A stretch of DNA of 63,116 bases, counting the filler, from Reclinomonas americana ATCC 50394 (taxonomy: Eukaryota), in the NCBI GenBank assembly GCA_048213135.1. It is 14 parts of 14 records of this genome, joined end to end, with 100 filler letters (N's around TTAATTAATTAA, not from the genome) between each part and the next. Parts side by side here need not be neighbours in the genome. Positions count along the whole stretch, not along the records: positions 55,499 to 63,116 come from AFZH01018315.1; 13 more parts are not named here. The stretch is one strand, 5' to 3'. The translations under genes and the position numbers were made by a program. Of this stretch, positions 1 to 63,116 are shown in pieces. Every line of letters begins with the position of its first letter. Positions within the stretch are counted from its first letter, which is position 1. The notes beneath the pieces were generated by a model. The model was given only the letters and a program-made list of their open reading frames with translations, had not been told where the DNA came from and did not search any database.

Positions 1-2375
1 CGTGCACTGCAAATGATTCGCGAGCACGAGGTCGCCATGCAGGCCAGCGGAGTGGGATTGCTCCCGATACCGCCACCGTCGCCGCAGGAGCAGGAACAGG
101 AGGAAAAGGGCGACGGCGACGCGGACAGCGGACGTGGTGTGTCGCCACCCGAGCCGGGCACGGGCGCCAGCAGCAGTTCGTCGTCGGCGGTCACCGCCAA
201 GCGGCTCATTCGCGTGCTGGTGCCGCTTCCGCCGCTGCAGGTGGGCGGAGGAGGGGCGAGTGGGAGTGGAGAGCGTGTGAGTCCGGGTCTGTCGCCGACG
301 TCGCGGGCCGCCGATGTGAAGCAGCGGTTGATGAGTTTGTGTCGGCATAATCGAGTGGCGGAGATTCGGTGAGGGGGGTGAAGGGGAAAGGGGAGAGAGG
401 GAAGGAGGGAAGGGAGAGGAGGGGAAGGGAGAAGGAAGGGGGGAGAGGGAAGAAAGAGGCAGGGAGACAGAGAGAAAGAGAGAAATTGGCGGAGAGAGAG
501 AGAGAGGAGGGAAGGGGGCAGTGAGAGATGGAGGAAGAAATTAGCAGGAGAAGAAGGCAAGGAGAAGGCGGAAGAGAGAAAGTGGCAGGGTAAAAGAGAC
601 CTCCTTCGTCTTGTCTCTCTTGTCCCCTGTCTATTCTCCCTGTCTCTTTTCGTAGGCAAAAGGCAAAAAGAAGCAGGCAGGGAGAAAGAGAGAGGGAGAA
701 TGAAGCAGTGAGAAAAATGCAAGGAGAAAGAGGCAGGGGGGAATGAAGCAGGAGAGCGAGAGAGAGAGAGAATTAGGGAGAAGAGACAAATAGAAAAGGC
801 ATCGAGAAAAAATGAAGGGAGAACGCGGCAGAGAATGGAGACATGAAGAAGGAGGCAGGGAGAAAGAGAGAGAGGGAGAATGAAGCAGTGAGAACGTGGC
901 AGGGAGAAAGAGGCAGGAGAACGAGGCAGGGAGAAAGAGGGAGAGGGGGAGAGAGAGAAAGCGAAAAATAGACCTCCTTCCTGTCTCTCTTTTCCCCTGC
1001 CTCTTTCTTCTTGTTCTTTGCTGTAGAGAAACGAAAAGGGGTAGGATGCAGGGAGAAAGAGACAGAGAGAAAGTGGTAAGGAGAAAGAGACAGAGGGAAT
1101 GAGGCTGGAAGCAAGTGTCAGGAAGAAAGGAGAGACAGAGAGATATGGACAGAATCAGGTTTAAAGGTTTTCAGAATGATGTAGGAGAGAATGGAGAGAA
1201 GGAAAGAGCGAGAGGGAGATCGACAAACTGACCCTTCTTTCATTCATATTACCAACCTTCTCACTTCTTGTCTCTGTCGCAGCTCTCTCCTCCGCCAGCA
1301 ATCGGAGGGCGACTGGCCCGCGCAGATGGCGCCACTGGTGGAGGTCCGTGACGGACATGGTAATACGCCGCTGTTGGTGGCTGCGCAGAATGGACACGTG
1401 CAGCTCATGAAGCTGCTGGTGGAGAATGGCGCGGATGCGCGTGCCAAGAATGTTGCGTGGGAGGGCCGGAAGGGGGGAAGGGAGAGAGGTGGCCTCTTGT
1501 TCGCCAAGTCTGTCGCGCACCATTCTGTGTGCTTTTTTCCGTCGGTCTCTCTGCGGCACTTACTTTTTCAGGCGCTACTTGCCTCTTGTTCTTCTCCCCT
1601 TGCCATGTTTCTGTTGTTGAATCCGTCTTCCTTCGATTCTTTCTCATCTTCATCTTTTTTCTCTCTCTGTCATCCGATCGATTTTCGATGCACCGTGGAA
1701 ACAAGGATTGGGTGCTCTCTCTCTCTCTCTTTCTCTATCTCTCGTTCTTTCTCCCTCTTCGGTGCATTTCTCTTTGTGTCTTGCACCGCTTTCTTCTCTT
1801 CTGTTGCCTTCCATCCATCGCTTGTGTTTCCGCGCTTCTTGTCTCTCTCTCTGTCTCACTCGCTCACTTTGCTTGTCTCCTTCTTTGCAAGCTTGATTTT
1901 ACTTAGAGTTCCAGCATAAAGTTTCCACACGCCACGCGCACTGAGCGCATCACATCCAGCATGTGCTTCTTCCGTCCGCGCTTCGCCTTCTCGCACTTCA
2001 GTTTTTGTTGCTTCCCTTGTCGTTCGTCTCCCTTGCATTTTCCGTCCTCCTTCTCTCTTTTCCCCTTCTCTCCCTTCCCCTCTCTTCCCTCTGCATCCCT
2101 TCCTCACACACTCTTTCCCTGCGCCACAGAATCACGACATGAGTGCGCTGTCCTTCGCCCTCAAGTTCAACAACCTGGCCTGCCGCGAGTACCTCGAACA
2201 GGTGCTGGATCAGTCGCGTGGCACCGGCGCTACTGCGACTGCCGCTGCGGCACGCAACGACGGCAAAAGAAAGTTGCCGATGACGGCCAGCGAGGGCGAG
2301 GCGGCAGATGAGGACACGGATCTGGTAATTACACCCGTGACGACGGCCACGGATCGGAGTGAGGCGGAAATGTAG
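1..2375 (+). CDS. Ankyrin-repeat protein, 3' part (5' end outside window); exons approx <1-368, 1282-1451, 2130-2375
   Basis: Spliced reading gives RDGHGNTPLLVAAQNGHVQLMKLLVENGADARAKN joined to NHDMSALSFALKFNNLACREYL, i.e. consecutive ankyrin repeats. GT-AG introns with GA/CT-rich content. TAG at 2373-2375. Confidence 0.75.
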
Positions 2376-3186
2376 GTTCCACACAAGCGGTGTTTTTTTG
2401 AGTGCTGGGGAGGGGGCATCTCTTCATTGCTGACAAATTAGCCCACTTTGGCGCTGGGAATCGCCTTTTGGGTAGTGAGGAGGTACTGCACGGAAGAGAT
2501 CGGCTCAAGATGAACTATGAATCCCGTTTGTTGATGGAGCAACGACTACTGCATTAAGAAGAGACAGATACGACGAGTAGCACGATGGATATGCTAGTGA
2601 CAGCCTGGCAGGCGGCCTGCTCTCGCAATCGCGCGCTGTCTCCCACTCTCCTTTCTCTCTCTCTCTCTGTGCCCATTTCTCGTACAGCCGACAGCCACAC
2701 ATAAATCCACAACTTCATAACAGCTCTCGCATCACCTGTTGGCTGGTTCCGCACAACAGCAATTCACGATGAACAAACAAGCAGCAAGCAAAAGCTACCA
2801 AATGCACAAGAACAGATATAGTGAGTGCTGTGCTCAACAATCTCTCTGCTGCACAAGCATACCTTGTGGATTGCCAGAGACGGTGCAGGGTAAGCAGATC
2901 GCTGCTGCTCGAGAGTGGCTGTTGAGTGCACCAGGTCGCGTTGAAGTTGAGAGACCCATTCCTCGATAGCAGCTCAATCGCGTTCCACGCATGCCACTAG
3001 TGCCACAGCCGCCGCCCTTGCTTGCTCCGCTGTTCGTGAAATGCGCTGCTCTTCGGCCAGCGCTTGCCCGGCATGCGGCCTGGCTTGTTCCGCGGCGCGC
3101 GAGTTGTGATCCAACTGTCGCCCTGGCTTGCTCCGCAGTACGTGAAATGCGCTGTTCTTCGGCCAGCGCTTGCTCGGCATGCTGCC

Positions 3187-6077
3187 TTACTCCGCGGCGC
3201 GCGAGTTGCGATCCGGCTGTGCCACTCGTTCATCAGCGCGTGCAATACGCTGCTCGTCGGCCAGCGCTTGCTCCAGCGTCCTGGCACGTTCTGATTCCGC
3301 AGCGCGCTGCTCCGTCGCTGACGCTTGTTCCTGAAGTGCCAGTCGCTCCTCCACAACAGCTCTGGCACGTTCCAGCTGCGCTACACGCTCCTCAGCAGCG
3401 CGTGAGATGCACTGCTCCTCAGCCAGTGCTTGCTCCTGCTGTGCCAGTCGCTCCTCCACCACAGCTCTGGCACGTTCCAGCTGCGCTACACGCTCCTCAG
3501 CAGCGCGTGAGATGCGCCGCTCCTCAGCCAGTGCATGCTCCGCTTGCGCAGCTCGCTCCGCCGCAAGCACTGTGTCTCGTTGCAGAAGGACCGCATTCTC
3601 CTCCAGCTGAACCACGCGCTGGCGGAGCCGCGCCACAGTGCCTTCGTACTGTCGGCGCTGGCGATTCCACTCTTGCTGCTGCAACTCCCGCTCTCGTTTC
3701 GCTGCGTCGAGCTCGCGCTGGAGTCGAGCGGTGTCGGCGGTGGCAGCAGCACCCTGCACGTATCACTTGTGAGACGAGCGATGGAGAATGAAGGTTACCA
3801 ACAGGGAGGAGTTCTCACCCGTTGTGTTGCGTCGGCTGCTGTGCGTTGGGCAAATAAGTCCGCGTTGTCAGCACGAACTCAGCACTGAAAGACAAGGCAA
3901 CGCACCTGGAGGCGAGGAAGCAGGAGGTGGTCGCAGTGGCTGTGCAGGCTGCGCGGTGAGGCGATCGAGCAACTCGGCCACTTGCTCCTTGCGGCCGTCG
4001 CGCGCCATCTTCGCCGCGGTCTTGCCCTCCTTGTTGACCATCGGAATGAGGTCGGGGTAACGAGTGGCGAGGAGTCGCACGATAGCCTCGTGGCCTCCAT
4101 AGGCCGCCAAGTGCAGCGCAGAGGCCTGGTCTTCTCTCGTGACCGCCAGCACCATCTTTGGCGGACATCGTCGCTCATCCGCCAGCAGCCACTCCACCAC
4201 TGGCAAATGCCCGTCGCGGGCCGCCGTCATCAGCGCCGTCTGGCCGTATCCATCGACCAACTGTGCGAGCTCTGAGCCCACACCACTCTCCGCCCACAAG
4301 TACTCCAGCACCGAGAGGCGGCCGAGACGTGCGGCACTGTGAAATGCCGAGTTGCCGAGCATGTCCATCTCCTCCCTCCGCAGCAACGTCCGAGCGCCCT
4401 CACGCGCCACCAGTTCGCGCAGTGCTTCGACTTCGCCACACCTCGCCATCTCGTACGCCCTCTTCCTTGGTAGTGGCGGTGGTGGAGGAGGTGGGGGAGG
4501 AGGATCACTGTGCAAGTCCACAGGCACTCAGTATACTTGAAGGACGTGAGTGAACAAGAATGGAGAGCACTACAAACCCTGCACCGCTGCTGTGCGGCAA
4601 CTCTGGCTGCCGATGGAGTTGGACGACGGAGGCATCATCCGCAGTCTGCGTGTGGAAACGAGAGGTCTGAGTTGGAGAAAGACACAGAGCAGCAACTGCG
4701 GCGATTCAGTCTCACCACCCGCAACGTGTCGGCTGCTTCAGTAATAGAGGTGATGAGAAGATGAGCACAAGGACTAAAGCATGCAACGCTGGACACACCT
4801 GGCGAAGAGAAAACAGACTGAGGTTGCTGCAGCTGCGTCTGGACAGTGTGCACATAGAAACGAGTTGGAGAGAGCCCGCAGAGCAGCTCTTGCAGCGATT
4901 TCAGGTCTCACCTCCCGCACCGTGTCGGCTGCTTCAGTCAAAGAGAGTGAGGAGAGGATCGCACAGGCCACGCTGAAAAAAGTGAAGAGCAATGCGCATC
5001 GACGCACCTGGTGAGGAAACAAGCTGGAGGGGGACGACGGAGGCATCATCCGCAGTCTGCATGTTGAAACGAGAGTTGGAGAGAGCTCACAGAGGAGCAA
5101 CCGCAGCAATTCAGGTCTCACCTCCCGTACTTCACTGGCGGCTTCAGTAATAGAGAGTGATGAGAAGATGAGCACACAGACTGAGCATGCAACGTTGAGC
5201 GCACCTGGAGGTGAGGAGACAGACTGAGGTTGCTGCTGCTGCCTCTGGACAGTCTGCACATAGAAACGAGTTGGAGAGAGCCCGCAGTGCAGCTCTTGCA
5301 GCGATTCAGGTCTCACCTCCCGTACTTCACTGGCAGCTTCAGTCAACGAGAGTGATGAGAAGATAAGCACACAGACTGAGCATGCAATGTTGAGCGCACC
5401 TGGTAAAGAGGAAACAGACTGAGATGGAGGAGGCACAACGAGATGGTCCAGCAGCTTGCCCACATGCTGCATGCCACACTCGCGAGCCCACTGCGCCGCC
5501 GTCTTGCCCTCGTCGTTGACCATCGGAACGAGGTCGGGAAAGCGCGTGGCGAGCAGTTGCACAACGGCTTCGTGGCCATTCCGCGCCGCCCAATGCAACG
5601 CCGTGCGCTGCTCAACAGTGACCGCCCGTGCTTGTTCCACCGGGCATCGTCGCTCATCGGCCAGCAGCCACTCGACCACTGGCAAATGGCCGCGCAAGGC
5701 AGCAATCATGAGCGGAGTCACGCCACTGGTGGTGACCAACTGTGAGAGTTGTGCCCCGACACCACTGCTCTCCTCCCACAGGTACTCCATTGTGGAGAGG
5801 TGGCCATTGCGAGCGGCCCACTGATATGCCGACTGGTTGTACTCGTCCATTTCTTCGCGTTGGAGCAGAGTGTGGGCGCCCTCGCGTGTGACGAGTTCGC
5901 GCAGGGCTTTTATGTCGCCATCTCTTCCCATTTCCCAGGCTTTCTTCCTGGGAGGGAGGAGGAGGAAGGAAAAGGAGAAGTGAGGCAGTGGAAAGGTGAG
6001 GGAGTGCGCAGTTGTCAAGAGTAAAAAAAAAACCTGGTGTTGGCATTGCCTGTGGCGCCACTGTGAGCGGCGCCCAT
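3187..6077 (-). CDS. Ankyrin-ankyrin-coiled-coil protein, kinase-less paralogue ('gene B'); possibly a truncated or decaying copy
   Basis: ATG at 6077 (MGAAHSGATGNANTR|KKAWEMGRDG). Ankyrin blocks approx 5400-5948 and 3906-4490. Repeated small linker exons at 4580-5337. Coiled-coil exon from about 3753 ends at TAA 3187-3189. Frameshifted coiled-coil remnant continues to about 2860 and no kinase follows. Confidence 0.75.
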
Positions 6078-6654
6078 TGTGTGTGTGAGAGAGAGACAGA
6101 GAGAGTGAGTGAGTGAGTGAGTGAGCGAGAGAGAGAGAGAGAGACGAGAGAGAGAGGGAGAGAAACCGAACAACAGGACAAACTATTCTCCGAAGAGCGA
6201 TGGGAGAGTGGGGCGTGCAAGAAAGAATTGAGACTGGAGCGGCGATAGACAACATGCAGAGGGGAAAAAATGACATGCCGTCCATTACATACAACTGCAT
6301 ATTTCTCTCAATCGACGTCGAACTCTCAAGATCTTTCCTCACATGGGGCGCCATCTCATTCTCCACTGATTTACTTTTCGTGTGTGTCGGTCCTCGCTGC
6401 ATATCATCGTGCATTGCTGCACCTTCTGCACTCGGTGCACGTGGAGAGATGATGGGCCCGCGGGCCACATGCACGTCGGACAGCTGAACGTCATCGCCAA
6501 CGTGGCGGAGCACACGATATGAGGTGGATAAGAAGCGGTACACACTGTGAGGGAGTGAGTGCCGTGTTCTGCCTCAGCTTCAACCGATCCACTGCTGTGC
6601 CTGGCTGCACACAGAAGCGGGCGAGTTGTTGCACAGTCGCAGCTCCGAGCAGCC

Positions 6655-9600
6655 TCACTGGAGCTCCAGCGTGAAATCACCCAGCTTCTCTCGCAGCTCG
6701 CACATCACGGCCTTGGCTTGCTCCGCAATCGGACGGTCAAAGAGCAGAGACATGCATCTGCAGGCACAGATAAGTGCCGCACGCAAACACACACTCCCAC
6801 CTTCCTCCAACGACAACGCAACTGCACTCCCAGCTTCAACATGCCACGCGCCACATCCTCCCGCCACTCGCCTGCCGTGCGGTCCGCCTCGGCCATCGCG
6901 TCCACCGCGTCTAGCGACCGCTCCCACACACGAGCCTGATCCACCAGCACATGCGCTTCGCGACCCGTCAGCAGCTGTAGGAGGATCAAGCCGAGAGCGT
7001 ACATGTCCATTGGGAGGCGAATTTTGCACGATTGCAAGAAGAGTGGGTCGATGTAGAACGTCGAGCCGGAGCGCGTCATGGTGTGGCGGTGTGTCTGCAG
7101 ATGGGGAAAAGGTGAGCTGAGCAACTTGCAGAGAGAAAGATCGTAGTAGCGGACCTCTCCCTCGTCAAAGACACGAGCAATGCCAAAGTCACCGACGCGC
7201 GGCTCACATCGGTTGTCGAGGAGGATGTTGGAGGGTTTAAGGTCCCGGTGCACCACGTCATTCTGTGGAGGGACAGGAGGTGTGGGAATGGGTCTTTCTC
7301 CTCTCTTCTTCTCTCATTGTCTCGGAACGAAGCCTTGCAGCACAAACATCGTGACCCTCACCTGATGCAGGAAGCACACACCCTCAGCGATGCCGAGTCC
7401 GATTTGCAATCGCTCTTTTACCGTCAGCGGCTGCATGTCGGCCGATCGGTTAAACAGCCGCTTCTCAAGATCGTGTCCACTGGGGTGTGTTCCTGGTGGT
7501 CAGCGACAAAGAGGGTAGAAAGGCCACAGCTTGTCTCGTTCTCCCGTCTGTTACGGTCACCTCAATCCTTCTCTTGCCACCGCATCTTGCACTTCCACTT
7601 GCTAACTGGTACATCTGGCACACCTGAGGCCACGCTGCCCTTCGTGTTTTCTATTTCTCTTCGTGGTCGCCGCCCTCGCCTGTCCTTACACGCAGTGTCC
7701 TCTCGTCACAATGCATCTCCAACTGGATCACCCATTGCATTCTCCAATGCCCCTTCACTTCTACCCCTCGCCTGTCCTTACACGTAATGCGCTCTCTTCA
7801 CGATGCATTCCAGTCAAACTACTACTTACTTCCTCTAGTCTCTTGCCACCGTTCGCTCCAATGACGCCCCCTCGCCTGTCCTTGCTGCTACTACCCCCTC
7901 ATCCTTCTACACTGCCGTCTGCTAGTCAAGGCGCCCACTTCTCACTCATATCATTCGAAGACAACAGGACTCGCACCGCCACCTCCCCTAACTTCCACTC
8001 ACCGCATGGCTCGATACACCAAACACCTCTCCCTCGTACCATCGTCCGCAAGCGTTGCATACCCAAGCAGAGGAACAAGTCGGCAATGATACAAACGCCC
8101 AATGGTGTTCATCTGCAACATCACTGACGAATGAGCACACAAACTCACTCAACCCCCTTTCCTCTCTGCGCACCTCCGCATCATACGACTCCATTGCCCA
8201 CGGCGCGGTGCTGTCGATCCGCTTGATGGCCACATCCTCACCGTCCAGCAAGCACAGATACACCTCGCCTTGACCGCCCTCACCGGCCTTGTAGCGCCGG
8301 TGGAAGGATTCGGTGGCGGAGACCACGTCGGCCCAGCCGTACTTGCGCAGGCGGCCGGGATGTGTCGCTGGCAGGATGGATAAGAGACGGCGGTTGATGT
8401 GAACAGCAACCTCCCTGCTGTGCATCCAAACCTTGCAGATTGCTCAACTCGCGGCGGAGACGATCGACTTGGCGAGTCAAGTCAGCGGCACGCTGCTTCT
8501 CGGTGGCAAGCGACTGCTCGAGGGCAGCACACCGCGCTTCAGCTGCTCGCTCCATGTCGCGTTGAAGTTGGGCAACTCGTTCCTGGAAAGCTGCTACTTG
8601 CTCCGTCGCCGCCGCTCTGGCGTCACGTATGTTTTGCTCAAGCTCGGCATTGGCGCGCTCCAGCTGCGCTGCACAATCCTTAGCAGCGCGTGAGATGCGC
8701 TGCTCTTCGGCCAGTGCCCGCGCCGCTTCTGCCGCGTCTCGATGAAGAAGAACTGCATTCTCCTCCAGCTGAACAACGCGGTGACGCAGCTGGGCCATGG
8801 AGCCTTCATGCTCACGGCGCTGCTGTTCGCGTTGCTGCTCAAGATCGTGAACCTGCTGCTCGCGCTCGTGTTTTGCTGCATCGAGCTCGCATTGGAGTCG
8901 GGCGACATCGGCAGCATTAGCAGCAGCAGCCTGCATTTTTGGAGAGAGATCAGAGATGGAGAATGAGAAACTCAAAGTGACGACAGTAGAAGCGATGAGT
9001 TTTCACCTGGTCTGCTGCAGGTTTGGAGTACAGTGCGTGTTTCGCCGACGTGTCAGCGAACAAGATGCAAGGCTTCAACACGAGGTGACGCACAGAATTG
9101 ATACTCACCTTGAGGGGTAGAAGAAAGAATAGGCGGTTGTGGCTGCGGCTGTGGTGGTGGTAGTGCTTGTTGCTCCGCAGAGAGGCGATCGAGCAACTTG
9201 GCCGCATGCAGCTTGCCACAGTGAAGTGCCCACTGAGCCGCCGTCTTGCCATTCTCGTTGACCATGGGAACGAGAGCGGGAAAGCGAGTGGCGAGGAGCT
9301 GCACAATGGCTTCGTGGCCGTTTATGGCAGCCCAATGTAGTGCAGTGGACCGTGGATCACTGGATCGAACGTTGGAGACCGCCCGCACCATCTCCGGCGG
9401 ACATCGTCGTTCGTCGGCAAGCAACCACTCCACCACTTGTAGATGCCCATTGTAGGCAGCCGTCATCAACGGCGTCCAGCCGTCGTCGGCGACATTTTGT
9501 GCGAGTTGTGGCCCGACATCGCTCTCCTCCCACAAACACTCCAACACAGGGAGATGGCCATGACGCGCGGCATAGTAAAATGCCGACCTGCCACCAGAAC

Positions 9601-9754
9601 TCATCTCCTCCCTGCTCAGTAAATTCTGCGCGCCCTCACTCGCCACCAACTCGCGAAGTGCCGTCACATCGCCATCCCTTGCCATTTCCCATGCATTCTT
9701 CTTCTGAGGTGGAGGTGGTGGTGGTGGTGGTGGTGGTGGTGGGTGGGGGAGGAG

Positions 9755-9785
<31 letters not shown>

Positions 9786-10961
9786 AGGAGAAAGTGCACT
9801 GCACACCCAAGATTCAGTGAACGGCAAGTTATATAAGAATGCACAATAGCAATACACACCTGGAGGCGCTGCTGCTGCCGCCAGCTTCGTTTCGCTGCTG
9901 CAACTCTGACTGTTGCTGGAATCGTTGGAGCATGCGGAAACGAAAAGTCAGAGGTGGAGAAGGAGAGACAAAGCAACACAGAGTAGCAATTCGGTCTCAC
10001 CTCCCGATTGGCGTCGACTGCGAATGTCAAAGTACAGCGGAGAGGTGATATGCAGCGAGAACGAAGAGAGAGAGAGAGAGACAGTGAGAGTGCATGCATC
10101 TCTGTGATTGTGCTGATCTCTCTCTCTCTCTCTCTCTCTCTCGTCTTTCTGTGACCTTGCTTGCCTCTCCTCGTCTTTTCTTCCCACAATGGTGAGGCTG
10201 TCTCTTCAGAAAACTCCTCGTCCTCTCCTCTCCTTCTTCCAAAGCTCTTCCCCCTATCAATCGACGCACCTGGTGGAAGAGGTTGTGACTGCCATTCCTG
10301 CAGTTGTGGGGGTGGTGGTAGTGGTGGTGGTGCGGACTGGTCAGCGAGACGATCGAGCAACCCGGCCACTTCGTGCTTGCCGTTGTCGCGTGCCACCTGA
10401 GCCGCCGTCTTGCCCTTCGCGTCGACGTTCAGAATGAGGTCGGGGAAGCGAGTGGCGAGGAGTCGCGCAATGGCTTCGTGTCCTCCCAGAGCAGCATAAT
10501 GCAGTGCAGTATAGTCGAATTTGTTGATCGCCCGCACCATCTCCGGTGGACATCGTCGCTCATCGGCAAGCAACCACTCCACCACTCGCAGATGCCCATA
10601 GAAGGCAGCCGCCATCAATGGCGTGTAGCCATAGTCGTTGACCGTTTGTGCGAGTTGCGGCCCGACGCCACTCTCCTCCCACAAATACTCCAACACAGAG
10701 AGATGTCCCCTTTGAGCGGCATAGTAAAATGCCGAGCGGCCATACGATCCCATCTCTTCTCTCTGCAGGAGAGTCTGAGAGCCCTCACTCACCACCAACT
10801 CGCACAGTGCCTTCACATCGCCCGCCTCTGCCATCTTCCATGCTTTTTTCCTTTATAAGCACGGCACACACATTCAATTAATACGTAACAAAGTGAGCCA
10901 CAGCAGGGGAAAAAGCAAACCTCCTTCCACTTCCAGTGGCTCCATTCTGTGCGGCACCCAT
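6655..10961 (-). CDS. Ankyrin x2 blocks - coiled coil - IRAK/Pelle/RLK-type Ser/Thr kinase ('gene A'), N-terminal Met-Gly
   Basis: ATG at 10961 (MGAAQNGATGSGRR|KKAWKMAEAG). ANK blocks approx 10270-10851 and 9109-9705. Coiled-coil exon 8432-8930. Kinase exons 8174-8367 (GEGGQGEVY, VAIKR), 8003-8112 (HCRLVPLLGY..CLVY), 7362-7479 (PLTVKERLQIGLGIAEGVCFLH), 7155-7262 (HRDLKPSNILLD..DFG), 6823-7094 (GSTFYIDP, DMYALGLILLQLLTG) and 6655-6757 (CMSLLFDRP) are phase-consistent. There is an apparent 1-nt frame discrepancy in the poly-Pro tract near 9740. Confidence 0.85.
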
Positions 10962-11329
10962 AGGTCGTGTGTGTACGTGTGGAGAAAGACAAAAATCTCA
11001 AAACCCGGACACAGTCAAATCACGCGATCGCGACACCCAAATCACGGCCAAACCAAGTCCTGTCAACAAGAGGACGACCCGTCACCGCAGCCCAAAGAGA
11101 TAGGGCGTGAAAGGGTGAGCATGCAGCAGCGAAGAAGGTGACGTGACACCACCCAACCCTCCTACAAAATTCGGATTTTCCGCCGACGTCGACGTCACTT
11201 CTTTCTTCACACCCTCTCCATCACCCGTTCACTTCTGGCCAATAAGAAGTCGTCTTCACTCTCCCCGTTACACCAATGCGTTAGCATTGACATGCAATTA
11301 CTTTATCAAAGATATTCCGATCCGAGTTG

Positions 11330-11760
11330 TTCTGCGATCCCTCACGCGCCACCGACTCATGCAGTGTCTTCATATCACCCTCCTTCGCCATCGCCCATGC
11401 CTTCTTCCTCGTCGGTTGTGGAGGGGGAGGAGGAAGAGGAGGAGGAGGAGGAGCACTGCGCACAACCACAATTCTGCAGTCAATACCGCGTAATGGAAGA
11501 GCGCATAGTAGCAAATACAAACCCTGCGGAATCATTTCGCTGCTGTCTCTCTCGTTGTCGCTGCAGTCGGTCGACGGCAGCTCCATCGACAGACTGCACG
11601 CGGAAACGAGAGACGACAGAGCAGCACAGAGAATCTCACCCCTCGAACTGCACCTTCGTCGGCTGCTGCTTCACACTACAGACAGCGAAGAGAAGATGAG
11701 CGACCGGCCACTACCGAGACGTGAACACTGAGGATGCATCGTCGACACACCTGAAGCCGA
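11330..11760 (-). pseudogene. Remnant of linker exons plus a truncated ankyrin block from the same family
   Basis: PPPPPQPTRKKAWAMAKEGDMKTLHESVAREGSQN matches the start of the ANK blocks of genes A and B but breaks off near 11330. Upstream sequence resembles the mini-exon/linker introns. No start exon and no downstream domains. Confidence 0.6.
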
Positions 11761-11798
11761 AGATACAAAACTTGGATGGCGGTCAACACCAAGCAGCC

Positions 11799-12240
11799 TC
11801 ACTGGAGCTCTAAAGTAAACCCACCCAACTTCTCGCGCAGCTCGCAGATCACGGCCTTGGCTTGCTCCGCAATCGGACGGTCAAAGAACAGAGACATGCA
11901 TCTGCAGGCACAGATAAGTGCCGCACGCAAACACACACTCCCACCTTCCTCCAACGACAACGCAACTGCACTCCCAGCTTCAACATGCCACGCGCCACAT
12001 CCTCCCGCCACTCGCCGGCCGTGCGGTCCGCCTCGGCCATCGCGTCCACCGCGTCTAGCGACCGCTCCCACCGACGAGCCTGGTCCACCAGCAGACGTGC
12101 TTCACGACCCGTCAGCAGCTGCAGGAGGATCAAGCCGAGAGCGTACATGTCCATTGGGAGACAGATCTTGCACGTTTGCATAAAGAGCGGGTCGACGTAG
12201 AATGGCGAGCCGGAGCGTGTCATCGTGTGGCGGTGTGTCT
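11799..12240 (-). CDS. C-lobe of a further IRAK/Pelle-type kinase paralogue ('gene C'); 5' part lies in the assembly gap
   Basis: THRHTMTRSGSPFYVDPLFMQTCKICLPMDMYALGLILLQLLTG...CMSLFFDRP...LELQ* is a close copy of 6655-7094, including the last intron. Confidence 0.85.
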
Positions 12241-12295
12241 GTATACGGGGAAAGAGTGAGCTGAGCAAGTTGCAGAGAGAACGAGGGAGACAATG

Positions 12296-12395
12296 NNNNN
12301 NNNNNNNNNNNNNNNNNNNNNNNNNNNNNNNNNNNNNNNTTAATTAATTAANNNNNNNNNNNNNNNNNNNNNNNNNNNNNNNNNNNNNNNNNNNN
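12296..12395. other. Assembly gap with six-frame-stop linker; the same 100-nt pad recurs at 15084, 19898, 22694, 25810, 30492, 32187, 35000, 40244, 44705, 47723, 49369 and 55399
   Basis: Identical 44N-TTAATTAATTAA-44N pads, many next to microsatellites. Several genes continue colinearly across them. Confidence 0.97.
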
Positions 12396-12614
12396 TTCTC
12401 TCTCTCAGCCTCACTCATTCCCGCACTCCTGTCCTCGCACGCTCTTTTTCTTTTCCTCTCTTGCTTCCGGCGCCCTCGCTTTCCCTTTCAGTCTCGGTGC
12501 TCCTTCACCCTCACTTCTCCTCATTCGCTTTCTCTTGCACCTCCACAGCGTTCCTTTCCCTCTCCCGTCCTTCCCTCCCTTTCCTCACCTCGCCTATTCC
12601 CCTCAATTCTCCAG

Positions 12615-17178
<4,564 letters not shown>

Positions 17179-17270
17179 GCGCTCAATGATCAAAGAGGTT
17201 GGCTGGCTGGCGACCGGCGACAAAAACAGAAATGAACCAATGCAAAAGAGGTGGTTGTTCGTTTTGTTGC

Positions 17271-19610
17271 TTACACTCGAATCCGATCAAACATGCGACT
17301 TATACACCGGCCCACACACGTGACAAACAGCCGCCACGACTCCTCCATCGAGTCGTTGATCGCCGCCGTCAGGTGCCACGCACGCGCCAACGCAGCGAAA
17401 AGCGCGCTCGTTTGCACACGCGACAGATCGAGCTTGCGCAGCGCCTCGCCAATTTTGTGCAACTCGCCGAAGAGCATACGACGCTCCTTGGTCGACGACA
17501 GCGACGGGGTGAGGGTGAGCAGCGACTTGACGAGGTCGCGGATGCGGTCGCTGACGCGGTCCCAGATGCGCGTGCCGCCACCCGCGGCGATGCTGTGAGG
17601 GTCGGCGGTGTGCGGGCGGGGGTCTGCGGGAGAAGGGGAGGGGAGAGGGGATGAGAAGGGAGGAGGAGAAGGTAAGAGGGGAAGAGGAAAGACGGAAGGG
17701 GGAAGACAAGGGAGAAGACGGGGATATCCATCGCTGCTGCAACCCTCACTTGCTCTCGCCGACACAACATTGTTCTCAATCTTTTCTCTCCACCTGTCAT
17801 TCCCGTCATCTGTCTTGCTTTCTCTCCCTTCACATATCACATTTTTCTCTCTTGATATCCATCGCCGCTCCATCATTTCCGCAACTCTCTCTTTCTATCT
17901 CACCGTCTCCTGCACTCCAGTTCTCAATTTCTTTCTCTCCCCCGTCTTCTCTCTTGCTTTCCCTCCCTTCACACTAAATATCCGATTCTCCTATGCCATC
18001 AATCTCCGCTATTTCATCGCTGCAACTCTCGCAAATTATCGGAGCTCTTGCACTCCCTCGTCCCGTTTCATCTCCTGCTTTCCTCTCCTTCGTACCAGCT
18101 CTTCCTTTTTCCCAGCGTCTCCTTCACTCCAGTTCTCAATCTCTTTCTTTCCCGCTCCTTTCTTCGCCACCTCTCTAGATATCTCTCCTCACGCCCTATT
18201 CTCCGTTACCAGCATTCTAGTCTCCACCATTGCCGCAACTCTCTCGTCCTTTTGACGTTTGTCCTTCTTCTCAGATCACTTCTCTCCCACTCCCAGTCCT
18301 GCCGTCTCCCTTGCTTCCCTCCCCTTCACAACTCAACACGCTCTCTCTCTCTCACGCAACTTCCTATTGCCAGTCTCATTCTCTCGCTGTTTCTCCACTT
18401 CATCTCTCCTCCCACGACTCAGTCTTTCTCCGGCTGCATTTCTCTTTCTCTACACCCCTTCTCCTTCCCCTTCCCCCTTTCCCCATTTCCCCCTTCCCCT
18501 TGCTGCCCTTCCCCTTTCCGCACCCAGTGGATACTCCCCCGACGGCCCCTCAATCTCCATCGCCGCCACCACCACATCCTCCGGCTGCATGGCGGCGAGA
18601 ATCGTCGACACAGTCTTGACAAAGTCGGCCAGGTTGTCGCGACGGTCGAGTGCGCGCTGCGGCAATCAACAAAGAGGTGAGCAAACTCTCCCTCCCGCAG
18701 TCCTTCTCCTTCCCCCGCTCACCTTGGCATCGCGCAATTCATCCGTAATGATATTGTCGAATTCGATGCCGTACAGTGTGCTCGAATCACACAACAGCTC
18801 CGTAAACGCCGTGGCCATCACATGCAGGTCGTCGAACGTGAGGAACTGCGCTACCTCGTCAGCTCTCCTTCCCTTCAACACCACCACAACCTTCACCCGC
18901 AACAAACCGTGAGCCTCCGCTTCTCCAAATCGAAGCGGTGGTAGCAGAGAAAGATGACGCGCGCGTAGCGGCGGGCCAGAGTGGCGTTCAGGAAGAACGC
19001 GTGCTGAATGAGGTCCGTCAGCGACACAATGCTCATGGCCGAGGTCCACGACGGTAGAGCGCGGTCCTTGACGTATTTGTAGATGCGGCGGGTGTTTTCG
19101 AACTGGCGGCGGTAGGCGCGCAGGTTGAGGGCGCCGCGCTCGGCCATATCGTCGGGCTCCTTGGCCAGGCGCGACTCGAGCTTCTTGCCGGCCAGGAGGC
19201 GCGCGACCAGCGGGTCCAGCGAGTAGTACTGGTGCAGCAGCTCGCGGAAGACGCTGGCCGACACCATGAGGGTCGACGGCAGCGATTGGTAGAGAGCGGC
19301 ACGATCTGTGAGGAGAAGTAGAGGGTTGGGGGGCGGGACTCGTACAGCAGGACGGGGAATCGAGACAACTAACCAGCTTCATGGGTGACCGAAGGCACGT
19401 GCGCGGCCATGGGCAACGGCGGCAACTGGCCCGTGTACGCCATGGACAGGGATTGCGCTGGCTGCAGGGTTGCACCCGAGGCGCCCGTGCCAAGAGTCGT
19501 GCCAGACATGGGCGAGGGAGAGGGAGAAGTGGCGGGAGTGGAGGATCCGCCATTGCCGCCGCCAGTGGCAGCTGCAGTGCCGGCGGCGCCGGTGCCGCCA
19601 ATCGCTGGAG
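17271..19610 (-). CDS. FIBP: FGF1 intracellular binding protein homologue (5' end in gap)
   Basis: LLHQYYSLDPLVARLLAGKKL..DDMAERGALNLRAYRRQFENTRRIYK..LTDLIQHAFFLNATLARRYARVIFLCYHRFDLEKRRL|QFLTFDDL matches the conserved FIBP core as I recall it. Confidence 0.8.
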
Positions 19611-19997
19611 AGGATGCATCGATAAGCAGAAGGGGTTGCTCTCTCTCTCACACGCGCATGCTTCAGCTCGCAGCTTTCCTTGTCTCTCTCTTTCGCTCTC
19701 CCTCCTGCTCTCACTCCCACACACACACACGCACTCTCTCTCTCTCACACATACAGACACACACACAAAGAGAGAGAGACACACACACACAAACACACAC
19801 TCTCTCTGTCACCCGCTCTCTCTCTCGTCTCTCTCCCCTCCTCCTCCTCCCTCCCTCTCTCTCTCTCTCTAGCTCTGGCTTTCCCTCTCTCACACACNNN
19901 NNNNNNNNNNNNNNNNNNNNNNNNNNNNNNNNNNNNNNNNNTTAATTAATTAANNNNNNNNNNNNNNNNNNNNNNNNNNNNNNNNNNNNNNNNNNNN

Positions 19998-21740
19998 CCT
20001 TGTCCAACATGGATCGACTCTCGTGCACCTCCGTTGGATCTAGAAACAAAGACAGCGGGGCCGGGGCATGGTGGTCTCCACTGACTGCCGCCGCCGCCTC
20101 GGCGAGTGCCGTCTGATCTGTGAGCACACGCCACATCTCCGTCTCCATGTCGCGACAAAGGTCGGCCGGGAAGAATTCGATGCGCGGATACACTGCCGTC
20201 CGCTTGTGGGCGCGCAGCACAGGCAACAGGGTGTGCACCGGGGGTTCGGAGCGATCCGGCAGCGGCGGCGGCACCATGGTGAGGCTGCGCTGGGCGAACT
20301 GCGGTCCGAGATGTTCACATTCTCGCGATATCGATCGCTCCTCCACTGTAAGATCGGCACCTCCTGTGTCGCGATCGCCCCAAGACAGTGAGTTTTGGGT
20401 GACATGGAAGGGTGAAAGGATCCTTGTTGTCTTGTCTCACAAACCGTACAAGGAGAGGCAGAGGAGGTCAGCACGCGTCAGCCGCGGTGCAGAAGAAATC
20501 GACAGCATCAGCAGCAGCTGCGTGGCGTATCTCCACTCGGCAAGGAATGGTCGACGCCGAGCAGCGGCGAGTTGGACCGCGGCAGGAGCCACAGTAAGCG
20601 GCTTTCGCCGCTGCACATTGCACGAATGAAAACAAGGAGAGGGATTCTCGTTGATGTATGCAAATGTTCGCCACGCAACAGCCCAGTCAACCACAAACTC
20701 GCAAAACAACTTGCGCCGATCAGAGATCCTTCTGTCGTTCTGTTTGCAACACGCACGGAGTTCAGCTCACGACGGTATGACAGGTGGAAAGGATAAAGGG
20801 CCACTCCGTCCTCAAAACTACCAAACATGCTACAGAGCGAGAGAGAAGTCGACAATGGTAAAATAGCGTTGCATTCTCCTTCTTACCTCCACAAGCGTGT
20901 CCCAACTACGCTGCAGTACTTTGTACGCCAGATCATTGTCCTCGCCAACCGCCACCAAGACTACGAAAGCGCGAGAGTGTCAGCTGTGGATGATTTGACT
21001 CGCTCGTTGTCGGTTTTCAAAGAAAAAAAAGTCGACACTCACCTGCGCCCCACAACGTGGGCGCCGAGTAGGCGTCCACGTGTACTACATCCCTCCGCGA
21101 CACGTAATCCAAAGTCACAGTCAACATTCGCGAAGGGTACATGACAAATCGCGGCAAGTCCATCCTGCAGATGCGACGGGCTCTTTCGTCATCACCTGTC
21201 AGTGTGAGAGCGCAGCATCCGACACGCTTGAGATGCATGGTCTGAAGTGGCGCAGAGTGCGCGGTAAGAGAGCGCGCAGAGTGGAGAGAGAACGGCAAAC
21301 AAGCGCATGTGTACACCTGTAATTTAGAGAACACTCTGTTTGCGACTCGTTCGACAAGGTCTTCGGCCAGCGTTGTTGCCCGAGGGAGAGCATCACTTGC
21401 CAAGACTCTATGCACTGTGCTCGAGGCGCACAGCGTGATCAACAAAACAGCATCAGCCAACTACACTGCGCACTGATATCTTCACTCACTCACCAGCGTC
21501 TCCAATGGTGTCGTGCTCGTGAGTGACAGTCACCACCACTTCCCCGCCAGTGTCAAGTGGCACAGCCACATGTTGTGCAGGCAGCGCAGGGTCCAACACA
21601 CGCCGAGGACTTGCCAGCCTCACATCGTCTCCCGCTTGTTTACCGCGACACGCAACGAGGGCAGAGAGCAAGACGAGGAGAAGGAGTGGAGGGAGCACGC
21701 GCGAAAGGGCACACAGTGGCGGTGGCGCGCGCTGCCGCAT
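19998..21740 (-). CDS. GT77-like glycosyltransferase paralogue 3 (N-terminal part; C-terminus in gap)
   Basis: MRQRAPPPLCALSRVLPPLLLLVLLSALVACRG hydrophobic leader, and exons colinear with copies 1 and 2. Confidence 0.6.
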
Positions 21741-21916
21741 CGCAGCGGAGTTGGAACGGGCTCGACGGATTTGGCAAATTAAATCGAAACTGGCGGGCGA
21801 ATAATGAACAATCGCTGCGTGCAGGTGGGTTGTGTACGGCGGGTGACATATACATGGTGCGCGGAAAGCGTGCAGCAGGAGGAGCAATTGCGACTTACAC
21901 CTTCACTGATAGCAGA

Positions 21917-24482
21917 TCACGACAGAAGTGGCTTCCACCACAACGCTCTATTCAACAAGTCGACCTTGTTCCCGACACCACCGCAATGTACCTGCACATG
22001 CATACGGTCGCCTATGAGAAAGAGAAGAAGCTACGAGCACCCCTCATATCCCACAGCGCGCACTCACCACCATCAAGTCAGTCTCCTCCGGTATGTCGCT
22101 CATCTGCTTCCGCGCGACCAGCAACTCAATGCCACTCACGGTGTTGACCTGCTGCAGATTGAACCAGTCGATGCGCAGCCGGCCGAGGCGCACATGCACG
22201 TCCACCAGCGCATTCATGAACTGCTGATCGTGGTCGTCGAGATGTGGCCAGTGCTTGTTCAGTTGCCCGACGGCAGCCGCAAACAGTCGCAGAGAGTACA
22301 CAGTTGGGCGTGCTGTCCACACTCCCGCGTTGATACTCAGCGCACGCTGGTGAGAGGCGCACACGTGAGCCGGTGTGCCGTTCTGCAATCATGTGAACAA
22401 TGAATGAGGGACATTGCGAAGCACGCAACACCCACTCCAACATCTCACCGGGCCAAAGTCCGACAGGCTGTTGGAGATCGTGTACGACCACGGATCGCGG
22501 GTTCGCTCTGTCGGTGTCGCCTCCAGCATCAACGTTGCGTCCTGCTCGGAAATACCAACGAGGTCGCCCTGGAAGATGATGTCGGGTAGGATATCGTACA
22601 TCTGCGAAACGGATGACACTTGCGGCAGATCCCACACTGGCCGAACAAACACGGCATCCACGTCCGTGTGGAACGGTTGCACGCCGCATCGCANNNNNNN
22701 NNNNNNNNNNNNNNNNNNNNNNNNNNNNNNNNNNNNNTTAATTAATTAANNNNNNNNNNNNNNNNNNNNNNNNNNNNNNNNNNNNNNNNNNNNAGACGGT
22801 CGCCGTGAGCAGCAAAGAAGCGAGACAACCACATCTGGATCAGTTCCAGGTACCGTCCAGGATTCTTCGATGCCAGCTGCACCACCGTGAACACCACCAG
22901 CCGATGCAGCGAGTTGGCACTCGGCTGCACCGTCATGCGTGGATGCGCCAACACCGCCGCCACCTTGTCCAGCATCGCTCGACTCTCGTGCACTGCTGTT
23001 GGATCTAGAAACAACGACCGCGGGGTTGGGGCATGGTGATCCCCACTGACTGCCGCCGCCGCCTCGGCGAGCGCCGTCTTGTCTGTGAGCACGCGCCACA
23101 TCTCCGTCTCCATGTCGCGACAGAGGTCGGCCGGAAAGAACTCGACGCGCGGATACACCGCCGTCCGCTTGTGGGCGCGCAGCGCAGCCGACAAGGTGTG
23201 CACCGGGGGTTCGGAGCGATCCGGCAGTGGCGGTGGCATCATGGTGAGGCTGCGCTGAGCAAACTGCGGTCCGAGATGCTCGCACTCTCGCTCCTGCACT
23301 GTAAGATCGGCACCTCCTGTGTCACACCGTGATAGTGAGTCTTCGAGCACGAAAGGGTGGATGGTGCCTTGTAGGTTCGCCTCACAAACCGTACACAGAA
23401 AGGCAGAAATGATTATCACGCATCAACTGCGATGGTGACGACGACAAGGGCAGCAAATTAATTGCAAGATCTAGAAGCGGTGTGGCGTATCTCCATTCGG
23501 CGAGGAACGATCGATGTCGACCAGCGGCGAGTTTGTCCGCGACAGGAGGCAGGATTAGCGGTTTTTGCAACTGCAAGAAACTGCACCAGTGAGAACCAGT
23601 TGAGGTGTGTTGGGTGACATACAGGTATCGTCACGCAACTGTCCAGTCGCCCGAAAGCTCACAAAACCATACGCGCCGACTCGAGATCATCTCGTCGTTC
23701 TATTAGCAACACGCACGGAGTTCAGTTCGCGATGGTGACGGTGCGACAGACGGAAAGCATGCGCATATGCGATTGTGGAGCCATCAGTTGTTCAAAGAAG
23801 CACACAAACTCAGAGGATGATAAATGCAGTGATGTGCATCGTACCTCCACAAACGCGCTCCAGCTGTGTCGCAGCACCTCATACGCCAGGTCATTGTCCT
23901 CACCAACCGTGGCCAAGACTGCGAAAGCGCGAGAGTGTCAGGATGACTTGATTTCCTCACCAAACGCCACTTGCGCACCTGCGCCCCACAAAGTTGGCGC
24001 CGAGTACGTGTCCACATTCACTGATACAGCATGTGGCGCGTCCTCGAACTTCACAGACACCGTCCACTTTCGAGACGGGTACATGACAAAGCGTGGCAAG
24101 TCCATCTTGCAGATGCGACTGGCTCTGTCATCATCGGTACTTGCCAGTGTGAGAGCGCAGCATCCGACACGCTTGAGTTGCATTGTCTGGCAAGGAAAAC
24201 ACACAGATTATGAATGCACCGCAGCTGCAGGCAAGAGGCGGAAGAAGAAGCAAACCTGCAATGTCGAGAGTACACTCAAGGCGACTCGTTCAACAAGTTC
24301 CTCTTCAGTACATGTTATCGGGGAAGAGAGTGCATGCTTTGCCAAGGCCTCCCGCACTGTGTACGAGGGAGGGTGGGCACACAGCACATTCATCAACAAG
24401 CACAGTAACATACTAGAATGGGAGAAACCGACGACGAACATTCCAAAGCGCAAGGTGGCAGCAAGATTGACAGTGTTCTCAC

Positions 24483-24520
<38 letters not shown>

Positions 24521-24858
24521 TCACTCACACTGCGCTTTCTCTCTCTCTCTCTCTCGCACACACACACATTGCACTGATCACTTGCTCTCTTTCTCTCACT
24601 CACTCACTCACCAGCGTCGCCAATGGTGTCATGCTCATGAGTGACAGTCACCACCACTTCCTCGCCAGTGTCGAGTGGCACAACCACATGTTGTGCAGAC
24701 ACCGCGGGATCCAACACACGTCGAGGACTTGCCAGTCGCGGGTCATCTCCTGCTGGTTCACCGCGACACACAACGAAGGCAGAGAAAAGGGCAAGGAGAA
24801 GGAGTGGAAAGAACACGCGCGAAAGGCCACTTAATAGCGGTGGCGTGCGCTGCCGCAT
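21917..24858 (-). CDS. GT77-like (nucleotide-diphospho-sugar transferase) glycosyltransferase paralogue 2; spans a gap
   Basis: Hydrophobic leader at 24858. C-terminal domain has FHTDVDAVF (DxD), INAGVW, DHDQQFMN and a terminal VH.C...K..L....LWW motif. Confidence 0.65.
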
Positions 24859-25031
24859 CGCAGCGGAGTTGCAGATCGGAATCTGAAAACTGGACGACGA
24901 ATTATGAACACCACAGCAATCGTGAGCAGCTGGCAGGCGGTTGTGTACGGCGAGTGATACATCTGGTGCGCGGAAAGCGTCCAGCAGGAGGAGCAATTGC
25001 GTCGTGCCAACTTCACTACGTTAACAAATGA

Positions 25032-25918
25032 TCATGACGGAAGTGGCTTCCACCACAGCGATCTCTTGAGCAAGTCGATCTTTCGCCCGACTCCGCATCC
25101 GTGCACCTGCACATGCATACGGTGGCGTATGAGAAAGAGAAGAAGCTACGAGCACCCCTCATATCCCACACCGCCCACTTACCACCATCAAGTCAGTCTC
25201 CTCCGGTATGTCGCTCATTTGCTTCCGCGCGACCAGCAACTCAATTCCACTCACGGTGTTGACCTGCTGCAGATTGAACCAGTCGACGCGCAGCCGACCG
25301 AGGCGCACATGCACGTCCACTAGCGCATTCATGAATTGCTGGTCGTGGTCGTGGAGATGTGGCCAGTGTTTGTGCAATTGCCCGACGGCGGCCGCAAACA
25401 GTCGCAGAGAGTACACGGTTGGGCGTGCTGTCCACACTCCCGTGTTAATACTCAGCGCACGCTGGTGAGAGGCGCACACGTGGGCCGGTGTGCCCTTCTG
25501 CAATCACGCGGACACTTGAGTGACACAACGGTATTTGCAATGATGTTGTTTTCCAGTTGCTCACCGCGCCGAAGTCCGACAGGCTGTTGGGGATCGCGTA
25601 CGACCAAGGATTGCGTGTACGCTCTCTCGGTGTCGCCTCCAACATCAGTGTCGCATCATGGTCGACAAGACCAACGAGGTCGCCCTGGAAGATGATGTCG
25701 GGTAGGATATCGTACAGCTCCGACACGGACGACACCTGCGGCAGATCCCACACTGGCCGAACAAACACGGCATCCACGTCGGTGTAGAACGGTTGCACAC
25801 CGCATCGCANNNNNNNNNNNNNNNNNNNNNNNNNNNNNNNNNNNNNNNNNNNNTTAATTAATTAANNNNNNNNNNNNNNNNNNNNNNNNNNNNNNNNNNN
25901 NNNNNNNNNCGCGTCGTC

Positions 25919-25971
<53 letters not shown>

Positions 25972-27864
25972 CTCTCTCCCTTCGCTCCTCACCAATGCTC
26001 ATCGTCCAGTACCACTCCGGCGTCGCGGTCTGGTCCTAACATTGCCTTCACGGCCGTCGCCGTCGTCTCATCGCCACAAGCAATCAGCGGAAGCAGACGG
26101 TCGCCGTGAGCAGCAAAGAAGCGAGACAACCACATCTGGATCAGCGCCAAGTACTGCTCGGTATTCTTCGATGCCAGCTGCACCACCGTGAAAACCACCA
26201 ATCGATGCGGTGAGTTGGCACTCGGCTGCACCGTCATGCGAGGATGCGCCAACACCGCCGCCACCTTGTCCAACATGGATCGACTCTCGGGCACCTCCGT
26301 TGGATCTAGAAACAATGACTGCGGGGTTGGGGAATGGTGGTCTCCACCGACTGCTGCCGCTGCCTCGGCGAGTGCCGTCTTGTCTGTGAGCACGCGCCAC
26401 ATCTCCGTCTCCATGTCGCGACAAAGGTCGGCCGGGAAGAACTCGATGCGCGGATACACTGCCGTCCGCTTGTGTGCGCGCAGCGAAGGTAACAAGGTGT
26501 GCACCGGGGGTTCGGAGCGATCCGGCAGCGGCGGTGGTACCATGGTGAGGCTGCGCTGGGCGAACTGCGGTCCGAGATGTTCACATTCTCGCGATATCGA
26601 TCGCTCCTCCACAGTAAGATCCGCACCTCCTGTGTCACACCACGATAGTGAGTTTTGGGGTGGCATGGAAGGGTAAAAGGATCCTTGTTTTCTTGTCTCA
26701 CAAACCGTACAAGGAGAGGCAGAGGTGACCATCACGCATCAACTGCAGCTGCGACGATGATAGGGAGAGCTGTGATGGCTTCGCGTATCTCCACTCGGCG
26801 AGGAATGGTCGATGTTGAGCAGCGGCGGTGAGTTTGTCCGCGGCAGGAGCCAGGGCCAGTGGTTTTTGCGACTGCAAAACATTGCACCAATGAGAGCAAG
26901 TTGAGGGAAGGAGAAAAGGGGGGGTGAAGGGGAAGGGAAATGGAGAAGGTGACGGGGGAAGGTGACGGGGGAAGGTGACGGGGGAAAGAGAAGGGTGAGG
27001 CGATGAGGGACATGATCGTAACGCAACAGCCCAGTCAGTCACAAACTCGCAAAACCATTTGCGCCGATCGGGGATCTTCTCGTCGTTCTATCCGTAACAC
27101 ACAAGGAGTTCAGTTCGCGATGGTGACGGTGAGATAGAAGGAAAGGAGGTGATCGGGAGGCACTGGGCCACCAGTCATTGAATCGGCACACAAACACAGA
27201 GGAGAAAGGCAGTGTTGTAGCTTGCTGCATTCTTCTTACCTCCACAAACGCGCTCCAGCTGTGTCGCAGCACCTCGTACGCCAGATCATTGTCCTCACCA
27301 ACCGCAGCCAAGACTGCGAAAGCGCGAGAGTGTCAGGATGACTTGATTTCCTCACCAAACACCACTTGCGCACCTGCGCCCCACAACGTGGGTGCCGAGT
27401 AGGTGTCCACATTCACTGATACAGCATGCGGCGCGTCCTCGAACTTCACAAACACAGTCCACTTTCGCGAAGGGTACACGACAAAGCGTGGCAAGTCCAT
27501 CTTGCAGATGTGACTGGCTCTGTCATCGTCATCAGCTGTCAGTGTAAGAGCGCAGCATCCGACACGCTTGAGTTGCATTGTCTGGCAAGGAGATTATGAA
27601 TGCACCGCAGCTGCAGGCAAGAGGGGGAGGAAGAAGCAAACCTGCAATGTCGAGAGTACGCTCGAGGCGACTCGTTCAACAAGTTCATCTTCAGTACATG
27701 TTATCGGGGAAGAGAGCGCATGCTTTGTCAAGGCTTCCCGCACTGTGTACGAGGGAGGGGTGGGCACACAGCACATTCATCAACAAGTACAGTAACATAC
27801 TAGAATGGGAGAAACCGATGAACAAAACGCAGGGACACCATTATTGCCAGTGTTATCACTCTCT

Positions 27865-27931
<67 letters not shown>

Positions 27932-27967
27932 CACACTCTCTCTCACTCTCTCCCCTCCACTCAATCA

Positions 27968-27998
<31 letters not shown>

Positions 27999-28249
27999 TC
28001 ACCAGCGTCGCCAATCGTGTCATGCTCATGAGTGACAGTCACCACCACTTCCCCACCAGTGTCGAGTGGCACAACCACATGTTGTACAGACAGCGCAGGG
28101 TCCAACACACGACGAGGACTTGCCAGCCGCGGGTCGTCCCCCACTGGTTCTCCGTGACACACACCGAGGAGAGAGAAGAAGAGGAGGAGGAGAAGGAGAG
28201 AAGAGAGCACGCGTGAAAGGCGACACCTTTGTTTCTCGTCACGCGACAT
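25032..28249 (-). CDS. GT77-like glycosyltransferase paralogue 1; spans a gap
   Basis: MSRDEKQRCRLSRVLSSLLLLLLFFSLLGVCHG leader; FYTDVDAVF, INTGVW, DHDQQFMN, VHGCGVGRKIDLLKRSLWWKPLPS*. Confidence 0.65.
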
Positions 28250-28570
28250 TCCCGATGCGGCGAGTAATGAGCGGGGGGACATTGGCTTTGACGTCGACTT
28301 CACACAGCTCTCTTCCTGATGTGTACGGCGGTCGGTGTGCGCATCACAAGAACCAAGTCAGGCCGTCACACAGCCTGTATCCCACTTCAGCGAACACACA
28401 AAACGTACACTAGGTGATTCGAAGTGAGAGAGGAGATCGGCCGAGCGGGTGGAGCACGAGACAGGGGAGGGGGTTAAAGAAGCAGAAAGAAAGAAGGATG
28501 GTTTGCTCTGTCACAAGTGTCCTCGCCTGACCGATCGGGAACCCCAGAACGAATCGCGACACGGTTCGTC

Positions 28571-30421
28571 TTACTTCTTGGAGCGGAAGGTCACACGGCG
28601 AATGGCATTGATAATGTTCTCCACCTGCGGCACGGCCATCTTCTCCAGGTTTTGCGCGTACGGCATCGGAATGTCTACGCCGGTCACGCGCTCAATCGGA
28701 GCGTCGAGGTAGTTGAAGGCCTCGCCTGCGTGGGGAGGATAGTTGAGGGAAGCGGACGAGGAATTGCATGAAGCTGGGAATAACACGAAACTCTCCATAA
28801 TGGTGGCTGCAATCTCGGCACCCACGCCAAACTGCGGCCAGCCCTCCTCTACCGTCACCAGGCGTGTCGTCTTCATCACACTCTTCACAATGGCGGGGCG
28901 GTCCAGCGGTCGGATCGTTCGCAGGTTGATGACCTGTAAAGAGGGAGAATGTGGGCACAAAAGTGGAAAGGAGGGAGGGCATTAGAAAAAACGCCTACCT
29001 CAACGCTGATGCCCTCGGCCTCCAGCTGCTGGGCGGCCTGCAACGAGGTGCCCACCATCTTCGAAAAGGTCACCACCGTGACGTCCTTGCCTGTGAAGAG
29101 AGGGGAAGGGGGAGTAATAAGCGGAAGGCGAATGGTGTGAAGAGGGGAAGGGGAGTAATAAGCGGAAGGTGAATGGTGTGAAGAGGGGAAGGGGGAGTAA
29201 TAAGTGGAAGGCGAATGGAGTGAAGGGGGAAGGGAGAGTAATAAGCGAAAGGTGAATGAAGAGGGGAAGGGAGAGTAATAAGCGAAAGGTGAATGAAGAG
29301 GGGAAGGGAGAGTAACAAGTGGAACGTGAATGGTGTGAAGAGGGGAAGGGGGAGTCATAAGTGGAAGGCGAATGGAGTGAAGAGGAGAAGGGGGGACTAA
29401 GTGGAAGGTGAATTTGAAGAGGGGAAGGGGGATTTATACGTGGAAGGCGAATGGTGTGAAAAGAGGGAAAGGGGGAGTAATAAGTGGAAGGTGAATGGTG
29501 TGAACGGGGGATAATAAGCGAAAGGCGACTAATGTGAAGAGGGGAAGCACGAGTGCAGGTCCCGAACTCTTTCTCTCAATGGACACGAGATCAACAAGTA
29601 TGCCACACAGCAGAGCACGAGAGTGAGGAAAGACAACGGCACTCTGTCTCTGAAGCGTGTGAGCAGAAGATCCCAAGCCCACATGCGGCCTACACATCCA
29701 ACATCAATGTGCTCTCCGAAAAGTAGGTGGGAGAGCGAGAGCGAAGAAGAAAAGAGCCGCAGAGCGTGAGACAAGAGGACGAAGAGTGTGCAGTGAGCGC
29801 ACGGGGGGCAGCGAGAAAAACGAGTGCAATATTCGGTGAGAGACTGCAGGGACGCGTCAGAACACACGACTACGCCCGCATGCAACTGCGCTCACCGGAA
29901 AGACAGCGAGACAGCAAGCGAAGAAGACGGGCAAAAGTAGAGACGACATATACTCTCCCCTCCTTTCCCCCCTTTCCCCATTCCCACCTTCACGCTCGAC
30001 CTTGGCCTTGCCCAGCGGCACCACAAAGTCATCCTTTAGTGCCTCCGGGCTCATCGGGAAGCTCACACCGTACAACAGTTCGTTTTCCAGCACCACCACT
30101 GGATTGTCGTCACGCACGGCGGCCTTCATCAGACCCTTGGCGTCCTCCGACGACCATGGCGACACGACAATCAGGCCGGGCACCGAGCCGTACCATGCGG
30201 CAAAGCACTGCGAGTGCTGCGCGCCTGCACGGGGGCGGGGGGAGTAGGTAGAAGGAGGAATTTAGATTGGAGGGAAGTCAAGGAGGGTGTCGATCTCTTC
30301 GCACCGACACCAGCCGCTGGTCCATTGGGGCCGCGGAAGACGACGGGGCAGCTCAGCTGACCGCCGGACATGTACTTGCCCTTGGCGCCAGAGTTGACGA
30401 TTTGATCAATGGCCTGGGAGG

Positions 30422-30465
<44 letters not shown>

Positions 30466-57290: not shown

Positions 57291-58583
57291 ATGCGCCGCG
57301 TGAGAGCACCCCACGTGCGCCCCGACTGGCCGCACCGCGTCGAGCAACTCGGCTTCACCTACCACACCGACCCCGACGGCCACCCGTACTGGTGCGAGTC
57401 GCACATGTATGAGCTGTCGGAGCGACTGGTCGACGAGGTGCAAGAGTGCACGCGTGAGGTGCACGGACTGTGCATGCGCGCGGTGGAGCATGTTGTGCGC
57501 GACGATGAGCTGCTGCGGCAGTTTCAGGTGGCCGAGTGGGTGTGGCCACTGGTGCGGCGCTCGTGGCGCGAGGAGGCCGAGCATGCGGTGTATGGGCGCT
57601 TTGACATTGCGGTCAGTAGGGAGGAGGATGGTGTGCCGCCCAAGGTGCTGGAGTACAATGCCGACACGCCGACCACTCTGCTGGAGTGCTCGCTCGTGCA
57701 ACGACAGTGGCTGGAGGAGGTGATGCCGCCCGGGACGCAGCAGTGCAATCGCGTGCACGACTCGCTGGTGGCGGCGTGGAGACACCAGCTGTCTCTCCTC
57801 GACGGTTCGCAGCAGGTGCTGCACCTGGCCCACGAGGCCGGCCACCGCGAAGACACGGCCACGGTGCAGTACATGGCGCGTGCGGCGCGTGAGGGCGGCT
57901 GGCCGCACACGAAGGTGTTGTCGATGCAGGACTTGGGTTACTGCTCGGAGCGGCGGTGCTTTGTGGATCTGGAGGACGAGCCGGTGCGTGCGCTCTTCAA
58001 GTTGTACCCGTGGGAGTGGCTGCTGGCGGAGCCGTTTGCCAAGCTGCTGGTGGTGGACGGCGATCGCACGTGCATTCCGCTGATGGTGGAGCCGCCGTGG
58101 AAGATGTTGTTGTCGAACAAGGCGATTCTGGCGGTGCTGTGGGATCTCTTTCCCGATCACCGCAACCTGCTGCCGGCGGTGGTGGAGACGCCGGGGGAGA
58201 CGCACGAGAGCATTGTGCGGCGACTTGGTGGTGGTGGTGGAGGAGGGTACGTGCGGAAGCCGCTGCTGGGGCGGCAGGGCGAGAGTGTGCGGGTGGTGGA
58301 TGCGGAGGGGAGGGTGTGCACGGAGGTCAAGGGCACGTATGGGGAGGAGGGTTTCGTGTGTCAGGCGTTTCATCCGATTGCGGTGTTTGAGGGGGGGAGG
58401 CATGCGGTGGTGGGGTCGTGGGTGGTGGGGGGTGGGGGAGGTGGTAGGGGAGGGGTGGAGGCGGTGGGGTTGTCGGTGAGGGAGGATGCGACGTGTGTGA
58501 CGACGGATGGGAGTTTTTTTGTGCCGCAGGTGGTGGTGGGGGGGAGGGGGGAGGAAGAGGAGGAGAGGGAGAGGGAGGAGTGA
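57291..58583 (+). CDS. Glutathionylspermidine-synthase-family ATP-grasp ligase, YgiC/YjfC-like; intronless
   Basis: RPDW..LGFTYHT..PYWCE, YGRFD, KVLEYNADTPTTLLE, LFKLYPWEWL, EPPWKMLLSNKAILAVLWDLFPDHRNLLPA, YVRKPLLGRQG, GSWVV..VRED..T..SFFVP. Single 430-aa ORF. Confidence 0.9.
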   Translation: MRRVRAPHVRPDWPHRVEQLGFTYHTDPDGHPYWCESHMYELSERLVDEVQECTREVHGLCMRAVEHVVRDDELLRQFQVAEWVWPLVRRSWREEAEHAVYGRFDIAVSREEDGVPPKVLEYNADTPTTLLECSLVQRQWLEEVMPPGTQQCNRVHDSLVAAWRHQLSLLDGSQQVLHLAHEAGHREDTATVQYMARAAREGGWPHTKVLSMQDLGYCSERRCFVDLEDEPVRALFKLYPWEWLLAEPFAKLLVVDGDRTCIPLMVEPPWKMLLSNKAILAVLWDLFPDHRNLLPAVVETPGETHESIVRRLGGGGGGGYVRKPLLGRQGESVRVVDAEGRVCTEVKGTYGEEGFVCQAFHPIAVFEGGRHAVVGSWVVGGGGGGRGGVEAVGLSVREDATCVTTDGSFFVPQVVVGGRGEEEEEREREE

Positions 58584-58605
58584 AGTGGTGCATGTAATGA
58601 GCATC

Positions 58606-58611
58606 AATAAA
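58606..58611 (+). promoter_or_regulatory. Candidate polyadenylation signal AATAAA
   Basis: AATAAA lies 22 nt after the YgiC-like stop, in the 38-bp interval between convergent stops. Confidence 0.4.
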
Positions 58612-58621
58612 AGTGTTCATT

Positions 58622-61600
58622 TCAGAGCAGGGTGCACAGCTTGTTCAGCTGCGAATCGGGCAAGAATGGATCAAAAGTGCCGATAATGCGTTCCAGCAAT
58701 TCACCTCGTTCGTGTACACGATACACATGAATTGCTGCTCCGCAAGCTCGGACGGTTAGACCAGCTCTCAAAGAAGTGCACGGTAACAGGCTTTCAAGGT
58801 AGGCTATCGAATCCTGCCGCACTTCCACACCACTTGCCAGCGACCACAGTCGAACTGTCTTGCCGTAACTGCCAATCACAACTTGAAGTCCATCGGGAGT
58901 GAATGCAACGGAGTTTACCCCCCCAACATGTCCCTCAAATCGTCGTAATTCTTCTCCATTCGCCAGTGTCCAAACACGTACCGTATTGTCCTCACTCCCA
59001 CTCACAACATGCTGACCATCAGGAGAGACGGCGACAGACTTCACTCCTCCAGTGTGTCCCTTCATCCGTCGCACTATTTTCCCACCAGCCAATGCCCACA
59101 CACGCACTATCCTGTCAGAACCCCCACCTACAACGTGCAAGCCATCAGGAGAAATGACAACAGACTTCACTCCTCTGGTGCGTCCCTTCAACCGTTGGAC
59201 TTCTTCTCCACAAGCCGATGACCACACTCTCATTGTCTCGTCGTCACACACGCTCACAACATAACGGCAATCGGGAGTAACAGCGACAGACTGCACGGGG
59301 GCATAGTGTCCCTCAAATCGCTGCACCACCTCGCCACTGGATATTGTCCACACACGGACTGTCATGTCCATACTCCCACTGACAGCGAACTGGCCATCAG
59401 GGGTAATTGCAACAGCAGTCACATAGTCTGCGTGTCCCTCCAACCGTCTCACTTCTTCGCCGCACACGGCAGACCATACGCGTATTGGTACAATGTCGCT
59501 GCTCTTCGACTCGTGTCGAGTACTCAATCGGACACCGCTAGATACTTCACGTACATCACGCACCATGACGCGTTGCTCAACATTAACGTTTGCCATAGAC
59601 CACACTCGAACAGTTCCATCGCTGCTGCCACTCACAATGTAGTGACCATCAGGAGTGACGGAGACCGACGAAACTGCTCCACTGTGCCCCTCTAATCGTT
59701 GCTCTTCTTGTCCACTCATCAGAGACCACACTCGCACTGTCTTGTCACTACTTCCACTCACAATGCGCTTATTAGGAGAGATGGCAACCGACCACACAGC
59801 AGCAGTGTGTCCCTCCATCCTTAGTAATTCACGTCCACTCGCCAGCGACCAAAGTCGCACTGTCTTATCCCGGCTACCACTAACGATGTGCTTTCCACAA
59901 GAAGTGAGAGCGACAGACATAACTGCATCAGAGTGTCCGTCTAACCGTCGTACTTCCTCTCCACTCGCCAGCGACCACAGTTGCACTGTGTTATCACTGC
60001 ATCCCCTCACGACGTGCAGGCTGTCTGGAGTGACAGCGACAGACGACACCCAGCCTGTGTGTCCATCCCACCGTCGCACCTCCTTCCCACTTGCCAACGA
60101 CCACACACGTACCGCATCGTTTAGATGGCGGCTGACACTGACAATGTGCTGCCCATCGGGAGTAATGGCAACGGAATTTACCCCATCCGTGTGTCCCTCC
60201 AACCGTTGGACCTCGTCGCCACTTGTCACTGACCACACCCGTACAGTCTTGTCCGCACTACCACTAACAATGTGCTGACCATCAGGAGTGATGGCAACAG
60301 ACATTACCAAGCCAGTGTGCCCCTCTAACCGTCGTACTTCCTCTCCATTTGCCAGCGACCATATCTGCACTGCTCTGCCGTTACCCACACTCACAATGTG
60401 CTGACCATCAGGAGTGGCAGCTATTGATAGCATATTAAATGAAGCATTCCGTACAGGTTCCTTCCCGCCGGCAACATTTGCTCCTCTAAAATCCGCCTCC
60501 CTCGCATACGCCATGCACCAATTCACCCCCCACATATCCGCTTCCCTCCACACCGTCCTGTGCATCACTGCATCCCTCAAATCCGCACCCCTCACTCGCA
60601 CACCCGACAAATCGCGCCCACTGAACGACACTTGTGCCACACACAACAGCGTTGCTGCATTCGCCGATGCCGTCACCAAACGTTCCTCATCCATCTCTCG
60701 TGACAAATAAACCACCTCCCACAATCTCGCTTGCAACTCAGGAGACCGTCGCACCACCTCGGCCATCTGATCCACCAACGATGGTCGATCATTCAGCAAT
60801 CGCACACCCAGCACATGTTGTTGCACATCCTGCATTGTCAATCTCCTCTCTTCATCCCACGTCTCCCATGCAAACACATGCCTTGCCACACAGTGCTCCA
60901 GCAACGATAGATGGACGAATCCCCACTGATCCGTCCCATACCGTCGCACAATCGGACAGCACACTCGCACATGCTGGTTCTTGTGGCCGAGGAACTTGTC
61001 GAACGGTCCCTCTTCCACTCGTCGCAAAGCGAGTGGCGCACCACCAAAGTCGTCCTCCTCTTCCTCTCCGTCATCACCTGCTCGATTCTCTATCACAGAC
61101 ACACGCACCACATTCCTCTCGTGCATCAACCGCGCAAGTCCCTCACAAAATGAGAGACACGTCACCTCACTCGGCACACGCTCCGCACCGAGGCGCGTCT
61201 GCCTCTCCTGCTCCCTCTCAACCCACTGTCGAATGAATCGGTCAAACACATCATACCGGGTCGGACGTTGTAAACCACTCGCCACCAACTGCGGCAACAC
61301 GCGAGACACCACTGCCAGCAGGAACGGATTCGACACCAGTGCATCAAGTCCATGCACACTCTCCAATGCATGAAAATACTCCTCGGCAGTCGACCATCGC
61401 ACTTCACCGTCATCATCATCATCATCATCACCCACTTGCACCAGTCGCTCAAAGTACTCTTCAATCTGCGCCTTGTTGAATGGCGCAATGTGCCGCTCCA
61501 GCAGCTGCCGCATGCACAACTGTCCGCGTGCATCCACCGGTGCAAAGTATCGTCGATACTGCGTCGCTCCACCCAATGCCGTCAGTGCGTAATCGCCGCG

Positions 61601-63033
61601 ACAGGTGATAATCACCTTCACATCGCGACACACATCCAGCTGATTCTTGACAAACAGATTCACACCACGATACAATTCATCGTACCCGTCAAGCAACAAC
61701 AGCAGCGGTTCCTCCTTCAACCGTCGCACATCCGACTCGCTGAATCCCAACTCGGGTGACAATCGCTCCAGTGCCTCCTCCAACAGCCGCTCATCGGCAT
61801 TGTGCAGTGCACCGAGAGGCACACGCACAGGCACTCGTCTGCTCTCCCTCGACTGCCACTGCCGCCAAGCTCGCTCAGCGAGCACCGACATGGTGGTGGT
61901 CTTGCCGGCTCCACTGTTGCCAAACAGTACCAGCACACGCTGGGAGGTGTTGGCGTTGGAGAGGAAAGCATCCACCTCCGTCAACAGATCTGTCATCCTG
62001 TCTCTCGATGAGACGTCACGCTCACGAGAGCATAGCAGTGGCACATACATCTGCATGTCCTTGTGCACACTCTCGTCGTGCTGGTAATAGTCTAGCTCTC
62101 TGTGGCAAAACTCCTGGACACCTACAACAAGTGTGATGAAGGTGGTCAGACACAACACGCAAGTCCTATGTAAGGCCAAACAAGAAAAAACATGGAGCTG
62201 CTCACCTGGGTGCAGACTCAGACGGAACTCATCGAGTTCCTTTTCTGCGAGACGGTGCCTGTGTACGGCCGCTTGATCTCGGGACCGCTGACGAATGTTT
62301 TGCAGCTTGAACTCGACTTGCTCATGCCAGATAGGCAGTGGTAAGTGTCCGTCCTCGTTGGTGACATCCACGAGCGCCCGCACATACGGAGTTTCATTCG
62401 CTGGAAATCGAGTGCATACAAACTCAGCAAGCAACAGAAGGAATACTGCACTCACGCGACTCACCACCCTCGTGTGCTTCCAGTTCGTGATAACTGGCAA
62501 AGCCAACAAAAACGTTTTCTACTAGAACTCTCTCGTCAACTGGACGCACAGTCTGCGGACGTGACCTACATCCGTATATATCATGGATATGTGAGTGGCA
62601 GCAACACGTGATGCAATGCGTCAACCCACTCGCATACCTATCGACGGTACGGCAGCAGTTCATCAACAAAATAACCACCGCGCGTCTCGAGGTCATCAGA
62701 CGCAGACGCTGCATGCAGTATTCCACCAGTTTCAGTGACTTGTCTCCGCTCGCCTGCACGCTCGTTATCAGCACATCTTCTCAACGACGAACTCAAGGAG
62801 CGACACACTCACCAAACGTGACCTGGAGATCTGGTTGACATCGAATGGGAGGAGCAACAAGTCTCGGTCGATCGCCAGCCCGTGACCGGAGAAGAAAAAC
62901 AACACACATTCACACTCCTCATCGACCTCCCCATCCGCGAACTTGTTAAACACGGAGTGCATGTCATCGCCCATCACATTGGGAGACCGGGAGACATGAA
63001 AACCGATATCCTCAAGCACCGGCTGCAACAAAG
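58622..63033 (-). CDS. NLR-like STAND protein: caspase-family (C14) protease - NACHT - pentapeptide repeats - about 14 WD40; 5' end outside window
   Basis: Exons 62813-63033, 62638-62753, 62465-62565, 62206-62400 and 58622-62121 join in phase. FFFSGHG and ILLMNCCR; Walker A GNSGAGKTT, Walker B LLLLDGYDEL, IITCR, NPFLL; pentapeptide run at about 60475-60630; WD40 array at about 58700-60440. Confidence 0.9.
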
Positions 63034-63047
63034 CTGGACACGGAAGC

Positions 63048-63092
<45 letters not shown>

Positions 63093-63116
63093 AGAGATAG
63101 ATACGTAGAACAGACG

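Follow-up and report, generated by a model that had tools for sequence, protein, structure and literature searches.

Organization of the locus

The locus at positions 1-12295 of the 63-kb window (the whole stretch of DNA analysed, 63,116 nucleotides with filler) raises the question of whether the ankyrin, helical and kinase segments encoded there belong to single proteins, and to which kinase class and role such proteins should be assigned. We consider it likely that they represent a lineage-specific, cytoplasmic, probably membrane-tethered RLK/Pelle (IRAK)-type Ser/Thr kinase family arranged as tandem duplicates. Three head-to-tail paralogues (genes C, A and B) were observed on the minus strand, with an 81-nt ankyrin scrap between genes C and A, and searches with Pfam, tblastn and blastn recovered, on that strand, every element of the tandem proposed in an earlier note (C, an ANK remnant, A and B). 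Thirteen artificial spacers, N44-TTAATTAATTAA-N44, join separate contigs, and one of them is read at 12296, so that the gap named there by the earlier note is no sequencing gap and gene C is truncated by the end of its contig. The features of the locus are as follows.

11799-12295, minus strand: gene C, kinase 3' end only, with the penultimate exon (12238-11967), the last exon with the stop (11901-11799) and part of the preceding intron
11329-11409, minus strand: ankyrin scrap, 27 residues from the start of an ANK2-type block, the remainder of the block being absent after it
10921-10961, minus strand: gene A exon 1, MGAAQNGATGSGR, with Gly2 and a putative N-myristoylation pattern; donor AG/gt, phase 2, in frame to the ANK1 exon
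10270-10850, minus strand: gene A ANK1 exon, five ankyrin repeats, then a Pro-rich tail; Pfam Ank_2 3.6e-23; acceptor ag/G, donor CAG/gtgcgt
9109-9703, minus strand: gene A ANK2 exon, five ankyrin repeats; Pfam Ank_2 4.2e-25; 5' border uncertain; donor AAG/gtgagt
9007-9014, minus strand: gene A predicted mini-exon, 8 nt, restoring the frame from ANK2 to the helix exon; flanked by consensus AG and GT, between introns of 94 and 76 nt
8432-8930, minus strand: gene A helix (coiled-coil) exon, 166 residues; single helix in AlphaFold2, heptad enrichment
6655-8367, minus strand: gene A kinase domain, six exons (8367-8174, 8112-8003, 7479-7362, 7262-7155, 7094-6823 and 6757-6655); AG/GT borders, open joined frame ending in TGA; Pfam Pkinase 6.5e-17; PDB matches
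6034-6077, minus strand: gene B exon 1, MGAAHSGATGNANT, with Gly2 and Ser6 and a putative N-myristoylation pattern
5400-5947, minus strand: gene B ANK1 exon; Pfam Ank_2 2.9e-21
4669-5423, minus strand: gene B 195-nt tandem repeat, 3.8 copies, between ANK1 and ANK2; intron or linker, frame open throughout
3906-4465, minus strand: gene B ANK2 exon; Pfam Ank_2 1.6e-18; 5' border a candidate; donor CAG/gtgcgt
3819-3838, minus strand: gene B predicted mini-exon, 20 nt, restoring the frame from ANK2 to the helix exon; consensus flanks; introns of 67 and 65 nt
3187-3753, minus strand: gene B helix region, open to a TAA at 3189-3187; 105-nt repeats; 57% identity to the gene A helix
2862-3186, minus strand: gene B decayed tail, more helix-like units, out of frame; in-frame TGA at 2976-2974

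Structure and reading frame of gene A

Gene A comprises, in this order, an MGAA exon, two modules with five ankyrin repeats apiece, a helix of 166 residues and a complete kinase of RD type that ends about 30 residues past subdomain XI, and its domains, their order, a splice-compatible frame and intact catalytic motifs were observed directly. All seven exons from the helix onward (one for the helix, six for the kinase) are bordered by AG/GT and form a single open frame; gene A, which is intact, can be spliced in one frame with GT-AG introns, and a single transcript encoding a full-length form of about 880 residues is predicted. The listed exons total 2629 nt, a multiple of three plus one, so that a further piece is needed at the ANK1-ANK2 joint. 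The short first exons of genes A and B both begin with MGAA and splice in frame to ANK1, as the Gly2 start proposed by the earlier note implied, and the word ATGGGNGCNGCN occurs in the 63-kb window only at these two exons. We take both starts to fit the PROSITE N-myristoylation pattern, which is a pattern match and not the output of a predictor, and the family kinase is probably lipid-anchored. All four ankyrin blocks were detected by Pfam Ank_2 with the E-values given above; AlphaFold2 modelled ANK2 of gene A as five helix pairs (pLDDT 91.8) and its helix exon as one helix spanning residues 2-165 (pLDDT 96.4). The windowed heptad enrichment of this helix was 0.42 versus 0.23 +/- 0.03, a level reached by 0 of 1000 shuffles, and its global 3.5-residue periodicity was not significant (reached by 1742 of 5000 shuffles).

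Alternatively, MG-ANK-ANK and helix-kinase might be encoded separately, by neighbouring genes or transcripts, with the helix-kinase protein starting from the ATG at 8936, which we judge unlikely. This ATG lies in frame two codons ahead of the gene A helix exon, and a separate helix-kinase protein is therefore conceivable; in addition, the ANK2 ORF of gene A runs into a stop at 9055-9053, its strongest donor is in phase 1 and the helix-exon acceptor in phase 0, so that the two can be joined only via the predicted 8-nt mini-exon, and gene B shows that an ANK-ANK-helix unit is possible without a kinase. However, the ANK2 stop and the ATG lie only some 120 nt apart, and gene B has a GTG at the homologous place, so that its helix exon is unable to start a protein alone, yet it keeps the same acceptor (cag/G in both genes) and an open helix frame. 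The predicted mini-exons, with their consensus flanks, sit at the same ANK2/helix joint in A and B (8 nt versus 20 nt) and restore the frame exactly in both paralogues, their introns measure 65-94 nt where four of the six helix-kinase introns of gene A measure 60-99 nt, and A and B are collinear over 1.1 kb across ANK2 and the helix region. A single gene joining ankyrin modules, helix and kinase is the reading followed below.

Affiliation of the kinase

The kinase motifs quoted by the earlier note (LRKYGWADVVSATESF, HRDLKPSNILLD, GSTFYIDP and DRP) are present on direct reading, and the C-lobe ORF of gene A scored 62.2 bits (6.5e-17) with Pfam Pkinase, against a cut-off of 31.7. Among PDB sequences, all 15 that matched the N-lobe ORF at E<=0.1 are plant RLK/RLCK; at E<=10 (26 matches) plant RLK/RLCK occupy ranks 1-19 and IRAK1 is 20th, the remainder being one lower plant RLK, three StkP entries, one non-kinase and one CDK. 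The best 8 of the 12 middle-exon matches are PBL2, IRAK1, ScRIPK, BIK1 and SymRK, and the top seven of the C-lobe are BRI1, SOBIR1 and BAK1, with MAP kinases interleaved among the RLK and IRAK matches of the C-lobe list. An ATESF motif is located six residues ahead of GEGGQG, and it fits the N-terminal extension of helix plus TxxF that the accessible part of PMC10916322 presents as an RLK/Pelle superfamily hallmark, absent from Raf and Roco kinases. With each of the three pieces matching plant RLK/RLCK and IRAK structures first and the TxxF extension present, the IRAK/Pelle/RLK type named by the earlier note is supported by similarity and one hallmark motif, on which clade membership rests because the tree contains no IRAK, Raf, MLK or RIPK references.

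It is improbable that the kinase is instead a divergent TKL of generic type, akin to the Raf/ILK/MLK or RIPK kinases that frequently occur in fusion with ankyrin repeats, and bears only a superficial likeness to RLK/Pelle. In the tree, built without IRAK, Raf, MLK and LRRK references, the kinase has a very long branch (2.02) and no supported sister, it shares no more than 37% identity with any relative, the C-lobe matches include MAP kinases as well as a bacterial kinase, and Pkinase outscores PK_Tyr_Ser-Thr, all of which would suit such a kinase. Against this, no Raf, MLK, ILK, LRRK or TGF-beta-receptor chain occurs in the best 60 C-lobe, 26 N-lobe and 12 middle-exon matches, and the ATxxF extension is of the form that the same part of PMC10916322 describes as missing from Raf and Roco kinases. 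The best full-domain scores, 110-138 bits at up to 37% identity, belong to plant and Closterium Usp/U-box kinases (RLCK-IXb), whereas fish ANKK1/RIPK4-type kinases reach only 18-30 bits, and a constraint placing the kinase and the RLCK-IXb rows together was not rejected and slightly improved the likelihood (+1.97, p-AU 0.562).

Comparison with known kinases

The nearest full-length relatives of the RLK/Pelle-type kinase encoded by gene A are the plant and charophyte RLCK-IXb/PUB-VI kinases (Arabidopsis PUB33, PUB35), which consist of UspA, a long alpha-helical domain, an RLCK kinase and a U-box and have the helix-kinase core in common with it. In both, the long helix stands directly ahead of the kinase, the phmmer alignments extending into it by 50 to about 150 residues, in most cases about 80-90, for 13 named UspA/U-box proteins, and both combine the RLK/Pelle N-terminal extension with an RD kinase; the helix of PUB33 is given as a predicted homodimeric coiled coil in the accessible part of its description. 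Gene A differs in having two ankyrin modules and the Gly2 start instead of UspA, and in lacking the U-box, since it ends about 30 residues past the kinase, as does the EST-derived product P0170; moreover, its host is not a plant, and a sister relation is without tree support.

The IRAK/Pelle kinases of animals, built of a death domain and a kinase, include IRAK1 and IRAK4, which rank with the best structure matches for all three pieces or for the C-lobe, and these kinases have the helix and TxxF extension in common with gene A, as far as the accessible part of PMC10916322 describes it. They are cytoplasmic and recruited via an N-terminal protein-interaction domain, as the gene A protein may be; in contrast, gene A has no death domain, plant RLKs outscore IRAKs against its kinase, and the Toll/IL-1 receptor context of IRAKs has no known equivalent for the gene A family. 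Ankyrin repeats replacing the death domain as sensor, as the earlier note proposed, would be an analogy only. BIK1, PBL and Pto are N-myristoylated plant RLCKs, cytoplasmic RLK/Pelle kinases with a Gly2 membrane anchor; gene A has the Gly2 start as well, and PBL2, BIK1 and Pto are among its PDB matches, but those proteins contain little beyond the kinase domain, whereas about 550 residues of ankyrin and helix come first in gene A.

RIPK4/ANKK1, ILK and TNNI3K are ankyrin-repeat kinases of other classes, the repeats of ILK and TNNI3K being N-terminal as in gene A. Plant KEG, also an ankyrin-repeat kinase according to the accessible part of its source, and the oomycete TKL PITG_06288, whose 15 ankyrin repeats are N-terminal as in gene A, likewise join ankyrin repeats to a kinase of the TKL group. 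The kinase class of these proteins is another one, with the low ANKK1/RIPK4-type scores given above, and in RIPK4 and ANKK1 the repeats follow the kinase, whereas in gene A they precede it. We know of no other ankyrin-repeat kinase with the arrangement of Gly2, double ANK module and coiled coil. Ankyrin repeats were found in 0 of the 154 nearest kinases, and the ANK, helix and kinase architecture was absent from 74 word-indexed matches; the domain combination, which the earlier note had not recognised elsewhere, is thus found in none of the kinases compared in this analysis. The literature already describes both protist kinases of the IRAK class and ankyrin-TKL fusions, which makes the find less exceptional.

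Truncated copies and selection

Gene B is an ANK-ANK-helix gene with a decayed tail and without a kinase, its helix region decaying at the 3' end, where a 4-nt indel leads to the TAA at 3189-3187; tblastn revealed no kinase relic downstream of it in 1-3200 (best E-value 0.47). It would represent a truncated, decaying copy derived from duplication and loss, in which the anchor, ankyrin modules and helix were kept and the kinase was lost. The exon borders of gene C were set by homology and AG/GT flanks; it is 91.6% identical to gene A in protein over 143 aa and 91.9% in DNA over 496 nt, and the fragment scores 21.5 bits with Pfam Pkinase, under the cut-off of 31.7. The ankyrin scrap shows 56-63% identity over 27 aa (tblastn) and 78% identity to the start of gene A ANK2 (blastn), with the upstream 100 nt also alike; a splice joining it to gene A ANK1 would not keep the frame. 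The dN/dS ratios between paralogous blocks range from 0.20 to 0.54, indicating that the copies are under purifying selection, and these ratios, along with intact and truncated copies and a scrap adjoining one another, agree with the birth-and-death evolution suggested by the earlier note.

Putative function

In the proposed mechanism, the lipid anchor would place the protein at the membrane, the ankyrin modules would bind partner proteins and the helix would pair two chains into a putative dimer, whose kinase domains would phosphorylate each other's Ser/Thr-rich activation loop; the signal would then be passed on much as in plant receptor-like cytoplasmic kinases. There is little probability, in our estimate, that the family represents an intracellular immune receptor-kinase system, with ankyrin repeats sensing a microbial or viral cue and the array subject to birth and death under pathogen pressure. 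RLK/Pelle and IRAK kinases serve innate immunity in plants and animals, and the plant RLCK-IXb proteins, the nearest relatives, are pathogen effector targets, according to the accessible portions of the respective sources, and the tandem of intact copy, truncated copy and scrap would also suit such a role. However, none of the results of this analysis bears on immunity or a receptor role, the dN/dS ratios are purifying and not diversifying, and the 63-kb window holds a single cluster, no further family copies being found in its other 13 contigs. Many RLK/Pelle kinases serve development or hormone signalling, and IRAK-class kinases exist in P. infestans without a known innate immune response.

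Assembly and transcription

It is very unlikely that the copies arose as an artefact of assembly, whether from alleles that were collapsed or mis-joined or from a contaminant contig. The assembly is fragmentary (1.5-12 kb contigs plus spacers), gene C sits at a contig end and one 65-nt intron is identical between A and C. However, the three genes and the scrap lie on a single contig with differing flanks, A differs from C at 8% of 496 nt and the likeness of the two ends 10 nt beyond the stop codon, identity between A and B is no higher than 57-70%, and the same family has an independent EST from a named protist. The only close relative is P0170, a 98-residue EST-derived product of Reclinomonas americana (EukProt), and it is by this single named record that the host is judged to be a protist, most probably a jakobid. 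On the basis of P0170 the family is transcribed; the product shares 70% identity with the C-terminal ends of A and C, reads across the final predicted junction and has the same final residue.

Tandem ankyrin-kinase genes on contig 1

The tandem paralogues combining ankyrin repeats, a helix and a kinase that the earlier note had described were recovered by tblastn, Pfam and motif reading. They comprise gene A (a Met-Gly start, two ankyrin modules termed ANK1 and ANK2, a helix exon and a kinase), gene B (ANK1, ANK2 and helix, with no kinase), gene C (the 3′ end of a kinase at the contig edge) and a short ankyrin scrap between C and A. In a tblastn search of the window with pieces of gene A, family matches were confined to contig 1, and a second search with the spliced kinase (E ≤ 1) found no further copy on the other 13 contigs. 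Thirteen pairs of 44-N runs, each enclosing the 12 bases TTAATTAATTAA with stops in all six frames, occur in the window, as N44-TTAATTAATTAA-N44 at 12296-12395 and at 12 more sites (e.g. 15084-15183, 19898-19997 and 55399-55498); the window is therefore a chain of 14 contigs linked by spacers, across which features are not to be read. The supposed gap at 12296 is, from the spacer sequence read there, the end of a contig and not a sequencing gap. The DNA is eukaryotic in character, containing short introns of the GT-AG type as well as (CT)n and (GA)n runs and having a G+C content of about 55-59%, and no Rfam match was found across the whole window.

Table. Features of the ankyrin-kinase family on contig 1
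12280-11852, minus strand: gene C kinase C-lobe, 91.6% identical to gene A over 143 residues
11409-11329, minus strand: ankyrin scrap, 27 residues (tblastn)
10852-10301, minus strand: ankyrin block (tblastn; the four blocks are 60-67% identical to one another)
9724-9152, minus strand: ankyrin block (tblastn)
9014-9007, minus strand: gene A predicted mini-exon, 8 nt, with consensus flanks and the frame restored exactly
9002-8283, minus strand: gene A helix region (tblastn; 53% identical to that of gene B)
8930-8432, minus strand: gene A helix exon (AG acceptor, GT donor)
8443-6708, minus strand: gene A kinase, complete (tblastn)
8367-8174, minus strand: gene A kinase exon 1 of 6 (AG/GT borders, as for the following five)
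8112-8003, minus strand: gene A kinase exon 2 of 6
7479-7362, minus strand: gene A kinase exon 3 of 6
7262-7155, minus strand: gene A kinase exon 4 of 6
7094-6823, minus strand: gene A kinase exon 5 of 6
6757-6655, minus strand: gene A kinase exon 6 of 6, ending in TGA
about 5955-5419, minus strand: ankyrin block (tblastn)
4467-3943, minus strand: ankyrin block (tblastn)
3838-3819, minus strand: gene B predicted mini-exon, 20 nt, with consensus flanks and the frame restored exactly
3807-3286, minus strand: gene B helix region (tblastn)

The kinase of gene A and its classification

The helix exon and the six kinase exons of gene A splice into a single open frame up to the TGA, and the spliced kinase carries GEGGQG, VAIK, the glutamate of DAE, HRDLKPSN, DFG, YIDP, DMYALG and DRP; all the kinase motifs quoted in the earlier note were read in the sequence. 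By these motifs gene A is predicted to encode a complete RD kinase, with a full catalytic core through subdomains VIII, IX and XI. Pfam assigned Pkinase to the C-lobe ORF (6.5e-17; 62.2 bits against a cut-off of 31.7), no Pfam family was matched by the N-lobe ORF, the middle exon or the gene B helix ORF, and the gene A helix ORF gave only sub-threshold matches, to two coiled-coil families.

According to PMC10916322, a hallmark of RLK/Pelle kinases is an amphipathic helix with an ST motif, TxxF, directly before the glycine loop (consensus FSYEELEKAT[D/N]NF[S/D]); by that account IRAK1, IRAK3 and IRAK4 carry the motif and Raf and Roco kinases lack it. The corresponding stretch of gene A, YGWADVVSATESFH, contains A-T-E-S-F six residues ahead of GEGGQG, fits helix plus TxxF, and is the part that aligned to BRI1, CERK1, BAK1 and FERONIA in the N-lobe searches of the PDB. 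Three non-overlapping pieces of the gene A kinase were searched against all PDB chains. With the N-lobe ORF, all 15 matches at E ≤ 0.1 were plant RLKs or RLCKs (BRI1, LysM kinases, CERK1, a lectin kinase, BAK1, Pto and FERONIA); at E ≤ 10, 26 sequences were obtained, ranks 1-19 being plant RLK/RLCK and IRAK1 the 20th, the places below it going to three entries for a bacterial kinase, another plant RLK, a CDK and one sequence that is not a kinase. The middle exon (61 residues; E ≤ 10) gave PBL2, IRAK1, three ScRIPK, BIK1 and two SymRK entries as the first eight of 12, and then PTK6. The C-lobe ORF matched 805 PDB sequences, the top seven being BRI1, SOBIR1 and BAK1, with IRAK1, IRAK4, RIPK3, SymRK and a LysM kinase below them, among which MAP kinases and a bacterial kinase were scattered. 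Raf, MLK, ILK, LRRK and TGF-beta-receptor chains were not among the PDB matches listed for the three pieces. The assignment to the RLK/Pelle/IRAK type, as first claimed, is thus upheld by similarity, the three pieces matching RLK, RLCK or IRAK chains first and TxxF being present.

Searches of larger collections gave plant relatives. A language-model atlas matched gene A to plant RLK fragments (score 0.96), and among 5.8 billion word-indexed proteins the best eukaryotic matches covering most of the query were U-box and/or Usp kinases of plants and Closterium, at 34-37% identity. An exhaustive search of 1.84 billion representatives returned 28,327 matches at E ≤ 0.001, 415 at 1e-10 and one at 1e-30, with a Tagetes protein containing 15 repeated kinase pieces at the top; where names were checked, for ten relatives, eight were from plants or Closterium (8 of the 9 full-length representatives, the ninth having no name) and one was P0170, a 98-residue Reclinomonas americana EST product. 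Over the spliced 301-residue domain, the Usp/U-box kinases of Cryptomeria, Crotalaria, Lupinus and Amborella and a Closterium kinase scored 126-138 bits. For two fish kinases of the ANKK1/RIPK4 type the scores with the gene A kinase were 18.2 and 29.8 bits; proteins of that type have a RIPK-class kinase at the N-terminus and ankyrin repeats at the C-terminus, whereas the order in gene A is reversed.

A tree was built by a quick method from 329 columns and 56 rows, namely gene A, 50 plant or Closterium kinases (25 of them unnamed representatives), four bacterial and one viral; IRAK, Pelle, Raf, MLK and LRRK kinases were not among the rows, five rows with matches shorter than 150 residues were left out (P0043, P0133, P0141, P0004 and P0150), and short matches were also why the ANKK1/RIPK4 rows are absent. 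Gene A had a branch of length 2.02 and fell among the plant kinases, beside another long branch and with a sister that lacked support.

Comparison with plant RLCK-IXb/PUB-VI kinases

In the PUB33 preprint (10.64898/2026.02.10.704836), plant members of PUB-VI/RLCK-IXb consist of UspA, a long alpha-helical domain, a kinase and a U-box, and their helices are predicted to form a homodimeric coiled coil. Gene A likewise has a long helix directly N-terminal of the kinase. When the helix was added to the query, alignments with 13 named Usp/U-box-type proteins ran on upstream of the kinase by 50 to about 150 residues (about 80-90 in most), and in 12 of the 13 the score rose by about 9-25 bits, a gain to which composition bias of the helix may contribute. 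The two groups differ at both ends: RLCK-IXb/PUB-VI proteins carry a C-terminal U-box, whereas Pfam found none in gene A, whose TGA (6657-6655) lies about 30 residues past subdomain XI; and they carry an N-terminal UspA, whereas only ankyrin families were found by Pfam upstream of the gene A kinase. The free 56-row tree does not join the gene A kinase to the RLCK-IXb rows, and grouping it with 15 Usp/U-box-type rows gave lnL +1.97 relative to the free search and p-AU 0.562, a result that says only "not rejected" because the group was chosen once the ranking and the tree had been seen.

First exons, ankyrin modules and helix

Short predicted first exons splice in frame to ANK1 in genes A and B, in line with the "Gly2" start proposed earlier. 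In gene A a 41-nt exon, 68 nt upstream of the ANK1 acceptor, reads MGAAQNGATGSGR; in gene B the exon is 44 nt long, lies 86 nt upstream and reads MGAAHSGATGNANT. In each case the exon ends in phase 2 at AG|gt and continues in frame from an ag|G acceptor at the same codon position, and the word ATGGGNGCNGCN was found in the whole window only at these two exons. The N-myristoylation pattern (PROSITE-type) is Met-Gly, a small or uncharged residue at position 3 and Ser, Thr, Ala, Gly, Cys or Asn at position 6, and is matched by MGAAQNG of gene A and MGAAHSG of gene B, both first exons being predictions.

The four ankyrin blocks matched Ank_2 in Pfam (3.6e-23, 4.2e-25, 2.9e-21 and 1.6e-18). The AlphaFold2 model made from the alignment of the four copies has five helix pairs (pLDDT 91.8, pTM 0.89), so modelled each block is a set of five ankyrin repeats. 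The 166-residue helix exon was modelled by AlphaFold2 as one helix over residues 2-165 (pLDDT 96.4). Its global 3.5-residue periodicity was not significant in a Fourier test (reached by 1742 of 5000 shuffles); a windowed heptad test (28 residues, a/d positions, register shifts allowed) gave 0.42 against 0.23 ± 0.03, a mean reached by 0 of 1000 shuffles. A single alpha-helix is the less likely reading, opposite-charge pairs at i/i+4 being unenriched (11 against 9.5 ± 2.6). Since the windowed heptads are significant and the charge pairs unenriched, we read the helix exon as a probable coiled coil with stutters and not as a single stable helix.

The strong ANK2 donors are both in phase 1 (AAG|gtgagt at 9109 in A, CAG|gtgcgt at 3906 in B) and the conserved acceptors of the helix exon both in phase 0 (cag|G at 8930 in A and 3753 in B). 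Direct splicing of ANK2 to the helix from the strong donor is out of frame, and a mini-exon was put in its place in the model of each gene. The introns around the mini-exons measure 65-94 nt, compared with 60-99 nt for four of the six helix-kinase introns of gene A. An ATG precedes the helix in gene A and a GTG stands at the same place in gene B. A single transcript is favoured because the mini-exon solution works independently in both paralogues and gene B has GTG for ATG, and the ankyrin and helix-kinase parts are predicted to belong to one transcript.

In each gene an open frame of exactly 599 codons runs from ANK1 to the end of ANK2 (9053-10852 in A; 4774-6573 in B). The predicted exons of gene A add up to 2629 nt, which implies a missing piece whose length is 2 mod 3; at the ANK1-ANK2 joint 68 candidate mini-exons were found, none of them decisive, including one of 17 nt at 10017-10001. 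With such a piece added, the product of gene A would have about 880 residues. The stretch between the modules may be either linker or intron in A and B, and in gene B it includes, at 4669-5423, 3.8 tandem copies of a 195-nt (65-codon) unit.

Divergence and decay of the paralogues

Differing degrees of preservation were observed among the copies. The gene C fragment scored 21.5 bits for Pkinase, below the Pfam cut-off of 31.7; the 3′ ends of A and C are 91.9% identical over 496 nt, with the likeness stopping 10 nt past the stop codon, and dN/dS over the common exon is 0.20. The last introns of A (6758-6822) and C (11902-11966) are identical at 65 of 65 bases and the adjoining exon differs at 19% of synonymous sites; the intron match points to gene conversion in this tract or to constraint on the intron. 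Gene B is collinear with A from ANK1 through ANK2 to the helix, the two sharing 67% identity across 1.1 kb, with dN/dS of 0.28-0.37. Its helix region contains 105-nt repeats, and a 4-nt indel in one repeat unit leads to a TAA at 3189-3187, past which come out-of-frame helix-like units and then an in-frame TGA at 2976-2974. A kinase relic of gene B was not detected in 1-3200, where the best tblastn match had E 0.47 and blastn matches were of chance size only. Because of these stops, the out-of-frame units and the lack of a relic there, gene B is, as far as its sequence tells, a truncated, decaying copy whose ankyrin and helix frames are still open. At 11409-11329 the ankyrin scrap is like the first part of an ANK2-type exon, and the likeness takes in the 100 nt upstream; splicing the scrap onto ANK1 of gene A was rejected as out of frame.

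Collapsed alleles were rejected as the origin of the copies because these lie on a single contig, have different flanks and have diverged by 8% to more than 30%. The array holds intact, truncated and scrap copies, and the duplication and decay that had been proposed for it stand. The ANK1 of gene A (10331-10849) is nearer to its own ANK2 (9164-9703; 67%, dS 0.42) than to the ANK1 of gene B (60%, dS 0.91), which hints at intragenic homogenisation or separate internal duplications of the ankyrin modules.

Occurrence of the architecture and transcription

A profile of the four ankyrin blocks (E ≤ 0.01) found ankyrin repeats in none of the 154 nearest kinases (150 representatives and four cluster members); no ankyrin family was among the 25 most frequent Pfam families in 70 of the 150 representatives (up to 1000 residues, by rank), nor among the families listed for 74 word-indexed matches. 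In the reverse search, an ankyrin block against the 5.8-billion set matched 74 generic ankyrin proteins, two of them with a kinase, both fish ANKK1/RIPK4-like. The novelty that the earlier note had seen in the architecture thus holds in the domain search, ankyrin being absent from the 154 nearest kinases.

The sole close relative found was P0170 (EukProt), and a short C-terminal query matched only this entry. Over its full length it aligns with the C-termini predicted after splicing, at 70.4% for A and 69.4% for C, crosses the last junction and has the same end residue; therefore a member of the family is transcribed, is spliced as predicted at the last junction and yields a protein without a U-box. 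On this one record, a jakobid is also the likeliest origin of the window.

Domain shuffling onto TKL kinases is common. A kinome-tree preprint lists IRAK4 among the kinases inferred for the last eukaryotic common ancestor; the P. infestans kinome paper reports five IRAK-class kinases and one TKL with 15 N-terminal ankyrin repeats; and a 2024 review places RLK/Pelle kinases in plants and animals, patchily in green algae and in a glaucophyte, with none in red algae. No paper on such kinases in jakobids, Reclinomonas or Naegleria was found in the open literature searched.

Interpretation of the family

We conclude that the family is real: a lineage-specific variant among cytoplasmic kinases of the RLK/Pelle type, with a predicted lipid-anchor start, two ankyrin modules, a coiled-coil-like helix and an active-looking kinase, arranged as a small tandem array marked by duplication and decay. 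The protein would most likely be tethered to the membrane through the lipid-anchor start, bind partners through the ankyrin modules, pair with another chain through the helix and then be phosphorylated in the activation loop, a mode of action proposed because of the parts themselves and what is known of plant RLCKs and IRAKs. Nothing supports the immune role attached to the family at first reading more than any other signalling role. It is an unlikely idea that the helix-kinase core common with plant RLCK-IXb is truly homologous and long predates plants, that a jakobid keeps a membrane-anchored form with ankyrin input, and that the kinase-less paralogue pairs with the full-length kinase via the helix as a decoy or dominant-negative regulator; if true, full-length and kinase-less proteins would make up a cytoplasmic sensing module of two components in a lineage that is among the deepest of the eukaryotes.

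In plants and animals, innate immune and developmental signalling is entered mainly through RLK/Pelle/IRAK kinases, whose history elsewhere is patchy. A member catalytically complete by motif in a probable jakobid is a new data point from a deep branch; it places a new input region on a helix-kinase core like that of the poorly understood plant RLCK-IXb, and offers a simple protein for studying how such a kinase is switched on without a receptor ectodomain or death domain. The interest is that of specialists in kinase evolution in a deep-branching protist, and no long-standing question is opened by the find alone.

Other genes in the window

Downstream of gene B, an ORF on the opposite strand (1185-1919, plus) contains an ankyrin repeat (Pfam Ank, 8.8e-08), but its sequence shows no relation to the family. 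At 58622-62518 (minus), on a contig other than that of the kinase cluster, 1298 codons without interruption encode a NACHT NTPase (4.6e-09) together with pentapeptide repeats and 10 or more WD40 repeats. The product is a STAND-type NTPase, of a kind that other lineages link to self/non-self recognition. A pair of paralogous ORFs, at 22742-23422 (minus) and 25989-26738 (minus) on different contigs, matched no Pfam family. Further ORFs match glutathionylspermidine synthase (57270-58583, plus; 1.1e-117), the glycoside hydrolase 79 N-terminal domain (54529-55326, minus; 2.6e-52) and a DEAD_2 helicase domain (45239-46234, plus; 2.2e-44), and these three have the look of the assembly's ordinary housekeeping genes.

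What the first reader, a model, noticed from the sequence alone, without database searches (positions are those of the whole stretch)
3906..10851. Natural DARPin-like hypervariability across four ankyrin blocks
Seen: four blocks of about 155 aa have near-constant frameworks (LEYLWEESGVG.QLAQ.V; VVEWLLADERRCP; GHEAIV.LLATRFP.L; GKTAA). They differ strongly at the beta-turn and first-helix positions. Repeat 1: GSYGRSAFYYAAQR / SSGGRSAFYYAARH / DEYNQSAYQWAARN / DMLGNSAFHSAARL. Repeat 2: NDYGYTPLMAAAFY / ADDGWTPLMTAAYN / TTSGVTPLMIAALR / DGYGQTALMTAARD. Repeat 3: NKFDYTALHYAALG / SNVRSSDPRSTALHWAAIN / TVEQRTALHWAARN / TREDQASALHLAAYG. Established: these are the concave-face positions randomised in designed ankyrin repeat proteins. 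Inference: a diversified binding repertoire, with each block carried as a single swappable exon.
Basis: partly seen in the sequence, partly recalled or inferred. Interest (0 to 1): 0.8.

Follow-up and report, generated by a model that had tools for sequence, protein, structure and literature searches.

The report
Diversified ankyrin modules of kinase genes
Four single-exon ankyrin domains in a protist kinase-gene cluster keep the same scaffold but differ almost completely at their predicted binding-surface residues, which suggests a small family of recognition modules, although adaptive diversification is not proven.

Summary
Four minus-strand blocks (58-67% amino-acid identity) are ankyrin domains of N-cap + 3 repeats + C-cap. 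The model has pLDDT 91.5, and its best structural matches are N3C DARPins. Variable columns pile up at DARPin library positions: 13 of 18 against 24 of 145 elsewhere (p=2.4e-6). These positions are rich in Tyr, Arg and Asn.

Each block is one exon with a conserved ATG and a phase-1 donor. A micro-exon of 8, 17 or 20 nt follows and restores the frame to a coiled-coil exon. An RLK/Pelle/IRAK-like kinase comes next. The layout is two blocks, coiled coil, then kinase, and the block-block-coiled-coil part occurs twice in tandem.

Standard codon tests support positive selection (M1a/M2a p=1e-4, M7/M8 p=3e-6, omega about 4 on 13-16% of sites). The signal disappears when sites may differ in overall rate (p=0.61). 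The blocks are also recombinant mosaics and the introns are nearly saturated.

Diversifying selection is therefore plausible, about even odds, but unproven. Relaxed constraint alone fits the composition and rates poorly. "Swappable" exon use is untested because no RNA data were available. The closest precedent is hypervariable ANK repeats in fungal NLRs.

The parts
10270..10850 (-). Block B1: single exon for an ankyrin domain (N-cap, 3 repeats, C-cap, proline-rich tail). The conserved ATG is at 10834-10832. A TAA stop lies directly upstream, and there is no polypyrimidine tract.
   Evidence: ORF and Pfam Ank_2 E=3.6e-23. Donor CCAG|GTGCGT located. ATG to donor is 565 nt, which is 1 mod 3 (coordinates).
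10001..10017 (-). Inferred 17-nt micro-exon m1 (reads VDANRE with the carried-over G), with donor G|GTGAGAC.
   Evidence: Conserved element seen. Its length is 2 mod 3, the same as the other micro-exons. Inferred from comparing paralogs; no RNA evidence.
9109..9703 (-). Block B2: single ankyrin-domain exon with ATG at 9685-9683. A (CCT/CCA)n tract of about 100 nt and then CAG lie upstream. This is the only block with a strong phase-0 acceptor.
   Evidence: (Ank_2 E=6.8e-25). ATG to donor (CAAG|GTGAGT) is 577 nt, which is 1 mod 3.
9007..9014 (-). Inferred 8-nt micro-exon m2, which restores the frame between B2 (phase-1 donor) and the coiled-coil exon (phase-0 acceptor).
   Evidence: Alignment of B2-CC1 with B4-CC2. 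Splicing B2 directly to CC1 reads a stop; including the micro-exon gives ...PQ-ADQ-AAAANAADVARLQ.
8432..8930 (-). Coiled-coil exon CC1, with acceptor TGCAG|G and phase-1 donor CAAG|GT.
   Evidence: Only weak Pfam coiled-coil-type hits. 46-52% amino-acid identity to CC2.
6655..8367 (-). Kinase exons of gene 1, RLK/Pelle/IRAK-like. Approximate exons are 8367-8177, 8112-8003, 7479-7363, 7263-7155 and 7094-6830, followed by a last exon ending at the stop codon 6657-6655. Introns are about 60-100 nt, apart from one of about 525 nt.
   Evidence: Pfam Pkinase E=6.5e-17. VAIK, HRDLKPSN and DFG are visible. Best solved relatives are BRI1, SOBIR1, BAK1 and IRAK. Exon limits were read by eye, and the last junction is unresolved.
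5400..5947 (-). Block B3: single ankyrin-domain exon with ATG at 5931-5929, a polypyrimidine tract plus CAG upstream, and donor CCAG|GTGCGC.
   Evidence: (Ank_2 E=2.9e-21). ATG to donor is 532 nt, which is 1 mod 3. Branch omega is 0.22-0.24.
5317..5336 (-). Inferred 20-nt micro-exon m3 (reads AASEVRE).
4585..5253 (-). Four tandem copies of a roughly 200-nt unit. Each unit holds a remnant of the coiled-coil exon start fused to a block-exon 3' end, a donor, an intron, a 20-nt micro-exon and a second intron. The 49-nt piece plus the 20-nt micro-exon make 69 nt, so each unit keeps the frame.
   Evidence: Self-blastn: 4614-4959 vs 5025-5364 is 83.7% identical, and 4669-5228 vs 4862-5423 is 72.9%. 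Sequence read.
3906..4465 (-). Block B4: single ankyrin-domain exon with ATG at 4449-4447 and donor CCAG|GTGCGT.
   Evidence: (Ank_2 E=1.6e-18). ATG to donor is 544 nt, which is 1 mod 3.
3819..3838 (-). Inferred 20-nt micro-exon m4 (reads AADATQR).
2837..3753 (-). Coiled-coil region CC2, which has internal repeats and a frame change near 3190-3229. No kinase exon follows in the remaining 2.8 kb of the window.
   Evidence: (3013-3480 vs 3119-3585, 74%).
11329..11409 (-). B0: a relic of a block's first 27 codons (MAKEGDMKTLHESVAREGSQ...), with the same upstream tract, after which similarity is lost.
   Evidence: tblastn; blastn 4397-4522 vs 11339-11470 and 9739-9860 vs 11411-11523.
11799..12295 (-). 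3' kinase exons of an upstream paralog (gene A), cut off by the end of the contig.
   Evidence: 91.9% nucleotide identity to 6645-7140. For the 89-codon exon, dS=0.23, dN=0.046 and omega=0.20. Contig linker at 12296-12395.

Best explanation
The four blocks are paralogous ankyrin domains, each encoded by one exon. Each has an N-cap, three repeats and a C-cap, about the size of an N3C DARPin. They belong to a lineage-restricted family of genes built as ankyrin domain, short linker, coiled coil, then an RLK/Pelle/IRAK-type protein kinase. The only close named relative is an EST-derived ORF that its source labels Reclinomonas americana, a jakobid flagellate.

Shown: the locus grew by tandem duplication of exon modules and whole units, and sequence has been exchanged among the copies. 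Shown: the scaffold residues are held by purifying selection, while the concave-face residues (beta-turn positions 2, 3, 5 and first-helix positions 13, 14, with some spill-over to 1, 9, 10) have been replaced to saturation and are rich in Tyr, Arg, Asn and Asp.

Inferred: each domain is a binding module with its own specificity. Binding, relayed through coiled-coil oligomerisation, would control the attached kinase. The paralogs would therefore form a small repertoire of cytosolic sensor or adaptor kinases. I judge it about even odds that the surface differences were driven by positive diversifying selection rather than only tolerated.

Each unit of ATG-block exon plus micro-exon ends in phase 0 and can be joined in frame to the coiled-coil exon. 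Which junctions are really used (tandem inclusion, alternative 5' modules or separate transcripts) is not known.
For: - Domain identity and fold: Pfam hits. AlphaFold2 model with pLDDT 91.5 and pTM 0.88. Foldseek top hits are N3C DARPins, with TM 0.69-0.85 among the listed DARPin-sized hits, most 0.73-0.85.
- Position-specific variability: 13 of 18 against 24 of 145 columns (p=2.4e-6). At the 15 core positions, Tyr is 9 of 60 residues (15%) against 1.9% expected from codon frequencies and 1.7% in the rest of the domain; Arg is 18% and Asn 10%. The binomial p of 1.7e-6 treats paralogs as independent, which they are not.
- Purifying selection on the scaffold: omega_F is 0.27-0.32. No branch approaches omega=1 significantly; B3 is 0.22-0.24 and B1 is 0.5-0.83.
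- Fast surface evolution in my own GY94-F3x4 implementation: M1a/M2a 2dlnL=18.4 (p=1e-4), M7/M8 25.6 (p=2.7e-6), M8a/M8 21.1 (p=4.4e-6). About 13-16% of sites have omega about 4-4.6, and 16 of the 21 sites with posterior above 0.5 fall at repeat positions 1, 2, 3, 5, 10, 13 or 14.
- Checks on that result: 0 of 60 parametric-bootstrap replicates under M1a reached 5.99. The test stays significant with a two-segment recombination-aware model (15.4, p=5e-4) and without the columns next to the indel (13.7, p=0.001).
- A-priori partition: omega_D is 3.3-4.6 against omega_D=1 (p=1.7e-6 to 2.9e-10), while control helix-2 positions give omega=0.15.
- Simulation under the fitted model: neutral sites should mismatch at 0.37 and 0.45 at codon positions 1 and 2, whereas the observed values are 0.69 and 0.74.
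- Gene structure: splice-like limits, conserved ATG, and ATG-to-donor lengths of 565, 577, 532 and 544 nt, all 1 mod 3. Adding the micro-exons of 17, 8, 20 and 20 nt makes a multiple of 3 in 4 of 4 modules.
- Kinase: Pkinase E=6.5e-17; best solved relatives are BRI1, SOBIR1, BAK1 and IRAK.
- Relative: P0001 is 72-74% identical, starts at the conserved Met, and is flagged as a complete ORF by its source.
Against: - Only four full copies exist, and all codon analyses used my own code, not PAML or HyPhy.
- When among-site rate variation is allowed, M1a+G (lnL -1725.47) fits better than M2a (-1728.31), and M2a+G adds nothing (2dlnL=1.0, p=0.61).
- When the DARPin-position codons get their own rate multiplier, omega_D>1 is not supported (p=0.32-0.33; one partition even prefers omega<1, p=0.03).
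- Those codons also differ at third positions: 0.68 against 0.38 overall, and 0 of 5000 random 15-codon sets reach that value. This exceeds the 0.50 that the fitted M2a predicts.
- The blocks are mosaics. Informative sites split 22 for 12|34, 11 for 14|23 and 8 for 13|24, with a switch near nucleotide 360 (max-chi-square: 6 of 5000 permutations reach the observed value). Recombination is known to inflate site-model tests.
- In the two-segment model omega2 ran away to 194, a sign of saturation.
- Intron p-distances of 0.42-0.55 approach the 0.57 of shuffled controls. Against introns, the dN ratio at these sites is only about 0.9-2.1, with both quantities near saturation.
- These positions are the least conserved in ankyrin repeats generally, which is why DARPin designers chose them (recalled). 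Enrichment of variability there is expected without any adaptive process.
- There is no expression, splicing or binding evidence for this locus.
- Gene 2 (B3/B4-CC2) has no kinase exon in the 2.8 kb that remain.
Confidence: 0.55

Rival explanations
1. Relaxed constraint only. These are ordinary old paralogs of a signalling kinase family. Their solvent-exposed beta-turn and helix-1 positions are simply unconstrained and have drifted to saturation. No selection for diversity and no repertoire function is involved.
For: - The omega>1 signal vanishes with gamma rate variation (p=0.61) or with a partition-specific rate (p=0.32).
- The variable codons are saturated at all three codon positions.
- Introns are nearly saturated.
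- The same positions are the least conserved in ankyrin repeats in general (recalled).
Against: - With a common mutation rate, strict neutrality (omega_D=1) is rejected (p<=1.7e-6).
- The neutral class predicts position-1 and position-2 mismatch of 0.37 and 0.45, against 0.69 and 0.74 observed.
- Rescuing neutrality needs a 3-4-fold higher rate confined to isolated codons. Their neighbours are conserved even at synonymous sites; for example TCG GCA is identical in all four copies.
- Composition is far from the neutral codon equilibrium: Tyr is 15% against 1.9% expected, and Ala is 1.7% against 10%.
Confidence: 0.25
2. Variable-module locus. Within each unit, the two modules (ATG-block exon plus micro-exon) are alternative 5' modules, each with its own start, spliced one at a time to shared coiled-coil and kinase exons. 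This would resemble clustered protocadherin or UGT1A variable first exons and is the reader's 'swappable exon' idea made concrete.
For: - 4 of 4 modules keep a conserved ATG, a phase-1 donor and a micro-exon whose length restores phase 0, matching the phase-0 acceptor of the coiled-coil exon. This holds even for B1 and B3, which are not next to a coiled-coil exon.
- All four blocks show purifying selection.
- The source flags the P0001 ORF, which starts at the conserved Met, as complete.
- An intron of about 525 nt exists in the same gene, so long introns are possible here.
Against: - No RNA data are available.
- There are only two modules per constant region.
- It needs introns of about 1.07 kb (m1 to CC1) and 1.56 kb (m3 to CC2), where most introns are 60-100 nt.
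- B2, B3 and B4 carry a polypyrimidine tract plus AG upstream, like internal exons.
- B2 has a phase-0 acceptor that would equally allow in-frame tandem inclusion as B1-m1-B2.
- Frame compatibility may simply be inherited from the duplication.
Confidence: 0.15
3. B1 and B3, like the fragment B0, are left-overs of partial duplications. In this view they are not part of any functional mRNA or are stand-alone truncated genes, and only B2-CC1-kinase is a working gene.
For: - B0 is a clear 27-codon relic.
- B3 is followed by degenerate remnants of the coiled-coil exon start in four tandem copies, one of which has a mutated acceptor (CAC for CAG).
- No in-frame path through the remnant exon from B1 to B2 was found (read by eye).
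- The B1 branch omega is the highest (0.5-0.83).
- Gene 2 lacks a kinase in the window.
Against: - All four reading frames are intact over 177-192 codons.
- The B3 branch has omega 0.22-0.24 over the longest branch, and the free-ratio model is not significantly better than a single ratio (p=0.07-0.43).
- Exon and micro-exon lengths stay frame-compatible in 4 of 4 modules.
Confidence: 0.15

Closest known systems
Designed ankyrin repeat proteins (DARPins, N3C format)
   Same: Same fold and size: Foldseek top hits have TM 0.69-0.85 among the listed DARPin-sized hits (most 0.73-0.85) and 27-33% identity. The register aligns repeat for repeat. The variable positions coincide with the library positions 2, 3, 5, 13 and 14. 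Those positions have a Tyr- and Arg-rich, paratope-like composition.
   Different: These are natural proteins. The scaffolds are 58-67% identical, not identical. The inter-repeat loops are longer and have extra short helices (H58-62, H97-100, H131-135). Position 33 is conserved here (M/V/I). Variation also reaches positions 1, 9 and 10. No binding has been shown.
Hypervariable ANK, TPR and WD repeats of fungal NOD-like (STAND) receptors (Dyrka et al. 2014, PMC4986451; passages read)
   Same: These are natural ankyrin repeats with a few hypervariable positions on the concave face (inner helices and beta-hairpin). They are reported to be under positive selection together with recombination and concerted evolution, and are interpreted as a recognition repertoire.
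   Different: In fungi the variation is among near-identical (>85%) tandem repeats inside one gene and among alleles, with changes in repeat number, attached to NACHT or NB-ARC. Here it is among whole paralogous domains, one exon each. Repeats within a domain are dissimilar. The domains are attached to a coiled coil and a kinase, and no NOD domain is seen in the contig.
RLK/Pelle/IRAK-family kinases, especially plant and streptophyte coiled-coil kinases with a U-box
   Same: The best solved relatives of the kinase exons are BRI1, SOBIR1, BAK1, LysM-RLKs and IRAK1/4. The closest database proteins are plant RLKs and Closterium kinase+U-box proteins at 33-42% identity. A coiled coil lies directly upstream of the kinase, as in plant USP-CC-kinase-U-box proteins (that architecture is recalled).
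   Different: The N-terminal sensor is an ankyrin domain, not an LRR, lectin or USP domain. No transmembrane segment or U-box was found. None of the 36 listed relatives carries an Ank Pfam family. No kinase phylogeny was made, so subfamily membership is open.
Arrays of variable exons joined to constant exons (clustered protocadherins, UGT1A; Dscam mutually exclusive exons); recalled, not searched
   Same: Tandem paralogous exons, each encoding a complete recognition domain, lie upstream of shared exons. Each module is frame-compatible with the first constant exon.
   Different: There are only two modules per constant region, no RNA evidence of alternative use, and the exons are not phase-symmetric cassettes. 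The block-block-coiled-coil part of the unit is itself duplicated; the second copy has no kinase in the window.

Membership tests
Ankyrin repeat domain (Pfam clan Ank) | Significant match to the Ank family profiles above the curated cut-offs | tested here: met
   Ank_2 scores 67.5-87.9 bits against a cut-off of 27.3. Ank, Ank_3, Ank_4 and Ank_5 are also above their cut-offs in all four blocks.
Ankyrin repeat domain (Pfam clan Ank) | Stacked helix-turn-helix repeats joined by beta-turns | tested here: met
   AlphaFold2 pLDDT 91.5 with paired helices 35-42/45-53, 72-79/82-89, 110-117/120-129 and 144-150/154-167. Foldseek probability 1.00 to ankyrin and DARPin structures.
DARPin-like variable paratope | Variability concentrated at repeat positions 2, 3, 5, 13, 14 and 33 on a constant scaffold | tested here: met
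   13 of 18 against 24 of 145 columns with 3 or more residues (p=2.4e-6). Position 33 itself is conserved, with 2 of 3 columns invariant. The list of library positions is recalled and is corroborated.
Sites under positive diversifying selection | dN/dS above 1 at a class of sites in standard site-model likelihood-ratio tests | tested here: met
   M1a/M2a 18.4, M7/M8 25.6 and M8a/M8 21.1. Bootstrap under the null gave 0 of 60 replicates at or above 5.99. Own implementation, four sequences.
Sites under positive diversifying selection | Signal robust to synonymous or overall rate variation, recombination and a neutral (intron) reference | tested here: inconclusive
   Recombination-aware test 15.4 (p=5e-4), but omega2 ran away. 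With gamma rates p=0.61. With a partition-specific rate p=0.32. Introns are near saturation.
Fungal-type NLR/STAND hypervariable ANK repeats | NACHT or NB-ARC nucleotide-binding domain in the same protein | tested here: not met
   Only Ank and Pkinase families, plus weak coiled-coil hits, were found on the ORFs of the contig that were scanned. The contig is short (12.3 kb).
Fungal-type NLR/STAND hypervariable ANK repeats | High internal conservation (>85%) between tandem repeats of one gene | tested here: not met
   Repeats within a block are dissimilar. Whole blocks are 58-67% identical in amino acids and 68-76% in nucleotides.
Eukaryotic protein kinase, RLK/Pelle/IRAK group | Kinase catalytic motifs and a Pkinase profile match | tested here: met
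   Pkinase E=6.5e-17. GxGxxG-like GEGGQG, VAIK, HRDLKPSN and DFG were read.
Eukaryotic protein kinase, RLK/Pelle/IRAK group | Phylogenetic placement inside the RLK/Pelle/IRAK clade | not tested
   The evidence is best hits only: BRI1 E=2.5e-12, then SOBIR1, BAK1, IRAK1/4 and RIPK3, with MAPKs close behind, and plant RLKs. No tree was built.
Alternative or mutually exclusive exon array | Exons interchangeable without a frame shift | tested here: inconclusive
   The block exons are asymmetric: the acceptor is phase 2 in B1, B3 and B4 and phase 0 in B2, while the donor is phase 1. The unit from the ATG through the micro-exon is a multiple of 3 in 4 of 4 modules and matches the phase-0 acceptor of the coiled-coil exon.
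Alternative or mutually exclusive exon array | Transcripts that show alternative junctions | not testable with these tools
   No sequencing run was listed for this locus and no genome is held.

The most novel reading that the evidence does not exclude
A free-living jakobid flagellate carries a germline repertoire of DARPin-like recognition modules. Each module is one exon and is kept diverse by selection and exon-scale recombination. The modules would be coupled, perhaps by choice among alternative 5' modules, through a coiled coil to IRAK/Pelle-type kinases. This would be a non-NLR, non-LRR cytosolic non-self or prey-sensing system in a deep-branching eukaryote.
Probability: 0.12. Interest if true: 0.8.

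Novelty: new variant of a known kind. Interest (0 to 1): 0.5.

Why it matters
Natural ankyrin domains whose variation is focused on the designed-binder paratope have been documented mainly in fungal NLRs. This family has the same pattern but differs in three ways. The variation is between whole single-exon domains, the domains are attached to a coiled coil and an IRAK/RLK-like kinase, and the organism is apparently a jakobid.

If adaptive diversification holds up, it would widen the known ways that eukaryotes build recognition repertoires. It would also bear on the early history of IRAK/Pelle/RLK signalling outside plants and animals.

The modular exon layout makes clear, cheap predictions for cDNA sequencing. 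If diversification turns out to be only relaxed constraint, the locus is an ordinary lineage-specific kinase gene family.

Tried and rejected
- Whole genome: none is held for this window, so other family members could not be collected.
- Sequencing runs: none was listed, and no RNA holder was listed.
- Earlier scan notes: nothing by place or by sequence.
- Protein searches for relatives. The near-length search gave one close relative (P0001, 72%) and one distant one (P0002, 42%); the other 9 of 11 hits were generic ankyrin proteins. The 'longer' search gave 85 generic multi-repeat ankyrin proteins, and none listed a kinase family. In the exhaustive representative search the best 150 of 66,243 hits were giant ankyrin proteins apart from P0001, so it added nothing about family size.
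- U-box or another domain after the kinase: no Pfam hit, even at E<=1.
- The unspliced 599-codon ORFs 9053-10852 and 4774-6573 as real proteins: rejected. Their spacers contain (GA)n and (CT)n microsatellites and a recently duplicated tandem unit.
- An in-frame splice path B1-m1-remnant exon-B2: the remnant exon (56 or 38 nt) leaves phase 2, which does not fit B2's phase-0 acceptor. The last remnant before B4 also ends in a phase that fits none of B4's acceptors (read by eye).
- Gene conversion skipping single codons as the cause of the variable codons: rejected on principle, because conversion acts on tracts.
- Base-specific (DGR-like, adenine-directed) mutagenesis: the codon table shows changes at all bases. 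This was judged by eye and not quantified.
- The exact DARPin library positions could not be confirmed in the passages read from PMC8683736, so they are given as recalled.
- A search on the nuclear genome of the named relative (listing only) showed nothing on this gene family. No search aimed at this family was made, so I make no claim that it is unpublished.
- Script failures: one search used the wrong interpreter, and searches used the wrong frame. All were rerun correctly.

Full report
**Setting.** The window is not one stretch of chromosome. Thirteen linkers of the form N44-TTAATTAATTAA-N44 join at least 14 small contigs. The finding lies entirely in the first contig, 1-12295. No whole genome is held, no public sequencing run was listed for the locus, and earlier scan notes hold nothing. 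Everything below therefore rests on 12.3 kb and on database relatives. The DNA is eukaryotic: about 55-59% G+C, with microsatellites and short GT-AG introns. The only close database relative of the blocks is P0001, a 154-residue ORF from an EST that is 72-74% identical. Its source labels it Reclinomonas americana and flags it as a complete ORF. The window therefore plausibly comes from that jakobid or a close relative. A second, unnamed relative, P0002, is 42% identical and has the same Met start region and proline-rich tail.

**The observation.** On the minus strand tblastn finds four full blocks: B1 10852-10301, B2 9703-9164, B3 5949-5419 and B4 4467-3943. They are 58.7-66.7% identical in amino acids, and there is also a 27-codon relic, B0, at 11409-11329. 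At the nucleotide level the blocks are 68-76% identical. All four match the Pfam ankyrin families well above the cut-offs.

A model of B1, built with the six-sequence alignment, has pLDDT 91.5 and pTM 0.88. It shows an N-terminal helical cap, three full repeats and a C-cap-like fourth repeat, with extra short helices in the long inter-repeat loops. Its best structural matches are N3C DARPins and other designed ankyrin proteins, with TM 0.69-0.85 among the listed DARPin-sized hits, most 0.73-0.85.

I fixed the repeat register by the HMMER alignment to a DARPin chain. In that alignment the three internal modules of the DARPin differ from each other at positions 2, 3, 5, 13 and 14. This agrees with my recollection that the library positions are 2, 3, 5, 13, 14 and 33 (Binz et al. 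2003; not confirmed in the passages read).

With this a-priori set, 13 of 18 columns in repeats 1-3 carry three or four different residues, against 24 of 145 other columns (Fisher p=2.4e-6). With repeat 4 included the counts are 17 of 24 against 20 of 139 (p=4.3e-8). Of the 163 ungapped columns, 81 are invariant. Position 33 itself is conserved here, and variation also reaches positions 1, 9 and 10.

**Anatomy of the locus.** Similarity among the four blocks starts abruptly about 16-18 nt upstream of a conserved ATG. In B2, B3, B4 and the relic B0 a long polypyrimidine tract and an AG lie just upstream of that point. B1 instead has an in-frame TAA there and no such tract.

Similarity ends after a proline-rich tail at a conserved donor. 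The donor is CCAG|GTGCG in B1, B3 and B4. In B2 a CAAG|GTGAGT lies 21 nt further upstream. From ATG to donor the lengths are 565, 577, 532 and 544 nt. All are 1 mod 3, so the length differences are whole codons and the donor is phase 1 in every copy.

Aligning B2-to-coiled-coil against B4-to-coiled-coil shows that direct splicing to the coiled-coil exon (acceptor TGCAG|G, phase 0) would read a stop. Between the two exons lies a conserved element with its own acceptor, a CTGAC branch-like motif and a GTGA(G/A)A donor. If this element is used as a micro-exon (8 nt after B2, 20 nt after B4), it restores the frame exactly. The same element follows B1 (17 nt) and B3 (20 nt). In 4 of 4 modules, ATG-block plus micro-exon is a multiple of three and ends in phase 0. 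These micro-exons are inferred from paralog comparison only.

Downstream of B2 come a coiled-coil exon (8930-8432) and a kinase domain split over about six exons, ending at a stop at 6657-6655. Introns are about 60-100 nt, apart from one of about 525 nt. The kinase matches Pfam Pkinase (E=6.5e-17) and shows VAIK, HRDLKPSN and DFG. Its best solved relatives are BRI1, SOBIR1, BAK1, LysM-RLKs and IRAK1/4. Its closest database proteins are plant RLKs and Closterium kinase+U-box proteins at 33-42% identity. None of the 36 listed proteins carries an ankyrin family, and no U-box follows the kinase here.

The order on the minus strand is:
- the kinase 3' exons of an upstream paralog, gene A (11799-12295), which are 92% identical to gene 1, with dS 0.23 and omega 0.20;
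- B0, B1 and B2;
- CC1 and kinase 1;
- B3;
- four tandem copies of a roughly 200-nt unit;
- B4;
- CC2.

Each 200-nt unit is a remnant of the coiled-coil exon start fused to a block 3' end, plus a donor, the micro-exon and its introns. No kinase exon follows CC2 in the remaining 2.8 kb. The end of the B1-B2 spacer is homologous to the end of the B3-B4 spacer (by eye). The two-block layout is therefore shared by both units.

**Are the blocks 'swappable'?** Each block is a single exon. The exons are not symmetric cassettes: the acceptor is phase 2 in B1, B3 and B4 and phase 0 in B2, while the donor is phase 1.

Three readings remain open:
- The modules may be alternative 5' modules, each starting at its own ATG and spliced to the shared coiled-coil exon. 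This is in frame in all cases but needs introns of 1.07 and 1.56 kb.
- B1-m1 may splice into B2's phase-0 CAG|AAG, giving a two-domain protein. B4 offers only a weaker AAG|AGG phase-0 site.
- B1 and B3 may be separate or decaying units.

Against decay, all four frames are intact. No branch has omega near 1: B3 is 0.22-0.24, B1 is 0.5-0.83, and the free-ratio model is not significantly better than one ratio (p=0.07-0.43). P0001, whose ORF its source flags as complete, begins exactly at the conserved Met, which favours that ATG as a real start in at least one paralog. I could not decide among these readings.

**Is the variability adaptive?** Whole-block Nei-Gojobori omega is 0.22-0.60 with dS 0.38-1.17, so the blocks are diverged but not hopelessly saturated. 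I wrote a Goldman-Yang F3x4 likelihood program for the four-taxon tree.

Results in favour of positive selection:
- M0 gives omega 0.376, and ((B1,B2),(B3,B4)) is the best tree.
- Site models are significant: M1a/M2a 2dlnL=18.4 (p=1e-4), M7/M8 25.6 (p=2.7e-6), M8a/M8 21.1 (p=4.4e-6). They put 13-16% of sites at omega about 4-4.6. Of the 21 sites with posterior above 0.5, 16 lie at repeat positions 1, 2, 3, 5, 10, 13 or 14.
- Under the fitted M1a null, 0 of 60 simulated data sets reached 5.99 (maximum 5.65), so the test is not anti-conservative in this regime.
- With the a-priori partition and a shared synonymous rate, omega at the DARPin positions is 3.3-4.6 and omega=1 is rejected (p=1.7e-6 to 2.9e-10). 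The scaffold has omega 0.27-0.32, and control helix-2 positions have 0.15.
- Dropping the columns next to the indel in repeat 3 leaves 13.7 (p=0.001).

Results against, given equal weight:
- The blocks are recombinant mosaics. Parsimony-informative sites support 12|34 22 times, 14|23 11 times and 13|24 8 times, with a switch near nucleotide 360 (6 of 5000 permutations reach the observed max-chi-square). A two-segment model improves M0 by 21 log units. In it M1a/M2a stays significant (15.4, p=5e-4), but omega2 runs away to 194, a sign of saturation.
- When the DARPin-position codons get their own rate multiplier, omega>1 is no longer needed: omega=1 with a 2.8-4-fold higher rate fits as well (p=0.32-0.33).
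- With a gamma distribution of overall rates, M1a+G (lnL -1725.47) beats M2a (-1728.31), and M2a+G adds nothing (p=0.61).
- The reason is visible in the codons. The variable codons also differ at third positions, 0.68 against 0.38 overall (0 of 5000 random sets reach this). In the closest pair, B1-B2, the values are 0.73 against 0.24. The fitted M2a predicts 0.50 for its fast class.
- Intron p-distances between paralogs are 0.42-0.55, against 0.57 for shuffled controls. Only intron 2 of B1-B2 (0.36) and of B2-B4 (0.33) is clearly unsaturated. Against pooled intron distances, dN at the DARPin positions is about 0.9-2.1-fold; against those two introns it is about 1.6 and 2.7-fold. All of these rest on 60-170 aligned bases.

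Weighing these results. Pure neutrality at a common mutation rate is rejected: neutral sites should mismatch at 0.37 and 0.45 at codon positions 1 and 2, against 0.69 and 0.74 observed. Rescuing neutrality needs a several-fold higher rate confined to single codons whose neighbours are conserved even at synonymous sites (for example TCG GCA and GCC identical in all four copies). No ordinary mutational process is known to do that, and tract-wise gene conversion cannot spare single codons.

Composition at the 15 core positions is also far from drift equilibrium. Tyr is 9 of 60, Arg 11 of 60 and Asn 6 of 60, while Ala is 1 of 60 against 10% expected. This looks like a selected binding surface.

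I therefore put diversifying selection at roughly even odds and 'relaxed constraint only' at about one in four. With four recombining, strongly diverged copies and home-made code, this remains an open question.

**Mechanism proposed.** Each domain is a small binding module whose concave face differs between paralogs. That the module is an ankyrin domain is shown; binding is inferred from the fold and the surface composition. It is tethered by a proline-rich linker and a short alanine-rich peptide to a coiled coil, which is likely to oligomerise (inferred), and to an apparently active RLK/Pelle/IRAK-like kinase, whose catalytic motifs are present. Target binding would recruit or activate the kinase. 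Tandem duplication, unequal crossing-over (relic B0 and the 200-nt array) and exchange between copies (the mosaic) generate new modules, and selection or tolerance reshapes the surface.

**Comparison with what is known.** In what it works like, the nearest systems are DARPins (same fold, size and variable positions) and the hypervariable ANK, TPR and WD repeats of fungal NLRs. For the fungal repeats, Dyrka et al. 2014 report five positively selected positions per ANK repeat on the concave face, together with concerted evolution (PMC4986451, passages read). Membership of the fungal family fails on two tested features: there is no NOD domain, and there is no high internal repeat conservation. 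The kinase resembles plant and animal RLK/Pelle/IRAK kinases by best hits, but no phylogeny was made. Ankyrin-plus-kinase proteins as such are common (ILK, TNNI3K, RIPK4, DAPK; recalled). I found no ankyrin family among the 36 closest kinases, which is weak evidence that this particular combination is unusual.

**Verdict.** The repertoire idea is plausible, positive selection is suggestive but model-dependent, and exon swapping is untested. I rate it a new variant of a known kind, of moderate interest.

Noticed in passing
window 12296-12395 and 12 further sites (15084, 19898, 22694, 25810, 30492, 32187, 35000, 40244, 44705, 47723, 49369, 55399): The window is a chain of at least 14 small contigs joined by N44-TTAATTAATTAA-N44 linkers, many of them at microsatellites. 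Gene order across a linker therefore means nothing.
   Followed up: yes
window 58625-62518 (-): An uninterrupted 1298-codon ORF whose C-terminal half has at least 11 WD40 repeats, including a hit to the NWD2-type beta-propeller family. The first 690 or so residues were not assigned among the 25 of 47 families listed. It could be a STAND/NLR-like protein, which would be relevant to a recognition-repertoire reading of this genome.
   Followed up: no
window 57270-58580 (+): An intron-free ORF with a full-length match to glutathionylspermidine synthase (PF03738, E=1.1e-117). This enzyme family is linked to trypanothione metabolism in Euglenozoa (recalled).
   Followed up: no
window 28574-28981 and 29860-30261 (-): Exons with transketolase C-terminal and pyrimidine-binding domains. 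This looks like a pyruvate-dehydrogenase E1-beta-like gene split by introns and by a contig linker region.
   Followed up: no
window 21489-22400, 24607-25503, 27968-28410, and 20043-20477 / 25992-26738: Repeated elements on different contigs with similar ORFs (QSPPLPRQC.VAQPHVVQ... and ...SASPCTVCETR.QGSF...). The one copy scanned had no Pfam hit. Possibly a dispersed repeat or transposon.
   Followed up: no
window 9053-10852 and 4774-6573 (-): Two stop-free frames of exactly 1800 nt each run through blocks plus intron-like spacers that carry microsatellites. I take these as accidental, helped by the in-frame 200-nt tandem unit and low-complexity sequence.
   Followed up: partly
window 6645-7140 vs 11789-12284 (-): The 3' kinase exons of two neighbouring paralogs are 92% identical (dS 0.23, omega 0.20; the intron between them is 42/60 identical), whereas the ankyrin exons are 68-76% identical. 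Either this duplication is much younger, or the kinase part is homogenised more than the ankyrin part.
   Followed up: partly
window 1185-1916 (+): An ORF on the opposite strand with a single ankyrin-repeat hit (Ank E=8.8e-8), unrelated to the four blocks. It limits the space available for a kinase downstream of CC2.
   Followed up: no
window 7673-7721 vs 7765-7812 (-), inside the ~525-nt kinase intron: A short direct repeat (GTAAGGACAGGCGAGGG-type, 86% identical) inside the one long intron of gene 1.
   Followed up: no

Follow-up and report, generated by a model that had tools for sequence, protein, structure and literature searches.

Does the minus strand of this locus encode, in one chain, both an NLR-type receptor and the caspase-family protease that such a receptor would switch on, or do a NACHT-WD40 protein and a set of protease-like exons merely lie next to each other? 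The initial annotation of the window (the whole 63,116-nucleotide stretch from Reclinomonas americana ATCC 50394 that was analysed) had proposed the former, with four short upstream exons spliced in phase onto a NACHT-WD40 exon. We consider it likely that a single eukaryotic gene here encodes an all-in-one receptor of the NLR (STAND) type, made up of a C14 protease, a NACHT, a pentapeptide beta-helix and approximately 13 WD40 blades, which would be activated by proximity.

The body of the predicted protein was readily recognised. The NACHT NTPase core is found at 61586..61939 (on the minus strand, as are all the features of this gene given here) and was matched by Pfam NACHT (PF05729) with 36.3 bits, above the cut-off of 26.7. 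It contains a Walker A motif GNSGAGKTT (61895-61921), a Walker B motif LLLLLDGYDE (61676-61705) and a VIITCRGD motif (61592-61615), in agreement with the earlier statement that both Walker motifs are intact. Foldseek searches with an AlphaFold2 model of the NACHT module (pLDDT 80.9, pTM 0.79) gave NLRC4, the NACHT of NLRP3, NLRP14, NLRP2 and NOD2 as best matches (probability 1.00, E 8e-12 to 1e-9), and the modelled module has an NLRC4/NLRP3-like fold, with NBD, helical and winged-helix parts like those of solved NLRs. The NACHT module is separated from the WD40 region by a pentapeptide-repeat beta-helix (60467..60664; Pfam Pentapeptide 25.3 bits, cut-off 20.2), which is conserved in the family alignment and for which the structure model has short strands every 5 residues across residues 503-548. 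The WD40 region (58814..60436) can be read from the sequence as about 13 units of 42 residues, was matched by Pfam WD40 in 11 stretches (E 8.7e-116) and was reported by TRF with a period of 126 nt at 74-76% identity, with one degenerate unit at about 59468-59596. Both repeat domains stand as originally named, but the pentapeptide spacer is not the notable trait that it had been taken for, as the whole NACHT-pentapeptide-WD40 family typically has one and the order is already published in cyanobacteria, as described in PMC3501461.

Three minus-strand ORFs cover the locus, a large one at 58622..62509 and two upstream pieces at 62424..62774 and 62768..63115, and together they contain all of the peptides quoted in the initial annotation. 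Four canonical GT-AG introns on the minus strand (59, 72, 64 and 84 nt) connect four small exons with a 3.5-kb exon, and predicted splicing to remove the four gave a single open frame of 1376 codons whose sole stop is terminal and whose 5' end lies beyond the window, so that the four upstream exons are, as had been claimed, predicted to be in phase with the NACHT exon. Exon 1 (62813..63033, its 5' boundary being tentative) encodes the stretch of the C14 domain that runs from the helix LEDIGFHV through the strand SGHG and carries the His codon at 62882-62884 (CAC, read from 62884 to 62882), while exon 2 (62638..62753) encodes the strand VVILLMNCCR with the Cys codon, the second of NCCR, at 62652-62654 (read from 62654 to 62652); both codons are at the positions first given for them. 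Exon 3 (62465..62565) encodes the strand and loop that follow the Cys (NVFVGFAS..AHEG), collinear with profile positions of about 150-175, and exon 4 (62206..62400), which is within the unspliced NACHT ORF, encodes the end of the C14 domain (NETPYVRALVDV...) and a linker. The remainder, consisting of the NACHT, pentapeptide and WD40 regions and a C-terminal tail, is encoded by exon 5 (58622..62121), which ends with the stop codon at 58622-58624.

Intron 1 (62754..62812, 59 nt, GTGAGT..CAG) must be spliced because it shifts the frame and has an in-frame stop inside it, and intron 3 (62401..62464, 64 nt, GTGAGT..CAG) must be spliced because it shifts the frame. Intron 2 (62566..62637, 72 nt, GTATGC..TAG, inside the ORF at 62424..62774) and intron 4 (62122..62205, 84 nt, GTGAGC..TAG) are in frame and free of stops and so could be retained, and for the same reason intron 4 is invisible in an ORF track. 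The exact splice boundaries are uncertain and are not unique, having a leeway of a few codons: there were 23 open-frame GT-AG alternatives for intron 1, another 23 for intron 2 and 7 for intron 3, the modelled intron 3 ranking first among its 7, and at intron 3 two GTGAGT donors lie in tandem with a spacing of 9 nt, the alternative one being at 62455 (downstream). Across the window the GGTGAGT donor motif occurred 21 times compared to an expected 11.4 +/- 3.3, and none of 100 shuffles gave a count as high as 21. A frameshifted pseudogene, or sequencing errors in place of introns, was considered for this gene and rejected, as every frame change falls at a GT..AG pair with an extended donor consensus and the C14 profile has no counterpart of the removed segments. 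A bacterial contaminant was ruled out by the introns and by the eukaryotic neighbour genes, which mark the window as eukaryotic. Upstream of exon 1, a (CT)n polypyrimidine tract at 63051..63101 (reported by TRF as (AG)25 on the plus strand, and inspected directly in the sequence) is read as the putative 3' end of an upstream intron, and at least one more 5' exon, carrying the first strand of the caspase domain, would then lie beyond the window; the C14 profile match begins only at profile position 29-33.

The upstream exons had been said to encode a caspase-family fold, and profile searches supported a caspase-family domain there. Exon 1 alone matched Pfam Peptidase_C14 (PF00656) with 33.2 bits against a cut-off of 21.4, covering profile positions 29-100 of 233, a match whose absence had been named beforehand as refuting the proposal. 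With E up to 10, exon 1 gave no CHAT or S8 match, leaving Peptidase_C14 as the only Pfam family for the head, and exons 2-4 matched no Pfam family, nor did exons 2, 3 and 4 give a Pfam match when each was searched alone. A C14 profile of length 234 was built in this analysis from 12 C14 relatives, and against it the spliced N-terminus scored 66.7 bits over positions 33-192 of 234 without gaps at the junctions, compared to 50.3 bits for exon 1 alone and 47.9 bits for the best unspliced frame; the alignment continues across the exon 3/4 junction to its end at position 192. Exons 2-4 alone scored 13.8 bits, which none of 1000 shuffles reached (maximum 4.4).

The G-H and C columns of the C14 family hold its catalytic His-Cys dyad. 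In the predicted protein these family-invariant columns are occupied by the His of SGHG and the second Cys of NCCR, with the flanking SGHG and CR intact and the Cys aligned with that of the DAC motif of the C14 relatives, and they are among the 11 family-invariant columns kept out of 17 in the covered stretch. The Asp two residues ahead of the catalytic Cys, invariant in 7 relatives, is an Asn in the window gene, two other invariant columns are altered (G to T and Q to H) and three are gapped, and hence specificity or activity may differ from that of the family. A library search with exon 1 gave 17 matches, 15 of which were C14 proteins, and the relatives that could be named were a rotifer protein and an alphaproteobacterial MAG protein with tandem C14 domains. 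Among solved structures, the paracaspase MALT1 (E 4e-30), a signalling protease, came closest to the subfamily holding the best C14 matches. Exon 1 itself, searched against PDB sequences, gave only a chance match to Frizzled-10 (E 1.4), a word-index search with it for longer homologous proteins found none, and phmmer with the spliced N-terminal 260 residues found no match among 152 WD40/NACHT matches. Taken on its sequence, the head is predicted to be a caspase-family protease domain (MEROPS C14) of paracaspase/orthocaspase-like type with its putative His-Cys dyad intact.

The final stretch of the C14 alignment falls in exon 4, which shares one unspliced ORF with the NACHT, and therefore the join between caspase and NACHT needs no splice call at that point. 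It is very unlikely, in our estimation, that the locus gives two products, namely a headless NACHT-pentapeptide-WD40 protein translated from the first ATG in frame within the large ORF (DMQMY, 62059-62045), with the caspase exons forming either a gene of their own further upstream or a leader that is not translated. This ATG is only about 45 codons ahead of Walker A, and short N-termini do occur in several members of the family, in which Walker A falls at residues 36-114 (P0017, P0022, P0144, P0130, P0148, P0126, P0123, P0138, P0127), but the frame stays open over the approximately 85 spliced codons from 62398 to the ATG (approximately 113 with intron 4 read through), where the end of the C14 domain is encoded in collinear order, and a caspase gene of its own would meet no in-frame stop ahead of 58622, even with intron 4 kept. 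The proposed domain order of caspase, NACHT, pentapeptide and WD40 is thus kept for the predicted spliced gene, on the open frame, the Pfam matches, the motifs and the NACHT model.

The fusion could also be real with a head that is not a death or defence protease, acting instead as a scaffold without catalytic activity, as a dominant-negative regulator or, like MALT1, as a signalling protease whose output is not lethal. The Asn in place of the invariant Asp, the two further changed columns and the standing of MALT1 as the nearest solved structure to the relatives' family would all suit such a head, as would the inactivity reported for many bacterial caspase domains in effector position (PMC7159879); however, the catalytic His and Cys and the residues flanking them are all intact, and loss of one or other of these two is described as usual in inactive forms (PMC5756287), and we regard this reading as unlikely. 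The least probable of the readings weighed here takes the locus for a chimaera that is decaying or was put together recently, a functionless pseudogene in the making. It is a singleton, with no paralogue within the window and without a close relative among the collections searched, its amino-acid make-up was flagged as unlike that of the family and its tree branch is long, but 1376 open codons with one terminal stop after removal of four introns, the integrity of every catalytic and nucleotide-binding motif and the high-confidence model of the NACHT module all speak against decay.

Relatives of the NACHT-pentapeptide-WD40 body were found in Mortierellomycota and in intracellular or endosymbiotic bacteria, at 25-33% identity, and have the motifs GxGKT/S, DGYDE, ITCR and SNPFLL in common with the window gene. 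Where their heads were listed, these included a kinase (P0121), a metallophosphoesterase (P0125, P0128), an Arm-like repeat and cofilin, and a C14 domain was found in none of the NACHT-clade relatives checked (38 proteins, 78 genome loci and 80 metagenome loci). As no checked relative carries the same fusion, conservation gives no evidence for it, and the collections searched yielded no orthologue suited to a purifying-selection test. A search for close relatives in metagenome contigs gave 593 pattern matches, none of which was confirmed. In the NACHT tree the window gene is a long branch outside any well-supported clade, grouping weakly (SH-aLRT 82) with a EukProt protein and two Chlamydiae MAG loci, and for this reason no donor is claimed. 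None of the nearest NACHT relatives found was cyanobacterial, and the cyanobacterial NACHT-pentapeptide clusters in the Atlas rows scored under 0.9 and serve as leads only. Since the sampled relatives of the body carry other heads, the protease head was probably put onto a NACHT-pentapeptide-WD40 body by effector-domain swapping.

The way in which the single-chain receptor would work is modelled on what is established for Apaf-1, NLRC4 and MALT1/caspases. By analogy with these, binding of a ligand at the WD40 propellers would release autoinhibition, the NACHT would then swap its nucleotide and oligomerise, and the N-terminal protease domains brought together in the oligomer would be switched on by proximity-driven dimerisation. 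The activated domains might cleave themselves or a target, and the output could be cell death or defence signalling. The 3' neighbour of the gene is a glutathionylspermidine synthase. No gasdermin family was matched in 16 ORFs (E up to 1e-3) or in 142 ORFs of at least 138 aa (E up to 1e-5), a search which would miss short exons and which covers no 5' neighbour, and Rfam gave 0 matches on the window.

The expectation that a eukaryotic version of this architecture would be notable stands in part: a C14 head on a eukaryotic NLR looks new, but the four-domain order (as described in PMC3501461) and protease-headed NLRs of fungi are already published. A literature search for a eukaryotic C14-NACHT fusion found only a prokaryotic description; additional data file 4 of PMC2575513 and the datasets of PMC8851545, which were outside that search, may list C14-NACHT combinations. 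It is a tentative and rather doubtful proposition that this is the first eukaryotic NLR with its own catalytically competent C14 N-terminal module, an apoptosome or inflammasome in a single protein, which arose within a poorly sampled lineage of eukaryotes or reached it by transfer. In animal apoptosomes and inflammasomes the caspase is recruited via adaptor domains, while bacteria often fuse a caspase homologue to a STAND ATPase. If the proposition were true, the gene would be a living intermediate between caspase-STAND conflict proteins of bacteria and the animal systems with their two parts, and a minimal system in which to test activation of a caspase-type protease by proximity in a NACHT ring. 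A 2017 review states that, among caspase homologues with a p20 only (lacking p10), extra domains are found only in prokaryotes, the homologues of eukaryotes having nothing besides the p20 (PMC5756287); an intron-bearing eukaryotic gene predicted to have the full bacterial-type architecture would be a counter-example to this statement, as given there. The gene would also add a C14 head to the list of effector modules of eukaryotic NLRs and offer a compact system for asking whether NACHT oligomerisation alone activates a fused caspase-type protease. Conceptually this is a modest step, because the architecture was published for bacteria and protease-headed NLRs for fungi.

The nearest published counterpart in domain order is the metacaspase-NACHT-Pentapeptide-WD40 arrangement described in 2012 for cyanobacteria by Asplund-Samuelsson, Bergman and Larsson (PMC3501461), which, compared by its description, has the same four domains in exactly the same order, with an N-terminal caspase homologue and the pentapeptide between NACHT and WD40, but those proteins are bacterial and intronless whereas the window gene has introns. 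Fungal HET-Q2-like protease NLRs, described as controlling gasdermins (Clave et al. 2022, PMC8851545; reviewed in PMC12881547), are similar in being eukaryotic and in having the protease as their own N-terminal module ahead of NACHT and WD40 (S8/NACHT/WD40). They differ, as described, in that their head is a subtilisin S8 or CHAT domain where that of the window gene is Peptidase_C14, and in that their genes adjoin a gasdermin gene, the 3' neighbour of the window gene being a glutathionylspermidine synthase gene. The NACHT-pentapeptide-WD40 family of Mortierellomycota and intracellular or endosymbiotic bacteria has the same body as the window gene with different heads, none of those checked being C14. 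MALT1 and the bacterial caspase-family p20 proteins have the SGHG and C-R motifs in common with the window gene, but MALT1 carries death and Ig domains and lacks an NTPase, whereas the window gene has a NACHT. No NB-ARC, CARD or death-fold domain was among the listed Pfam matches, the best NTPase family being NACHT. By analogy, the closest animal systems would be the Apaf-1 apoptosome with caspase-9 and the NLRC4 inflammasome with caspase-1, in which a repeat sensor, a STAND oligomeriser and a proximity-activated caspase-family protease likewise work together. The animal systems have their protease in a second protein that is brought in by way of CARD, and the NTPase of Apaf-1 is NB-ARC, while the window gene is predicted to carry its protease in the same chain.

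The minus strand of 58622-63116 carries a 1295-codon ORF (58622..62509) and, in other frames, two upstream ORF pieces (62424..62774 and 62768..63115), and the caspase-family peptides quoted in the initial annotation are present in these three. Splice models were tested after direct reading of the DNA, yielding four canonical introns on this strand. Introns 1 (62812-62754, 59 nt, GTGAGT..CAG) and 3 (62464-62401, 64 nt, GTGAGT..CAG) shift the frame and have to be spliced out; introns 2 (62637-62566, 72 nt, GTATGC..TAG) and 4 (62205-62122, 84 nt, GTGAGC..TAG) are in frame and free of stops, and so the strict need is for introns 1 and 3 only. With all four removed, 1376 codons read through as a single frame closed by one terminal stop, in agreement with the earlier proposal that short upstream exons join the NACHT-WD40 ORF in phase. 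The His and Cys codons lie where that proposal had put them: His at 62884-62882, and Cys, the second of the two in NCCR, at 62654-62652. A (CT)n tract (63051-63101) lies upstream of the first acceptor and the gene therefore extends 5' beyond the window.

Exon 1 alone matched positions 29-100 of the 233 in Pfam Peptidase_C14 at 33.2 bits (cut-off 21.4), while exons 2, 3 and 4 singly gave no Pfam match. A phmmer search of the full library with exon 1 (E up to 1e-3) found 17 proteins, 15 of them with Peptidase_C14. The other two, the repeat-rich proteins P0153 and P0157, top-ranked or matching in several stretches in the representative library, lack a C14 domain and were rejected as repeat artefacts, although their E-values go down to 9e-17. 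With a C14 profile built from 12 C14 domains among the phmmer matches, the spliced N-terminus was collinear with positions 33-192 of 234 and scored 66.7 bits, compared to 50.3 for exon 1 alone and 47.9 for the best unspliced frame; exons 2-4 alone scored 13.8 bits, which none of 1000 shuffles reached (maximum 4.4). No gap interrupts the alignment where exon 1 meets exon 2 or where exon 3 meets exon 4. Over the C14 stretch covered, 11 of 17 columns invariant in the family are kept (L44, L58, V65, F83, G100, H101, L111, P113, C154, A191 and P237), D152N, G169T and Q235H are changed and three more are gapped. Beside the catalytic Cys, Asn stands where the family has Asp, a substitution that may alter the P1 preference. 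Named C14 relatives of exon 1 (2 of 10 clusters) came from the rotifer Rotaria socialis and a Marinovum MAG, and the family profile of these relatives was closest in the PDB to MALT1 (E 4e-30), then caspase-1 and caspase-7.

Every open-frame GT-AG pair in the vicinity of introns 1, 2 and 3 was enumerated and scored with the C14 profile, giving 23, 23 and 7 alternatives respectively; the models listed as best scoring spanned about 55-71 bits. For intron 3 the model adopted ranked first among its alternatives; the boundaries of introns 1 and 2 are not fixable by homology and were chosen by splice consensus. Intron 3 has two GTGAGT donors 9 nt apart (62455-62470, minus strand), either of which keeps the frame, and their products would differ by three residues. 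The window holds 21 copies of GGTGAGT (11.4 +/- 3.3 expected).

HMMER likewise recognised the remaining domains named in the initial annotation: NACHT (36.3 bits, cut-off 26.7), Pentapeptide (25.3 bits, cut-off 20.2) and WD40 (E 8.7e-116, 11 stretches). Walker A (GNSGAGKTT, 61921-61895, minus strand) and Walker B (LLLLLDGYDE, 61705-61676, minus strand) are both intact, as had been claimed. An AlphaFold2 model of 573 residues (62119 to 60400, 13 homologues used; pLDDT 80.9, pTM 0.79) ended in a regular strand ladder with five-residue spacing, and its best PDB matches were NLRC4, the NLRP3 NACHT, NLRP14, NLRP2 and NOD2 (probability 1.00). Within the WD40 region the DNA repeats every 126 nt at 74-76% identity, and there are about 13 units, of which one is degenerate (59468-59596, minus strand, VMVRDVREVSSGVRLSTRHESKSSDIVPIRVWS) and the others are regular, of 42 residues.

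The first ATG of the large ORF lies only about 45 codons upstream of Walker A, as would suit an effector-less NLR beginning there, but we regard this as a minor alternative, as exon 4, which codes for the end of the C14 alignment, shares an unspliced ORF with NACHT, and no in-frame stop occurs from exon 4 to 58622 even with intron 4 retained. The union of sensor, oligomeriser and protease in one polypeptide, as first suggested, is supported at the level of predicted architecture. By analogy with Apaf-1, NLRC4, MALT1 and caspases, ligand would be sensed by WD40, NACHT would then oligomerise and the protease heads would dimerise and become active; the putative role as a cell-death or defence switch is likewise drawn by analogy.

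No self match or close relative was found in a 5.8-billion-protein collection. The best full-architecture matches (about 30% identity) came from Peziza, many Mortierellomycota and metagenomic kinase-headed proteins, with a Nitrospirae metallophosphoesterase-headed protein and one EukProt protein besides. The NACHT-pentapeptide-WD40 family alignment drew 78 loci from prokaryote genomes and 80 from metagenomes, nearly all of the latter from one sample. Most of the 78 lie in MAGs labelled Mycoavidus cysteinexigens, where the family is strongly expanded; the others bear the labels Chlamydiae, Simkaniaceae, Coxiellaceae, Nitrospirae, Magnetobacterium, Anammoxibacter and Gammaproteobacteria. Our C14 profile found no C14 domain in the 38 NACHT-clade proteins, the 78 genome loci or the 80 metagenome loci, and in the metagenome search it detected 5 of 6 Pfam-defined C14 control loci; among the remaining WD40 matches only P0007 and P0118 (C-terminal C14) scored, and P0021, P0099 and P0112 weakly. 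A quickly built tree placed the window's NACHT on a long branch, in no well-supported clade. Mycoavidus cysteinexigens is an endosymbiont of Mortierella, and the family is also plentiful among Mortierellomycota proteins; in that tree MAG locus L001 fell inside the fungal clade and L010, L042 and L064 beside it, a pattern which points either to binning of host DNA with the symbiont or to host-symbiont gene exchange.

Converging on the NLR gene at its 3' end is an intron-free glutathionylspermidine synthase gene (57291-58583, plus strand; GSP_synth, E 1e-117) with low-complexity runs rich in Gly and Glu. A GH79 (heparanase or beta-glucuronidase-like) gene (52702-55326, minus strand) consists of two same-frame ORF pieces split by an in-frame stop just past a GTGAGA donor-like site; the pieces are contiguous in the Pfam profile and about 800 nt apart in the DNA, which implies a long CT-rich intron, and therefore intron sizes of about 60 to about 800 nt in this genome. 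An ankyrin-repeat ORF cluster (3871-10852, minus strand), one member of which adjoins a protein-kinase fragment (6708-7313), had no detectable NACHT or C14 domain. The multi-exon pieces of a FIBP homologue (17274-19378, minus strand), a transketolase-family gene (28888-31260, minus strand) and a DEAD_2/Helicase_C_2 (XPD-like) helicase (45239-48418, plus strand) confirm a eukaryotic, intron-containing context.

That caspase-STAND fusions are familiar from bacteria, as initially noted, is stated by Dyrka et al. 2014 (PMC4986451), where metacaspase-STAND fusions are called common, and which gives 12 N-terminal classes for fungal NLRs, S8 included and C14 absent. Gasdermin-controlling fungal NLR sensors with S8 or CHAT heads have been described (Clave et al. 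2022, PMC8851545; 2025 review, PMC12881547). According to Klemencic and Funk 2017 (PMC5756287), additional domains in p20-only caspase homologues occur only in prokaryotic orthocaspases. LRR-caspase and TNFR-caspase hybrids are known from amphioxus (PMC2575513). Our searches of published text turned up no eukaryotic C14-NACHT fusion. An intron-containing eukaryotic version with a pentapeptide spacer had been suggested to be notable. In print, the metacaspase-NACHT-WD40 architecture is described as widely distributed, with a cyanobacterial form having a pentapeptide domain between NACHT and WD40 (Asplund-Samuelsson et al. 2012, PMC3501461). The idea is not new, but our gene would add a eukaryotic case so far unreported and would serve conveniently as a minimal system. 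The evidence supports a eukaryotic, intron-bearing, C14-headed NLR of bacterial-type architecture, which shares the cyanobacterial metacaspase-NACHT-pentapeptide-WD40 arrangement but differs in being eukaryotic and carrying introns.
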